The position numbers were made by a program, and so were the translations under genes. A stretch of DNA of 64,000 bases from Gnetum montanum (lineage: Eukaryota; Plantae; Gnetophyta): positions 160,817 through 224,816 of the forward strand of contig MNCI01001933.1 of the NCBI GenBank assembly GCA_015680685.1, in the 5' to 3' direction. How positions within the stretch are numbered: the stretch's first letter is position 1; each line of letters opens with the position of its first letter. Positions 1-64,000 of the stretch are shown in pieces. The notes under the pieces were generated by a model. That model ran no database searches and was not told where the DNA came from. It was given only the letters and a program-made list of their open reading frames with translations.

Positions 1-813
1 CACGTACCCAATATCAGGGCCTGGAAAATCATGATTCATCAGTCTCACTCTCTAATTCTATCTCTTAGATGTTAGCTATGCAATTGGATGATCTCTCATT
101 GAATGGTTGCTAGGTATTCATGCTTGTAAGCATTTGACATGTTTAGGAAAAAATGGCAATCTAAGGGTACAATAAAAATAAAAGGAAAAAAATAATTTCT
201 AAAATTAAATCAAAATAATATTCTAACATGGACTAGTTCCCAATGCTAGCCTATAGGTACCTCTCTAAGGGTTCGGTAGGAGCTATGTCTAAGTCCAAAC
301 TAACAATAATGTCTAAGGTCAAAAAATGTAATTAACGAAGAGACTAACATAAGACCCTCTAAAACATAAGCTAAAAAAAGTTAAAAACTAAAAAAATATA
401 AAATGTTATCTACAAAAAATTACAAAGTAATCCAAACAAAGCATATCACAAACCAATGAGGTATCCCATGTGTCAATGACTCATCGAGTGCCTGATACCT
501 ACCAACTTAAAACCTCAATAAAAGTGGTTAGTGTGCATATGATAAATTAAAGGAAAAATATAAAACACTAAAAAATTAAAATATTAAAAATACTAAAGAG
601 AAATAAAAATAAAAATAAAACATTTAAATATATAATAAAAGAAAAGTTAATTAAAAAGGAAATAGTAAGGTACATAGCTCAAACCTCAAAAGCATAGTCA
701 ACAAAACAAAAAGGGTTAATCAAACATAAGACATAGGCTAGTAAAAAAGATGTCAAGGGTTTAACTCACAAACATATCAAGGGATAAGAGGTGTCTAAGG
801 TAGGGATATTATA
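1..813 (-). repeat. 3' LTR (partial) of a degenerate Ty3/gypsy chromovirus (Tekay/Del-like)
   Basis: On the minus strand a purine-rich tract (gatgaggagaa, 814-824) is followed by a decayed TGTAATA-like LTR start at 813, directly downstream of the integrase/chromodomain remnant. The left end is not defined. Confidence 0.55.
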
Positions 814-819
814 TTCTCC

Positions 820-3525
820 TCATCTTAAGAATCTTCCTCTTGGAAGATCTTAGGTTGTGGTATACAAATTTTTCTCCACTTCCCATGTTGTTTCTAAGCT
901 TCATATCTTTCCAAAATAATCTCCACAATTGGAATAACCTTACTCATTCTTTTCTCTATTCTATTAACAATCTTAACTGATTGCTCTAAAAAATTGACAT
1001 GAGGTTGAAGTTGAACATCTTACTAATCTATCTTGTGACTTGGATTTGTAACATACTTCCTTAACATAGAAACATAAAACACATCATGAATTACTTGCAA
1101 TTATTATGAAAGTTTAGGCTAATAAGTAACTTCTTTAGTTTTTCTCAAAATTAGAAAGGAACCAATGTAGTGATAAGCTAACTTACCTCTTTAGACAAAT
1201 CTCATAATCCCTTTCAAAGGTAAGACCTTTAGGAAAAGGTGATCACCAATGTTAAACTCTAAAGGTCTTCTCTTATTGTTGGCATATTTAGTGTATTTGT
1301 CTTGAGCTACTTGTAATATGCCCATGACAATTTTAATATGTTCTATAGCATCATCAATGATGTTTGTCTTAGTCTCCTATCTATTCTCTATAGAATCCCA
1401 ACAAAGAGGTGTATGGTAAGGTCTATCATACAACACTTCATACAATGTTTGGTAAGGTCTACCATACAACACTTCATACAATGTTACTTTTATACTAGCC
1501 TACAAACTCTATGAATGGAAGAACTCTATCTCACATGTCTTGTAGTCCAAAGCATAGGTTTAAAGCATATTCTCTATAATTTGGTTCCTTCTTTCTTTTT
1601 AACCATCTATTTGAATATGATACATTGATCTAAGATTTAGTGTAGTATCCAAACTCTTCTAAAAAAACTATCAAAATATAAAAGTAAACTTAGAATCTTT
1701 GTTCGATACAATTTATTCCAAACTTCATGTAATCTAACAAGAACAACTAAGTAATCTGTTCTCCACTAGTTGTTACTTTTGTAGCTAAGAAGTAAGAAGA
1801 TTTGGTCAACAGATCCATGACCATAGGAATAGAATCTTTCTTGCTCTTAGTACAAGGTAATCAGTAATGAAGTCCATGCTAATGATCTTCCATTTTCACA
1901 TTAGAACGATGTGTGGATGAAGATAACCACAAGGTCTTTGATACTTTATCTTAATCTATTAATATATCAAACACTTAGTCATATACTCATGAACATTCCT
2001 ATTCATACCAAACCACTAATACTATAATACTATCTCTTAATGTTGTGATACATCTTATTATTGCTAGGATGCATTTGATACTCACTCTAGCGAGCCTCAT
2101 CAAGGAGCTTCTATTTAACTATAGCCGGTACATACACCATGTTCTTAAATCTTAATAAGCCAGAACTAATAACTAAAAACATTGAGTCTACTGGATGAAG
2201 AGTTACACTCTTCTCTTAACACTAGGGATTTATGATCTATTGAGAACTTATATCATCCTTCAAACTAGGTAAGAAAGTGAGACTATAGAGTTTCATAGAT
2301 ATCCTACTTGGTACATTTGCAACCTTGTTGCCTTTGCTTGGATGATACTACACTGTGAAGTCAAAATCTACTAGCAGATCTACCTATTGCCTTTGTCTCA
2401 TGTTCAATTATGGTTGATTCATAATATACGACAAGCTCTTATAATCTATCCAACATGCAATCTATTTTCCTTATAAGTAATGTCTTAAAATCTTAAGAGA
2501 AAAGGTAAGGGCACCAAGCTCTAAACCATGAGTTGAAAATTTTGGTCTCATGAGGTTTTAGTTGTTTAAAAGCATAAGCCATCACGTTGCCATATTATAG
2601 AAGAACACTTGCTAAACCTTCTCCTAAAGCATCTGTGTAAACATCATAAGGCTTATTAGAAACTAGTGGGATCAAAATAGGTGTTAAAATTAATCTTTGC
2701 TTTAGCTTCTTAAAGCCTTCTAACAAGCATTTGACTAAGAGAAAATATTGTCCTTCCTGAGAAACTTATGAAGAGGTACAATAATCTCATTGTAACCCAT
2801 TACAAATCTGTTGTAATAACCTGCTACATCCAAGAAACTTCTAACTTCATTCACTATGGATGGAATGACCAATCTTTAATCACTACTACCTTAGAAGGAT
2901 TCATAGCTATACCTACTCATGACATCACATGTCTAAGAAACTACATCTCTTTTCTTCAAAATGCATACTTAGAAGCATAAGCATACAACTACTATGCTCT
3001 TAAAGTTTGCAACATTGTTCTCAAATACTGGTTAAGCTCCTCTTCTTCCCTAGAGTAAATCAAAATGCCATTAATGATGATAATGATAACTTGATCTAAA
3101 TAAAGATGTAACACATTATTTACCAAGTGAATGAAAAATATTGGTGCATTAATGAGTCCAAAGGACATGACCAAGAACTCATAATGTCCATAACATATGC
3201 TAAAAACTTAGGCACATCCTCCTCTCATACCCTAACTTTATGAAAACTAGACTTGAAATCAATCTTAGAGAACACCTTAGCTTCTCTTAACTAGTCAAAC
3301 AAATCATAAAATCATAGGTAGAGGATACTAATTCATGATTATCATCTAATTCAACTAGCTATAATTAATACACAACCTCAAACTACCAATGTTCTTTTTT
3401 CCTAAAGAACATTAATGCAACCCAAGGTGATAACACTTGGGATAGATCATATCTTTGTTAAACAACTTATGAATCTAAACCTTAAGTTTTTCCAACTCCA
3501 TTGAAGACATCCTATAAGATGCCTT
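820..3525 (-). mobile_element. Degenerate Ty3/gypsy (Tekay-like) pol: RT, RNase H, integrase, chromodomain
   Basis: ORF 2992..3174 (VMSFGLINAP...IIIINGILIYS) is a gypsy RT core. Further minus-strand remnants read VYTDALGEG (RNase H), ISMDFITD (integrase) and LETTWE (chromodomain). Many stops and frameshifts. Cut off at ~3525 by an unrelated LTR. Confidence 0.85.
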
Positions 3526-4930
3526 ATCCCCTATGCCCAACCATATGAATCACAAGCATGCATTAGTGATTTGGTTGAATTCCGTAGACCTACTTCCTAA
3601 GCTGCTTATAGTCTTAATTATGAGGCAAAGGTGTTGTATGATCACTATCTTTCTAATCTACACTTGTGCTATTAGCTCGTATGGTTAAATGTGAGTTAAG
3701 GCACATGATGTGTATTTTTTATAAGTATATATATATATATTCTCCTAAGGCTAGGTGAGTAAATGAAGATTTAATAATTAAATATTTAACTACTTAACTA
3801 TTCTAGTGACTAACTATTCTAACATAAGTAGTTGTTCTCACTTATCATACACATCCTAAACTAGCATCAACACTATTGAGTTACCAAGTGATGATTACTA
3901 GGTGCACCAAATGGCTACTATTGGGATTACTAAGCGTAATACATTATGTTCAAAGTGGTTGTACTTACATTTTTAGGATTAAGTATTTTAACTAATTAAA
4001 ATCATGAAAGTTAAGTGCATTAAAAGTAAGGTGCAAATAGAAAAGATTAAACTAATCCAAGCGCTACAATGAATGTTAGACATTTTGCCTTTATTGTTGT
4101 TCATGCCAATGCGTTTAGGTACATAGGTACATTGTGTTCGAATAAAGATCCATATAATCTCTTTAATTCACACTGCAGGCACTCAAAAAATATTCTAACT
4201 CTAAAGAAATTAAACTACAAGGGCTTCACTATGCTATGGACTTAAGGTGCCATAAATGTGGTTGGTGTGCGCATTTATATAGGCTTTGTTTGCATCACTG
4301 TCGATGCATCTGCATTGATGTATGTGACCATGCATTGATAGGGATACATCGATAAGGCTATGTTGATGCATGCCTTTCGACATAGCTTGTCTATTCATAA
4401 CTCATCATACCACCACAATTGACTGAAAACTTGTCCTTGAGAGAATAAAAGTAGGATCAAGTTTCTTACAAACTTTGAGGAAGTACGAACCTTATTGACT
4501 AATCAACAAATAGACAAATAGACAAATAGACTCTACTAACTTGCAGTGCTAGATTGTATGGGATTACAAAAATTAGTGTCCATTATAAGAAAATTGGACA
4601 CTTTACAAAAAATTTCAGCATGCATTCTTGAGTTATTGAAGACAGGGCAAATTCTCAAATAGTGCCTAGAAGTGGAGGCTCCTGTGACATTGGAGGTCCT
4701 TCACTAGGTTTTGATGTTGGTGATGGTAGAGGCTAAGGCTGACTTGCTTCTACTACTGCCATCGGCGGAAGCTTGAAAGCACCCAATAATGCTTTGATCT
4801 TTTCTTCCTTCCTACATGGGTCGTAGGTAGTCTATATGGCAGTAGCTTGAAAGCACCCAATAATGCTGTGATCTTTTCTTCCTTCCTACATGGGTTGTAG
4901 GTAGTCTATTGACTTCATCGATGTGGAATG
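3526..4930 (-). mobile_element. Truncated Athila-type element C: 3' LTR (~3526-4407), PPT and ~500 bp of internal 3' region
   Basis: The minus strand reads caaggacaagttttcagtcaattgtggtggta|TGATGAG, matching the PPT/LTR junction of element A (gaggacgagttttcattcagtcatgggggta|TGATGAG). The far end cccctatgcccaaccatatgaatc matches the LTR ends of A and B but lacks the last ~15 bp. Contains a ~65-bp direct duplication (4771-4908). Confidence 0.75.
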
Positions 4931-5044
4931 GAATAGGAATCTTCCATGGGCATGGCATCAAAGAAAACAACTCCTTTGCATTGACAAACTATGCTGAAAA
5001 TTATTTATATTCATGTTAAAATGTCTTTACCACGTTCTGTAGCT

Positions 5045-7003
5045 GATGGCAGTCATTCATTCATTTGGTCAGGTTCTTAGCAACAAACTGTTGATCGGTG
5101 AATCTGCTCTTAAGAAATTCAAGCTTCACATCGGCTATCTCCAATTGCTACTTGATCTTCTCATGATGCTTGTATTTTACCTTGTACAAGAATGAGAAAC
5201 TGGTCACTTGTTATTCCAACTCAATCTTTATGATGCTTGTATTCTACCTCAGTACAAGAACGAGAAACTAGTCACTTGTTTTTCCAACTCGGTCTCTAGT
5301 CTCCCCGCTGTTCGTTGTCGGCGAACTTTGAAGCTATATTCCATTCCAAAATGGAATGCTCGCTTTCCTGATGCACCACGCGATTGGCACGCAGCAGTTT
5401 TCACCAGCAGCACAGTGACTAAGATTGCGGTTCATGGTTCAGTTGCACCAACCTATGATCGCCCACTTTCCTGGTAAACTCCGTGATGTGCCTGCCATTC
5501 CTCTGAGTGATTGATGTAGCATTTTAGCATCTCAAAGGAAACTTTCCTGCTCAAGCTCTGATTAACTTCACCAACCTCGTCTGTCTCGATCTTTCCCGGA
5601 ACCAATTCCAAGAGCACCTTCCCGACCTCTCCAGCGTCCGCAATTTGAAGGTTCTCGATCTGTCGGTCCTACAATTTTTTAACGTCTTCTCTACATGAGA
5701 TAATTGCAAAACTGCCTCATCTGCTTGATGATCTTGACCTGTCTTACAATTTTTTCGATCGCGGCCTAATTCCAGTAGAATTGAGGAGGCTCAACAGGAT
5801 CAAGAAGCTCCGCCTGGTAGGCATGAATTTTGCAGGGCACATCCCACGGTTTGTATCGCACTTCACTGAGCTCCGGGAGCTTAACCCTACCAACAATTTC
5901 CTGGATGGCTGGATTCCCAAGGAAAAATCGCAGCTTCAAAAGCTTGAAGTGTTGAATTTCAGTAGCAACTACTTCACTGGAGCTATACACAGAGTTAAGT
6001 GATCGTCGATCTCTGCAAAAACTCGATTTGTTCGATATTTCTCTGTCTGGGTCGATTCCTGCAGAGCTTGGGAACTTGAAAAAGCTTGCCTGGGTTAGGC
6101 TCTTGTATAACAATATGTTTGGTCCTATCCCACGAGGTTTTGGGGAATTACGACACCGTCAAGGTCTTTTTCTGTGCGCGAGTAATCTGAGTGGCCGATC
6201 CCGGAAAAGCTTGGCAGCCTCTTCAATCAGGGTTAGAAGAAATTGATGCCTGTATGCCTGTATGTCGGATTTTTTGCCGTAAAAAACGTTTAAAATTTTT
6301 AAACATTTCTATTTTCAAAAAGATATATTCCAAACATGCCTCTCATTTATAAAATATTATAATTGAGAGGGGATAGTAAGATTAGGTTTATTATTGTTTC
6401 CATACTAATTTAACAATATGTTTTGAAATTCAATGTGTTATACAATGTCAAAATTTGAGAGAATTTTTCTTAAGACGTTTTCAACTTTATTTTTTGAATA
6501 GTTAGCAATTTTTAAAATTTTCTTTTAATCTTACCATCTTAGCTTTGTTTTCATAATTTTAAATTAGTTTTAATATTGTTGCTGCACTTCCATATACTCT
6601 AAAATCTAATGTATACAATAAGAAATAGATATTTTTTCTTAATTTAACATGTTTTCACCTTTATTTTATCAACCTTAGCTTTATTTTTTCGTTTTTAATT
6701 TTTATTTTGATATATTTTGTTTAATTTGAAAGTCATTTTTTCAAAACAATGGTAAAGCAAATTTCCTTTTACAAGCACCCTTGCCCATCAATTTCCAACC
6801 TTGTCTCCAATCTATTGAGATTGGATGTCTCAGACAATTGATTCACAGGCAATCTCCCCAAAGAACTGTGCAGTGCACACCAAATGATAGGCCTTCATGC
6901 TAAGAACAATTTTCTTACAGGGCATATCCATGCAAAAGTTGCAAAGCATCAAGCTCTCAAGTTCTTCAAAGTGGGACGAAATAATGTGACCGAAACCGTA
7001 CCC
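5045..7003 (+). pseudogene. LRR receptor-like kinase pseudogene, N-terminal LRR part (subfamily XI, HAESA/HSL/CEPR2-like)
   Basis: Plant extracellular LRR consensus in several frames (NNFLDGWIPKE, LSGSIPAELGNLKKLAWVRLLYNNMFGPIP, FTGNLPKELC, KNNFLTGHI). Has frameshifts, stops and a hAT MITE insertion, and continues at 38189. Confidence 0.85.
6228..6803. mobile_element. Non-autonomous hAT-type element (MITE), 576 bp
   Basis: Imperfect TIRs (cagggttagaagaaattgatg at the left; caaggttggaaattgatg as reverse complement of the right end). 8-bp TSD tcttcaat/tctccaat (6220-6227, 6804-6811). AT-rich interior. Removing it restores the LRR frame LAASSNLLRLDVSDN. Confidence 0.85.
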
Positions 7004-7677
7004 ACAATGCGACCAAAGTTACGTCTAGCCTCAGGAGGTAGCGAATACCCCATTATTTATGATGTGCATGCATGCCCATACGTATGGTATATTGATAAGA
7101 TGGCCATTTGACATTGTGAGGCACTGCATACCCATCTTGCGTGGGGAATATTAACATGCATAAAATATTAAAAATCGAACTCTAAATCAAACTCAGAACT
7201 TTTGCTTCGCCTTCTGCTATGCCCACTCATGCCTCGCCTCCCCCTACGCCTACTTTGCCTAGACTCACTTCTGCTATGCGTTCTTGCATTTTTGCATAGC
7301 ACAACAATCTTCAAGAGCATCCACATCATCATCTCTGGTTTAGCTGCCCTATTGCCATCCTATTATCTCCTCCTTAGGGTTAGTATTAATGACATCGTGC
7401 CATTTTCAAATTGAATCCCTTTCTTGCATTACAATTTGGATTGGCCATTTCCTTTATTTTTGTTCTTGGAATTGTTTGCTGCATCTAGGTATTTCCTATT
7501 GAACGTATTGTAGTTTAGCATACCAATTGCAAAAATGGGGATTGCATGTTCCATTTCTTAGTTTTCGTTAGTTTCATGTTAAGGTGCGAGTCAAATGCGA
7601 ATTGCAGTTCATATCATTTCCAAACAGTGCGAGGGCATGTGAAGTCTCTTAAGGGTTAATTAAACTATGATGTATTG

Positions 7678-8544
7678 TGATGAGTGGCAAGGTACTCCTA
7701 TGCCCATCCATACGAATCACTAAGGCATTGACGCGTGATCCAATCGAATTCTGTGGACCTATAGTTATCCAATGCACTAATCCTCTAGGAAGTGAAATAG
7801 GCATTGAGAATGTTCATTGTCTTCCCAACTATGCTTGTGAAGCTTAAGGATATGGTTTAAGTGTAATTGAGGTACATGATTTTTATCATTTTATGTTTTA
7901 TAAATTTAATTGCCTAGAACAAGAATGAAAGGTAGAGTAATTTAAAATCTAATTCATCCATTGCCTAGCTAGCCTAACACAAGTACTCATTCCCACTTTC
8001 TAGACACATTCTAAATGCATGTAGCATTGTTGGGTTACCAAATGTTAAGTGTTTCTGGGTTACCAAGTGCTACATGTATGCTCGAAGTGGTCCTGCTTGT
8101 GTTCATTAACAACTGAAAATTAATTACTTAATGAAAATGCATTAAAATAAAGTGCATGAACGTAGAGTGCATGAATATTAAATGTGTTAAGTAAACATTA
8201 ATCTATTCTCAGTGCTACAAGGATGATCAAAAGAACTCGTCTTTGTTCCTGTCACACTACTGTGCTTAAGTACATCAGTGTTTGAACAAAGATCCATACA
8301 CACTCAGACTCCTACTGTGAGCACTCAAAAAACATTCTAACTTTGGAGAAAACAAACTACAAGAGCTTCACTATCTATGACAAAAACTGATATAAATTGA
8401 TTGAAAATCGTGAGCCCAAGTGCTATATTTATAGGCTAGCATATATGTCGCGATATCAAATATTTGACATCATGTCAGGGCTTCGACATCAAGTATCTGA
8501 TATCGAGGCTCCGATATTGGAGTAGATCAAAACATAATTCATCA
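7678..8544 (-). repeat. 3' LTR of element B
   Basis: Direct repeat of 16782-17648 with mostly transition differences; PPT adjacent. Confidence 0.93.
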
Positions 8545-10639
8545 TACCCCGACAACTGAATGAAAACTCGTCCTTGAGTGAAGAAGAGGAAAAACAAGTT
8601 TCTTACAAAATATTGGGTAGGTATGGGATTACTGATTAACATGTAATTTAATTCAGATGGAACAGATAGACTCCTAAGTACTCGAGTGTATGAATTACAA
8701 TATTTTACAAAATTGGGTGCTTAGGATTAGAGAAGAGAGCATACTAGACAAAACTGACATTCACTCCTCTAGCAACTGAATAGCAAGGAAGAAGATTCAA
8801 CAATCATGAAGAGTCCTTGTCACATGGTGCTATTGTTGTTGCTTCCTTTGTGAGGATAGTTCCACTTCCAGTCTGCACATTTCATCCACACTTCCCACTA
8901 CAATCACAACATAGTCATGAATTAGTATGTAATGTATAACATATAGCTTTGAAGTTCCTTGTCTCGTTGATGGTTACACTTAGCCAGGTTGTGATTGTGA
9001 TGAATGGATTTAGTTAATAGTGTTAGCGGGAAAGTTGATAACTAGGGTAAAATGGATAAGCGGTCCATTAAATTTGAAAAGTTCAAATGCAAGGAAATGC
9101 TTGAACAGGCTTTAAAAATTCACAACGGTAACTATAAAAGGTTTCACTGAAAAACGTTGTGAAGCTGCACACAATTGGATGTCATTGATGAGGTGAACAA
9201 AAGGATTTGATTGTAAGAGTGTCTAAGGATAAAGAACTTAGCTAACCCAACCAAAAGATATGCAAGTGGGTCCTTCCCAAAGTAGGCACAGGTCTTTTAT
9301 TGCCCTTGCATAACTTCAAACCAAGGAGTTTGTGTGTCCCGTTGATGATTAATGGTTATGGAAGGTCAAGTACAAAAACCCAAAAGAAACTACCTAAGAA
9401 TTTCGACACATCAAACCAGGACATTGAACAAAAATATGAAATCAACAGTGACGTGAGACATGAAAAGCATAGATGAATGAGAGAGAGAGTGGAATGGAGT
9501 TCCTGATTAAGGTTACATGAAGTCCCTTGTAAATTTTATAGTTAAATGACTTGATAAGATCCATCCTTAGTCCAGACAACACCAACCATGTTCAATGACT
9601 TTGCATTGCCATTCTAAGACTAGTCCATCCCCCTAAGACACAAGAGTGCTTCCATGGAACAAAAACCATTGCTTATTAGAGAAGAAAGGAGAAGTAGGAA
9701 GTCAGGAAGGGCCTAGTTAGAGGGGACCTTCAAGCATCGGTAACATGTCTTTCTAGTCCCATAACTAGTGCTTGTAGCCCATTTATTTTGTCTAAGGGAT
9801 GTGTTTTGAATTCTCATCATTTTTTTAATGAGAACCACACCATGCAAAGACTTATTCTTTTATTGTGTCTAAGAGGTGTGCTTTGAATTTCCATCATTTT
9901 TTATGAGAACCACACCATGCAAAGACTTATTCAACTTCCTTTTATTGGTCAACACAAAATAGTAAGAAATCCATGAAAACACACATGCCCCCAAGCAAGC
10001 AAAAAGGCACAAAGAATACCAAATCCCCTTGAAGTCACACCCTGTTCAAACCTTTGAATCTTTTCTAATTCTGGAAACTACCAGATTCACAAATTTATTA
10101 TAGTTTTATTAATGAAAAAGGGACTGCATATTTTCAGAACAAGGAAAACCATAGAGTTTGTGGATGGGTGGATGTTGTGGACTCACTGCCTGTTGCATGA
10201 AAAGAAACCATGTCCTCGTTATCAGTAACAAAATTCAAAGCTAGAATCCAGACACCAACAATCAAATAACTGAATAGTACATACCAACATCAAGCAACAA
10301 ATCACCATGTGTCTAGCACTTATTAACAAAAAGTTAGAAAATCACACTAGAAGAAAAGAAAATATAAAAGGAAGCTTAAAATGTTCAGGAAATAGCATAT
10401 GTACTAACGATGTTGTAAAACAAAAATTAGAAAAGATTAATAACATAAAAACAAAAAGATGTACAATAAAGAATGCGTAAAACAAAAATTTGCAAAACAA
10501 AAATTTGTAAAAACAAAAAGGGTAAAAAACTGAGAAGTCACTTATATAGTTAGCGTGGATAGCCATCTCCCCTATGACTAATTTGAAAGAAAAGAATCTA
10601 AAGTATGGAGTGTGGTTGTCCATTCAATGAGGTGTTTGT

Positions 10640-13600
10640 TGTATTTGTTGGCTTATGCTCATGGAAAGGTTTGACTTGTTGTATGTTGACCAGCTGTTTC
10701 TTGTCTGGGATCTTAGGTTTGTAGATCATCATGACCCCATAAGAAAAAGTTTCATAAATTATATAAGGTCCTTCCCATAACGTCTAGAAGTTAGTTTGTT
10801 GAGGTACATGTGTGGGATTCTAGTAGAGAACCTTATCTCCTAGTTGAAATTTGACTTTTCTAATTTTAAGGTCATGGCACTTTTTGTTGTACGGCTTGTG
10901 CAACTTGTTAGATGATAGGGCCACCAATTGATTTTTATCTAGCAAGTTGAGATTTATCAATCTTTCTTATTGTGCTAGACTCAAGTCAAGGTCGAGGTCA
11001 TAGGCTGGGCATTATTGAGTTTTGTGCTCCAATCTTTCCTATATTTGCTGACAGTTCTTGTTAGAATCCTTGTAATTTCCCTATTTGTAACCTCAGCTTG
11101 ACCATTGGCTTGGGGGTGATAGGGTGTTGTGATTTTATGTTCAACCCCCAAGTGTTGCATGAGATTTTGAAAGGTGGAGACTATAAAGTGAGTTCCATTA
11201 TCAAAAATTAATGCACACGGCACACCAAACCTGTTTATAACATTTTGTTATACAAACCGAGTAGTAGTAGAAGATGTACAGTTAGTGACAGTTATTGCTT
11301 CTGCCCATTTCATACAATAGTTAACAGCAACTATGATGTATGCCTTTCTATTTAACATGGGTGTGATGGAACCCATGAAATTAATGCCTTAAATGTCAAA
11401 GGGTTCTAGCGATTGAATCCATTGTTGAGGTCCCTCCATTTGAGTAGTCATTCCACCATCTCGTTGGCATTATTCACAAGAGTGAACATATTGGTGAACA
11501 TCCCTAAAGATTGTTGGCCAATAGTATCCTACCATCAGGATTTTAATGGTCATGCATCTCCCAACATAGTGGCCTCTGCAAGGACCTTCATGAGCATCTT
11601 GGAGAATGTGCAGTTGATCAGCATCACAAACATACCAACGAACCATGCCATCAACACACACCTTGTAGAGGTGTTCATTGATTTCCATGAAGCATTTTAT
11701 TTGGTGAAGAAACTGCTATTTTTTTTGGTGGTCTAGCCCTTGTGACATCTCTTGGGTGAGAAGATAGGTGAGAATGCCATCATACCAATTAGGCTCATTG
11801 GGCAATTATTCAGTTATAGCCCCAACAAAGAGAAGTTTGTTAGGAAACATATTAGATAGTGGGTTCTCTTCCATCGTAATTAAGACAAGTGATCAACAAC
11901 CACATTCTCAATGCCCTTTCAATCTACCATCATGAGATTGAATTCTTGTAAGATCACTAACCAATGTATGACACAGGGGCTCATTGTTGGCTTGTTTATC
12001 AAGAAGTGGATGGCACTATGATTTGTGCACAAATACTTTATATCCAAGCACATAATGCTTAAACTTTTTTAGAGCAAACATGACTGCCATCAGTTCTTTT
12101 TCTATAGTGGTATAGTTTAGTCGTGCATCCACAATGCTTCGGCTAGCGTAGTGGATGTAATATGAACGTTTCTTGTCATCCATCTACATAAGAATAGCTC
12201 CCAAGGCATAATTTGATGAATCCGTCATAACATAAAATGGTTTGGGCCAGTTGGGTGCTTGTAGAATTGGAGTTTCTAGAAGTTTCTCATTCAGCTGTTG
12301 GAATGCTTGTTTGCATTCTATGGTCTAGAAAAATAGAGCATCTTTCTTTATCAACTCCACCAATGGTTTTGCAATCTTAGAGAAATTCTCTATGAATCAC
12401 CAATAATAGCCAATATGTTCAAGGAATGACTAAACATCTTTGACAGATTTTGGTTGGTAGCTTATTCCTTGGATGACTCTTATTTTTTCAGGGTCAAACT
12501 TAATTCCTACTTGTGATATTCTGTGCCCCAATATAATGCTTTCCTGGACCATCAAGTGACTCTTTTGCTAGTTGAGCCTGAGGTTTGTCTCAACACATCA
12601 TTTCAGTACTTGCTTAGGGTGGTCAAAGGCTTGCTCAAATGTAGCTCCATAGGTGGAGAAGTCAGCCATGAAGACTTCCACACCACTACCAATTTGCTGT
12701 TGAAAAATGCTAAGGACCAAGCATTGGAATGTAGTAGGGGCATTGCACAGACCAAATGGCATGTTGCGATATGCAAAAGTCCCTTAATGATTTGTGAATG
12801 TTATCTTGGCATGGTCCTCTGGTGCAATTTGAATTTGATTATAGCCACTATAGCCATCTAGAAAACTGTAGTAGAAATGCCCAGATATTGCATCTAACAC
12901 TTGATCAACAAATGGTGATGGAAAATGATTGTTGAATGTTGCCATATTCAATAGCCGAAAATTGATGCAAACCCGCCACTTGCCTCCTTTCTTTGGCATA
13001 ATCATGAGTGGACTAACCCACTCACTATCTGCAATGGGATAAATGAATCCCAACTTGAGGATTTGTTCAATTTCCTCCTTGACAATCTGCTTCAGTTTGA
13101 GGCTCAATTACCTTTGTGGTTGTTTCTTTGGCTTCATGGTTGGGTCAGTGTAGATGCGATGTTGGCATATCCTAGGATCAATCCCTGTGAGTTTAAGATA
13201 TGACCAAGCAAAGGCTACTAACCATTTTTTAATCACATTTAATAGCATCTTTTTCTGTTCTGGAGCAAGATTTGCATTGATTATGACCAACTTCCACTTT
13301 TTAAGAATACATATTCCATGCTGACTAGTAGAGTTTTTAGTTCAAGGGGCTCTTACTTGAAATTTTCATGAATTTCCAACTCTTCCCAATAGATATCATC
13401 ATTTGCATCATCAAAGAGTTGGTGATGAACTTGCTCTAGTTCATCCACACCTACGACATATGTGCATGTTAGGTTCTCAGTTGGTTCCATGCAAAGTGTG
13501 CTGCTCTCAAAATTAGCAATTAGCCATTGGGTGCCCTCCTGTTTTGTGGCTGCTGTATATAAACACCTTTGAATTTCTACTTCTTGTGCACATTGCTTGC

Positions 13601-16600
13601 ATGCAAAGATGGATGCATGTCTTACTACCTAGAGTTTCTGCATACAATTGTACCCTATATTGCTATACGTGATGCATGGAATCTTCCCAAATACATTTTC
13701 TTTAAATATTTCTAAAACAAGATCTCTGATGCCCATTCTTGCATCAATGATGCATAGCCATGCCCTTCCCATGATGATTGAGTAGTCCCCTTTGCAGTTC
13801 TTCACTTTGATCACTAGGAAATTAGCAGGATAAGATCACCCATAAACAATGGTCATGATGTCTTTTACCAGTTCCAATGGAATAGTGATGGACTAGTCTA
13901 CCAATTCTAATCTAATATTGCTCTTCTTTAGAGAAGGTAGGTTCCATGTAGTATACATCTCGTGAGAGATCAGGTTGACACCGGAACTGGAATCAAGAAG
14001 AGCCTTACATGGTTTGTTCCTAGCAATCTACAAATAAATCAGACTTCTAGGATCTACTAATTTTCTGGAAAGGTTTCCAGCATGGATCTAATCAAATATA
14101 AGTAAGCATCACAGTATGGATCCTGGGCAGTGTTTGGTTTGAAGGGGACTTGAAGGAATTTGATATAGAGAAAGACGAAGGAACAAGGTTATCAACCATA
14201 GGTGTATTTGAGGGCTTAGGTGGACTATGTGGTCGAAAAAAAGTTCTTTTATTTGATTCAGTATCTAAACCACTTTTTTGATGAACCAGTTATAGATTAA
14301 TGGCCCTAGTAGCATTGTGTTGAGCTAGTAGTTCACCCTACATAGGTGGAGCAGGTGGTAGCTATGCTGAGGATGGAGGAAGATTTGCAAGAATAGGAGG
14401 AGGATAAGGGTAAGAGGTGGTATCTCTTCTTGCATGTGGAGAATGAGTTCTATAATAATCAAAAGGATGGTAGTGAGATTAGAAAGTAGAAACATGACTG
14501 AAGGAGTGACATGGAGACAGGGGTTGCTGAACGTAGTACCCATATGGATCAGGTTGTTTGTAAGGGTATTGTTACCTTGGTGGTGCCAGTAGCCATGACT
14601 ATGATTGTTGCCACTGTTGATACTGCTCATATGGTTGCAATAGAGTTCCACTTGGATAATATTATTGTTGCTGGTGGAACTGCCTAGAATTACCTTGAAG
14701 ATAAGGCAATATTCTAGATGTTTGCCTTTGTATTAGTCATGGATTCAAAGCATACACCCCAAATTCTTGTAAGTGTGACATTATGGGGCAACATCCCTTA
14801 GGATGTTCATATTGGAAGATGTCACATCCACCATCATCATTTGATTCACTTTTCACAACTTCTTGTATTGTAGCAATCTTGCTCTTACCTTTTTAATAGG
14901 CACACTCAACTTCTTTGTGCCTCCTATGCTCAAAATCACTACCTCGTTCTTTGGACTCTTCAACAATTTTTAGGACAACTTAAAAGCTGCTATCTATGGA
15001 GTCCCATAATTGATCAACCTTGGTCATAATTTTAGATTGAAATTTTTAAAGTGAAAAGGCTTTCCTATTTACCACCTCATCAAGTGCTGATTCTTCCTCA
15101 CTAACACAAAATTGAACCTTCTTCTTGCAAATAGAAGGATCATGGTTTTACTCTTCTGCACTTTTTCATTTTCTTAATTCACCTTCCTCTTTAGCTACCT
15201 GCTTAATCAATCTTTGGATCTAATGGACACTTAATTTTGATAGTCGCCCTTGGGCATAGACTCCAAGGGTTTTCCTTATTTCAAATTGAAGCTCATCTAC
15301 AATGTGGTAAAGTTGCTCTAGTTGAGAATAATCATGGCTAGAACATTTGTATTAAGGAATAGTATCGGCCGATGGAAACATCCAAGGGTTTGTGTATTCC
15401 TTGTTTCCATCCTTGGATTTGCCTTCTCAAGTTGGACACTCTAAAGTGTGTTTGATATTTTTCATTGAACAATTCAAGCATTGTACTCCATCATCTGATA
15501 GATTTTAGTTCTAAGGATCGATACTACTTCTTTAATGAGTGTCATTGAAAACAACTTAAGATTTTGCCACTCATTTTCTATATTTTGTAAAGCACATGCA
15601 TCTTGAAAAGCTTGAAGATGATTCTATGGATTTGAGTTATATCCCCATTTGAACTGAGGGATATTATTCATGTCTAGCCTTTTGATTTGACTCTCCTTTA
15701 TATGCCTTCTTGGAATTCGTGCTGCCTCTATGATGTTTAGCATACTCTAGGTAGTAAGCAAAGGCTCATCAAGGCCTTGATTTTGGTGCCTCTGATGCCC
15801 TATACTACCCCTTTGTTCATGGCATTGTGTCTCTCTTGAATACTCACACCTTTGGTCTTACCTTGCCCAATAGTCCTTTTGATCATTTCAATCTTGTCGA
15901 TCACCTTCATCATGGTTGCACCCTTTACAATTGTCATTAGAGCCAAAAGAAGAAGATAATGATGACAAAGGTGAAGAGGAAGGAGGACTAACAGCATCAT
16001 GGTACTGACTACCACCTCTTCGATGATCGCAACCATGATCATGATCTTGTTTCTTGTCTGCATTCCTACATTGACTTGCCTCTTTGGATCCTTCTTTGTC
16101 ATTGGATCCATTCTTACCAGAACCAAGATTTTGAATTGTAAACTGCAAGTTTTGATTTTGACCTCCTTCACCAAAGTTAAAGAGACGGATTTCACTAAAT
16201 GGAAAATCCCTAGAGAAGGGCTCTCCACCATATTTTTGGTACAATAGGAATGGAGAATCATTAAATCCTTTTCCCTTCGCAGATTCATAACCTTGTTCTA
16301 ATAGACAATCCCTGAGATTTTGTGCCTCAGTGGGATGATAATCCTTGGTGTCACTATCCTACACTACGTACTCAACATGAAGTCCTTGGAGAGCCCCTTG
16401 TATAAGCATTTGTTGGAGCATTGTAGGAATGGATCAATCAAGTAGTAACACAATGTTGCCCTCTATGTCACGCCACCGTAGTTGTTCATCTTGGTGTAGG
16501 ATGAAGGTGAAATTTGGTACATACTCATTAGGATGAGCATATACCACTTAGTATTATTTAGGCATCAGTAGATGTACTTCATTAGACTTAGGCAGAGAAT

Positions 16601-16622
16601 CACTCCTATGAGAAGAAGACAT
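10640..16622 (-). pseudogene. Degenerate gag-pol of element B
   Basis: Start MSSSH at 16622 (element A starts MASSH). ORF fragments: 13629..13814 (protease end), 12784..13107 and 13108..13290 (RT), 11470..11688 (integrase zinc-binding region), 10981..11223 (integrase core). Many TAG/TAA stops. Confidence 0.9.
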
Positions 16623-16781
16623 TTTATGTTAGAAAAATAAAAATGTAGTGTGCTTCTTAAAATTATTGTAGTAATCTTAGATGTGATATGACTCTAAGGT
16701 TCGTTCCAATGATTTAAATAATTTTCACTAAGTCCTAGATAGCACACGAAATAACCAAAATGTCCCCGGTAGTAGTGCTAA

Positions 16782-17648
16782 TGATGAGTGGCGAGGTACC
16801 CTTACGCTCAACCATATGAATCACTAAGATGTTCACGCATGATCTAGTCAAATTCTGTGGACCTATAGTTCTCCAGTGCACTAATCCTCTAAGAAGTAAA
16901 ATGAGCATTGAGAACGTTCATTGTCTTCCCAACTACACTTGTGAAGCTCAAGGATATGGTTTAAGTGTAACTAAGATACATGATTTTTATCATTTTATGT
17001 TTTATAAATTTAATTTCCTAGAACAAGAATGAAAGGTAGAGTAATTTAAAATCTAATTCATCTATTGCCTAGCTAGCCTAACACAAGTACTCCTTCCCAC
17101 TTTCCTGACACATCATAAACACATGTAGCACTGCTGGGTTACCAAACATTAAGTGTTTCTGGGTTACCAAGTGCTACACGTATGCTCAAAGTGGCCGTGC
17201 TTGTGTTTATTAACAACTGAAAATTAATTGCTTAATGAAAATACATTAAAGTAAAGTGCATGAACGTAGAGTGCATGAACATTAAATGCATTAAGTAAAC
17301 ATTAATCTATTCTCAGTGCTACAGGGATGATCAAAAGAACTCATCTTTATTTCCGTCACATTGCTATGCTTAGGTACATCAGTGTTTGAATAAAGATCCG
17401 TACACACTTAAGCTCTTGTTGTGAGCACTTAGAAAATATTCTAACTCTGGAGAAAAAAAATTGTAAGAACTTCACTACCTATGATAAAAATTGATATAAA
17501 CTAATTGAAAATTGTGAGCCCAAGCACTATATTTATAGGCTAGCATATACCTTATGATATCAGATATTTGACATCATGTTAAGGCTCTAACATCAGGTAT
17601 CTAATATTGAGGCTTCGATATTGGAGTAGATTAAAACATGATTCATCA
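16782..17648 (-). repeat. 5' LTR of element B
   Basis: Direct repeat of 7678-8544, followed on the minus strand by the decayed PBS ttagcactactaccggggac. Confidence 0.93.
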
Positions 17649-18367
17649 TCTTGCAACGGGCAAGACATTGTAGTTCATGCTATTCATAGAGTTTGATAGT
17701 GCAAGTGGATGCGACTCGCATGTTCACAGAATTTGACAATGTGAGTGGCAGTGACTCCCATGTTCACATAGAAAGAAAAATGTCAATGTGTGATTGGCTA
17801 CAAGTGGTAGCAATTCACAATGTGTGTCACATGATAGTGTAGTTTTTGTTTGCAATTCATGATGTGAACCACTACGATTAGTAGGATTTGGAAAAAAGTA
17901 TGTTGTGAGTACATGCAAGTCACAGTTTCTCGCAATTTACAAAAAGTTAGCTATTAACTTATGACATTGTATTAGTGAATATTATCAATTCTAACATCAT
18001 TATTCCTTTACATTTTTTTCATTGTAGGATTATTATAGAAGGCTATGATTCTATTTAGATTACCTAGCATTGTGAGTTATTGTTAAAGTTCTGTAAAAAC
18101 ATGGAGCTTGTAAAAATGATGGGGATTAGCAAAAGGGATCTTTCACGTGAGTACTTGTTGTGCTTTATATGAAATGATTTTAGAATTGATATTATAGATG
18201 TGTTAATTCAAGTATTTTTCTTTATTTTATGGTTATGTTATAGTTATTTGCATGAATTGCAACTATTTGCATTATTTGTGAATATAATCTGCAAACAATT
18301 CTAAACTTGCCAGAAATGTCTGTTCTTTACCAAATATTGAAGAAAATTGAAATTTATCAATGGATGA

Positions 18368-19193
18368 TGATGAGACGCGACATGCACAGTGCCGCGATAT
18401 CGCGGCCGCCGCGATATCGCATGGGATGTGATATCGCAGTCCGCCACCATATCTATAAATAAGAGGCGGCACTCCCCTTATTTCCCAATCCTGGCTAGAA
18501 GTAGCGAAGCTCTAGCAGATTGGTCACTCCAGAGTTAGAATTTCTCCCCATGTGCCCGCAGTAGGAGTCCTAGAGTGAACGGCTCTTTATTCGAGCAGCT
18601 TGTAACCTGAACCCAAGTTGTGTACGACAATAAAGACGAACTTGATTGGATAAACCTTGCAGCACGTGGTTTTATTGTTGTTTATTTACTGCTTTCCTAG
18701 TGCGCACAAGTATGACTTGATTACAAGCGTCTACGGACGTGTACGGCTAATCAAGGAATCGGCTGCTTATCACACTTAAGCTAAATAGGTGCCTCAGTAT
18801 GACCACTTCGAGCACTTGCGTTACGTGTGGTGATCCCAGTAACGATTAGCGTTTGGTAAGCCACAGTTGCATAGTTCAGGGTGTGTCCGGTAAGTGGGAA
18901 CAGATGCTGATGCTAGTTAATTTAGACTTAGGACATTGGTTAGAGTTAGTTGGTCTCTCAACCCTTTCTCCCATAGCTTGGGCGATAAACCTGAAAATAC
19001 CAAAAAAATCACATACCTCAGACTTGCTTAACCATACACCGTGACACTTACAAGCAAGCCTGGGAAGACAACGAACGATTAACCACAAGTGTCTCTTGTG
19101 GTGTTAAGGCATTTAGTCTGCGGAGTTCGATCGGATCGCGCGTGCACGCTCGTATTCGTATGGTTGGGTGTAGGGGTACCTCGCCACTCATCA
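18368..19193 (+). repeat. 5' LTR of element A (826 bp)
   Basis: About 97% identical by eye to the 3' LTR outside a ~216-bp indel and a variable palindrome block. TATA-like ctataaata at ~18453. Confidence 0.95.
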
Positions 19194-19212
19194 TTGGCGT
19201 CGTTGCCGGGGA
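19194..19212 (+). other. Primer-binding site (tRNA-Asp type, Athila signature)
   Basis: ttggcgtcgttgccgggga immediately after the LTR end CA. Confidence 0.9.
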
Positions 19213-19338
19213 CTAAGTGTTTTCACGCCAATTGAACATAAGGGATATCACTCACATCGTTGTGAGCCTAAACGAACCTTAGGGTTAATCAGTTACTCAA
19301 GAACATCAATTAACGGTAGAAACAGCACACCATTAGAA

Positions 19339-22300
19339 ATGGCTTCTTCTCACGAAATCAACTCACCTAAGGACAACACAGGAGAAGGTCAGCATCAAAC
19401 GCATAACCCAGATCAGCCAGGTCCTAAACAATCGAAGGTCACATATACTCATCCTGATGAGTATGTCCTTGACTTTACTTTTATTTTTCATCAAGATGAA
19501 CAACTACGATGGAGAGATCTGCAAGGTAACATCGTGTTACCCCCAGATAGATCTACCCCTAACATGCTTTTCCGTGCCTTAGCATAGACTGGCATGCAAG
19601 AACTGATTGCGGAATACGTTTTGGATGATTATGACATAAGGGATTATCATCCCACAAATGCCCAACGTATTCGGGATGCAAGGCAGGAGAGCCAACATTC
19701 ATTATTGAAGGGCAAGGTTCCCCACGTCATTAGTGAAATAGGAGAAGAGGAACCCCTCACGATGGGTTTCTTAGAAAATGATGTTCCTCCTCCTCACTCT
19801 AGTGAAGAGGTTAGGCATCAGGGCCTTAGATCAACGATACATATTCCAGGCTCTGATCCCCGTGAGCACCAGCTGTTCACGGCAGGAACAATCACTCGCA
19901 CTAATGACGGACTCGTTGATCGTCACAACGATCGGGGCCGAAGCAGCCGAAGAGAAGGCAAGAAACATCACCATGGTGATGGATCCCCTTCTTCTTCCCC
20001 TTCATCACATCATTCACCCTCTCCTTCCACATCTGGGCGCAGCCACCATGAGCATAACGCGGAAAGTAAAGGTAGAAGAGATGAAATGCCTCGACAAGAA
20101 GGTCGAGAGGAGTTAGGACAAGGGCAAGGACGTAGGGAGAATAGGGAACCACAACGTAGACATCACAGACGTCATGAAAGAGATGATCATGACGAACCCC
20201 TATTCGCAACCCGAAGTATGCTTGACATTAGAGAGGCAGTTAGGATTCCCACAAGGCATTTGAAAGACAGTAGGATCAAGCGTTTGGATATAAATAATAT
20301 CCCACGTTTTGAAGGGGGATACAACGCTGATCCTCAACATCATTTACAGGCATTCCACGATGCCTGTGCCTTGCAGAACATAGACAATGAGTGGCAGAAA
20401 CTCAAGTTGTTCCCAAGGACACTCACTAAAGAAGCAGAAAGCTGGTACCGGTCCTTAGAACCGGAAACCATCAGGAGGTGGAGTACGATGCTTGAATTGT
20501 TCAACAACAAATATCAAACGTACTCCAGAGTGTCTAACTTGCGTAAGCAGATCCAAGGCTGGAAACAAGGAGCTTATGAATCCTTGGATGCTGCCATGGC
20601 CCGTTACTACACATTGCTACATCGTTGCCCGGGCCATGGGTACGCTAAACGGGATCAACTTCGCCACCTCGTGGATGGGCTACGAAATGAAACGAGAAGA
20701 ACTCTTGGGACTTACGCCCAAGGGAGACTCTCCCAATTAAGAGCCCATGAAGTTGAAGTTTTGTTGGAACAAGTAGCGCAAGAAGAGGGTGAGCTACGTA
20801 AAAGAGAAAGTGCGGAGGAATACAACCGCGATCCCTCCCTTCGCAAGAAGGGAGTGAAATTCTGTGATGAGGAGGATGAGTCACCACTCGAAGAGTTGGT
20901 GAACAGGAAAACCGTGCCGATCCAAAAGTTAACAACGGAGGTATCGGCTAAGGTAGACCAAATGTGGGATTCCTTAGACTCACGAATAGAAACAGTTTTG
21001 AAAATCGTAGAAGAGTCTAAGGATGAGCAAAGTAGTGATAAAAGCAAAAACATGCGGAGAAACTTTAACCCTGCACATAACAAGGGTAAGGGAAAAATCT
21101 CTAACTCCGATGAGGCTGAAAATTCTGATTCAGACAATGACGGTGGATGTGAGGTCTGCTATTATGACCATCCTAAGGGATGTTGTCCAATCATCTCACA
21201 TCTGCAGGAGTCTGGGGTGTATGCATTAAATCCAAGACTTAATCAACGGCAAACACCCAGAAGGTTACCTTATCCACAAGGTAACCCGAGGCAGTTCCAC
21301 CAACCCTTGACGTATTATCCAAGTGGAACACCTCCGCAGCCCATCGAGCAACATCAGCAGTGGCAATACCCACAGTCATGGGGGATGCCACAGCCAACAC
21401 ATCGATACCCTTACCGGCAGCCTGATCCTTATGGTTATTATGTGCAGCAGCCAGTTTCTCCAGGTGACGCTATGAGTCACACTCCACGCCGTCACTACTA
21501 CGCTCGGGAGTACTTCAGAAGGACTCCTTCTCCTCCGGGAGACATTCCACATTCTGTCCATCCTCTAACTCCACCCGCACCTTTTCCTCAAGTAGTTCCC
21601 ATAACACCTCCTGCTCCAACAATGCAAGGGGAATTACCTACCCAACCGCAGCAACGTCACGCCGCGAGATCTGTAAATATTCAGAGTGTAAATATCCAAC
21701 CGGACACTAGTTCTGGCGATAACTGTACAAAAAGGAGACCCTTTTTCAGAACTAGGAGCCCGGATAGGCTCTCGCAACAACAAGCGGACGGGTATATGTA
21801 TAGGCCTCTAACTACTAACACTTCGGAGCACCCTTCAGTCCAAGGGAATGTAACGCATACGGTTATGCTAACACATACCGTAACTGACTGGATCAAGGTA
21901 GGCCACCTTCCCAGGAAACTAACTGATCCTGGGAGTCCCTTTATTCATTTGCAGATCGCTGGGAATGCACCACATCGAGCTCTTCTTGACTCAGGTTCCG
22001 GAGTCAACTTAATTTCGCGAAAGATGTATCACGCCTGGAACCTGCCCCAACTTAAGAAGAGCAACATCCAACTAGAGCTGGCAGACCAGTCCATCACTAT
22101 TCCCTTGGGTTTGGTGGAGGACGTTATTACCACTGTGTGTGGTTGGTCCTACCCAGCGGATTTCCTAGTGATCGATGTTAACAACAACGAAGGGGACTTC
22201 CCAATTATAATGGGAAGGGCATGGCTAAGCACAGTAGATGCATGCCTTAGGATCCGTGATCTTTCCTTGGAAATCTCCAAGATAAACATATGTGGAAAGA

Positions 22301-22683
22301 TCGAGAAGAGGATAGTTCCATGCATCACATACAGTGATTCATCGGGTGATGACACGGAGGAAATGTCTCCATGTCACAGGTGTGCCCAGGAAACTCTGCA
22401 ACAAAGATGCCTGTATGTAGCAACCACACAAGAAGTAGTAGACACCCCGTGGTTGACAGCTTCTCATAAGAGCAAACAAATATGCATGGAACGAACTGAG
22501 GCAACTCATGCCAACAACCGTGGCATAGACACATTGGAACGTGAGCGTCGCCAACTTCCAACCCTGAATTTAAGATCATCAATTGGGAGAAGTTGGGCAC
22601 TGCTTAGAAATTCAAATAGGCGCTCACTACTTCGGATCTCTCCCTCACAACTCAGTCATGGGGGAGATGGCCACCTATGCTAA
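19339..22683 (+). CDS. Gag-aspartic protease polyprotein of element A (one frame with a single internal TAG at 19585-19587; 1029-aa open part 19594-22683)
   Basis: Retrotransposon Gag core (IPRFEG...DPQHHLQAF...KLKLFPRTLTKEAESWY), knuckle CEVCYYDHPKGCCP, Pro/Gln-rich linker, and protease KLTDPGSP...ALLDSGSGVNLI...PIIMGRAWL. ORFs 19339..19587 and 19594..22683 are in the same frame. Confidence 0.9.
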
Positions 22684-24700
22684 TCATATGGGGCCCTCAG
22701 TTCTTTTTCAGTTTTTGTTTTACACGTTTTTGTTTTACAACGTTTTTGTTTTTCACATTTTTGTTTTACAATTTCTTTAACTTTTCTAATTTTTGTTTTA
22801 CAACTTTCTTTAACTTTTCTTGTTTTTGTTTTACAACATCGTTATATTTTTCTATCTTTTTGTGTGTGTGTGTGTGTGTGTCATCCATCATGTAAATTCG
22901 TCACCCAATAAGTGTTCGGGCCGATGGGATGAACTGTTTTTCATTAATTGCTAATGTTTGGTTTTTACCTTTAAGTTACATTGTTGATACTAAGGTATGT
23001 TCTTTTGATATGGCAGGCAATGAGATCACTTCATCCATCCATCCATCAAGTCTATGGTTTCCCTTGGCTTGGAAATGTACAGTTCCCTTCCAATAAGAAC
23101 TTTAACGAACCAGTGACTGGGCATTTCTCAAACTAAGGACGGACTCAAGGATTTGAAACGGGTGTGACTTCAAGGGAACTTGGTGCTCTTGTGTTGGTCA
23201 TTCACTTGGGTGCTTGGATGTTTTCTTCTTGGGTTTTCTTACCGTTCCGATGTAACCCAATAATCGGAAGCTGAGACAATAAAAATAAAGAAGTCTTTGC
23301 ATGGTGTGGTCCCCACGCATAAAAACACAAAACAAAAAAAAAGAAAACAAAATGGAAAAGCAAAAAAAAGAAAAAGAAAAAGCTAAAAAGCTAAAAGTGA
23401 GGATTCAAAGCACACCCCTTAGACGGAATAAATTTGGGCTGCAAGCACTGGTTATGGAACCAAAGTGTTCCCTCTAACTAAGGCCCTTCTCGCTTCCCAT
23501 TCTCTCTGTTGTTTCGTCGGAATGGTGGTGGCTTCTCGAAGTTGCATCCTTGTTACCCAAGTGGATGATTTAACCAACTGCATTGATGCGAAGTCACTGG
23601 AAGTGGTTGGTTTGAGCCCAGAGTTGGAATGAGATTCGCCAAGTCACATTAATCATGTAACACACAAGGGGCTGTACACCACCTTGTTCTTGGGATTCCA
23701 TTCCACTTCTCTTCTTCCCATCCTTCTCTCCATTGTTCACCTCATTGCCGGTTGTATCATTGTATATACTTTGGTTGATGCTTTGTTTTCTTTTTGGTAA
23801 ATTCTTCCGGTTAAGACTTTAACTCTTGTTTCCAAAGGACATTCCCAGAGCCCACGGACTCTTTGAATGTGGGATTGTCAGGGCATTAAGGGCATGAGCC
23901 TGCTTTGGGGAGGACCCACTGACATTCCTATTTGGAACATTAGTTAACTTCTTTTCCTTAACGTTTTGCAATTAATTAACATTTTTGTTCATTTCCATCA
24001 TGACATCCTTTTTATCGATGCCATAGTTGTCCCTTTTTACCTATCATTCCTATTCCTTTTCTCTCTCCATTCTAACGCTACCGGAGGTTCGCGATTAGTC
24101 ATGGGGGTACGGGGCCTGATTTTTCGATTTTTATCCTAAGCCCCGGATTTTTTCGTTTTTCTTCCTAACCCCTATACCTTCGGTAGTCATCATCTATATT
24201 TTCCCAGATCCATATCAGCCATACCACACCTTAGCCAGTGAACCTAAACCGAAGCAAGGTATGCTTTACTTAATGATTCAATTACCCTTGCTAATATATG
24301 ATGGTGTTGTGTGTGCAGATGGCAATCATACAACAACAGAATGGATCTGGAGCAGACACTTGGAATGGAGCAGCGCTGAAGCAGCATGCAAGGAGTGGAA
24401 TTGATAATGCGCTTACAGATGGACAACGAAAGGCGCAATCTAGGCGTTGGCAGCAACAAGACTCTTCTCTCTTCTTCTCTTCTATTCTCTCTCCTCTTTT
24501 CTCTCAGCTGCCAACTGTGGCCTGATGTCATTGTAATAAGGTGTTCACCCATGTTGTCATGAACACCAGTTTTTGTCAAGTCTTGTAATAAAGACCGTTC
24601 ACATGTCATCCCATTAGTTCCATTTCCCCTAATAATCCCATACCTACCTGATATCATTGTAAGGAACTCGAGGACGAGTTTTCATTCAGTCATGGGGGTA

Positions 24701-25741
24701 TGATGAGACGCGACATGCACTGTGCCGCGATATCGCGTCTTCCCCTGCGATATCGCGTACGCGATATCGCGGTCCGCCGCCATATCTATAAATAAGAGGC
24801 GGCACTCCCTTCATTTCCCAATCCTGGCTAGAAGTAGCGAAGCTCTGGCAGATTGATCACTCCAGAGTTAGAATTTTTCCCATGTGCCCGCAGTAGGAGT
24901 CCTAGAGTGAACGGCTCTTTATTCGAGCAGCTTGTAACCTGAACCCAAGTTGTGTACGGCAATAAAGACGAACTTGATTGGATAAACCTTGCAGTACATG
25001 GTTTTATTGTTGTTTATTTACTGCTTTCCTAGTGCGCACAAGTACGACTTGATTACGAGCGTCTACGGACGTGTACGGCTAGTCAAGGAATCGGCTGCTT
25101 GTCGCAACGCATGAGTACAACTTGATTACGAGCATTGGCTGCTTGGTAACCCAGTAGCGTATTCCAGGATTCTACGCTTGGTAATCCCAGTGGTAGTCCA
25201 ATGTGTACGGCTAGTCAAGGAATCGGCTGCTCATCGCTAGGCTAGAACGTGTGATAAGTACGACTTAGTTACGAGCACCCACGGGTGTGTACGGCTAGCT
25301 AAGGAATCGGCTGCTTATCACACTTAAGCTAAATAGGTGCCTCAGTACGACCACTTCGAGCACTTGCGTTACGTGTGGTGATCCCAGTAACGATTAGCGT
25401 TTGGTAAGCCACAGTTGCATAGTTCAGGGTGTGTCCGGTAAGTGGGAACGGATGCTGACGCTAGTTAATTTAGACTTAGGACATTAGTTAGAGTTAGTTA
25501 GTCTCTCAACCCTTTCTCCCATAGCTTAGGCGATAAACCTGAAAATACCAAAAAAATCACATACCTCAGACTTGCTTAACCATACACCGTGACACTTACA
25601 AGCAAGCCTGGGAAGACAACGAACGATTAACCCCAAATGTTTCTTGTGGTGTTAAGGCATTTAGTCTGCGGAGTTCAACCAGATCGCGCGTGCACGCTCG
25701 TATTCGTATGGTTGAGTGTAGGGGTACCTCGCCACTCATCA
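24701..25741 (+). repeat. 3' LTR of element A (1041 bp)
   Basis: Preceded by the PPT and followed by the TSD GATGA. Carries three copies of gtgtacggctagtcaaggaatcggctgct. Confidence 0.95.
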
Positions 25742-28398
25742 GATGATAATGGATGAAAGTTATGACAAAAAATATTGTGTACAACTTTTATGAATGGTTG
25801 ACTGATATGGTGTCCATTACAAGAAGTACTCTATAGGCTACTATACAAGGACAAAATTTCATTTTCAATGTTCATGACATTGCAGATGTTATACAAGTTC
25901 TACGTGGTAAAGAGGTAGCTGTCAAGGATCAAAGGTGGAAGAAAACTAAGATTCACCTAATCCAATATGTGCAAAAATTTGAGAGGAAAGATGATAATCC
26001 CTCTAATTATCGAGAGCTATTGTTGCTTTCCAAATTTACGCAGTGCTCTTTATTTCCAGTGAAAGCAATGAAAGCGAAGATTTCCAATAATGCAATTTTA
26101 TTGATGTGGGCATTAGAAAACAATGAAGGTGTTCCATTTGATATCCTGATGACTATATTGTCTAAAATGAAGAGGCAAGCAAGGTTATGGCAGCTACATG
26201 ATGTGAAAGAGTCCCTTGGCTTTCCAATTATAGTGACAAAATTATTGTTGAAAAAAATGTTCATTATATGGCTCAATGGAATAGTCTTCCTAGATCCTAC
26301 AAGCATAGTCAAGAGTACATCAGTGTCCAACAAGGGTGAGACCTCCTATTTTTTGAAAGAGCTTCAAAGCCAAGCTGCCAATGATAGTTGCCAACATGAA
26401 AAATGTTCTTAGCAATCCATTGAGGATAAGTTGGAACACATGATGGAGACATTAAATAATTGTTCTCAAAACAATGCAACAATCTGGAGTGTTGTGGAGA
26501 AGCTAAAATCAGATAGGCAATGTTTGATAGATGAAAACATGCAATTTAAGGTCAAATTTAAGAATTATGTAGCTAAACAAAATAGTTGTATATAGAAGTT
26601 GCTTGCTGAGAATGAAAAAATGGCGAAGCATATATTCAAACTAAATAATGAAATTATCTTCTTAAAAAAGCTACAAAGGATGCTTATGATAGCAAAGATA
26701 TCAATGCCAATGCAGTCAAAACTATCATAGGTTCATACCATGTCATAAAACCTTGTAGTTTGAATTCATTATTCATATGTTTTGAAAAATTTAATGGTCG
26801 TATTATGCATGTGTTGAATAGAATTGATTAATATGCTAGCAATGAAAGCTGCCAGAAGATTATTTGATTCTGTTGAAGGAAACAACAAAGAAGGATCTAA
26901 ACAAGATCATCCAAACAAACAAATATGTATGTAGAATTGTTTGGATTAATTCTGTATGTTTGTTGACTTCCATCTTATGAACATTTATAGTTGATGTAGA
27001 TTTCAGTAGCCCCATTGATCAACCTTCTAGTACAGTTGAGAAATGAAGCCTGCATACTTCATCACCCTGATTGGTCAATCATGTGCCACAATTGACAGAG
27101 TGATGCAGTTGCTTGTCAAAGGAAGTTTAGACAATGAGGTGCTTATTATGTCACCATTTTCCCCATTCATTATCATAGGATCATCTTTTAGGTTTGTATA
27201 CCAACTTGGATGGAAACAATGGCTTGATGATCATGTTATTGATGTGTACATCATGTAAGTAACTTTAGATATCTATTGTTGATTGTCAAGCCTCATTACA
27301 ATATTTTGTATTTAATATTATGTTTCAAGCTTATGTAAAGTCCCTTGAGAGTTAGATGACACAAAAGGAAAATAACCACCTAAAAGATAAAGCAAAGGAA
27401 CCCACCAAAAGACATGTCATCAATGTTGAAAGTGATGCAATTGTTAAAGAAGAGGTTAATGTGTTCGTGGGAGACAAGGACTTCATTGAAGAGATTAAAA
27501 ATTAAGTTTACTGGGATGAATTTCTTGAATCGAGACATCCATTATTTTGCACCCCATTCAATACTAGTGGACATTGGATGCTTGTGGTTGTAGACACCCA
27601 CAAAAAAGATGTTTGTGTATGATTTGTTACCTTCTTCCCAACATGTAGTTGTTGTTCAAAAGTTAATGTCAAGGTTGAATTTTTATTGAAGGGTGATTCT
27701 TCAATGGGTGAAGGCACAACCGAGGTGAAGGGAAAACGAAAGAAGATACCTCCAAAATGAAGTACAATGGTTGTGCAAGGTATTCCCTTGCAAGAAAATG
27801 GTTATGATTGTGGCATGTATACAATAATGTTCATGCATCATTTGGGTTTTGGAAAAGAAATTAAATTCAATAGTGAGTTTGTTTCAATGTATCAAAATAC
27901 CATAATATGGGAAATTCTTAGTTCAGTTTTTGATCAACCATGGACAAACATATGTTTACAACATCTTGTACATGAGGATTATACTAAGCATGGTTCTTAT
28001 CCAGTTTCTGATCACAAAAAAAACAATGATGTAAATTCTTGCTTGCCATCTTTAATGAAAGGCAAATTTTTTGTGCATGGGACAACAATGTATTTATCTC
28101 AAGGTATTTAATTGAAAATATATATGGTGTTCATTTATTCCATATTTGATTATTATTATTTTGAAATTTTAGAAATCGAATCTTTATTATAAGGTTCAAT
28201 ATGTATACAATAAATCATTGTCCACAAAGAAACTACTTTTCATAATATATATAAAAATATGTGTTTCCTTTGCTCCTATCTGCATGTTTCTTCAATATAA
28301 TGTTTAGATGATCAAGTGTGATGACATGCATTTCGTAGATGCACCTCGTGTATCACAGCATGTACAAAACTTATTTGATTTTCACGTTCACATCAGTG

Positions 28399-29110
28399 AG
28401 ACCGGCATGCACATTGCATGAACAAGCATTATAAAATGATCCTACTACGTAGTCTTGTGACCGACATGCGCATCACATGAACACGCATTGTAAAATGATC
28501 CTACTATGTGGTCTTGTGACTCGTAGAAAATGTTAGGCAAATATGCCACTATGGATCACATGTTGTCACATTAGGAAATAGAAACTTTAGTTTACCAGTG
28601 CCAGCTTATGTGATCCGCAGTCTGTTGCAGTATGAAACAATAACCAATTTTCACAAGAATTTACTAGTGCAACTGGTTGCAATTCGTAGACCATTGCAGT
28701 ATGAAACAGTAACCAGTTTTCACAAGAATTTACCAGTGTGACTAGTTGTGATTCGCAGACCATCGACGTATGAAATAGAAACTGGTTTTCACAAGAATTT
28801 ACAAGTGCAACTAGTTGCAATCTGCAAACTGTCACATAATTGAACAGTGCTAATTATGAGTATTTGCGACCCACATGACTTAAGACATAGATGAGGATTG
28901 CATCTGCCCATAGTACATAACAAAAATCATATTTTTATCAATGCGAGGTGATGTGAGCCACATGATCGCAGTGGTGAGAATTTAGGTACATCACCACATG
29001 ATCGCAGTGGTGAGAATTTAGGTAGATCTTGTTGCTGCCAACCGCATCATCACATGATCCGACGATCGCAGTGGTGAGAATTTAGGTAGATCTTGTTGCT
29101 ACCAACCGCA
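28399..29110. repeat. Cluster of tandem repeats: ~59-bp x2, 69-bp x~3.7 (28591-28850), and gatcgcagtggtgagaatttaggta x3 (28960-29110)
   Basis: tttacYagtg-like unit starts at 28591, 28660, 28729 and 28798 give a period of 69. The other units were read directly. Confidence 0.85.
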
Positions 29111-29821
29111 ATTCAAATGTTATTGCAACCAACAACAAAAATCATTATTTGACAATGCAACAAGATGTGATCTGCATGAGTATAGAGAGTCAAAGGAAAA
29201 TAAAATAGTGCAAGGACAATGCTAGATGCATTACTGTACAATGAAAATTGTGAGGGGGTGTGATCCACATGTATAAACACACAACTTGGACTACGCATGC
29301 ATGCGAGTTGCCTGAGCTCGTACTGTGTACATTAGTCAAGTTTGTTTAAAAATTGTTTTCTGAACCTCTTATATATTTATATTTTGTCACATATGTTCCT
29401 ACATGAGATGGATATATTTATAAATGGTATAGGTCTCGACTGACTGTAAGTTATGACTCATCATGTATAGTATCTATACAATGTATAGAGGAACTCAATG
29501 TGTGTCAGACATACGGATTGATATTATGTATATAGTATATATCTTAGACATGCTTTTACATATGGTATGAATAGAGATTGATGTTATGTATGTTTCGGTT
29601 ATGACAGTATATAATGATTTCTCATTATATGTATTTAACATTTGATTTTTATCAAAGTGACGTAGGTTCTTTTTCTATGTTATGTGAAATGTCTACATGT
29701 ATTGATGATTCAACTTACATGATTAATGCTAACGTTTGGGCCTTACATGAGCTACGCTTAAGTTTGATAAGAGGAGTATTATGGAGTGGTATTAGAATAG
29801 GTTACTTCAATTATTATGGAN

Positions 29822-29845
29822 CGCTATGCATGTCGCGTCTCATCA
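29822..29845 (-). mobile_element. Terminal 24 bp of an element-A-family LTR next to an assembly gap
   Basis: The reverse complement tgatgagacgcgacatgcatagcg matches the first 19 nt of the element A LTR (tgatgagacgcgacatgca). N at 29821. Confidence 0.85.
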
Positions 29846-30399
29846 AGTATTATGGAGTGGTATTAGAATAGGTTACTTCAATTATTATGGAATGTTGTGG
29901 TACTTACCTTTGTGATTACAAGTATTTGATATGTTGGGCAAACAAAGGTCAAGTAGTAGTGACCATCATATTGATAAGGCTTAGATGTCTTCTATTTCAT
30001 AGATTGTAGAGACATTGATAATGAGTTACGCATAGGGGCTAGTGATATCTAGATTGATTTGGTAGGGTAGACCATACATTTAGTATAGTAGTAGTAGCCT
30101 TGATAAGTGCTACCTCATCTTCTTCTAAAGTTATCTAGAAGGTTGGGAGTAGCAATGATGTATATTAACTAACTATTAAAAAGGTTGATAGTGATAATGG
30201 ACTAACCATATAAGAGGTTGCAATGTAGAAACGGCTGAAGTTATTAACATTAATTACTTTTTGCCAAATTCTTCTTTACAGAAATGACACAAAAAAACAT
30301 GTTAGACATTCAAGCAATAGTTGATTGTTTATGTAAAAAACCATAACAATGTACATGGTTATTAAAAAGACAAAATAAATAGTCAATAGTAACTCTATT

Positions 30400-31830
30400 C
30401 AATGCCCTCTACATGGGTATCCTCCTCCATAGCTTCTGTAGCACTAGTGTTCATGAAATCCTACTTAGTGACTGTTGCATCAACCTGCTCAGCAAGGTTA
30501 TTTGCCCTTTGAGCCATATCTGATGGTCCTGCCTCTTTTGTGTGCTGTGATGTGTTGTGATGTGGCCATGCCCATGAACTCTAGATCAGAAGTGTTATTC
30601 AAGAGCTTGCTAGATCCAATGTCTCTGTGCACTCCCCTCAACTACTCAAATGTATGTTTAGCTAGTTTTCCATGGTTTATGACAAAATAGGTCTATCTCC
30701 TTTCCAAGAAGTTGGAACATTGATGCATTTGACTCTCTAATGCATCCATGCATGCCATTATTCTTATCTCCATTGCTTCCAAGTACTGAAAAATGGTAGC
30801 ACCATCTCCAAACTGCTACTATTGTAGTGGCTGAACACATATAGCATGGTGTTGTTCACCCTCATCATAGTACTCATTCCATCCAACCTTGCCACCATCT
30901 TGTGACACTCAAGGATCAAGTAGCCATACCAAATCATTAAAATGAGTCTTAGGAACCCATTGTGTATAAAATACAAAACCCAAATGAGGCACCTGATCCT
31001 CACTGAACACTTGGACCTCCTTTGAATCATGATCTAGAGAAGGAATTTGCCAATGGTGAAACAAAGCCAATGCGATCGATGGAAATGGAATTATGGATGC
31101 ATCACTAGTAAGGATTTGCATCTTCCTCATTAAAATGTGAGGGTAGTTTAATGAACAATCCCCCTTCAAATCAAGCAAGATCATCAATGTAAAAGACATG
31201 ACATGCATGTGATGAGTGACAGTAAGGAGATTGGTGTGAATGACCCTCACAAAAACTCTCTATTTAGGGGAGAAGTCCTTGTAGGGTTAGCCAGTCTCAT
31301 TGGACTCCACCTCAAGAACCATGCCAAGCAACTGTGTCTTTTTTGTTTGAAGATGCAGTAGTGAAAATTTTAGTGCAGGAACCAATAGCCATGTTAATTA
31401 TGGCAACCATGATATTCTCTATCATTGGAAAGCCCAAATCACCTATGCGTACAACCACAGATGATGTTGCACCTCGAATATGAGACATGTAGAAGCATCG
31501 TGTCTTCTCCTCATAATATTTTGACCCACCACTCATGATGAAGCCAAGGCGTCACTCAATCAACTTAGCATGCATCTCTGGCCATACCAACTACATCAAT
31601 CTAGAGAAGTTTCTAGGACTTCGTATTGAGGCTATTCTGAATTGCCCCTACTGATGCTAACATTCCTCTCATGCCTCCTACTCTTGAGCTCGGTGATACT
31701 CATCATGCTCTCTTCAAGCAACTTGTGCAATAACAAAGGCCTAATGTTGATCTTGTGTATGCCTCCTTTCCTCTTGGCCTTGCAATCTGCTGGACTTTCT
31801 TCAGTCGTTTGCCTATGTACTACCTCTTTG
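30400..31830 (-). pseudogene. Second degenerate plant-transposon-protein (PF20167-like) ORF
   Basis: Fragments YYEEKTRCFYMSH...VVVRIGDLGFPM and RVIHTNLL...LNYPHILMRKMQ...IPFPSIALALF follow the same motif order as the family (V.EFY, VRG, nllP, lpfP.lit.l). Frameshifted. Confidence 0.5.
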
Positions 31831-32119
31831 TAAAGATAAAATACAAAGCATTAAGAATTAAAAAACTTAACAATCATGTAAAAAAACCATTATATATCAG
31901 TGCTCTAGTTAAATATGTACTAACTAACTTTCCAATATCTTAAACATACATGAAGATTTTTTTTAATAATAATTTTTTAAAATATTAAGTAAGCTGTCAA
32001 CATTCAATAACTAATAAATGAATTTGTTTATCTTTTCTATTTCTTCAATGTACATAGTACGACTTGCCAACTTGAAATACTCCTACTAACTAGATTTATA
32101 GTCTTCATCCATCACCTTA

Positions 32120-32260
32120 TCTATGTGCTACTAATGTAATAAGCCTGGTCATTTGCAAGAGAATGCCCAAATACTGCAATTGCATATGGCAGTAGTGGAG
32201 CAGGGCTAGGCTTTGAATATATAGGGATGGGTGGTAATTCTACATCTTGCTACAAGAAGA
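32120..32260 (+). pseudogene. CCHC zinc-knuckle / Gly-rich coding fragment
   Basis: Reads CY*CNKPGH(F)ARECPNT (one frameshift) and then AYGSSGAGLGFEYIGMGGNSTSCYK, the start of a second knuckle. Confidence 0.55.
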
Positions 32261-33789
32261 TCCTTTTTGACAACCAATATAGAATTGTTGCTCTGAACAC
32301 ATAACCTACCTACGATTCTCTCACCGCAAAGAATTAGCCAAGGAATCATGTTTTGGTGATTTTGTAAAACATGAGGGAAAAGCATGATCTTGCATAATAC
32401 ATGGAAAGTGAGTACATGTGATTTCTTCTTTAAAACTAACCTTAAAACTATTTTGTAGTTATTAGAAAGATGGTTGAATTTTAAATGATAATATTTTGGA
32501 AGTTCATTATGCTCTTTTGTTCTATTTTATATCAATTTGAATGCATCAATGCCTAAGTAACATCATAGAGTTGTAGATTTCTTTTATAGCAAAGACTTTA
32601 AATGATCCATGGTTAAGGTTATTCCTTTCTAAGATTTTTTTGAGGAAGAAGTTCCTATTAGAATGTAGGAAGCTTGTTTGCAAGTTGGAACATTAACTGT
32701 TTGATCCAGACGTAGATATATGTGCTTAATATGTCATTGAGTTTCTTGGTATTAGAATAATAAGGCAATAAGCCACAAATTAGAGGGTCCATTATTGGTA
32801 TAGCATTATCATGATCATTAATAAACAAATGGTTTGGTTTCCTTGGTCTAACTTGCAATGTTTACTGTTCCATATTTGATATAGAATTCAGCATTTGAAG
32901 GTTGTGGAAATGAAACTTTTATCTTGGCAAAGAGATCAACAAGTGATTATTGGATATCATGGTTTCCATTTTCATGAGTTTTTTGGCTTAATCTAAATGG
33001 GTAGTTTTTAGTTTTGTTTGACAACTAATAAAAGTTATTGATTTATTTTTTCAAGTTATTGATTTATTATTAACAATAAATAGAAGAGGGACATGCTAAA
33101 TGAATGTTGTCGTTGTTAAACCCTACTCCGATTTTATTTAATCTCTTGAGTGGCCACTGTTAAATGGACATGTTCAGGCAACGTTGCCGCTATTAAAGCC
33201 TAAACCCTAATAAATCATTGACGTTGCTGCTATGCCGCTGTTGAACAGACATCCTAAACTAACGTTGCCAATTCTACCCTAGACATAAAAAAAACTATGA
33301 TGTAAACAAACTTGTACAAAAACTTAATTACAAAATCAAAATGCACAATGAAGAAAATTAGTTGAAGAAGTTGTGAAGAATGTTCTAAACCTCATTTTAA
33401 ATTTTTCATCTCATAGACTCGCAGAAAACCCTTGGAGACTAGATTCCAAACCATAATTCAAAAAATGAGTGGACATGAACGTACCTTGCTTGTCATTTTT
33501 GTCTAAACTTTAGATTTGTGCCATCACCTATCAACGGTGCAATGACGATGTCTCTCCTGGTGTGCTCTTGTTCTCTGTGATCGATTGCGGGCAATGTTCA
33601 AATGATAAATGTGAGATTTTGTCATAGCAACCCTCTTTTTATTTTTTTCAAATTTCTCAAAGTGTCATCCAATGACTTCTATAGACAGTTTTCTATGACA
33701 TTTTGGAACAAGTAGCTTTTGTTGTCAATTTTTTGTGGGACTATCCCAACTTGACAATCTTTTGTTACTTGCCCAACCATTTTCATTCA

Positions 33790-36520
33790 CCGAAAAGAAA
33801 CACTTAGATTGAATCTTCTCAACATATTTTTCAAGTTCTATAACACTCTCTCTATTTGTGGACATATTCTTTGCAAAATTTTTAAATGCCTTTTTCAATT
33901 TTGGTATTTTTTCTATCCAGCTTGCATTTACATTGTCCTTAAATGCTTAAAATTGCTCATCTGATTCCTGAATGTCATTTTTGTTGTGCTCATGAGAAGA
34001 TACTAAACTACTTTGTACGACATTGCTATTTGATTTCTTGGTGGTTGATCTGAATGTCTCAGGTGTCATCCCTAACTATGATGCCTCTTCACAGCTTGAA
34101 AATTCATGAGGCATAAATGAATTTAGCTTAGTAGGGATTCTTAAATCAAAATACTCATCTCTGAAGAAGAAGTTATATGCATTGTTATGTCCCTTGACTA
34201 ATATCAAAACTTTCATTGAATGCTTGCAAAAATGATCAATGCTGGACCATCTACACTCACAGAAAATACTGAAGGAGGAAACCTTCGAGACCTTGTACCT
34301 AGCATCCCATTTCAAAGAATCTTGACTATGCACAAAATATTCATCTTCTCTATCAAGGACTTCTTTGCAATCATCATCACAGATTTCAATAGCCTTTTCC
34401 CATGACTTCTTATTGATTTCTCTATCCTTTTGATTTATTGAATACCCTGCAACTTTAAGTCTTGCATTGTTTTAGTAATATAGTTGTACCTTTGTCAAAG
34501 TTTGTATAAGCCAATCAATGCGATGATATTTCCTATTTTTGATATCTCTCAAAAATTTTCCTTTTAAAAATTCATGATAGGACTCCACAGCATTGTTTGT
34601 GTGTTGTTGAGCATGAGAAATATCACAATAAGCTTTTGTCCGCATCCCTGAGAAATGAACCTTTGAGCCCATAACAACAAAAAAACAATGGAACATAAAA
34701 TCTAAATTTAATAAAATTGTAACTAAAAGATTGATTAAATATATACTTACGAACCACTAGCTCTTAAGGTAACTAATGAAATGAACGTTATGTTGATGGT
34801 CATTGACAAACTTGTTGATTTCCACCACAACATCAAAAGGTTCTTTGCATTCATTCATAATAAAGTTCAGATGTGCTGCCATTGCCTTTCTAGTTATCAA
34901 ATCTCTAACCTTTGTTGCTGAGTTCTTCCTCCATGCCCTCCAAACATGCCAAACACATAGAAAAATACAACAACCACATACAATCCTAAAAATTGCACAT
35001 AATGTTGCACATTCAATTCTAATATCTCCATCTCTTGATCTAAAATTTTAAATAACACAATTAATTTTTGTTTGTTAACTGTTACATTATATAGCATTCA
35101 TTTCAGCTTTTGAATCATCTAGCATAAAAACATTCACTGTCCATCGTAGCTCTCTAGACCGGCATCTTCTCATCAATGTCTTTGTACACCTAGAGGAGAT
35201 CACCCATGCTATAGGCAGTCCATTGTAGTAATGAATTGAAAGTCATGATTGTGTGTAGATGGAGTTGTTTAGGAAAATACCATTAATATTAGAAAAATGA
35301 CCCAATTGCAATACAAAATATTTTTTGATACATGGTTTCTAAAAAAAACCCTAAATATTTACTTACTCCATATTTGTCAATGTTGAAGGTTGAATCCATA
35401 ACAAGTATGTTGTTTTGAGATAGACCTATCATCTTCTTCAGTATCCATGGTGATTGCAACTCGATGATTTTTGGGATAGACTATTCAATGTTCTCCTCTT
35501 GATAGTAAAAAAAGAAATCTATGGTGCTTTGGTATCATAACCTCGTGCTAATTTTATCATGCTCACTTTTTTTGTATTTTGTGTAACATCTTTGCAAATA
35601 TTGTAAATGTCCTTTTTCAAAAGAAACATGTCTCTCTTTTGACATACCTTGAATTTTTTCCCTTCATTGAATAGATCTTTAATATATCTCTCATAAATCA
35701 TATCTACTAGAAATCTTTCGTTCCATAATGAGACTATCTTTTGATGTATCTTAGGGAAAATATGTATCTGACATGGGACTAAGCAAGCCATGACAATAAG
35801 CTTCCGACATGTCAACATGATTCATTTCTTTATACATAATGCATGCAACATGCTCAACACCATGCATAATGCAAACTATGAAATTACATTAGCAACCAGT
35901 CTTTCTGCCAATCCTGTTTCTTTTTCTTCCTTCCCTAGCTACCACTCCTATGATAACATTCGACCCATACGAACAATGATAACTGATTCATGTATATGCA
36001 TGGACATTAGGCACTTCTCCAATAATATGCATTATACAAATTATTTAATAAACATTGCTCGAGAATATTGAAATTCAAAAAAAAAAAAAAAAAACCTACC
36101 TTGTACAACAAGTGTAGTGGTTTGCTTGGGAGTGAGTTCCCTTTTCCCATTTCTGTTGGTTTTTCTTCTTATAGAAAATTTCACACAAAAACATTTCATT
36201 TGTCTATTTGCCTGCAATAAAATCATCCACTCTTTCTTTGTATATCCAAGCAAAGGCATCGTCATAAAAATAGGACCATCTTATTTCATTTTTTGAAAAA
36301 GTGCCAACTGGCGAGTCTTTTATTTCTTATTGTCATGTTGTTTCCCAAAAACCAACATGCTGTTGCCATCCTTGCATCTAAAAAAACACTTTTTTGTCAC
36401 TAACTCAAAGAACGATATTAAAATATACAAACATTGTAACGAATAAACACAACTTCACGATTAAATTAATCATCGATACATACCTTTATTATCACCACAC
36501 ACCTTGTTTTTGCTACTCAT
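33790..36520 (-). pseudogene. Degenerate intron-containing MULE (Mutator-like) transposase with SWIM zinc finger
   Basis: Motifs ILVMDSTFNIDKY, GLPIAWVIS, FMLDDSKAE, LCVWHVWRAWRKN, HTNNAVESYH...RIDWLI and the SWIM motif CECRWSSIDHFCKH (ORF 34076..34333). GT-AG gaps lie between the blocks. Confidence 0.85.
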
Positions 36521-36634
36521 CTTGAACTAGACGCAATGTTGCAATATAAAACCCCCGTTACTAGTTTATGTTCATTCATGCAATGTATTCTCTTATTTAG
36601 GTGGGTGCGACACACTGCATAATGCACCCGCTTG

Positions 36635-37870
36635 TAGTATTTTTCAATTGATTGTGACCAACTACCAGTAGTAGTCTGTTCGCAGTCGCTTCCAAAAAGG
36701 GTCTTGCTTCCAGTGATTTACACTTTAGTAGAAATTGAAGCTTCGAGTCGTTTCAAGCTCTTCCAAAGAGTGTTTTACGCTATCTTGTGAGTGGGTGCAT
36801 CTAGCACTTGTCTCACAGTGACTTTCAAAAGCGTTTTGGCAACCGAAAGTTCCCATTTGCCTTGGCATCGCTGCTTCTGGATAACAGGAGGCTTCTAGCA
36901 GTATTTTTCAATTGACTATGATGGACTATGAGTGACAGTCTAGTTGTAGTTGCTTTTGGAAAGGGTCATGCTTCCGGTAATCTGCACTTCAGTGGAAATT
37001 GAAGCTTCCAATAATTTCTAACTTCTTGCTCTTCCAAAGAGTGTTTTACACTATCCTATGAGTCAATGCATCTAACACTCGTCTAGCAATATCTTTCAAA
37101 AGCCTTCCAACAACTGGAAGCTCCCATTTGCCTTCGCACTTTAGTGGAAATCGAAGCTTCTGGTCATTCCTAGCTCTTTCAAAGAGTGTTTTACACAATC
37201 CTATGAGTGGGTGCATTTAGCACTGTCTCACAATTGCTTCCATAAGCCTTTCAACAATTGGAAGCTCCCATTTGCCTTGGCATCGTTGCTTTCAAATGAT
37301 GGGAAGGCTTCCAACACTATTTTTCAATTGACTACTACGATAGACTGTCAGCAGTAGTTTGTATGTAGCCTCTTCCGAAAAGGGTCATGCTTCCGATGAT
37401 CTACACTTAAGTGGAAATCAAAACTTCCAATAATTTTTGGCTCTTCTGGAGAGTGTTTTACACTATCTTGCAAGTCAAGTCAGTGCATCTAACACTCGTC
37501 TCACAATATCTTTTGGAAACCTTTCAACAAGCAAAACCTCCCATTTGCCTTTGCATCACTAATTCTAGATGACATGAAGGATTCCAGTAGTATTTTTCAA
37601 TTGACTGTGATGGACAACCACTTCCAGAAAGGGTCTTGCTTCCGATGATCTACACATTAGTGGAAATTGAAGTTTCTAGTAATTTCTGGTCCTTCCATAG
37701 AGTGTTTTACACTATCTTGCGAGTTATTGCGTCTAGCACTCGTCTCGCAATATCTTTTGGATGCCTTTTGGGATCCAAAAGCTCCCATTTGCCTTGGCTT
37801 TTGACAATATTTTTCAATGCAGTCTATTGGGTCATGTTTCTAATGATTTGCACTTTAGTGAAAATTGAAA
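36635..37870. repeat. Degenerate tandem array, ~260-bp unit, about 4-5 copies
   Basis: Recurring blocks tatttttcaattgac, aagggtcwtgcttcc, gagtgttttacactatc and ctcccatttgcctt, with unit starts near 36637, 36900, 37316, 37588 and 37806. Confidence 0.8.
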
Positions 37871-38188
37871 CTTTGGATCATGGGAGCCTCTTTCTCATGA
37901 GATTTTACTGGAGACTGCGAAGGGATGCATTTTGCAGAGTCCTCCGAAATTTCAATCTTCCCATGTGCTACAACAGACTACGAGTATGTTCATTCTCATA
38001 CTTTCGATTGCGAATAGATGCAGACCACATTTCTACATATCCATACATAGATGGTTGAACAAACATAATGTATCTCAATCATAATTTTATTCACGCCCAT
38101 CATAGTTTCATTGCTGCATACATGGGCCACCAACCATATCATAAATTTCTTTACACCCTAAAGGAATCAGACAGTAACCATGTCCCCC

Positions 38189-39850
38189 AAAGCCCTGTGC
38201 GGACTGCCTCGGCTTAGGACTCTGCATTTACGTGCCAATAATTTTACTGGAGGTATCGATGCACAGATACGATACGTAAAATCCTAACAACGGTTGTATC
38301 TTGGGAGTGGGGACGAACAAATTTTCAGGAATTCTAATCTCAGAGATGGGCAAAGGTAACATTGGATTTTAGCGGAAACAACATTTCAGGTGAGATTCCC
38401 ACAGCCGTTGCTGCGGTAAGGAATCTGCATTACTTGAATCTGAGCATGGACAGCTTTCAGGGTCCCATTCCGGAACTTGGCAAACGCTAAACGCCTGAAA
38501 TCTCTAATCTTTCCAATGATCACTTGCATGGGAAAATTCCTGAGGCATTAGGACGCCTGAAGCTGAGCTACTTGGATTTATCTAACAATGATCTCAGCGG
38601 GCCTGTTCCAAATTTCATTCTGAATATGATCACTAAACCTAAAAGCAGATTTGCCGGCAATCCAGGCACGCGCATGAAAAAAGCCAGCAGGGTTGATCCC
38701 GGGTTCATTATTACTCTTCCAGTTTGTGCGGATTCCAGAAAACCGCATTCGTACTCTACTAACTTCATAGCATTGATCGTTGCAGTCTTTGAAATTTTGT
38801 TTGTTGGATTGATGTGGATGAGCCTTAGGAAAAACAAACAAACATACAGGAGGACAAAAGGAAAGGAATCTCCAGGCGCCATTTCTCTGTGAAAGCTTTC
38901 CAGGACATCGATTTCTCGGCGGAGGAGATTTTGCGAGTCATAGAATAAGTGGAAAGTATGGAAAAGTCTATAGAGTGAATCTCAAGAATACTGTAACGGT
39001 TGCAGGGAAGCAGATTTGCAGGGAAGATGTTAGCAGATTAGAGAGAAGTTTTAATGCAGATGGGGAAATCGTTGGTCGTGTTCGCCATACAAACATTGCA
39101 AAGCTTTACTGCCGGGTTTCAAGTAGCAGATTTGATCTCTTCGTAAGCGAATATCTGCCCAACGGAGATCTGTTTCAGGCTCTGCATGAAAACCAGGCAG
39201 AAAATTCATCCATGAACTGGCCGCAGAGATATATGATTGCCATGGGTGTGGCCAATGTGCTGGCATATCTCCACCATGATTGCCATTCCCTAATCATTCA
39301 CGAAAATGTCAAGAGCAGAAACATTTTGCTAGAGTTAGATCATGAACCCAAGATTACCGATTTTGGGGTATTAAAAAATGTTCAGGATCCCGAACAGCTT
39401 CACTCATTCAGTAGAACAACGCCGGGCTACATGGCGCCGGCTAAGTGCAGAAAACCCGTTCCGAAGCTTCCTGCTGAAATTTGTTTTTCTTAATGTCCAC
39501 AGACTACAATCAGTATCTGGAAAATTTGTGTGTCTGCAAAACATGTCTTTTCTCTGAAACCCACAGAGAAAAGCACTGTGCATGGTTTTGGGGTGCTGCT
39601 TCCGGAGCTGCTGCTTGGAAAAGAGGTTGCTGGGTTGCATTTTGGCCAAGCCAGAGACATTGTTTCCTGACTTACAGAGTTAATGGCGGATCCCGACACG
39701 GTTGTGGAAGATTTGTTTGATAAAGCTACTACGCAAACTTCTAGGAAAGATGTGTAAGGCGTTAGAAGTTCCTCTGCTCTGTGTTTCGAGAATTCTTAGT
39801 GGGCGACCTAGTATGAAGATGTTATAGCGTTGAAAATTTGTAATCCATGC
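38189..39850 (+). pseudogene. LRR receptor-like kinase pseudogene, C-terminal LRRs, transmembrane segment and kinase domain (LRR-XI)
   Basis: GKIPEALGRLKLSYLDLSNNDLSGPVP, TM segment FIALIVAVFEILFVGLMW, and kinase VRHTNIAKLYC...LAYLHHDC..IIHENVKSRNILL..KITDFG..GYMAP. Catalytic HRD has decayed to HEN. The conserved intron after GYMAP has a broken donor (g|ctaagt). Frameshifts present. Confidence 0.9.
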
Positions 39851-39999
39851 ACGTCTGGTTGGAATTACCTCAGCCTATTAATTAATTAATTTGATTCTCT
39901 CTGCCAGACCCAGCCTCAGCCTGAGCCTGAGCCTGATCCAAACAAGAACCGGTAAGCCAAAGATTAACGAGTTAGCCGAAGGATTTAACGATATCTCTG

Positions 40000-40715
40000 T
40001 TTACTTGATCCTATGCAAATAACTCAAGAAAAACCGTGAAATTTTGGTTGGAACATGCAATGTCAATGTCATCAGACCAAATATGTCTCCGACCAAATAA
40101 CTCAAAGAGACTCATAATATGGTTAGTATTTTCAGAGGATGCAATGGTTAGTATTTTTAAAGAATGCAATGCAATGGTTGAGAAAAAGAAATCTCTTGGG
40201 AAGACATGCAGCAAAATCCTAAACATATTTGCCAACTAGACAAAAGGTTTTAACATAGATATGGGCTAATGGAGGCAAGATGCAATTTTATTTACATCCA
40301 GTGAAACCTAATAACTTAGGGGTAGAAGCAGCTGCTATTATCATCAAGTATCAAAATACTATCAAGCTTCACTTAAATTCTCATTATCTTAAAATTGAAA
40401 GTTGCAGATGGTTTCAATTTTCTCAAGAGCACATTTATAGATTGTGCAAATCAAAAACCCTTGAAGATGAGTTACATGTGTTTCTTTCTTGTGCTATGAT
40501 TACCCATTTGAGACAACTTTATAATGTTATAGCAAAAAACCTGTATGATTTGTTTTTAATGCCCAGTTGGTGCTTGGTCAATTTGTAGAGTCTATCTTTA
40601 TGATTTGTTTTTGATGCCCTATTAGTACTTGGTCAATCTATAGAGTCTATCTTTATTTTTCATGAACATATAATCTTATAGGTCTTCAGTCGTAACAAAG
40701 TTATTTCATTATACG
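40000..40715 (+). mobile_element. 5'-truncated, degenerate LINE 3' end (RTE-X/CR1-like C-terminal zinc-finger region)
   Basis: LNSHYLKIESCRW...RLCKSKTLEDELHVFLSC...LR matches the SH.L.IE.GRW...C..C...EDE.HF...C...R motif at the end of such LINE ORF2s. A ~55-bp local duplication lies at 40544-40655. Confidence 0.7.
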
Positions 40716-41209
40716 ATCCAGTAACATGTCTTACAAACAAAGAATATGAAAAAAAAACACAAGAATAAACTTGGATCATAATTTTATAAGTGAAAACGCA
40801 TAGAAATAAAGGAGCGGTTTAAAATTCAAATGTTCAAAGAATCAATATATTAAAAACTAATCGGATTGACCTGTCAAACATACAAGTAGCTGATCTCACC
40901 CACTTCATAGGGTATTTGTGCCAAGGCACAAGTATATATCATGTATGGAAACAGGATTAATTTTAATATTGCTTTCAGAAGGCCAAAGCAATTTAACAGA
41001 ATCAAGGATAAGAGGACCAAAATTTAATGAAATACTGCTAAAAGAATAGTTCAGCTTCTCCAGAATCTAAAAGCAAAAATTTATTACAACCAATTTTACT
41101 CATTTATTCAACATGGATACTCTTATGCCAGAGATAATTACATTGATAAAATGCCCTCTGAACTAAGCAACAAATATTCATGCCAAACAGATGCAAATAG
41201 CCCCCATTC

Positions 41210-41353
41210 TCATTGATACCAATCAAGGAATAAGAGACCCAATGGGAGAACTACCAGAAACAATAAAATAAATGTCCGACTGCTGTTATTTCGACTTATA
41301 GCTTTTGTAAGCTCCTCATTTCCTTTCTTGACGTTCTCTGTTGCCCTAATTGC
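41210..41353 (-). CDS. SYP81: SYP81 exon 7 (SNARE end and TM anchor)
   Basis: TAG acceptor; [47 protein letters not shown]. Confidence 0.93.
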   Translation of the reverse strand, partial: AIRATENVKKGNEELTKAISRNNSSRTFILLFLVVLPLGLLFLDWYQ

Positions 41354-44300
41354 CTATCAAGGTGAAATAAACATAAAATTTGGTGAGTTGTGCAGAAATA
41401 CCTTTAAAAAAAGGGTTTTTTTTTTTTAAAAAAAAAAACAGACTACCAATGCAAGAACATAATTCTCAACCTACAACTGAAAACATGGCACGGATCCTCA
41501 GAAATTCTCAACCTAACCCTGCTTGCATGAATACATATTCTGAATTTTAAGCACTTTATGTGTGCATGAACAGTGCTTAAAATTCAGAACAATGTGCCCA
41601 TGGAGACCTATGTAAATGTATCTTTTGCTGCTTAGTCTTTATCTATGCATAGCATACTTTGACTTTTCATCTCAATTTTTAATAAGACAATGCCAGAGTA
41701 TTGACAGAATACCTACTGTTCTTGCACACAGAAAAAAGGATCATCACCTGGAGCCTTAATGCTCATTTCACCAAGCTGGGTCTTGGGAAAGTTGGTAGAT
41801 GATTGAAAGCCCAACCTCTTTTTGAGTGGTTATGGCCAAGATCAAACCTGTTTTCTGACTCGAAACAAGCACCTTACCAATATTCCATATGTTGTGTATT
41901 TTCTGACTTGTTTCTAATACTAAAAACTTAAGAGCATATTATATATTGTTGTATTGTCTGACATTCCAATACCATAAGCCTCAGAGCAAGACCATCATTT
42001 CAGATGGCATTAGTATCCTTTTATTTTAATTTAGTTTGAAATGAGTAAAAAAGATACAATTAATGAGAGAGTTTAGATTTGGGTGCATGCAAGAATTCCC
42101 CGGGAATGCAAGATATCTTTAATGAGAGCGTGAGACCATCGTTCACATCTCTCGAAAGCCATGTCAATAGTTATTCCAAGACATAATGAAATATTTTTAA
42201 AAAATTTCAGATGTTTAACACAATAAATTATAGAGAATCTCAAGTTCTTCAAGACAGCTTCATTTTTTTTAAAAGTACACTATATGATTGCGGGCTGCAA
42301 TGATTGACACCAAATGAAAACATCCAATTTTTAACTAAGAGCATGTTGTACACCTGCTAAAAGAGATACTTGTTACCGTTTATTCAATCTACTCTTTATT
42401 TTAAAAAGTGTTACCTGTTCATATAAATGTTCAATTTGCTGTGCTTGGTGTAGAACATGTGTTGAAAATAGATGATTTAAAGCTGACATTTCTATCATTT
42501 TGGATTCTGTTTCTTCAACTGCATCCAGAAGATCAGTAAGCTCCACCTGCACAACATGAAAACATTCTATTTGAGAAATAGTAACTGAAAAAAAAAAGCT
42601 AGCTTAATAAATCATAGCACACAAACAGTACTAATAAATATATTACCTGCAGAGCTTGCGTCTCTTCATCTAACAGTTGTTGCAGCTCCTTTGATTCAAA
42701 GGAATAACTTTCCTTAATTTTTGGCTCCGTCTCCGAGACATCTCTATTTAGAGGTTTTTCTGTGACATGACACTTCTGTTCAGAATGTCGCATCTTCTTG
42801 GAAATTTTTCTATCAAGCATTGCTTGTAAACGCACTGAACGCATTTGTTCAAATACAGCAGCGACCGCATTTAGATGATCACTTAAAATCAAAACCTGTT
42901 TTCATCAACTTACTATTTTAGAAAAAGGAACCCGATGAAAGATAGCAGTCTATTTGTTTGGATGTAATTACAGTCAAAGGAATGTAAATTTTTTAATTTA
43001 AAATATACAAGTGAATCGCATAACTCGTTTCATTTAATTGGGCATTTTTACCAAAATCCAGCACAGAGGCCAAGACTTGTTAGGAGGATGATTGCAGATT
43101 TTTTGTCTAATTGGAAAAGGTCTCAAGGCTATACATATGTTCACATAAAAGCAAGGGTTTTGAACACCCTTACTCTCTGTGTATATTATGAAATTTGGTT
43201 GGAATTCGATGCATCTACACCGTTGGAACTCATCCTCCACAGTGCATTTGGTCTGTGGCACTCACCCTCTAAAGAGACTTGACACATTTTTGGAGGGGCT
43301 TTAAGGGAGATCATGCAAATCTTTTTTGCTTAACATTTCCGGAAAGACTGCCTATTTGTTCATTCACCAGGGTCAGCACGAAATCACGATGAAAGGAACA
43401 AAGGAAGTGGCCCTCAGTAGCAATGACTGAATAAATATTTCTTTATTTGACATTCAAGAATGCAGATGATCAGGAATTCCAACATATTGTATTAGATGGT
43501 GAATTTGCTTTACTGTGGCCACTATACAGCCGGGATAGATATTGTATTAGAATATTGCATAGGTTTCAATCCCAATCTCAAGCATCAAAACCGCAGGGAA
43601 TTATATTACTATCTCTAACAAAATAAAATATAATGCAATGCAGCATTTCATTTTAAGTTTTCATTTAACCTTCCATATTATACATAGACGAGCATGAATT
43701 GTGAGATCACTAACCCCTTATCTAACAATATGCATGTAAGATATGGTTGAATATTTTTACAGTAATGATCCACCGAGAAAAAACAAAACAAAAACAAAAA
43801 CCTTTTTAAATTTTTCATTTTCCAAAAGTATCATATGCCTTACCGGTACTTCTTCAAGATTTATTTCATTAGCTATGTGTTGGTGTGAACCTCGCCCATG
43901 CTAAGCATGGGGCCATGTTTAAATATGTTCGAATACCATGAAAATTTAAAAGTCCTATTAGTCTGCTATCTTTACCAATATGCATTTATTCATCAACAGA
44001 TATATAGTCCAATTAAGACTTTATAACTCAGTGTTTCCCTCCAGAGCCAAACTGATGACTTTGTTTTCAGATCAAGAGTTTACCACTAAGCTAGCACCTC
44101 ATTATTTGATACCATTAATAGTGAATGAGTTGTAAACAATGTTAATGGAAAGAGTCACATGGAGCCTCAACCAAGTTACGCTAAACAGATTTCTTTAATT
44201 TAGCTTAACACATTGCAAGTTGTAAGTTTTGACTCATAAATTATACTTAATGGATAAGGAGTTGTAAACTTTGAGAGGTTTTTTAAAATAAAACTTTAAT

Positions 44301-47300
44301 TATTTAAATCCAAACTAATAGTTTAGAAAACTTTATTGTATTTTATTATACTCGATAAAAACTTATTTATTTTATCATCATAATATTGAGTAAACCTAAA
44401 TTTTAATAATCATAAAAATAAGTAGTTACATTGAACTTATTCCTTATACTTAAATGCAAATAAATACATTCTCTTTATGGAAATTATTTGTGATCAAGGT
44501 GACCCAACAAAATAATTAATAAAAAAAAAAGCAAGACCCTATGTTAGGTTAAAACAATAAAGGAAGAAAAAACTTACTCCAATGCAATTGCCAAGTTTAT
44601 CATTTCAACCCATCCTAATTTGTTTAAGGTCGATGTTTTAACTCTCCCAACTTTTCAGTAGTTGTATAAAGATACGAGTGTACATAAATCTGAAGCGCTC
44701 TCATGTTAAGCGGGAAAAGTCAAAAGCATATACGGACTTCTTCGGTGCAGACTGTTCACTCCAACTGCATGCGATGTTAAATTAGTTTTTAGTTCATGAG
44801 CTTTGATATAAAATTTTATTTTATTTCTAAGACTCCAACAGAAAAATGAGTAGAGTTTATCCCTGGTTTTTAATTGTTGTTTTGAACAGGAGAATTTATT
44901 AGTATGGAACCACAGCACAGCACGGTCAGAGCTATCTCTCCCATCCTGCAATTAAGCAACGAAACAACAAACACTAAATACAGGTGGCTGGAAATATTCA
45001 GGAACATCATATGTGGGTGATGGCTGAAACCGGTGGCATTTGCGGCAGAACGTGGGGTGGTGGAGTAAGTGGTTGGGCGTTTCGTAGAGAATGTGGTGGT
45101 GGCCGAGAAGGTGGCAAAAGTTACACCAGGGGAGCTGTGGTGGTGGTAGAGATGTTGTGGACATGGGCATTCATTGCCATTGGCTAGGAAGCCTAAAAAT
45201 GATTGTAGGATGCATGGATCAACATTCACAAACGTTCCTAAATGGGAGTTACAAAACGTGGTTGTGGTTCATGGCAGACAGAATGCGGTGGCACGGCCTT
45301 TACAGAAGGTGGGGCATTCGTGGCACTGAAGGTGGTGGTGGTTACACAGAACATGGGCATTCATGGCAGCAGTGGTGGCAGGCATTAGACAGGTAATGGG
45401 TTGTAATTGATGCGGTTCCCTGCCAGCAGCTATAAAACAGGAGGTCAGCAAGTGTTTAGAAAATCATCAGATCCTAGGAGTAGCCAAGAACCCAACAGGC
45501 GGGCTTCTTTTTTTTTCGGGGCATCAAGCCTCCCCTAGCATCTCAGTCTAGAACCTCTAGTCTTTCCTAGAGGTGGTAGATAGCGGGCTCCCTCTATGGT
45601 GTGGGATCCAGCTTCTTCTCTCTCACCAAAACAACAGTATCTTTTTCTTTGGGGCTGTAGTGGGCAGCTCTCTCTCTCTCTCCATTGGCAACAGCAGTGC
45701 ATAGGAACGGCTAAGAAACTAGCAGGCAGCAATTTCTTCCTTCTTCTTTTATGCTACAGCAAGCAACCTTCTCTCTCTCCCTAAACAACGTACCCATGGC
45801 AAACGATGCCATCTGCCTCTTTCCTCCCTTCTGGTCCGCGTGATAGGCAAGCAAGCTCCGAAGGCAGCGGTGGCGATCGTGACAACGACGGTGACATATG
45901 TGTGCGTGCAGCTCACTTCTTCCCTTTCTCTTCCTCTTCAACAGCGGTCGAAGTCTTCCTACCCGGCAATGAACACCACTAGTAGTGACAGACAACGGCA
46001 TCAATGGGATGAGGAAAAATTTATTCATTTTAGTCACCTATTGTATTCTAGAATTTCAAGAACAGTTTTTTTTTTTTTTAATTCCCCAATTTTCCAGTGT
46101 GATTTAATATTTTGAAACATCACATAGCCCTCTCTAGGTGAGACTATTCCCAAGTTTCTCTACCCATACAGGAGGCGCCCTAGGCAATAGTCTCCTAAAA
46201 CAAGTTTTCTTTCCTGGTGTTCGTGTGTCCAAAATTTACGCATCAACACTATGTTATGTCATTGACATTTCTGAACTTCATGATAGAACCTTTTTTCTAA
46301 AATACCAGGGCTTGAATGCAACTCTAGAACCAGCAGATAAATGGATGACACCATAACCCATGTAAGCTATATATTTCCACTATGTTATCTGGACAATGGA
46401 ATGCTATGTTTTCCCATCAACTCCGATCTTTTAGATTTCATAAACCTTAAAATACCGAAGCGATTTCCTTACGCATCGTATCAGGTAGACATCTAGATAA
46501 GAAAACAACCTTAACTGAAGTTACGTACGTGCCCCTAATATCTCAGTAACATTTCTAATTGTCTAGATGTTTTTGCTCATGAAATCATAGCTCTGTCATC
46601 TATAGATGGCAGTGTAATGTCTGTAAACAGAACTGCTAATAAACACAATAAAATGCAATAAACAAGCAAATTAAGTTGTCGCCGTATCAAATAAGATGTA
46701 TCAGCATCATAACTATGAACTCTGACCAAACATTCCTTGCAAGGAACATACATCCTTCAACAATCGTATGTCTTGTTCAGAACTATTGGAAGTAAAAGAA
46801 TTGGAAATCATTGAATCAAAGCTTAATGCCTATTTACAACCTGCAAAAGTGTTGAATGAAATCTCAAAAAAGAAGCGACACTAAATTATGATTTTAGTAT
46901 TGCCTGCAGTTGAGATGAAGAAAAGAAATTCCATGGCACGGAGCTTTCATTTGAAATTATGATAGGAAACCAATAGGCATCATGGTTTTTATCAAGTTTC
47001 TGTATCATAATCTGACCATGCCAAATCTAACATAAAAGAACTGCTTAAAAAGATTTAATAGGAAAATGAACTTTTGTTTCTGGAAAAATAAAGGAAAGAT
47101 ATGTGTGGTCCACCCTTCACATCTCATTTATATAGATGTTTAATTACATCCAAGACTATGGATCTATAGGAGGTTTCAAAATCAGCCACGTGAAGATATT
47201 TCGAAATTACTTTCTAAGTCATTTTTATCATAAATGCTCATTAAACAGGAATAGATAAATGAATAGAAGTTTTTTCTTTTACATCAAATGATCTCCGGTG

Positions 47301-50300
47301 AATAAATGAGTGGATAACTGGACTTGACTTGATTTTACTTGACACACTACATCTCATCCCATTACAGGATCTTACATTATTTAAAGGTTGTGGCCCCTCT
47401 ATAGAAGGTCATATTTACAAAGCAAGAGTGATTACAAAAGTTAACGTGTTTTATCTTAGTAGCTAAGAAATTAGTTAATAATAGTTACAGAATTTGACCA
47501 TTGAAATTGCCATATTCCAACACTCCCCCTTAAATTTTCTACTGGGTAGCATTGATTTATAAATTTTTTTTAAAAAAAAGACCCATAAAAGGAATTTTGA
47601 AACTGGTCCAATAGATCCAAGGGGTCTCAGTGGATGTAAGTAAAAATTTCAGTTTCAGTTTCAGAAAATATGTAGTGGAATCTTTTAATAGCTCTTATGG
47701 TTTGAAATCTTTCACCCCAAGTAAAACATTGGTACAGATTGAAGATATCACCGCACATTCTTGGGCTTCTGCTCACTGTGAATTTTCTCACCATTGTCAT
47801 TGGTATGGTTTTTCATAATTCTCTTGCTTTGTGGGCTCCACTGGTTCCTTGATTTCTTTTACTTCCATAGGATTTCATGCCCATTGGTTCCCTAAGTCCT
47901 CAGACTCCTTGTGAACTAACTTCTTAATGAAGTTGTTTGAGGTACCATACTATTCAACAACTACGAATTTCCAAGTGCTTCACAATTAGTGTGAGTTTTG
48001 TTCTTCCATAATCATCTGCATTATGAAGAACCTCCATTGCTACTTTTTAGTAACATCTTCTAAGGCTTTTTAGCTTAGACTTCCACAATGCATTGTCCTT
48101 TGATGCTTTTGAGTCATGACATGGTTTTTAGGCCATCCCCTTACTCTCAAGGCCATTCTGTTTCTTCACCTCCATCAGTATCCAGCTATCTTGGATTTTT
48201 GAGGTTTTCCATGATTAGAGTTCTTGCGCTTCCAGTTGACTCATCATTTATCATGATGGCCAATTTTATTGTTACAGAACTTTCTCTCTGTCCATAGTGT
48301 TAACAAAAGAATGAACAATAAGCATCAACAGTTCCCCTCATTGTGGAATCCTTTTTTGAAGCTGCAAAAGACAGCTCCTCCAGATGATGAGGTTAAAGAA
48401 TCACATATTGTAACAACATTGCCCCGACGTTGTTCGCAAGGAATTCCCTTAGGGGTGTTGGACAACGTCAGGGCAACGTTGTTACAAGTGGTATCAAAGC
48501 ATTTTTGTAACATATTGTAACAAGTGTGTTACCCTCTGGCAGTGTTATACTTTTGAGGTTTCTTATTTATGGTCCTTTCGGATTTGTATTCCTGGTGATA
48601 TAGGATCATATCCTCATGTATTCTTCGAAGAGTTGCCTTATAGTAAGACTCTTAAGCTTTTCATTTTTGGGCCCAAGCTACAGTGCTAGCAGCCCATGTA
48701 TGTTCTTCTTACTAGAGAATGTATTCGATTGCATTGTGGTGTGTCCTTCACTAATTTACTTGTGGTTGGACTAGTTGCGGTGAGGAGAGTTCTATTGGCA
48801 ACTTACAAATTGTTGTTGCTTGAGGAGCTCTCATCTCGGGTCCCCAGTGGTTCATCTAAGATGAATTGGACCTCCACCCAAATGACATGTATCTAGATGG
48901 CATTGATCGGATTGTGCAGGATGTGGTATCCTTGCACACCCACTTATCTTAGATACAGTGAGTGTGGGAATTGCAAACTGGGACATGCTAGTTCCCAAGT
49001 ACCTTAGGATGGAAGGCCTTCAGACATGTGCTCCTGGTGAGCCTTATTTTGGGTGGATAAAGACTGTCGCCACTAGACTTCATATGCTTGGGTTTGCGAT
49101 TGTATGTTTATCTAGTTGTGTCAGCGTGTCTTTCCTTGGCTGCATTTTCAAATTCTACATGCATGTCCCTCTGGTCATGTCTATCATTCGTTAATGCAAG
49201 GCTTTGTGCTCTATACTGAATGATGACTTGTTGTTGGGATTGTGGAGGATGCAAGGATGCATTTTAAGGCCATGTGTGCCATCCCCAAGACCAAATTGTT
49301 GGGGTCCTTGTTTTGATAACCTCTTGTGCTTCAAGTTTGGCTAGATTAAAGATGGTCCTAGGAAGCCTTCAAAATTGATAAAAAAAATGAATCAACGGGT
49401 GTTGAGAAGCCATTCAAGAAGGAACTTGGCTGGAATTGTGGAAAAAGAGCACATCTTCTTGCATAGGTATGGGTCTATGTAGGAAGACAAGTCTCTAGAC
49501 CTGATAAGGGACAGATCTAGGGGACGTTGGCCCTTTGGGTTGGACTTATTCCTCTTGTCACAAAGTAGAGAAAGTTTTTTGGCTTCCTTCAAGTGTCCTT
49601 TGTGTTTCATACAAGGCCACGGATGGAAGGACGTATCAGGTGTTGGGGTTGATACTTTACTTCAAGCCTGGCGTCAATTGAGTTCATGGACTCCCCAGAA
49701 TTGACAAAGCTCCAAACCCATTCTTGACGTGTACTCGCAAAGCTTATCCTAGGTTCTGCTATGAGGACGTCGCTTCTTTTGTGCTAGGGAGAATTGTGAG
49801 AGAGGTCCTAGGATGGAGGTTCTCCTGGTCTGTCCCCATGGTTCGAGGGGCATGGAACACTCTGATGTGTCCTTCAGTGGCACTCAAGTGTTAGATACCC
49901 ATCCCAGCTTGGCGATACCAAGCCAACAACAGGACTCCCTCCTGTTGCATCCCTTTCTAAGTCATCTTCATACTACCCTCACATGAGAATTACATGGCCT
50001 TGAGTCTATAGTGGTTGTAGATATGTAGGCAGCCAGGATTGGATAGTTCTGGTGCAATGCCTTGCTAAACCTTGTACCAGATTATAAGGGGTATGGAGGT
50101 GAGGCACCCCTTGTATAAACATCGTCTCCCCTTCCACTGATGATGTCTACAAGGTTGCTTGTGTACTTGTTTGCTAAGTCCTTGTTAGAAGTTTAGAGGT
50201 TCCTTGAGGTGTTTTCTCTCTTGTTAAGAAGATATTAAGCCACTTGCTCGTTTCCAAGGGATGCTTGTTGGTTTAGAGGCGTATTCCCTAGGTCTTCCGC

Positions 50301-53300
50301 TCTAGATCCATTAGATCTAAGGGAATTCCTTGGGGTGTCAAACAGCATCGAGGCAACGTTGTTACACGTACCTTCGCAACTTCATACATCTATCCTTTTT
50401 CATAGCTTAAAATTTGTGGCAATGAAGAGATATTCCACAAACTTGTGAAAAGCATCAATTGGTAATGCTTTTGTTAATGCATCTTGAGTGAAAGACAATT
50501 TCTGCAACTACTAATCTCATTAGCTCCATTTTGACTCACCACCCCTTTTATGAAACAATGGTAAATTCTGTTGTCAAAAAATATTGTAGTCAGTTAATCC
50601 CAACCACTATGAGCTCTTGGCTCCCCCTTATCTGATCAATTCATCAAGGAATGATTGTTACATCCCATCCAGATACATTAGGTATGGCTGTACGATTATG
50701 ATTGATACATCACGTGTGTCTCGATGGGTTATTGGGGACGACTTAGCTTATTGTAATTGCACTTTATATGTTATGATTAACATAACTGTCTTTACATGCT
50801 TAACTAACGTGATTATGTACACTAGCCCTGTGATGTGTTAAATAGGTTATGTTGTTGGCAGGGATGTTGGGCTGGGGTACGAGAGCACCTATTCGGTATG
50901 TATTTATGTTTTATGTGTGATTTTGGTATTTATGCATTTGCACTATAGCACTATGTTGTGTGATGCTTGGGTGTGATTTTGGCATGTGAAGGTGCAGAGC
51001 ATTTGATAAGGATCTCGTAGGTTCAAATGGATTTTGATTTGGAGTTCTAGTATGTTTGTTATGCATGATTGAAGTTCACGACCTTAGTTGTGGAGGATAT
51101 GAAAATAGAAACTTAGGAAAATTAATGGGGTTTAAAAAATGGGTAAAAAAAGTACATAGATATATATGAACTTTTTTTTTTTTTTGAGAGAATGTTCGGG
51201 GCTGTATTACTGTAAGTTATGGTACACAAGTATACAAATTAAAGGGACATCAAGGATGGCCCACTGGGAAGGGGAGGAGGTGGAAGCCTCGGTACCCCTC
51301 TTAACCGCAGATTTCAAAACGCAAAAAGCTCAGAGCTCAAAAACTCAAAAACAGGGGGGGCACACCCCGTATAAACAAGGGGGGGAACAACAACGGGTGG
51401 CAGGGGGGGGCCTTAGGGGCGAGTTGGCAGATGGTGGCAGGCACACTAAGGCCGTTCAAGCTCATGTAGCAAGTCCAGGGTGTTGCAGTGCTCTTCGGTG
51501 TCCATGAAGTTCGCCGCTTGTTGGATGCCCTGCATAGCAACCTCTCGCCTGCTCCGGTCAGCCGATGAGTCCCCTGCATCCGGATGGAATTTTGTTGACG
51601 TGCGTCTGATATGTCGCCTGAGTTCCCCCCAGGAGCTCTCACAACTAATGCCCAAGAGGCTGTATGGGCAGCGCCCCCCCCCCCCCAAGCTACTGACGAG
51701 CACTATGCTCGTGTGCCCGGTCAAGCTACCTTTGTCGTTGCTCTTCTTCTTCCTGCATGCGTTGCTGCTCTTCCCGGGCGGCCGCCTCTTGGGCTTGACG
51801 GGCCGCCTCCTCCTGGCGCAACTCCTCTCTAACTTGGTCCCAGAGCTCATCAATGAGTTGGGCTCGAGAGGCCTCCATCATGATCGCGTGTTGTCGGGTC
51901 AGCGCTTGTTCTCGTTCACGAAGCTGGGCTTCGTGTTCGGCACGAGACTTGGCCAGGGCCTCGGTCCACTTTCAAGTGGGCTTGCACGTGACATGCATAA
52001 CTTTCATAAAAAACCAATGACTAAAAAGTAATGGTTATGCATAAGAAATAAACCTTTGTGCAACTAGCATAAATGCACCCTAACAAGCTGGGCTTCAAGT
52101 AAAGTTAGTCTCCTTCCTCAACAATCAAGTCAAAGGAGATGCTATGTGAGAAAAATGTTCCACAAACCTATAGTAATATCCTGCTAATCCCAAGAAGCAT
52201 CGCACCTCCACTACTAATTACAGCATAGGCCAATCACAAACGGCTGCAATCTTTGCAGGATCAACAAAGATACCAGCTCCTAACACCACATGTCCCAAGA
52301 ACTGAATCTCTAACTGCCAAAATGAACACTTGGATGGTTGAGCATACAGTTGGTACTCTCTCAAAGTTTGTAAGATTGTCCACAAGTGCTCTGCATGCAA
52401 CTGCTCATCAGGAGAATATACTAAGATATCATCTATGAACACAATCACAAACTAATCTAGGAATGGCCACATCACACTATTCATGAGGTGCATAAAAATT
52501 GCTGATGCATTTGTCAACCCAAATGGAAGCACCAAAAACTCATAATGGCCATATCGTGTTCTAAATGTTGTCTTTGATACATCTCATTCACAAACCTGCA
52601 CTTGATGATACCCAAACTTAAGATCAATTTTTGAGAATACATGAGCTCCCCAAAGTTGATCAAACAAGTCACCAATGTGTGGCAAGGGATATTTATTTTT
52701 CACCATCACCTAGTTTAGTTATTTATAATCTATGCATAGTCGCAAACTCACATCCTTCTTTTTAACAAATAGCACTAGTGCATCCCATGGTGATACAGGA
52801 GGTCGAATGAGGCCTTTGTCCAGATATTCCTATAGCTGAATCTTTAGCTTTGCTAGCTCTATAGGAGACATCTTATGTGAAGCCTTTGAAATAGGCTCGG
52901 TACCAGGTTTAAGTTCAATTTCAAACTCAATTTCTTGCCTCGATGGCAAACCCAGTAATTTTGATTGAAACACATCAAAAAATTCTTAAACCACAGGAAT
53001 TTGATCTATTTCCACCCTATCTGTTTTATATATTGTAGCAACAAAGCATTCATGCCCTTTTTGAAGCATCCTACAATACATCCGAGAGGAGATCAAATCT
53101 AGGCACATAGTCCTCGAACAAGTTTGTACCTCAATCGAAGCACCATCGACAAATTGTAGTATTAGGAGCTTCTGCCAATAGTCCAAACTAGCATTGAACT
53201 ACGACAACCAATCCATCCCTGAAATTACATCATATACCCCAAGATCTATAACATGTAAATCACTAACCCGCTGCACACCTTTCAATTCTATTGGCACACC

Positions 53301-56300
53301 TATACACACCTAATCAACTTGAGTTTCATGACCCCCAATAGAAGATACTATCAACCTAGGAGAAAGAGAAAGACATACAAGAGCTACATGATGTGCAACC
53401 ATAGGATCTACAAAAGAATGGCTAGCACTTAGATTGAATAAAATCAATACATCAAAGCCCAAAATCGTGCCTCCTGTCTCCATCACTGTGTTTGGCTGCA
53501 CATCTAATGGCTGGTTTGTTAAGGCATACACCCATCCTTGAGTCCTCTAGTCCCCTCCTCCTAGTTGAGTGACCAGTGTTCCACATTCACCCTGAACTGG
53601 AGGCTACTATCCTCGACGCCTACCTCCTCCACCACTACTTGCCTATTTCAAGCACTCCCTAGCGTGGTGTCTTGGCTGCCCACATGCAAAACAATTCCAG
53701 CAATCCCTCTACAAATGGCTAGGTTGCCTATATCTATAACAAACAATCAATCCATGACCAGCTCCAACAATAGGACCAGGAGCTGCTGTTGAGTGCTCAC
53801 CTCCATGTCCATGAGCTTGCTTGGAGGGGCCAGGCCTCTCTCTAGATGTTGGTCCTTTCTTCTACTCCTACCCTTGTCACCTCTCTCTACGAGCTACATC
53901 TTCTTGTTGACTCCTCTCTGAATCCATGGCTATTACTCTAACCTCATCATAGGACGTCAATTGGAGGGGTAATATGTGGTCCTTCAAAGATGGCCTCAAA
54001 CCTCTAACAAATCTGTTCGGCCGAGCCTGAACATCTATTTGCATTTGTGGTACATAACTACTAAGCTCAAAGAAACAAGCATCATACTCTGCCACAGACC
54101 AACTACCCTAATACAAACGATAGAACTCGTCCTCCTTGGCCTAAGCATATTGGGTAACCAGATAATGGGCTCTGAAAGACATCAGAAAATCATCCCATGT
54201 CACCTCTTGGCCAGTCCATCCCTTGGCTTGCTCTTCAGTCATCCACCAACGCCGAGTAGTACCAACCAACTGATAGACTACCAAGCGAGTCTACTAAACC
54301 AATGAACAACCAATCAGATCAAAAGCTTTTTGCAATTCCTCCAACCATTTTGTAGCTACAGTAGGATCCTCAATGCCATCAAATTTAGCAGGTCCAAACT
54401 TCTGAAACTATTCTACTAGTTCCCTATTGATAAGTTGCCTATTTGACTCTCCTGAGCCTCCACTACCACTACCACTTCCCACTTCCCTGATCATGGGAAC
54501 AGGAGCATCACTAGCTACAACATGCTACTACAAGATTTGTAACAGCTGTTGTATAAAATTTGGTTGCCTATTTGCAAGACCACTACTAGATGTTTGAGGA
54601 GGTTGCTCTGGCCCATCATTAGGCCCTTCTAACCTGCGAACCCTAACAACATCATGACCACGTCTACTATACATATACATAACCTAAAATCACAAATGGA
54701 TGAGTACCCCAGACATCATACAACATCAAAGTAAACTAGCTTTGATACTACCCGCCCTAGCGAGGGCAAGGTGATGGCTAGGATCACTAGTAATATTACA
54801 ACGGAAGCATGATAAACTAAAAACTAATGATGTGTGTTTATGGTATGCGGTGGCAAAGGCAGTGGGATGTAGAGACATGCAATTTTATAAATCGACATGT
54901 ATGTTTAGTTTTTGGTTTGGCATGGATTTTTGTGCAACTTGACCTTCCTTAATATAACGTATTTCTACACATCATTAGTTTTTAGTTTATCATGCTTCCA
55001 TTGTAATATTACCAATGATCTAAGGCATCACCCTGCCCGAGCTAGGGCAAGGTGTTACAATGATGATCAACTTCTATAACCACAAAATTTTGTGGCTACT
55101 GAGCTCTTTCTCTCCCTTGTGACTCAACACACATTTCATCATGTTGGTGGCTTTGCAATTTAATAATTACAGAGTTGTTCCTCCAAAGTGTGAACTTCCC
55201 TTTTTATAATTGTGCAACTCATAGTTACATCCATTTAGACAATCTTCCAACTAATTTTGCAATTGTGAAATTCGTGGGTACTTGTTCTTCAAGCAGCCTC
55301 CATTAACTTCTCTAAAGTCTGTCTTCTCTTACCCTTCATAATGTATGATGTATCCCTCATCCCTTCCAATATGTTCTTTGTAATACATCCTCCACAGCAA
55401 AATATTGAATAGTTCTTTCTCCAAGGGTAAGCTCCTTGAGTTTGTTACAATGAACTCTAATGCAGTCTTGTTTACCACAATCTTCGTCACCACCTCATAC
55501 AGGTTTTTAAACTCCATAACTTTCACTTGAATCTATTACCAAACTAGATGTTGGTCCTCTTGCATGTCATCTGGTCTTAGAATTCTGCAACTGGTTTTGT
55601 CAGCACTAAAGTTTTCTGATGGTGTGACCTTGGCAATCCACATAGCAATGTTGTGAATGCCTTGAAAGATAGCTTTGGTTGCTGCTTACTCTGCCTTTGC
55701 AACTACATTGCAAAGTTGTTGAAGTTTTTCCACTATTTCTGTACTGGTATTTTCCTGCAGTCATCCTGAGATTTAGCATTGATCTGCCTACCTTCTCGTC
55801 ACTTTGTTTGCATTCATATTAACTTTGATTCAATTTCATAATTATCTGTAGATGGTATCTGGCTCCGATACCATATTGAACTTTTCAAGATCAGCTTCGT
55901 GCAAATATTGTGAAATTACTTTAGAAGTTAATTTTATTGTGAATGTTCATTGCACAAGAACAATGAAACGATAAATGAATAGAAGCTTTTTCTTTTAGAT
56001 CAAATGATCTCTATTGAATGAATGATTGGATGAGCTACAAAAGAAAATGACTTAACATTACTCAACATGCTACACCTCACCCCATTATGATATTTACATA
56101 ATTTGAAAGGTCATGACTCCTCTATGGAAGGTCATGTTTACAAAGAAAGAGTGATTACAAAAGTTAGTTAAGAAGTTTTATCCTTGTAAGTATGAAAGTC
56201 ATTACTAATAGTTACAGAATTTAACGATCAAGATTGTTCCAACATGAACTATTGGACCCTTTCCATTTTAATAATTTTTTGCATAAAATTCATATATCTC

Positions 56301-59300
56301 AATAGCAAATATATGACTTGTAGAATGCAAGCCACACAACTTTACCAACAAGTCATATGCCTTTATATTCATAGGATGGGCTAGATAGCCTAGACCACTA
56401 GATATGAGGTTAGCCCTGTTAAGTTGGCCCCAACATAAGAATTGACTTGGCCACTTATGACTTGATTACAAATATTAGGTTTGCTACAATTTTTTTTAAT
56501 AAAAAATACAGAGGTGCCACATATTAATGTGCAAAAATAAACTATTATTTCTTCATTTTCTCTTGAAACTAACAGTTATACTTTTTAAAGTATTTCTTTA
56601 TTTTTTTCTTTTCTTTTTATTTTTTAACTTTAAAAAATAAATTCTTTTATAGCTTCCAACTAACTATTGCCCACTGCATCTCAATTAGCCATGACCTATG
56701 CTACTATGTATTTTCTCTTTAATCCTTGAGAAATCAATTGCAATGATGATGAATCTAGTATGATTTGAAATATATTGCAAAAAGATAAAATGCAAACTAT
56801 CTCTCATTCCATAAACTATTTTGTTTTTCTAACAAATACATACAGTTTAGTGGTTAGAGTCTTCACATGGAAAACCTAGTTAACAAGTTCAATTCTAATA
56901 GGCAGCATTGAGTTATGAAGAAAAAAATTTCTATACAAGAAAGTATGAAATTAGTGTGGTCCAATAGATCAAAGAGGGTCTATGTAAAAATTCAGTTTCA
57001 TAAAATTTGGATTTTAAATACATATAGAATTCATTGTTCTCTTAGACATCAACCAAGAAAAATGAGAATGAGTCTGTTACATATGCTGCAAATCTAATAA
57101 TAATAATAATAATAATATAATATACAAATTACAGTAATAACCTTTACGGTGCCAACTAATTCCTAATGCTGACTTACAGCTTGTAATCTGACGAATTTCA
57201 AGGACTCTGGCAGTTAAATATAATATCTGCTGCATTCTCTTTCCAACATTTTGTTGCCAACCAGCCTACTCTTGAAGTTGATTTTCTTCATTCCCCTGAA
57301 AATTTTAGGGCAGCCTTCCCTTCCGTATAGAGATTTGGTGTTCTAGCATTGTCATCCAGATTTATAGGGCTCTAACATGCTACCAATCCATGCCCAATCT
57401 ACAATATTTTGGCATTATAAAATGCAGATTTGTTGCCTAAAGTTTTATTTTAAAAATGAAGAAATTGCATGAACATAATAAAAATATGGTTAACATACTT
57501 ATCATCCATTTTCACTTCATCAAGTAATCTATCGCAAAAATTTTTCTTTTACTTGCCACTTTTTATTTTATTTTTGTTTTCAAAAAACTTTAGGACTGAG
57601 AACCACCATTCTTCAGTTTTTAGCTTCCTTATCCATCTGATGTGTACATAATGTGTCTTTTGCAATGTTGAAAGATTGTTGAATGTCTTATGCAAACTAC
57701 ATGCTGTTGAGTTTTTTAAGTCACTCTCACTGTCATGATATTTCATACATGTGATCATTTTTACAGGTTTGAGATCCTTCTAAACAATCCTTCTATTCAA
57801 CTTAAATAATTTTACCTTGTCCCTTCAACCTACACAACATCCTCATTCATATGGGGAATCCCTGGTGAGTTTACTCCTACATTTGTATGTTTAAGGAGCT
57901 AAACCTGCATATTTGTTCAACTCATTCTACATTGCTGATAGTAAAGAAGTCATAAACAAACCTCAGAATGGAATGTATTGAACATTTCTGTTGAACAAAG
58001 TGGTTTGGGAGAATTTTTGGGTAAATACATACTCCGTGTGGAGAAGTATTCTAAACACTCAATCCCAAGACACTAGGAAGGTCTCTTCAGATATTACTAT
58101 CTAATTCCATCCCAATCACTTGGTCAATAACCAATGGTAAAAGCCCAAAAATCCAGGAGCTACCATGGTTACTCTTGAGATGTTCTCATACAATAGCACT
58201 ACAATTATTGTGCATAATTGTTGAATGACAAAGCCATCCCTAACAAGAAACCAATCTGATCAATTGCAAATAAAGCCTTGGTTGGTGGACTAATGTGTCA
58301 TATTTAAATAATATAATCTTTCAAGCCCATTTTATCCCTTTGTTAACAAAAACACAAAATTGCAATCACACAAAATCAAACCATTTACTTTTAAAAAAAA
58401 AATTTGCTTACCACACCATACTTGTGTGCAATAACATCTGCATTAGGTAGATTTCCCTCCTGAATTTCCCCCCAAGGTTTTTTCTGATTTTTAACCCCAA
58501 TGTCAATGCTATCCTTAAGCATGTTTATCTGCTCCGTGCATGCTTTCACAAACACTCCTACCTGCATTAATTTCATGAAATTTATCAATTAACCATGCAT
58601 CATATATATCAGTGGATAGTGCAGAATACATGATATTTAGTACATCTCGCAAATAGTCACAAGAAAACTTCTTTTAACAAGAGGGCCATCCTTGAGAACA
58701 TGTCGTTGTCAGTAATTTTGCTCCCAAACACAGATACAGATTGACATCTCTTAATTAGTCTATGAAATTCCATGACAAATGAATTGAAATTGTCAGGCTT
58801 TCCTGCATGTTCATTAAGGAAAACAATATTTCATGCATTTCATGTTTATGATAATGTTTTGACTGTGACTTGGGTCATGATCATACATGCTAGTGGGTGT
58901 GTCTGGTGCTCAGTGTAGAAAGTAAAGAATAATCATAGCTAATATCAGGTAAAAGGAAATATGTACAAGGTGTGTCTTTTCCCATACTACTTACAAAGAT
59001 CATAGCATTGCGAACTGTAGAGTAAAAGCTAGAGAATATCATGTGCGGATGTTGTGATTAATTAATTATATACATCAAAAATTGATTGAAGGCACCCCTC
59101 AACTTTGTTAGTGCAGAAAAGCCATGTCCATGAAAGGGTGACTATATAGTTAAGGCTTGTCTTATTGCATTCCATGGTTTATGAATAACATGGACTGTGT
59201 CTGGAAGACAGTGTCATGTTAGACCCAAGTTACCTGGAAATCAGTTTATAATTGTTGTTTAGCCCCAATGTGTTATGCTGAGATATACAGGCATTGTACA

Positions 59301-61336
59301 AAAGATAATGGCTGAAACTGAGTTTCTCCAACAGATCTTTCTAGTCTCTACATGGACTTAATAAGAACAGATCAGTTCAGTTCAGTTCAATGGTATGTGC
59401 AACATAGAATGCTAAACTAACTGTCAATCACAAAACCACATTACTTACAATATAAATAATTGTCAAGATTCTACATTTATATGTATGTCATGCTACCAAA
59501 TGTGTCTGTACTTCCTTGGATGATTATTTATTAGTTTTATTTTACCACAAGGTTAAGCCATAGAACTTTTAACTAACATTGAGAGTTTAATGTATCAATA
59601 AAAGTCACTCTATCAGCAATGAAACCAAGGCAGTTGTATTATTAATAGAAACTGACGATACAGAAAATTACTTGCAATTAATGTTTAGGCTGCATGTGCT
59701 ATAACAAGCAATTATACCCAAAGGTTGAAATTAAGAATTTAAATTTAAAAAACAAAATTATGTTTTCACAGAAATGCTACCTACCATATACAAAATCTTG
59801 GTGTTAAAAACTTTACCTCATGTTCAATGTTATCCCGATCTTGTTCTGTTGTACGAAGTTTATCCATATAATCTTTCTTATGATTTAGAACAAATTGATG
59901 TAAAGTGTGAATACTTTCTCGCTGTAAATATGAGACAGCAAAGTTACTAATCCTACCAATAGTAATTGTGCAGGATATAATCACAAACTCCAGACAACCA
60001 TACTAAAGTAAATATAAATATAACTTTTAAATAGCATGCTGCCTTAAAACAGAATGAGGAGAAAACGATCCAAATGACATATGTATCAATGAAAATGCTC
60101 AGATCACCCAGTTACTACTTTTGAGAAATTTTACAATTTCATATATTCAAACTTAGAATCATATGCTCTATATTAACATTATGATCAACAACTGAACCTT
60201 GAGGACCACAGAGACACGGCAGTGACAGTTCTTAAAAGCATCCATATTTTGTAAAAAATCTTATTCGGCAATTAAACTAAGTACAAAAAAAGGGGCATGA
60301 AACTTACAGTTTTCAAAGCTGTTTGAATAAATGGGGTTCTTTTATGTGGCCTTCTCATGATCAAAGATTCAGATATTTTAGCCAATTTTGCCTGAAAAGA
60401 TATGTATAAGAAAATTTGAACTCAAAGATTGTAATATTGCAGTGAAAGCATATATAATAGAGGCATCGTAGACTATCATAATATTAGCCAGTCAGCCACA
60501 AAATTATTTTTTAAAAAATGGTAAAATAAATTATGTACAGTTCTCAGGCAACAAAACAGCATAAAAATCATAGCTAAAAAGAACATAAAGATTTGAAAAT
60601 ACTAAATAAAAGAACCTAAAGATCTATTAGGGACTATACGTGTCCATTTCATCAAATACAAATATACATTGAATAAAATGACCTATAATCACTGGCTGCA
60701 GTTCAACGGATGCCAGATACAGTGCTGGAGAAGTACATAACTTTGGAAGGTGAAATCAATCACTGATGAATTTCACATAATGCCTTTATAAATGCACCGA
60801 AACTTCCGTCGCTAAAGTTTTGTGGAAAGTTATAAGATATGGCTCAGCTAATAAGAAGTTGAAGCTAACCAAGGTTATATACGAAAATTCATTCCATCTT
60901 TAAGGAGAATTATTCCACTCTACGGACCAAATTAATATGGGTACCTTCCGATGTAAACTGTACCAACTTTGTCTTTTAAACTGTTAACAGTGCGTTTCTG
61001 AGTTGAATTTCTACGTAACCTGAATACTAGTAGAGATCATGACTATGCATTGATGGCAACGACTGAAGGAAAACAATCCAGTGTAAGACGAACGCACAAA
61101 ATTCAAAAGCATTTTTTATGGTTAGCAAATTAAGCCTTCCTACGAACGATCCAAACTGCATAAAATCTCGTCTTGCAGAGAAAACCTAGCAAAGTTACCT
61201 GACACAAAAAACAAACAAACACAAGAAATAAAACAATACAGATGCAGGGTGTATTCACCTCATCGTACTGTTGATTCCGAGCACAGGAGCAGACAGCTTC
61301 CCTAAATTCTTCGGTTCTGTCTCTGAATTTTGCCAT
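41210..61336 (-). CDS. SYP81: Syntaxin-81 (Qa-SNARE, STX18/Ufe1 family), 7 exons, 313 aa
   Basis: Exons 61336-61259, 60391-60308, 59921-59817, 58561-58412, 42895-42647, 42546-42415 and 41353-41210. All introns are GT-AG, phase 0, and the frame is open. Protein: [11 protein letters not shown]...[14 protein letters not shown]...AHKYGVVLILS...[37 protein letters not shown]...[21 protein letters not shown]. Confidence 0.95.
41745..41882 (-). mobile_element. Degenerate tRNA-derived SINE (Au-like) in SYP81 intron 6
   Basis: A-box-like ttggtaagg and B-box-like ggtttgatc on the minus strand, followed by blocks resembling the Au SINE body. Recognised by eye only. Confidence 0.4.
42415..42546 (-). CDS. 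SYP81: SYP81 exon 6
   Basis: CAG acceptor and GTAACA donor; [44 protein letters not shown]. Confidence 0.93.
42647..42895 (-). CDS. SYP81: SYP81 exon 5
   Basis: CAG acceptor and GTAATA donor; [11 protein letters not shown]...[12 protein letters not shown]. Confidence 0.93.
44950..46205. mobile_element. Probable non-autonomous DNA transposon remnants (hAT-like), GC-rich
   Basis: Repeated ggtggca motifs and a hAT-like subterminal aggcgccctaggc...taaaaca at 46172-46203. No TSD confirmed. Confidence 0.35.
48409..50366 (+). mobile_element. Small non-autonomous gypsy-type LTR element (~1.96 kb) with a 78-bp 5' LTR remnant
   Basis: TGTAACA...TGTTACA (48409-48486) followed by the iMet PBS agtggtatcaaagc. 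PPT-like tagggagaa at ~49785. The 3' end ggcaacgttgttaca (50366) matches the 5' LTR end. TSD catat/cgtac differs by two transitions. Confidence 0.7.
51172..51990 (-). mobile_element. Poly(A)-tailed, 5'-truncated retroposed insert (LINE 3' end or retrocopy) encoding a coiled coil plus J-domain
   Basis: T14 at 51172-51185 is a poly(A) tail on the minus strand. The block is abruptly GC-rich. The stop at 51446 is followed by ~260 nt of 3' UTR. Confidence 0.65.
51446..51975 (-). pseudogene. Glu/Gln/Arg-rich coiled coil plus C-terminal DnaJ-like J-domain (HPD motif)
   Basis: [23 protein letters not shown]...[49 protein letters not shown], a +1 slip in a G13 run, then [70 protein letters not shown] lies at 51578-51586. 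Confidence 0.65.
52140..54690 (-). pseudogene. Degenerate Tekay-like gag, protease and RT
   Basis: [13 protein letters not shown]...FVRGLRP (Gag), [12 protein letters not shown] (protease) and [12 protein letters not shown]...FLGHVV (RT). PBS at 54739-54750. Confidence 0.85.
54751..55051. repeat. Inverted repeat with 85-bp arms (54751-54835 / 54967-55051) and a ~130-bp spacer
   Basis: gtaatattacaacggaagcatgataaactaaaaactaatgatgtgt pairs with acacatcattagtttttagtttatcatgcttccattgtaatattac with one mismatch. The outer parts of the arms pair with a few more mismatches. Confidence 0.9.
57200..57440 (-). mobile_element. Highly degenerate LINE reverse-transcriptase fragment
   Basis: [11 protein letters not shown] resembles the L1 RT D.V.W.fl..vL block. 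Very decayed. Confidence 0.3.
58412..58561 (-). CDS. SYP81: SYP81 exon 4
   Basis: CAG acceptor and GTAAGC donor; [19 protein letters not shown]...[11 protein letters not shown]. Confidence 0.93.
59817..59921 (-). CDS. SYP81: SYP81 exon 3
   Basis: CAG acceptor and GTAAAG donor; [35 protein letters not shown]. Confidence 0.93.
60308..60391 (-). CDS. SYP81: SYP81 exon 2
   Basis: CAG acceptor and GTAAGT donor; [28 protein letters not shown]. Confidence 0.92.
61259..61336 (-). CDS. SYP81: SYP81 exon 1 (first coding exon)
   Basis: [26 protein letters not shown] with GTGAAT donor; contains the syntaxin N-peptide RDRTxxF. Confidence 0.93.
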
Positions 61337-62047
61337 CGGGGCACCGGTATCTTGAAAACCTTACAAGACAAGAGAATTATGTTTTTGACAAAATTAAAAC
61401 AATGAACTCTCCGCAGACATTTGTGCACCAAAAGAGCATCCAAATTTGATCTTGGATGGGGAAGCCAACGTCTTCAATTGCTCTTATTCTTGGCGTACTG
61501 CTGCTAGAGCGTTTCCCGATGCGTCGATTTTTTCCCGATCCAACCGAAACGCTCGAATCTTTAAATTCCCTATGCACAAAGCTTCATTAGCATCGTTGTT
61601 ACGTGAGGAATCAAATACATTATACGACAATGAGAAATTAAATCCTTTGTTGGGCGACTTTGATGATCTTCCGCGCATACAATGCTGTCCTTAACCAGGA
61701 ATTTACCTGTTGTGTAACTAAATCTCTTCATCATCCTATTTTGCAACTTACCCGGCGGTAGCACATTAAGAGGTTTCCAACGTCGATCAATCATATACTT
61801 TATCGAGTTAAACCATATAACTTTATTGACTTAAACCAAACCATACAATTTGAACTCTAGTAGGAAGACAACTATCCAAACTCATTATCAATAAACTAGT
61901 ATAACATACTGTCCCATCCACGAATTATGCTCTGATTGCTTATATATGCTTATGACTTGTATGGTTTAGCATTGGGAACTCTTACTAATGAATTAAACAT
62001 GGCTTCAATACACAAAGTAAATTTCCCACTTGCTAATGATATATAGT

Positions 62048-62605
62048 TGATAAGCAATGAGTGTCCCCTATGCCCAACCATACGAATCACAAGCATGTAC
62101 GCGCAATTGGATCGAATTCCCTGAACTTTGGGCTAATAGTATCCTAGATAATTAAGTGTGATATTGTTAGTCATTGTCTTTCATGTCATTGATTGTGCTA
62201 GTTCAATTGGTATGGTTAAGTGTGATTGAGGCATAAAGTGTTTTTATTTTTATTATTAAAATATTAAAATAATAAAGTAATTAAAGTAATAATTTCTAAC
62301 TAATTATAGAATTAAAAGTAATCTAAGCTATCCTAAGTATGTTGTATCCATTCTCACTTTCTATACCCATCCTAAACCTATATCAATGTTGTTGGGTTAC
62401 CAAGTGTCTACAACTAAGCATACCAAGTATTCACTATTAGGATTACCAAAGATTAATAGATTATGCTTGAAGTAATCATACTCATGCTATTATGAAATAA
62501 AATGTTAACTTGCTAAGTGCTAAAAAGTAAAGTGCATTAAGAGTAAATTATTGAAAATAAACTAAGTGCTAGTCCAAGTGTTATAATGGAAGGAATTAAT
62601 CTTGA
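62048..62605 (-). mobile_element. Truncated Athila-type LTR fragment upstream of SYP81
   Basis: tgataagcaatgagtgtcccctatgcccaaccatacgaatcacaagcatg matches the LTR end of element C (3526) and of B and A. Shared internal blocks gggttaccaagtg and taaagtgcat. Confidence 0.75.
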
Positions 62606-64000
62606 TTTTGGCCGAGAGGCCAACTCGTCTCGTAGGATAGGGGGGGGAGCAGGGAGTGCATTTGTCACCCTCCACGTCACGTGCCATGTAAGATCCCATG
62701 AAATGGGAAAAAACATGAACCGAAGAGCCACACATTTTCGTATTCTTGTTCTGCAGAATGTGAACCAAAGAGCCATAACTTTTCATGTTCCCACTGCACA
62801 CATAAAAAGGTCAAACACAACCAAATGTAGAATGGAAATGGGAATGGGAATGGGAATGAGAATTCCATTACCATTCTGTCTCTATCTCCGTTTGCAATTG
62901 CTGCTACAAGCCACTTAGCCCAACCGAACCAGCTTCGATGACGCCAGCTTCGAAGCTCTGCCAGAGCGCTAAAAAGGCACCTACAATGGTGGCCCATGCT
63001 TTAGCTGCAATAACAAGCTCATTGGCATGCACTTCTTCAACCAAGGCAGCAATAAGACAATAGGCCAGTTAGCCCTTACTACATCCTTGCTTAACACCAA
63101 GGGCCACAACATGCACACATCATCGACAATTATAATACAATTTTTGTTATAATAGCTAAAAGATCCCTTCATTTAGGTTTCTTTTTTTTTTTGGATAAAA
63201 TTTATATATGAATTAGGCCAATATGTTTCTTGAGTATCTTTGTTTGAATGTATGTTTTAAGCATAAAATTTTGTAGGTAGGGGCAAGATGAGCGGTAGAG
63301 CCAGAGGCATTCGAGGAAAGACGGTAATGGCTATAGTTGAAGCTGTAGCCCATGAAACCGCTACACAAGAGAACTCACAAGTCTAATGTTTGTTGCATTA
63401 TCTGGAGTCAAGATCATTGATTCTCTAAATATTCATCCTCCTTTCCATGTGCAGAGATACAGAAAAATTTCATATGCTAAACATTTGTAAGTATAATTGC
63501 ATAGGAAGTTTGTTTTGCTCAATTGGAGGATTAGGCATATTAGGTTCATACTTATCATTGTATTTTGCCTTTTGTTCAATCCTATTATGCAACCCTGTAA
63601 TGTGTTGTTGCAATAATTGTGCAATGTATTCCTTCATCAACATATACGAAATATATAAACTTTTATTTTAACCATTTTATGTTTACCAGTATATATTATT
63701 TGGAATGCAAATAGTGATGATAACTTAAAAAATAAAATAAAAAATTAAATTCTACTCATAGCCCACGAAATCGCTCCACTAGCTTAGATATATATATATA
63801 TATATATCTATAAATTGGCCGAGATGATTTAAAAAAAATGATGTTAACTAAGCCAGACTACTCGACGAGATAATAAGATAACTAAAAACGGAATCACTCA
63901 CCCCTCCTCTGTTTCTTTACCACTTACCCAATTTAGTTTTACCCTCTCAGTCAAGTTTCCTCTTTCTTTGTTTGTTCATGGCGTTTTTGAGCATTATTTA

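What the first reader, a model, noticed from the sequence alone, without database searches (positions are those of the whole stretch)
51172..51990. Poly(A)-tailed retro-insert encoding a coiled coil plus a divergent J-domain: possible retroelement-borne Hsp70 co-chaperone
Seen: an ~820-bp GC-rich island inside an AT-rich LTR, with a T14 tract at its left end. Its minus strand encodes a long E/Q/R/A-rich helix, a Gly linker, then CPYSLLGI...[17 protein letters not shown]...[13 protein letters not shown]...LD, a stop, ~260 nt of UTR and poly(A). Only two TAG codons (plausibly CAG>TAG) and one extra G in a G13 run break the frame. Established: Y.xLG...I.K.YR..A.K.HPD...F..I..AY..L.D...R..YD is the J-domain that recruits Hsp70, and J-domains are used by some viruses (e.g. 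polyomavirus T antigen). I know of no J-domain as a standard part of plant LINEs. Inference: the base composition differs from the host SYP81 exons, the domain is more divergent than typical host DnaJ proteins, and the ...tctctc(A)n end with 5' truncation is L1-like. This fits the 3' end of a LINE family carrying a J-domain on ORF2 or an extra ORF better than an ordinary processed pseudogene. No TSD could be confirmed.
Basis: partly seen in the sequence, partly recalled or inferred. Interest (0 to 1): 0.8.

Follow-up and report, generated by a model that had tools for sequence, protein, structure and literature searches.

The report
Plant retroelement encodes Hsp70-recruiting J-domain
This is a broken, 5'-cut copy of a many-copy plant repeat that ends in an A-tail and encodes a long helix followed by a chaperone-adaptor (J) domain whose key motif is kept across diverged copies, so the element, likely a LINE-type retroelement, would likely enlist the host's Hsp70 chaperone.

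Summary
The insert is real: GC 0.52-0.59 against 0.35-0.36 in the flanks, with a 14-base A-tail. It encodes an E/Q/R/A-rich helix and a J-domain (Pfam PF00226, E 8e-6, just under the curated cut-off). No genome was held, so I laid public contigs on it. About 2,000 contigs per DNA run, in two species, cover the stretch, with up to 92 distinct contigs at one base, while the 5' junction is nearly bare. It is a many-copy family, not a gene with one or two retrocopies. Other copies run on in frame past 51972, are open at all three stop codons, and keep His-Pro-Asp through synonymous changes. Corrections: the 5' end is 51972; the 'stop' after the J-domain is this copy's own mutation; one stop replaced Trp, not Gln; the flank is not shown to be an LTR; no target-site duplication is confirmed. 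The upstream part was never seen, so LINE membership is untested. The J gene may belong to an LTR or DNA transposon whose mRNA was retrocopied. The scan noted this family before on another piece of this genome. My searches found no paper on it.

The parts
51172..51185 (-). poly(A) tail, 14 bases
   Evidence: sequence; 3 RNA reads of run X22 carry an A-run next to the same 3' end (table 7)
51186..51412 (-). likely 3' UTR of the element, with homopolymer runs
   Evidence: GC 0.515; shared by other copies at 51200-51331, thin cover at 51332-51397 (table 2)
51413..51448 (-). likely C-terminal tail of the gene: a copy-specific TAG at 51446-51448, about 10 more codons, next in-frame stop at 51413-51415
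   Evidence: (table 3); the stop at 51413-51415 was not checked in other copies
51449..51673 (-). J-domain, HPD at 51578-51586
   Evidence: Pfam PF00226 E 8e-6; PDB sequence hits led by J-domain proteins; Atlas; model with J-type helices
51674..51686 (-). 13-base homopolymer run; frameshift in this copy
   Evidence: two contigs that bridge it are 1 and 4 letters shorter, which puts helix and J-domain in one frame (table 8, records 5 and 20)
51687..51972 (-). E/Q/R/A-rich predicted helix (likely coiled coil), two copy-specific TAG codons; 5' truncation point at 51972
   Evidence: loose ends at 51972 continue the frame without a stop (tables 7, 8); no family match
51973..52070 (.). 98-nt AT-rich segment between the insert and the broken gypsy RT; near-unique; holds a doubtful degraded target-site duplication at 51990-52003
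   Evidence: depth 0-12 at 51992-52057; TSD tests
50656..55059 (-). host gypsy-type LTR retrotransposon remnant (gag, protease, RT breaking off at 52071) with identical 5-base flanks; target of the insertion, not part of the J family
   Evidence: loose end at 52071

Best explanation
This is a dead, 5'-truncated, A-tailed copy of a many-copy repeat family, likely a LINE or LINE-dependent retroposon, whose last gene encodes a long helix followed by a J-domain that would likely recruit the host's Hsp70. Shown: many diverged copies in at least two species; an A-tail; truncation at 51972; other copies open at the three stops; HPD kept through synonymous change. Inferred: the copy arrived by target-primed reverse transcription of the element's polyadenylated RNA, stopped early, and then decayed. 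Inferred and untested: the protein is a class C J-protein. Its helix and the unseen N-terminal part would hold a client, and the HPD loop would trigger ATP hydrolysis by Hsp70 so that Hsp70 clamps on and remodels that client. The client I think most likely is the element's own reverse transcriptase-RNA particle (about 0.5 within this explanation). A host silencing or chromatin complex is the second choice (about 0.4).
For: Family: 2184 (X2, organism A) and 2037 (X7, organism C) contigs were laid on 51200-52160 at 80% or more, a count that includes the gypsy RT end of the stretch. 86 and 92 distinct contigs share one difference at 51623. Summed depth is 1,600-23,700 over 51464-51958, against 0-12 at 51992-52057. 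19 of 24 listed runs, in 8 coded organisms and 12 studies, hold part of the stretch; only 4 runs were laid. Truncation: 7 X2 contigs and 2 X8 pieces leave the window at 51972, and the loose letters give 10 more open E/R/A/W codons in the helix frame (read by hand). Selection: all 4 loose-end rows that cover the motif (27, 31, 3 and 9 contigs) keep His-Pro-Asp, using two His and two Pro codons, both Pro codons unlike this copy's. In the X2 row 13 of 30 letters differ, 8 of them at third positions, yet 7 of 10 residues are the same and the others are T/A, K/R and F/Y. A row in helix III keeps 8 of 10 residues with 4 synonymous changes. The helix IV Arg of the J consensus (recalled) is Cys here but Arg in 96-97% of laid depth. 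Tail: 3 RNA reads have an A-run at the same 3' end, and most laid reads have the first mate on the + strand, which in most stranded libraries means RNA in the J-gene sense. Domain. Precedent for added C-terminal domains in LINEs: PMC4686597 (passages). HPD is essential for Hsp70 stimulation, and viruses encode J-proteins: PMC13254874 (passages).
Against: No RT or endonuclease has been seen upstream. Two X8 contigs run on past the tail site with the same non-A sequence (table 7). No target-site duplication is confirmed: p 0.34 in the first test, and 0.0015-0.02 only with a transition-tolerant score chosen after seeing the match (8 of 14 identical). Depth near the tail (340-1,300) is far below that over the J-domain, so most copies may not share this 3' end. 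Two X7 contigs join helix and J-domain with a net loss of 32 letters, out of frame if their 20-22-letter short side is aligned correctly. One loose-end row in the helix (X2, 51743, 7 contigs, median 8 letters) reads a stop. The Pfam score is 1.5 bits under the cut-off. The Y of helix II, the F of helix III and the AY motif, all kept in most of the 8 public J-domains aligned, are replaced. The single-sequence model was poor (pLDDT 58). RNA support is 27 reads of 12.9 million, none 99% alike, and the gypsy RT also drew reads. Only 40 of 179 difference rows and 21 of 425 loose-end rows were shown.
Confidence: 0.58

Rival explanations
1. The helix-plus-J gene is an accessory gene of an LTR retrotransposon or a DNA transposon. 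This insert is a retrocopy of its polyadenylated mRNA made in trans by LINE enzymes, and the high depth comes from the parent elements.
For: Two X8 contigs continue past the tail site with shared non-A sequence. Depth at the 3' end is much lower than over the J-domain. Two unchecked AI notes report an LTR-type accessory domain (PF20167/PF03078-like) upstream. Such domains are described in LTR-element extra ORFs (PMC11728184, PMC7264820, PMC11963269; passages).
Against: The tail site is shared by other copies or transcripts (3 X22 reads). The two X8 contigs could be two forms of one locus with a tailless copy. The notes report another A-tailed, 5'-truncated copy on a different piece of this genome (unchecked). 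Abundant retrocopies of a transposon mRNA would be unusual (own knowledge).
Confidence: 0.27
2. The J-domain is a captured host fragment riding passively in a retroelement's 3' end, with no function for the element.
For: This copy has three stops and a frameshift. Several consensus J residues are replaced. One helix variant reads a stop.
Against: Subfamilies differ mostly at third codon positions and keep HPD, and the stops are absent from 91-99% of laid depth.
Confidence: 0.07
3. It is a processed pseudogene of an ordinary host DnaJ gene or gene family.
For: An A-tail, 5' truncation and lack of introns fit a retrocopy. The protein libraries seem to lack this plant (the host exon found no relative either), so the failure to find a parent is weak evidence.
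Against: Up to 92 distinct contigs at one base, depth like that of the neighbouring gypsy RT, and several diverged subfamilies. GC3 is 0.60-0.64 against 0.32 in the host exon. None of the 10 listed joints has canonical intron ends (table 5).
Confidence: 0.07

Closest known systems
Plant L1-clade LINEs
   Same: A-tail, 5' truncation, many copies; some carry an extra C-terminal RNase H on ORF2 (PMC5203782, passages).
   Different: The 3' gene here ends in a helix and a J-domain, not RT/zf-RVT/RNase H. 'DnaJ' has 0 occurrences in that paper's main text and in the 2 supplement files that could be searched. RT is not seen here.
Insect R1/TRAS LINEs with a captured viral SF1 helicase (PMC4686597)
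   Same: A foreign domain added at the 3' end of a LINE's coding region, proposed to help the element or to counter silencing (passages).
   Different: Different domain and host; there it is fused to ORF2, while here the link to ORF2 is unseen.
Additional ORFs of plant LTR retrotransposons (Athila PF20167/PF03078, Retand TRP28 with SMC-like helices)
   Same: Extra element genes with long helical parts and no known function (PMC7264820, PMC11963269, PMC11728184; passages).
   Different: 'DnaJ' has 0 occurrences in each main text; those genes sit between LTRs, while this copy ends in an A-tail.
Virus-encoded class C J-proteins (polyomavirus T antigen, phage Rki)
   Same: A mobile genome's own HPD-bearing J-domain that steers host Hsp70 (PMC13254874, passages).
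   Different: Those are viruses with tested Hsp70 binding; here it is a genomic retroelement, the J-domain is C-terminal, and binding is untested. 'transpos' has 0 occurrences in that review.

Membership tests
J-domain (PF00226), class C J-protein | Profile match over most of the domain | tested here: met
   E 8e-6, profile 2-59 of 63, only family hit; 26.3 bits is under the 27.8 cut-off in this decayed copy
J-domain (PF00226), class C J-protein | HPD in the loop after helix II | tested here: met
   51578-51586; kept in 4 of 4 loose-end rows that cover it
J-domain (PF00226), class C J-protein | Helical hairpin fold | tested here: inconclusive
   Single-sequence model pLDDT 58, no clear match. 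Model built with 8 J-domains, pLDDT 78, matches J-domain chains at probability up to 1.0, TM up to 0.75, best E 0.018; it leans on those rows
J-domain (PF00226), class C J-protein | Stimulates Hsp70 ATPase | not testable with these tools
   needs a biochemical assay
LINE (non-LTR retrotransposon) | Poly(A) or simple-repeat 3' end | tested here: met
   14-base tail; 3 RNA reads with an A-run at the same end; 2 contigs without
LINE (non-LTR retrotransposon) | Dispersed copies, 5'-truncated | tested here: met
   many distinct contigs; others run on past 51972. Truncation is shown for this copy only
LINE (non-LTR retrotransposon) | Variable-length target-site duplication | tested here: inconclusive
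LINE (non-LTR retrotransposon) | Endonuclease and reverse transcriptase of LINE type in the full element | not testable with these tools
   no genome held; no second copy in the window; no true relatives in the collections
LTR retrotransposon additional ORF | Gene lies between two LTRs in parent copies | not testable with these tools
   only 30-letter loose ends were visible
Processed pseudogene of a host gene | Few copies of one parent | tested here: not met
   86 and 92 distinct contigs at one base, several subfamilies
Processed pseudogene of a host gene | Intron-containing parent gene | tested here: inconclusive
   no canonical intron among 10 listed joints; libraries seem to lack this plant

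The most novel reading that the evidence does not exclude
An autonomous plant LINE lineage, abundant in several related species, carries a third gene after ORF2 that encodes its own Hsp70 co-chaperone, and uses it as viruses use theirs, to assemble its reverse transcriptase-RNA particle or to take apart host silencing complexes.
Probability: 0.35. Interest if true: 0.85.

Novelty: new variant of a known kind. Interest (0 to 1): 0.63.

Why it matters
Viruses are known to encode J-domains to steer Hsp70, but my searches found no report of a plant retroelement that does. A conserved, element-borne co-chaperone would show that a genomic parasite can take direct control of the host's protein-folding machinery. 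It would give a single testable handle, the HPD motif, on how chaperones limit or assist retrotransposition. If the upstream part is a LINE, it also adds a three-gene layout to plant LINEs. The family is abundant in at least two species, so it has shaped these genomes.

Tried and rejected
No whole genome was held, so copies could not be extended 5'. Protein searches found no close relative: longer proteins, 0 of 134 candidates; the 1.84-billion representative library gave 10 hits, all generic J-proteins at 26-46% identity. The host exon at 42629-42901 also found 0 of 124, so these blanks say little. The metagenome scan gave 2 loci of 586 candidates, both the same antisense match in GC-rich bacterial DNA. 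The viral scan gave 1 of 24, a 10-residue match that I did not examine. No second copy lies in the window. The helix had no family in Pfam (best E 0.47) or the Atlas (best 0.80). The single-sequence fold searches gave no match at E 0.001 or better, and VIA-align gave generic bundles, best Z 7.2. My own J profile scored the real frame 54.1 bits against at most 6.0 in 1000 shuffles, but its rows were chosen by likeness to the query, so Pfam is the independent test. No run is on record as an RNA holder, which is no evidence either way. No complex with Hsp70 was predicted: a textbook pair with a stand-in host would add little. Plant auxilin-like proteins (helix plus C-terminal J, recalled) were set aside because this domain starts with the ordinary Y-x-x-L-G helix I; this was not tested against their sequences. 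Literature searches without a relevant hit. The library holds open-licence papers only, and Repbase-type reports are not searched.

Full report
Observation. A 14-T run lies at 51172-51185. GC rises from 0.363 in the left flank to 0.515, 0.571 and 0.594 across the UTR, J-domain and helix, and falls to 0.347 at 51973-52070. The minus strand gives a helix that is 68% E/Q/R/A with two TAG codons, a 13-base run at 51674-51686 that shifts the frame, and a peptide with HPD. Pfam finds only PF00226 DnaJ for that peptide: E 8e-6, 26.3 bits against a cut-off of 27.8. The PDB sequence search listed 46 matches at E 10 or better, led by J-domain proteins, best E 0.0024. The Atlas lists DnaJ clusters at 0.90. 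A single-sequence model was poor and matched nothing clearly. A model built with 8 public J-domains had pLDDT 78 and matched J-domain chains (TM up to 0.75, best E 0.018), but it leans on those rows.

It is a family. No genome was held, and the window has no second copy. Of 24 listed sequencing runs, 19 hold part of 51100-52100, in 8 coded organisms and 12 studies, with a best share of 0.27. I laid 4 runs on 51200-52160 at 80% likeness. X2 (organism A) gave 2184 contigs and X7 (organism C) 2037, most under 95% alike; these counts include the gypsy RT end of the stretch. Summed depth is 1,600-23,700 over 51464-51958, 0-12 at 51992-52057, and 5,000-10,000 over the gypsy RT. The tool warns that depth is no copy number, but 86 and 92 distinct contigs share one difference at 51623. 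A single gene with one or two retrocopies cannot give that.

This copy is cut and decayed. Seven X2 contigs and two X8 pieces leave the window at 51972. The loose letters, read by hand, give 10 more open codons of the same helix type, so the 5' end is 51972. At the two helix stops, 91-93% and 99% of laid depth read Gln and Trp. At the stop after the J-domain, 94-95% read Gln. That stop is therefore not the family's; the next in-frame stop is at 51413-51415. Two contigs that bridge the 13-base run are 1 and 4 letters shorter than the window, which joins helix and J-domain in one frame. Two other X7 contigs join with a net loss of 32 letters, out of frame if their short side is placed correctly (tables 5 and 8).

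The protein was under selection. Four loose-end rows cover HPD (27, 31, 3 and 9 contigs), and all keep it with other codons. In the X2 row 13 of 30 letters differ from the window, 8 at third positions, while 7 of 10 residues are unchanged and the rest are T/A, K/R and F/Y. A helix III row keeps 8 of 10 residues with 4 synonymous changes. One row in the long helix reads a stop in its poorly supported far part. These are hand readings of 30-letter cells; 21 of 425 loose-end rows and 40 of 179 difference rows were shown. It is not a dN/dS test.

How it arrived. An A-tail with 5' truncation is the mark of target-primed reverse transcription (established knowledge). Three RNA reads of X22 carry an A-run at the same 3' end, and most laid reads point to RNA in the J-gene sense. 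But only 27 of 12.9 million reads were laid, none 99% alike, and the gypsy RT drew reads too. Two X8 contigs run past the tail site without an A-run. A target-site duplication is unconfirmed: p 0.34 in a plain test, and 0.0015-0.02 with a score chosen afterwards for a 14-base match at 51990-52003 with only 8 identical bases. The insert lies in a gypsy-type remnant bounded by identical 5-base flanks at 50656-55059, 98 nt past where its RT breaks off. The left flank does not match that element's 5' LTR.

What is unseen. Nothing beyond 30 letters upstream of 51972 was visible, so RT and endonuclease are untested. Protein and contig searches found no true relative, but the host exon found none either. 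Two unchecked AI notes on another piece of this genome, possibly one locus, describe the same kind of element with an LTR-type accessory domain upstream of the helix. I could not check that, and a sequence look-up did not link them to this stretch. If right, it favours a separate last gene over a fusion to ORF2 and raises the rival in which the parent is an LTR or DNA transposon.

Mechanism. J-domains stimulate Hsp70 ATPase through HPD, and viruses encode their own (PMC13254874, passages). I infer a class C J-protein whose helix and N-terminal part hold a client while the J-domain brings Hsp70 to it. I favour the element's own RT-RNA particle as the client, by analogy with hepadnaviral polymerase, which needs Hsp40 and Hsp70 to prime (recalled, from no call). 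A silencing complex is the close second. Some consensus J residues are replaced, so activity needs an assay.

Known systems. Plant L1s can add RNase H to ORF2 (PMC5203782, passages; 2 supplement files searched, 1 not available). Insect R1 LINEs added a viral helicase (PMC4686597, passages). Plant LTR elements carry extra ORFs with PF20167, PF04195 or SMC-like parts (PMC11728184, PMC7264820, PMC11963269; passages). 'DnaJ' has 0 occurrences in those five main texts and in a review of giant transposons (PMC6431247, passages). PMC9940879 mentions DnaJ only for host gene names (passages). Searches pairing DnaJ or J-domain with retroelement terms gave 0 papers or, from the listings alone, unrelated ones. 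Searches supplied the comparators. The library covers open-licence papers only, and the unsearched supplement of PMC5203782 could list rare domains.

Verdict. A real, many-copy, A-tailed element family with a selected helix-plus-J-domain gene. It is a new variant of a known kind; LINE membership is likely but untested. Interest 0.63.

Noticed in passing
window 47174-56244: An old copia-like element (terminal repeats 47174-47522 and 55883-56244, 74% identical) holds two nested gypsy-type remnants, one of which holds the J-domain insert.
   Followed up: partly
window 54754-55048 and 48408-48487: Both nested gypsy-type elements have LTR-like ends that are imperfect palindromes (71-72% inverted identity over 300 and 86 bases), each next to a primer-binding-like site.
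   Followed up: no
window 50656-55059: The gypsy remnant has identical 5-base flanks, yet its left end does not match its right-hand LTR, and RNase H and integrase are missing after 52071; likely a deleted or recombinant element.
   Followed up: partly
window 18430-25741 and 7678-17478: Two related LTR elements on opposite strands. One has an intact 1031-codon gag-protease frame (19588-22680) with no RT seen after it; its LTRs are 94-96% identical.
   Followed up: no
window 25837-26409: A 191-codon open frame that looks by eye like a transposon accessory protein; Pfam gave no family at E 0.01.
   Followed up: partly
window 5649-6243 and 38491-39490: Broken leucine-rich-repeat receptor kinase gene pieces; the kinase piece hits PF00069 at E 7e-25.
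   Followed up: no
window 27761-28108 and 34079-35821: A Ulp1 protease fragment (PF02902, E 1e-5) and, by eye, SWIM/MULE-like transposase fragments, suggesting a decayed Mutator-like element.
   Followed up: no
window 36631-37938: An irregular tandem array of 88-178-base units, 60-85% alike.
   Followed up: no
window 51203, run X8: Two contigs continue beyond the family's tail site with the same non-A sequence; unexplained, and the best lead to the parent element.
   Followed up: no
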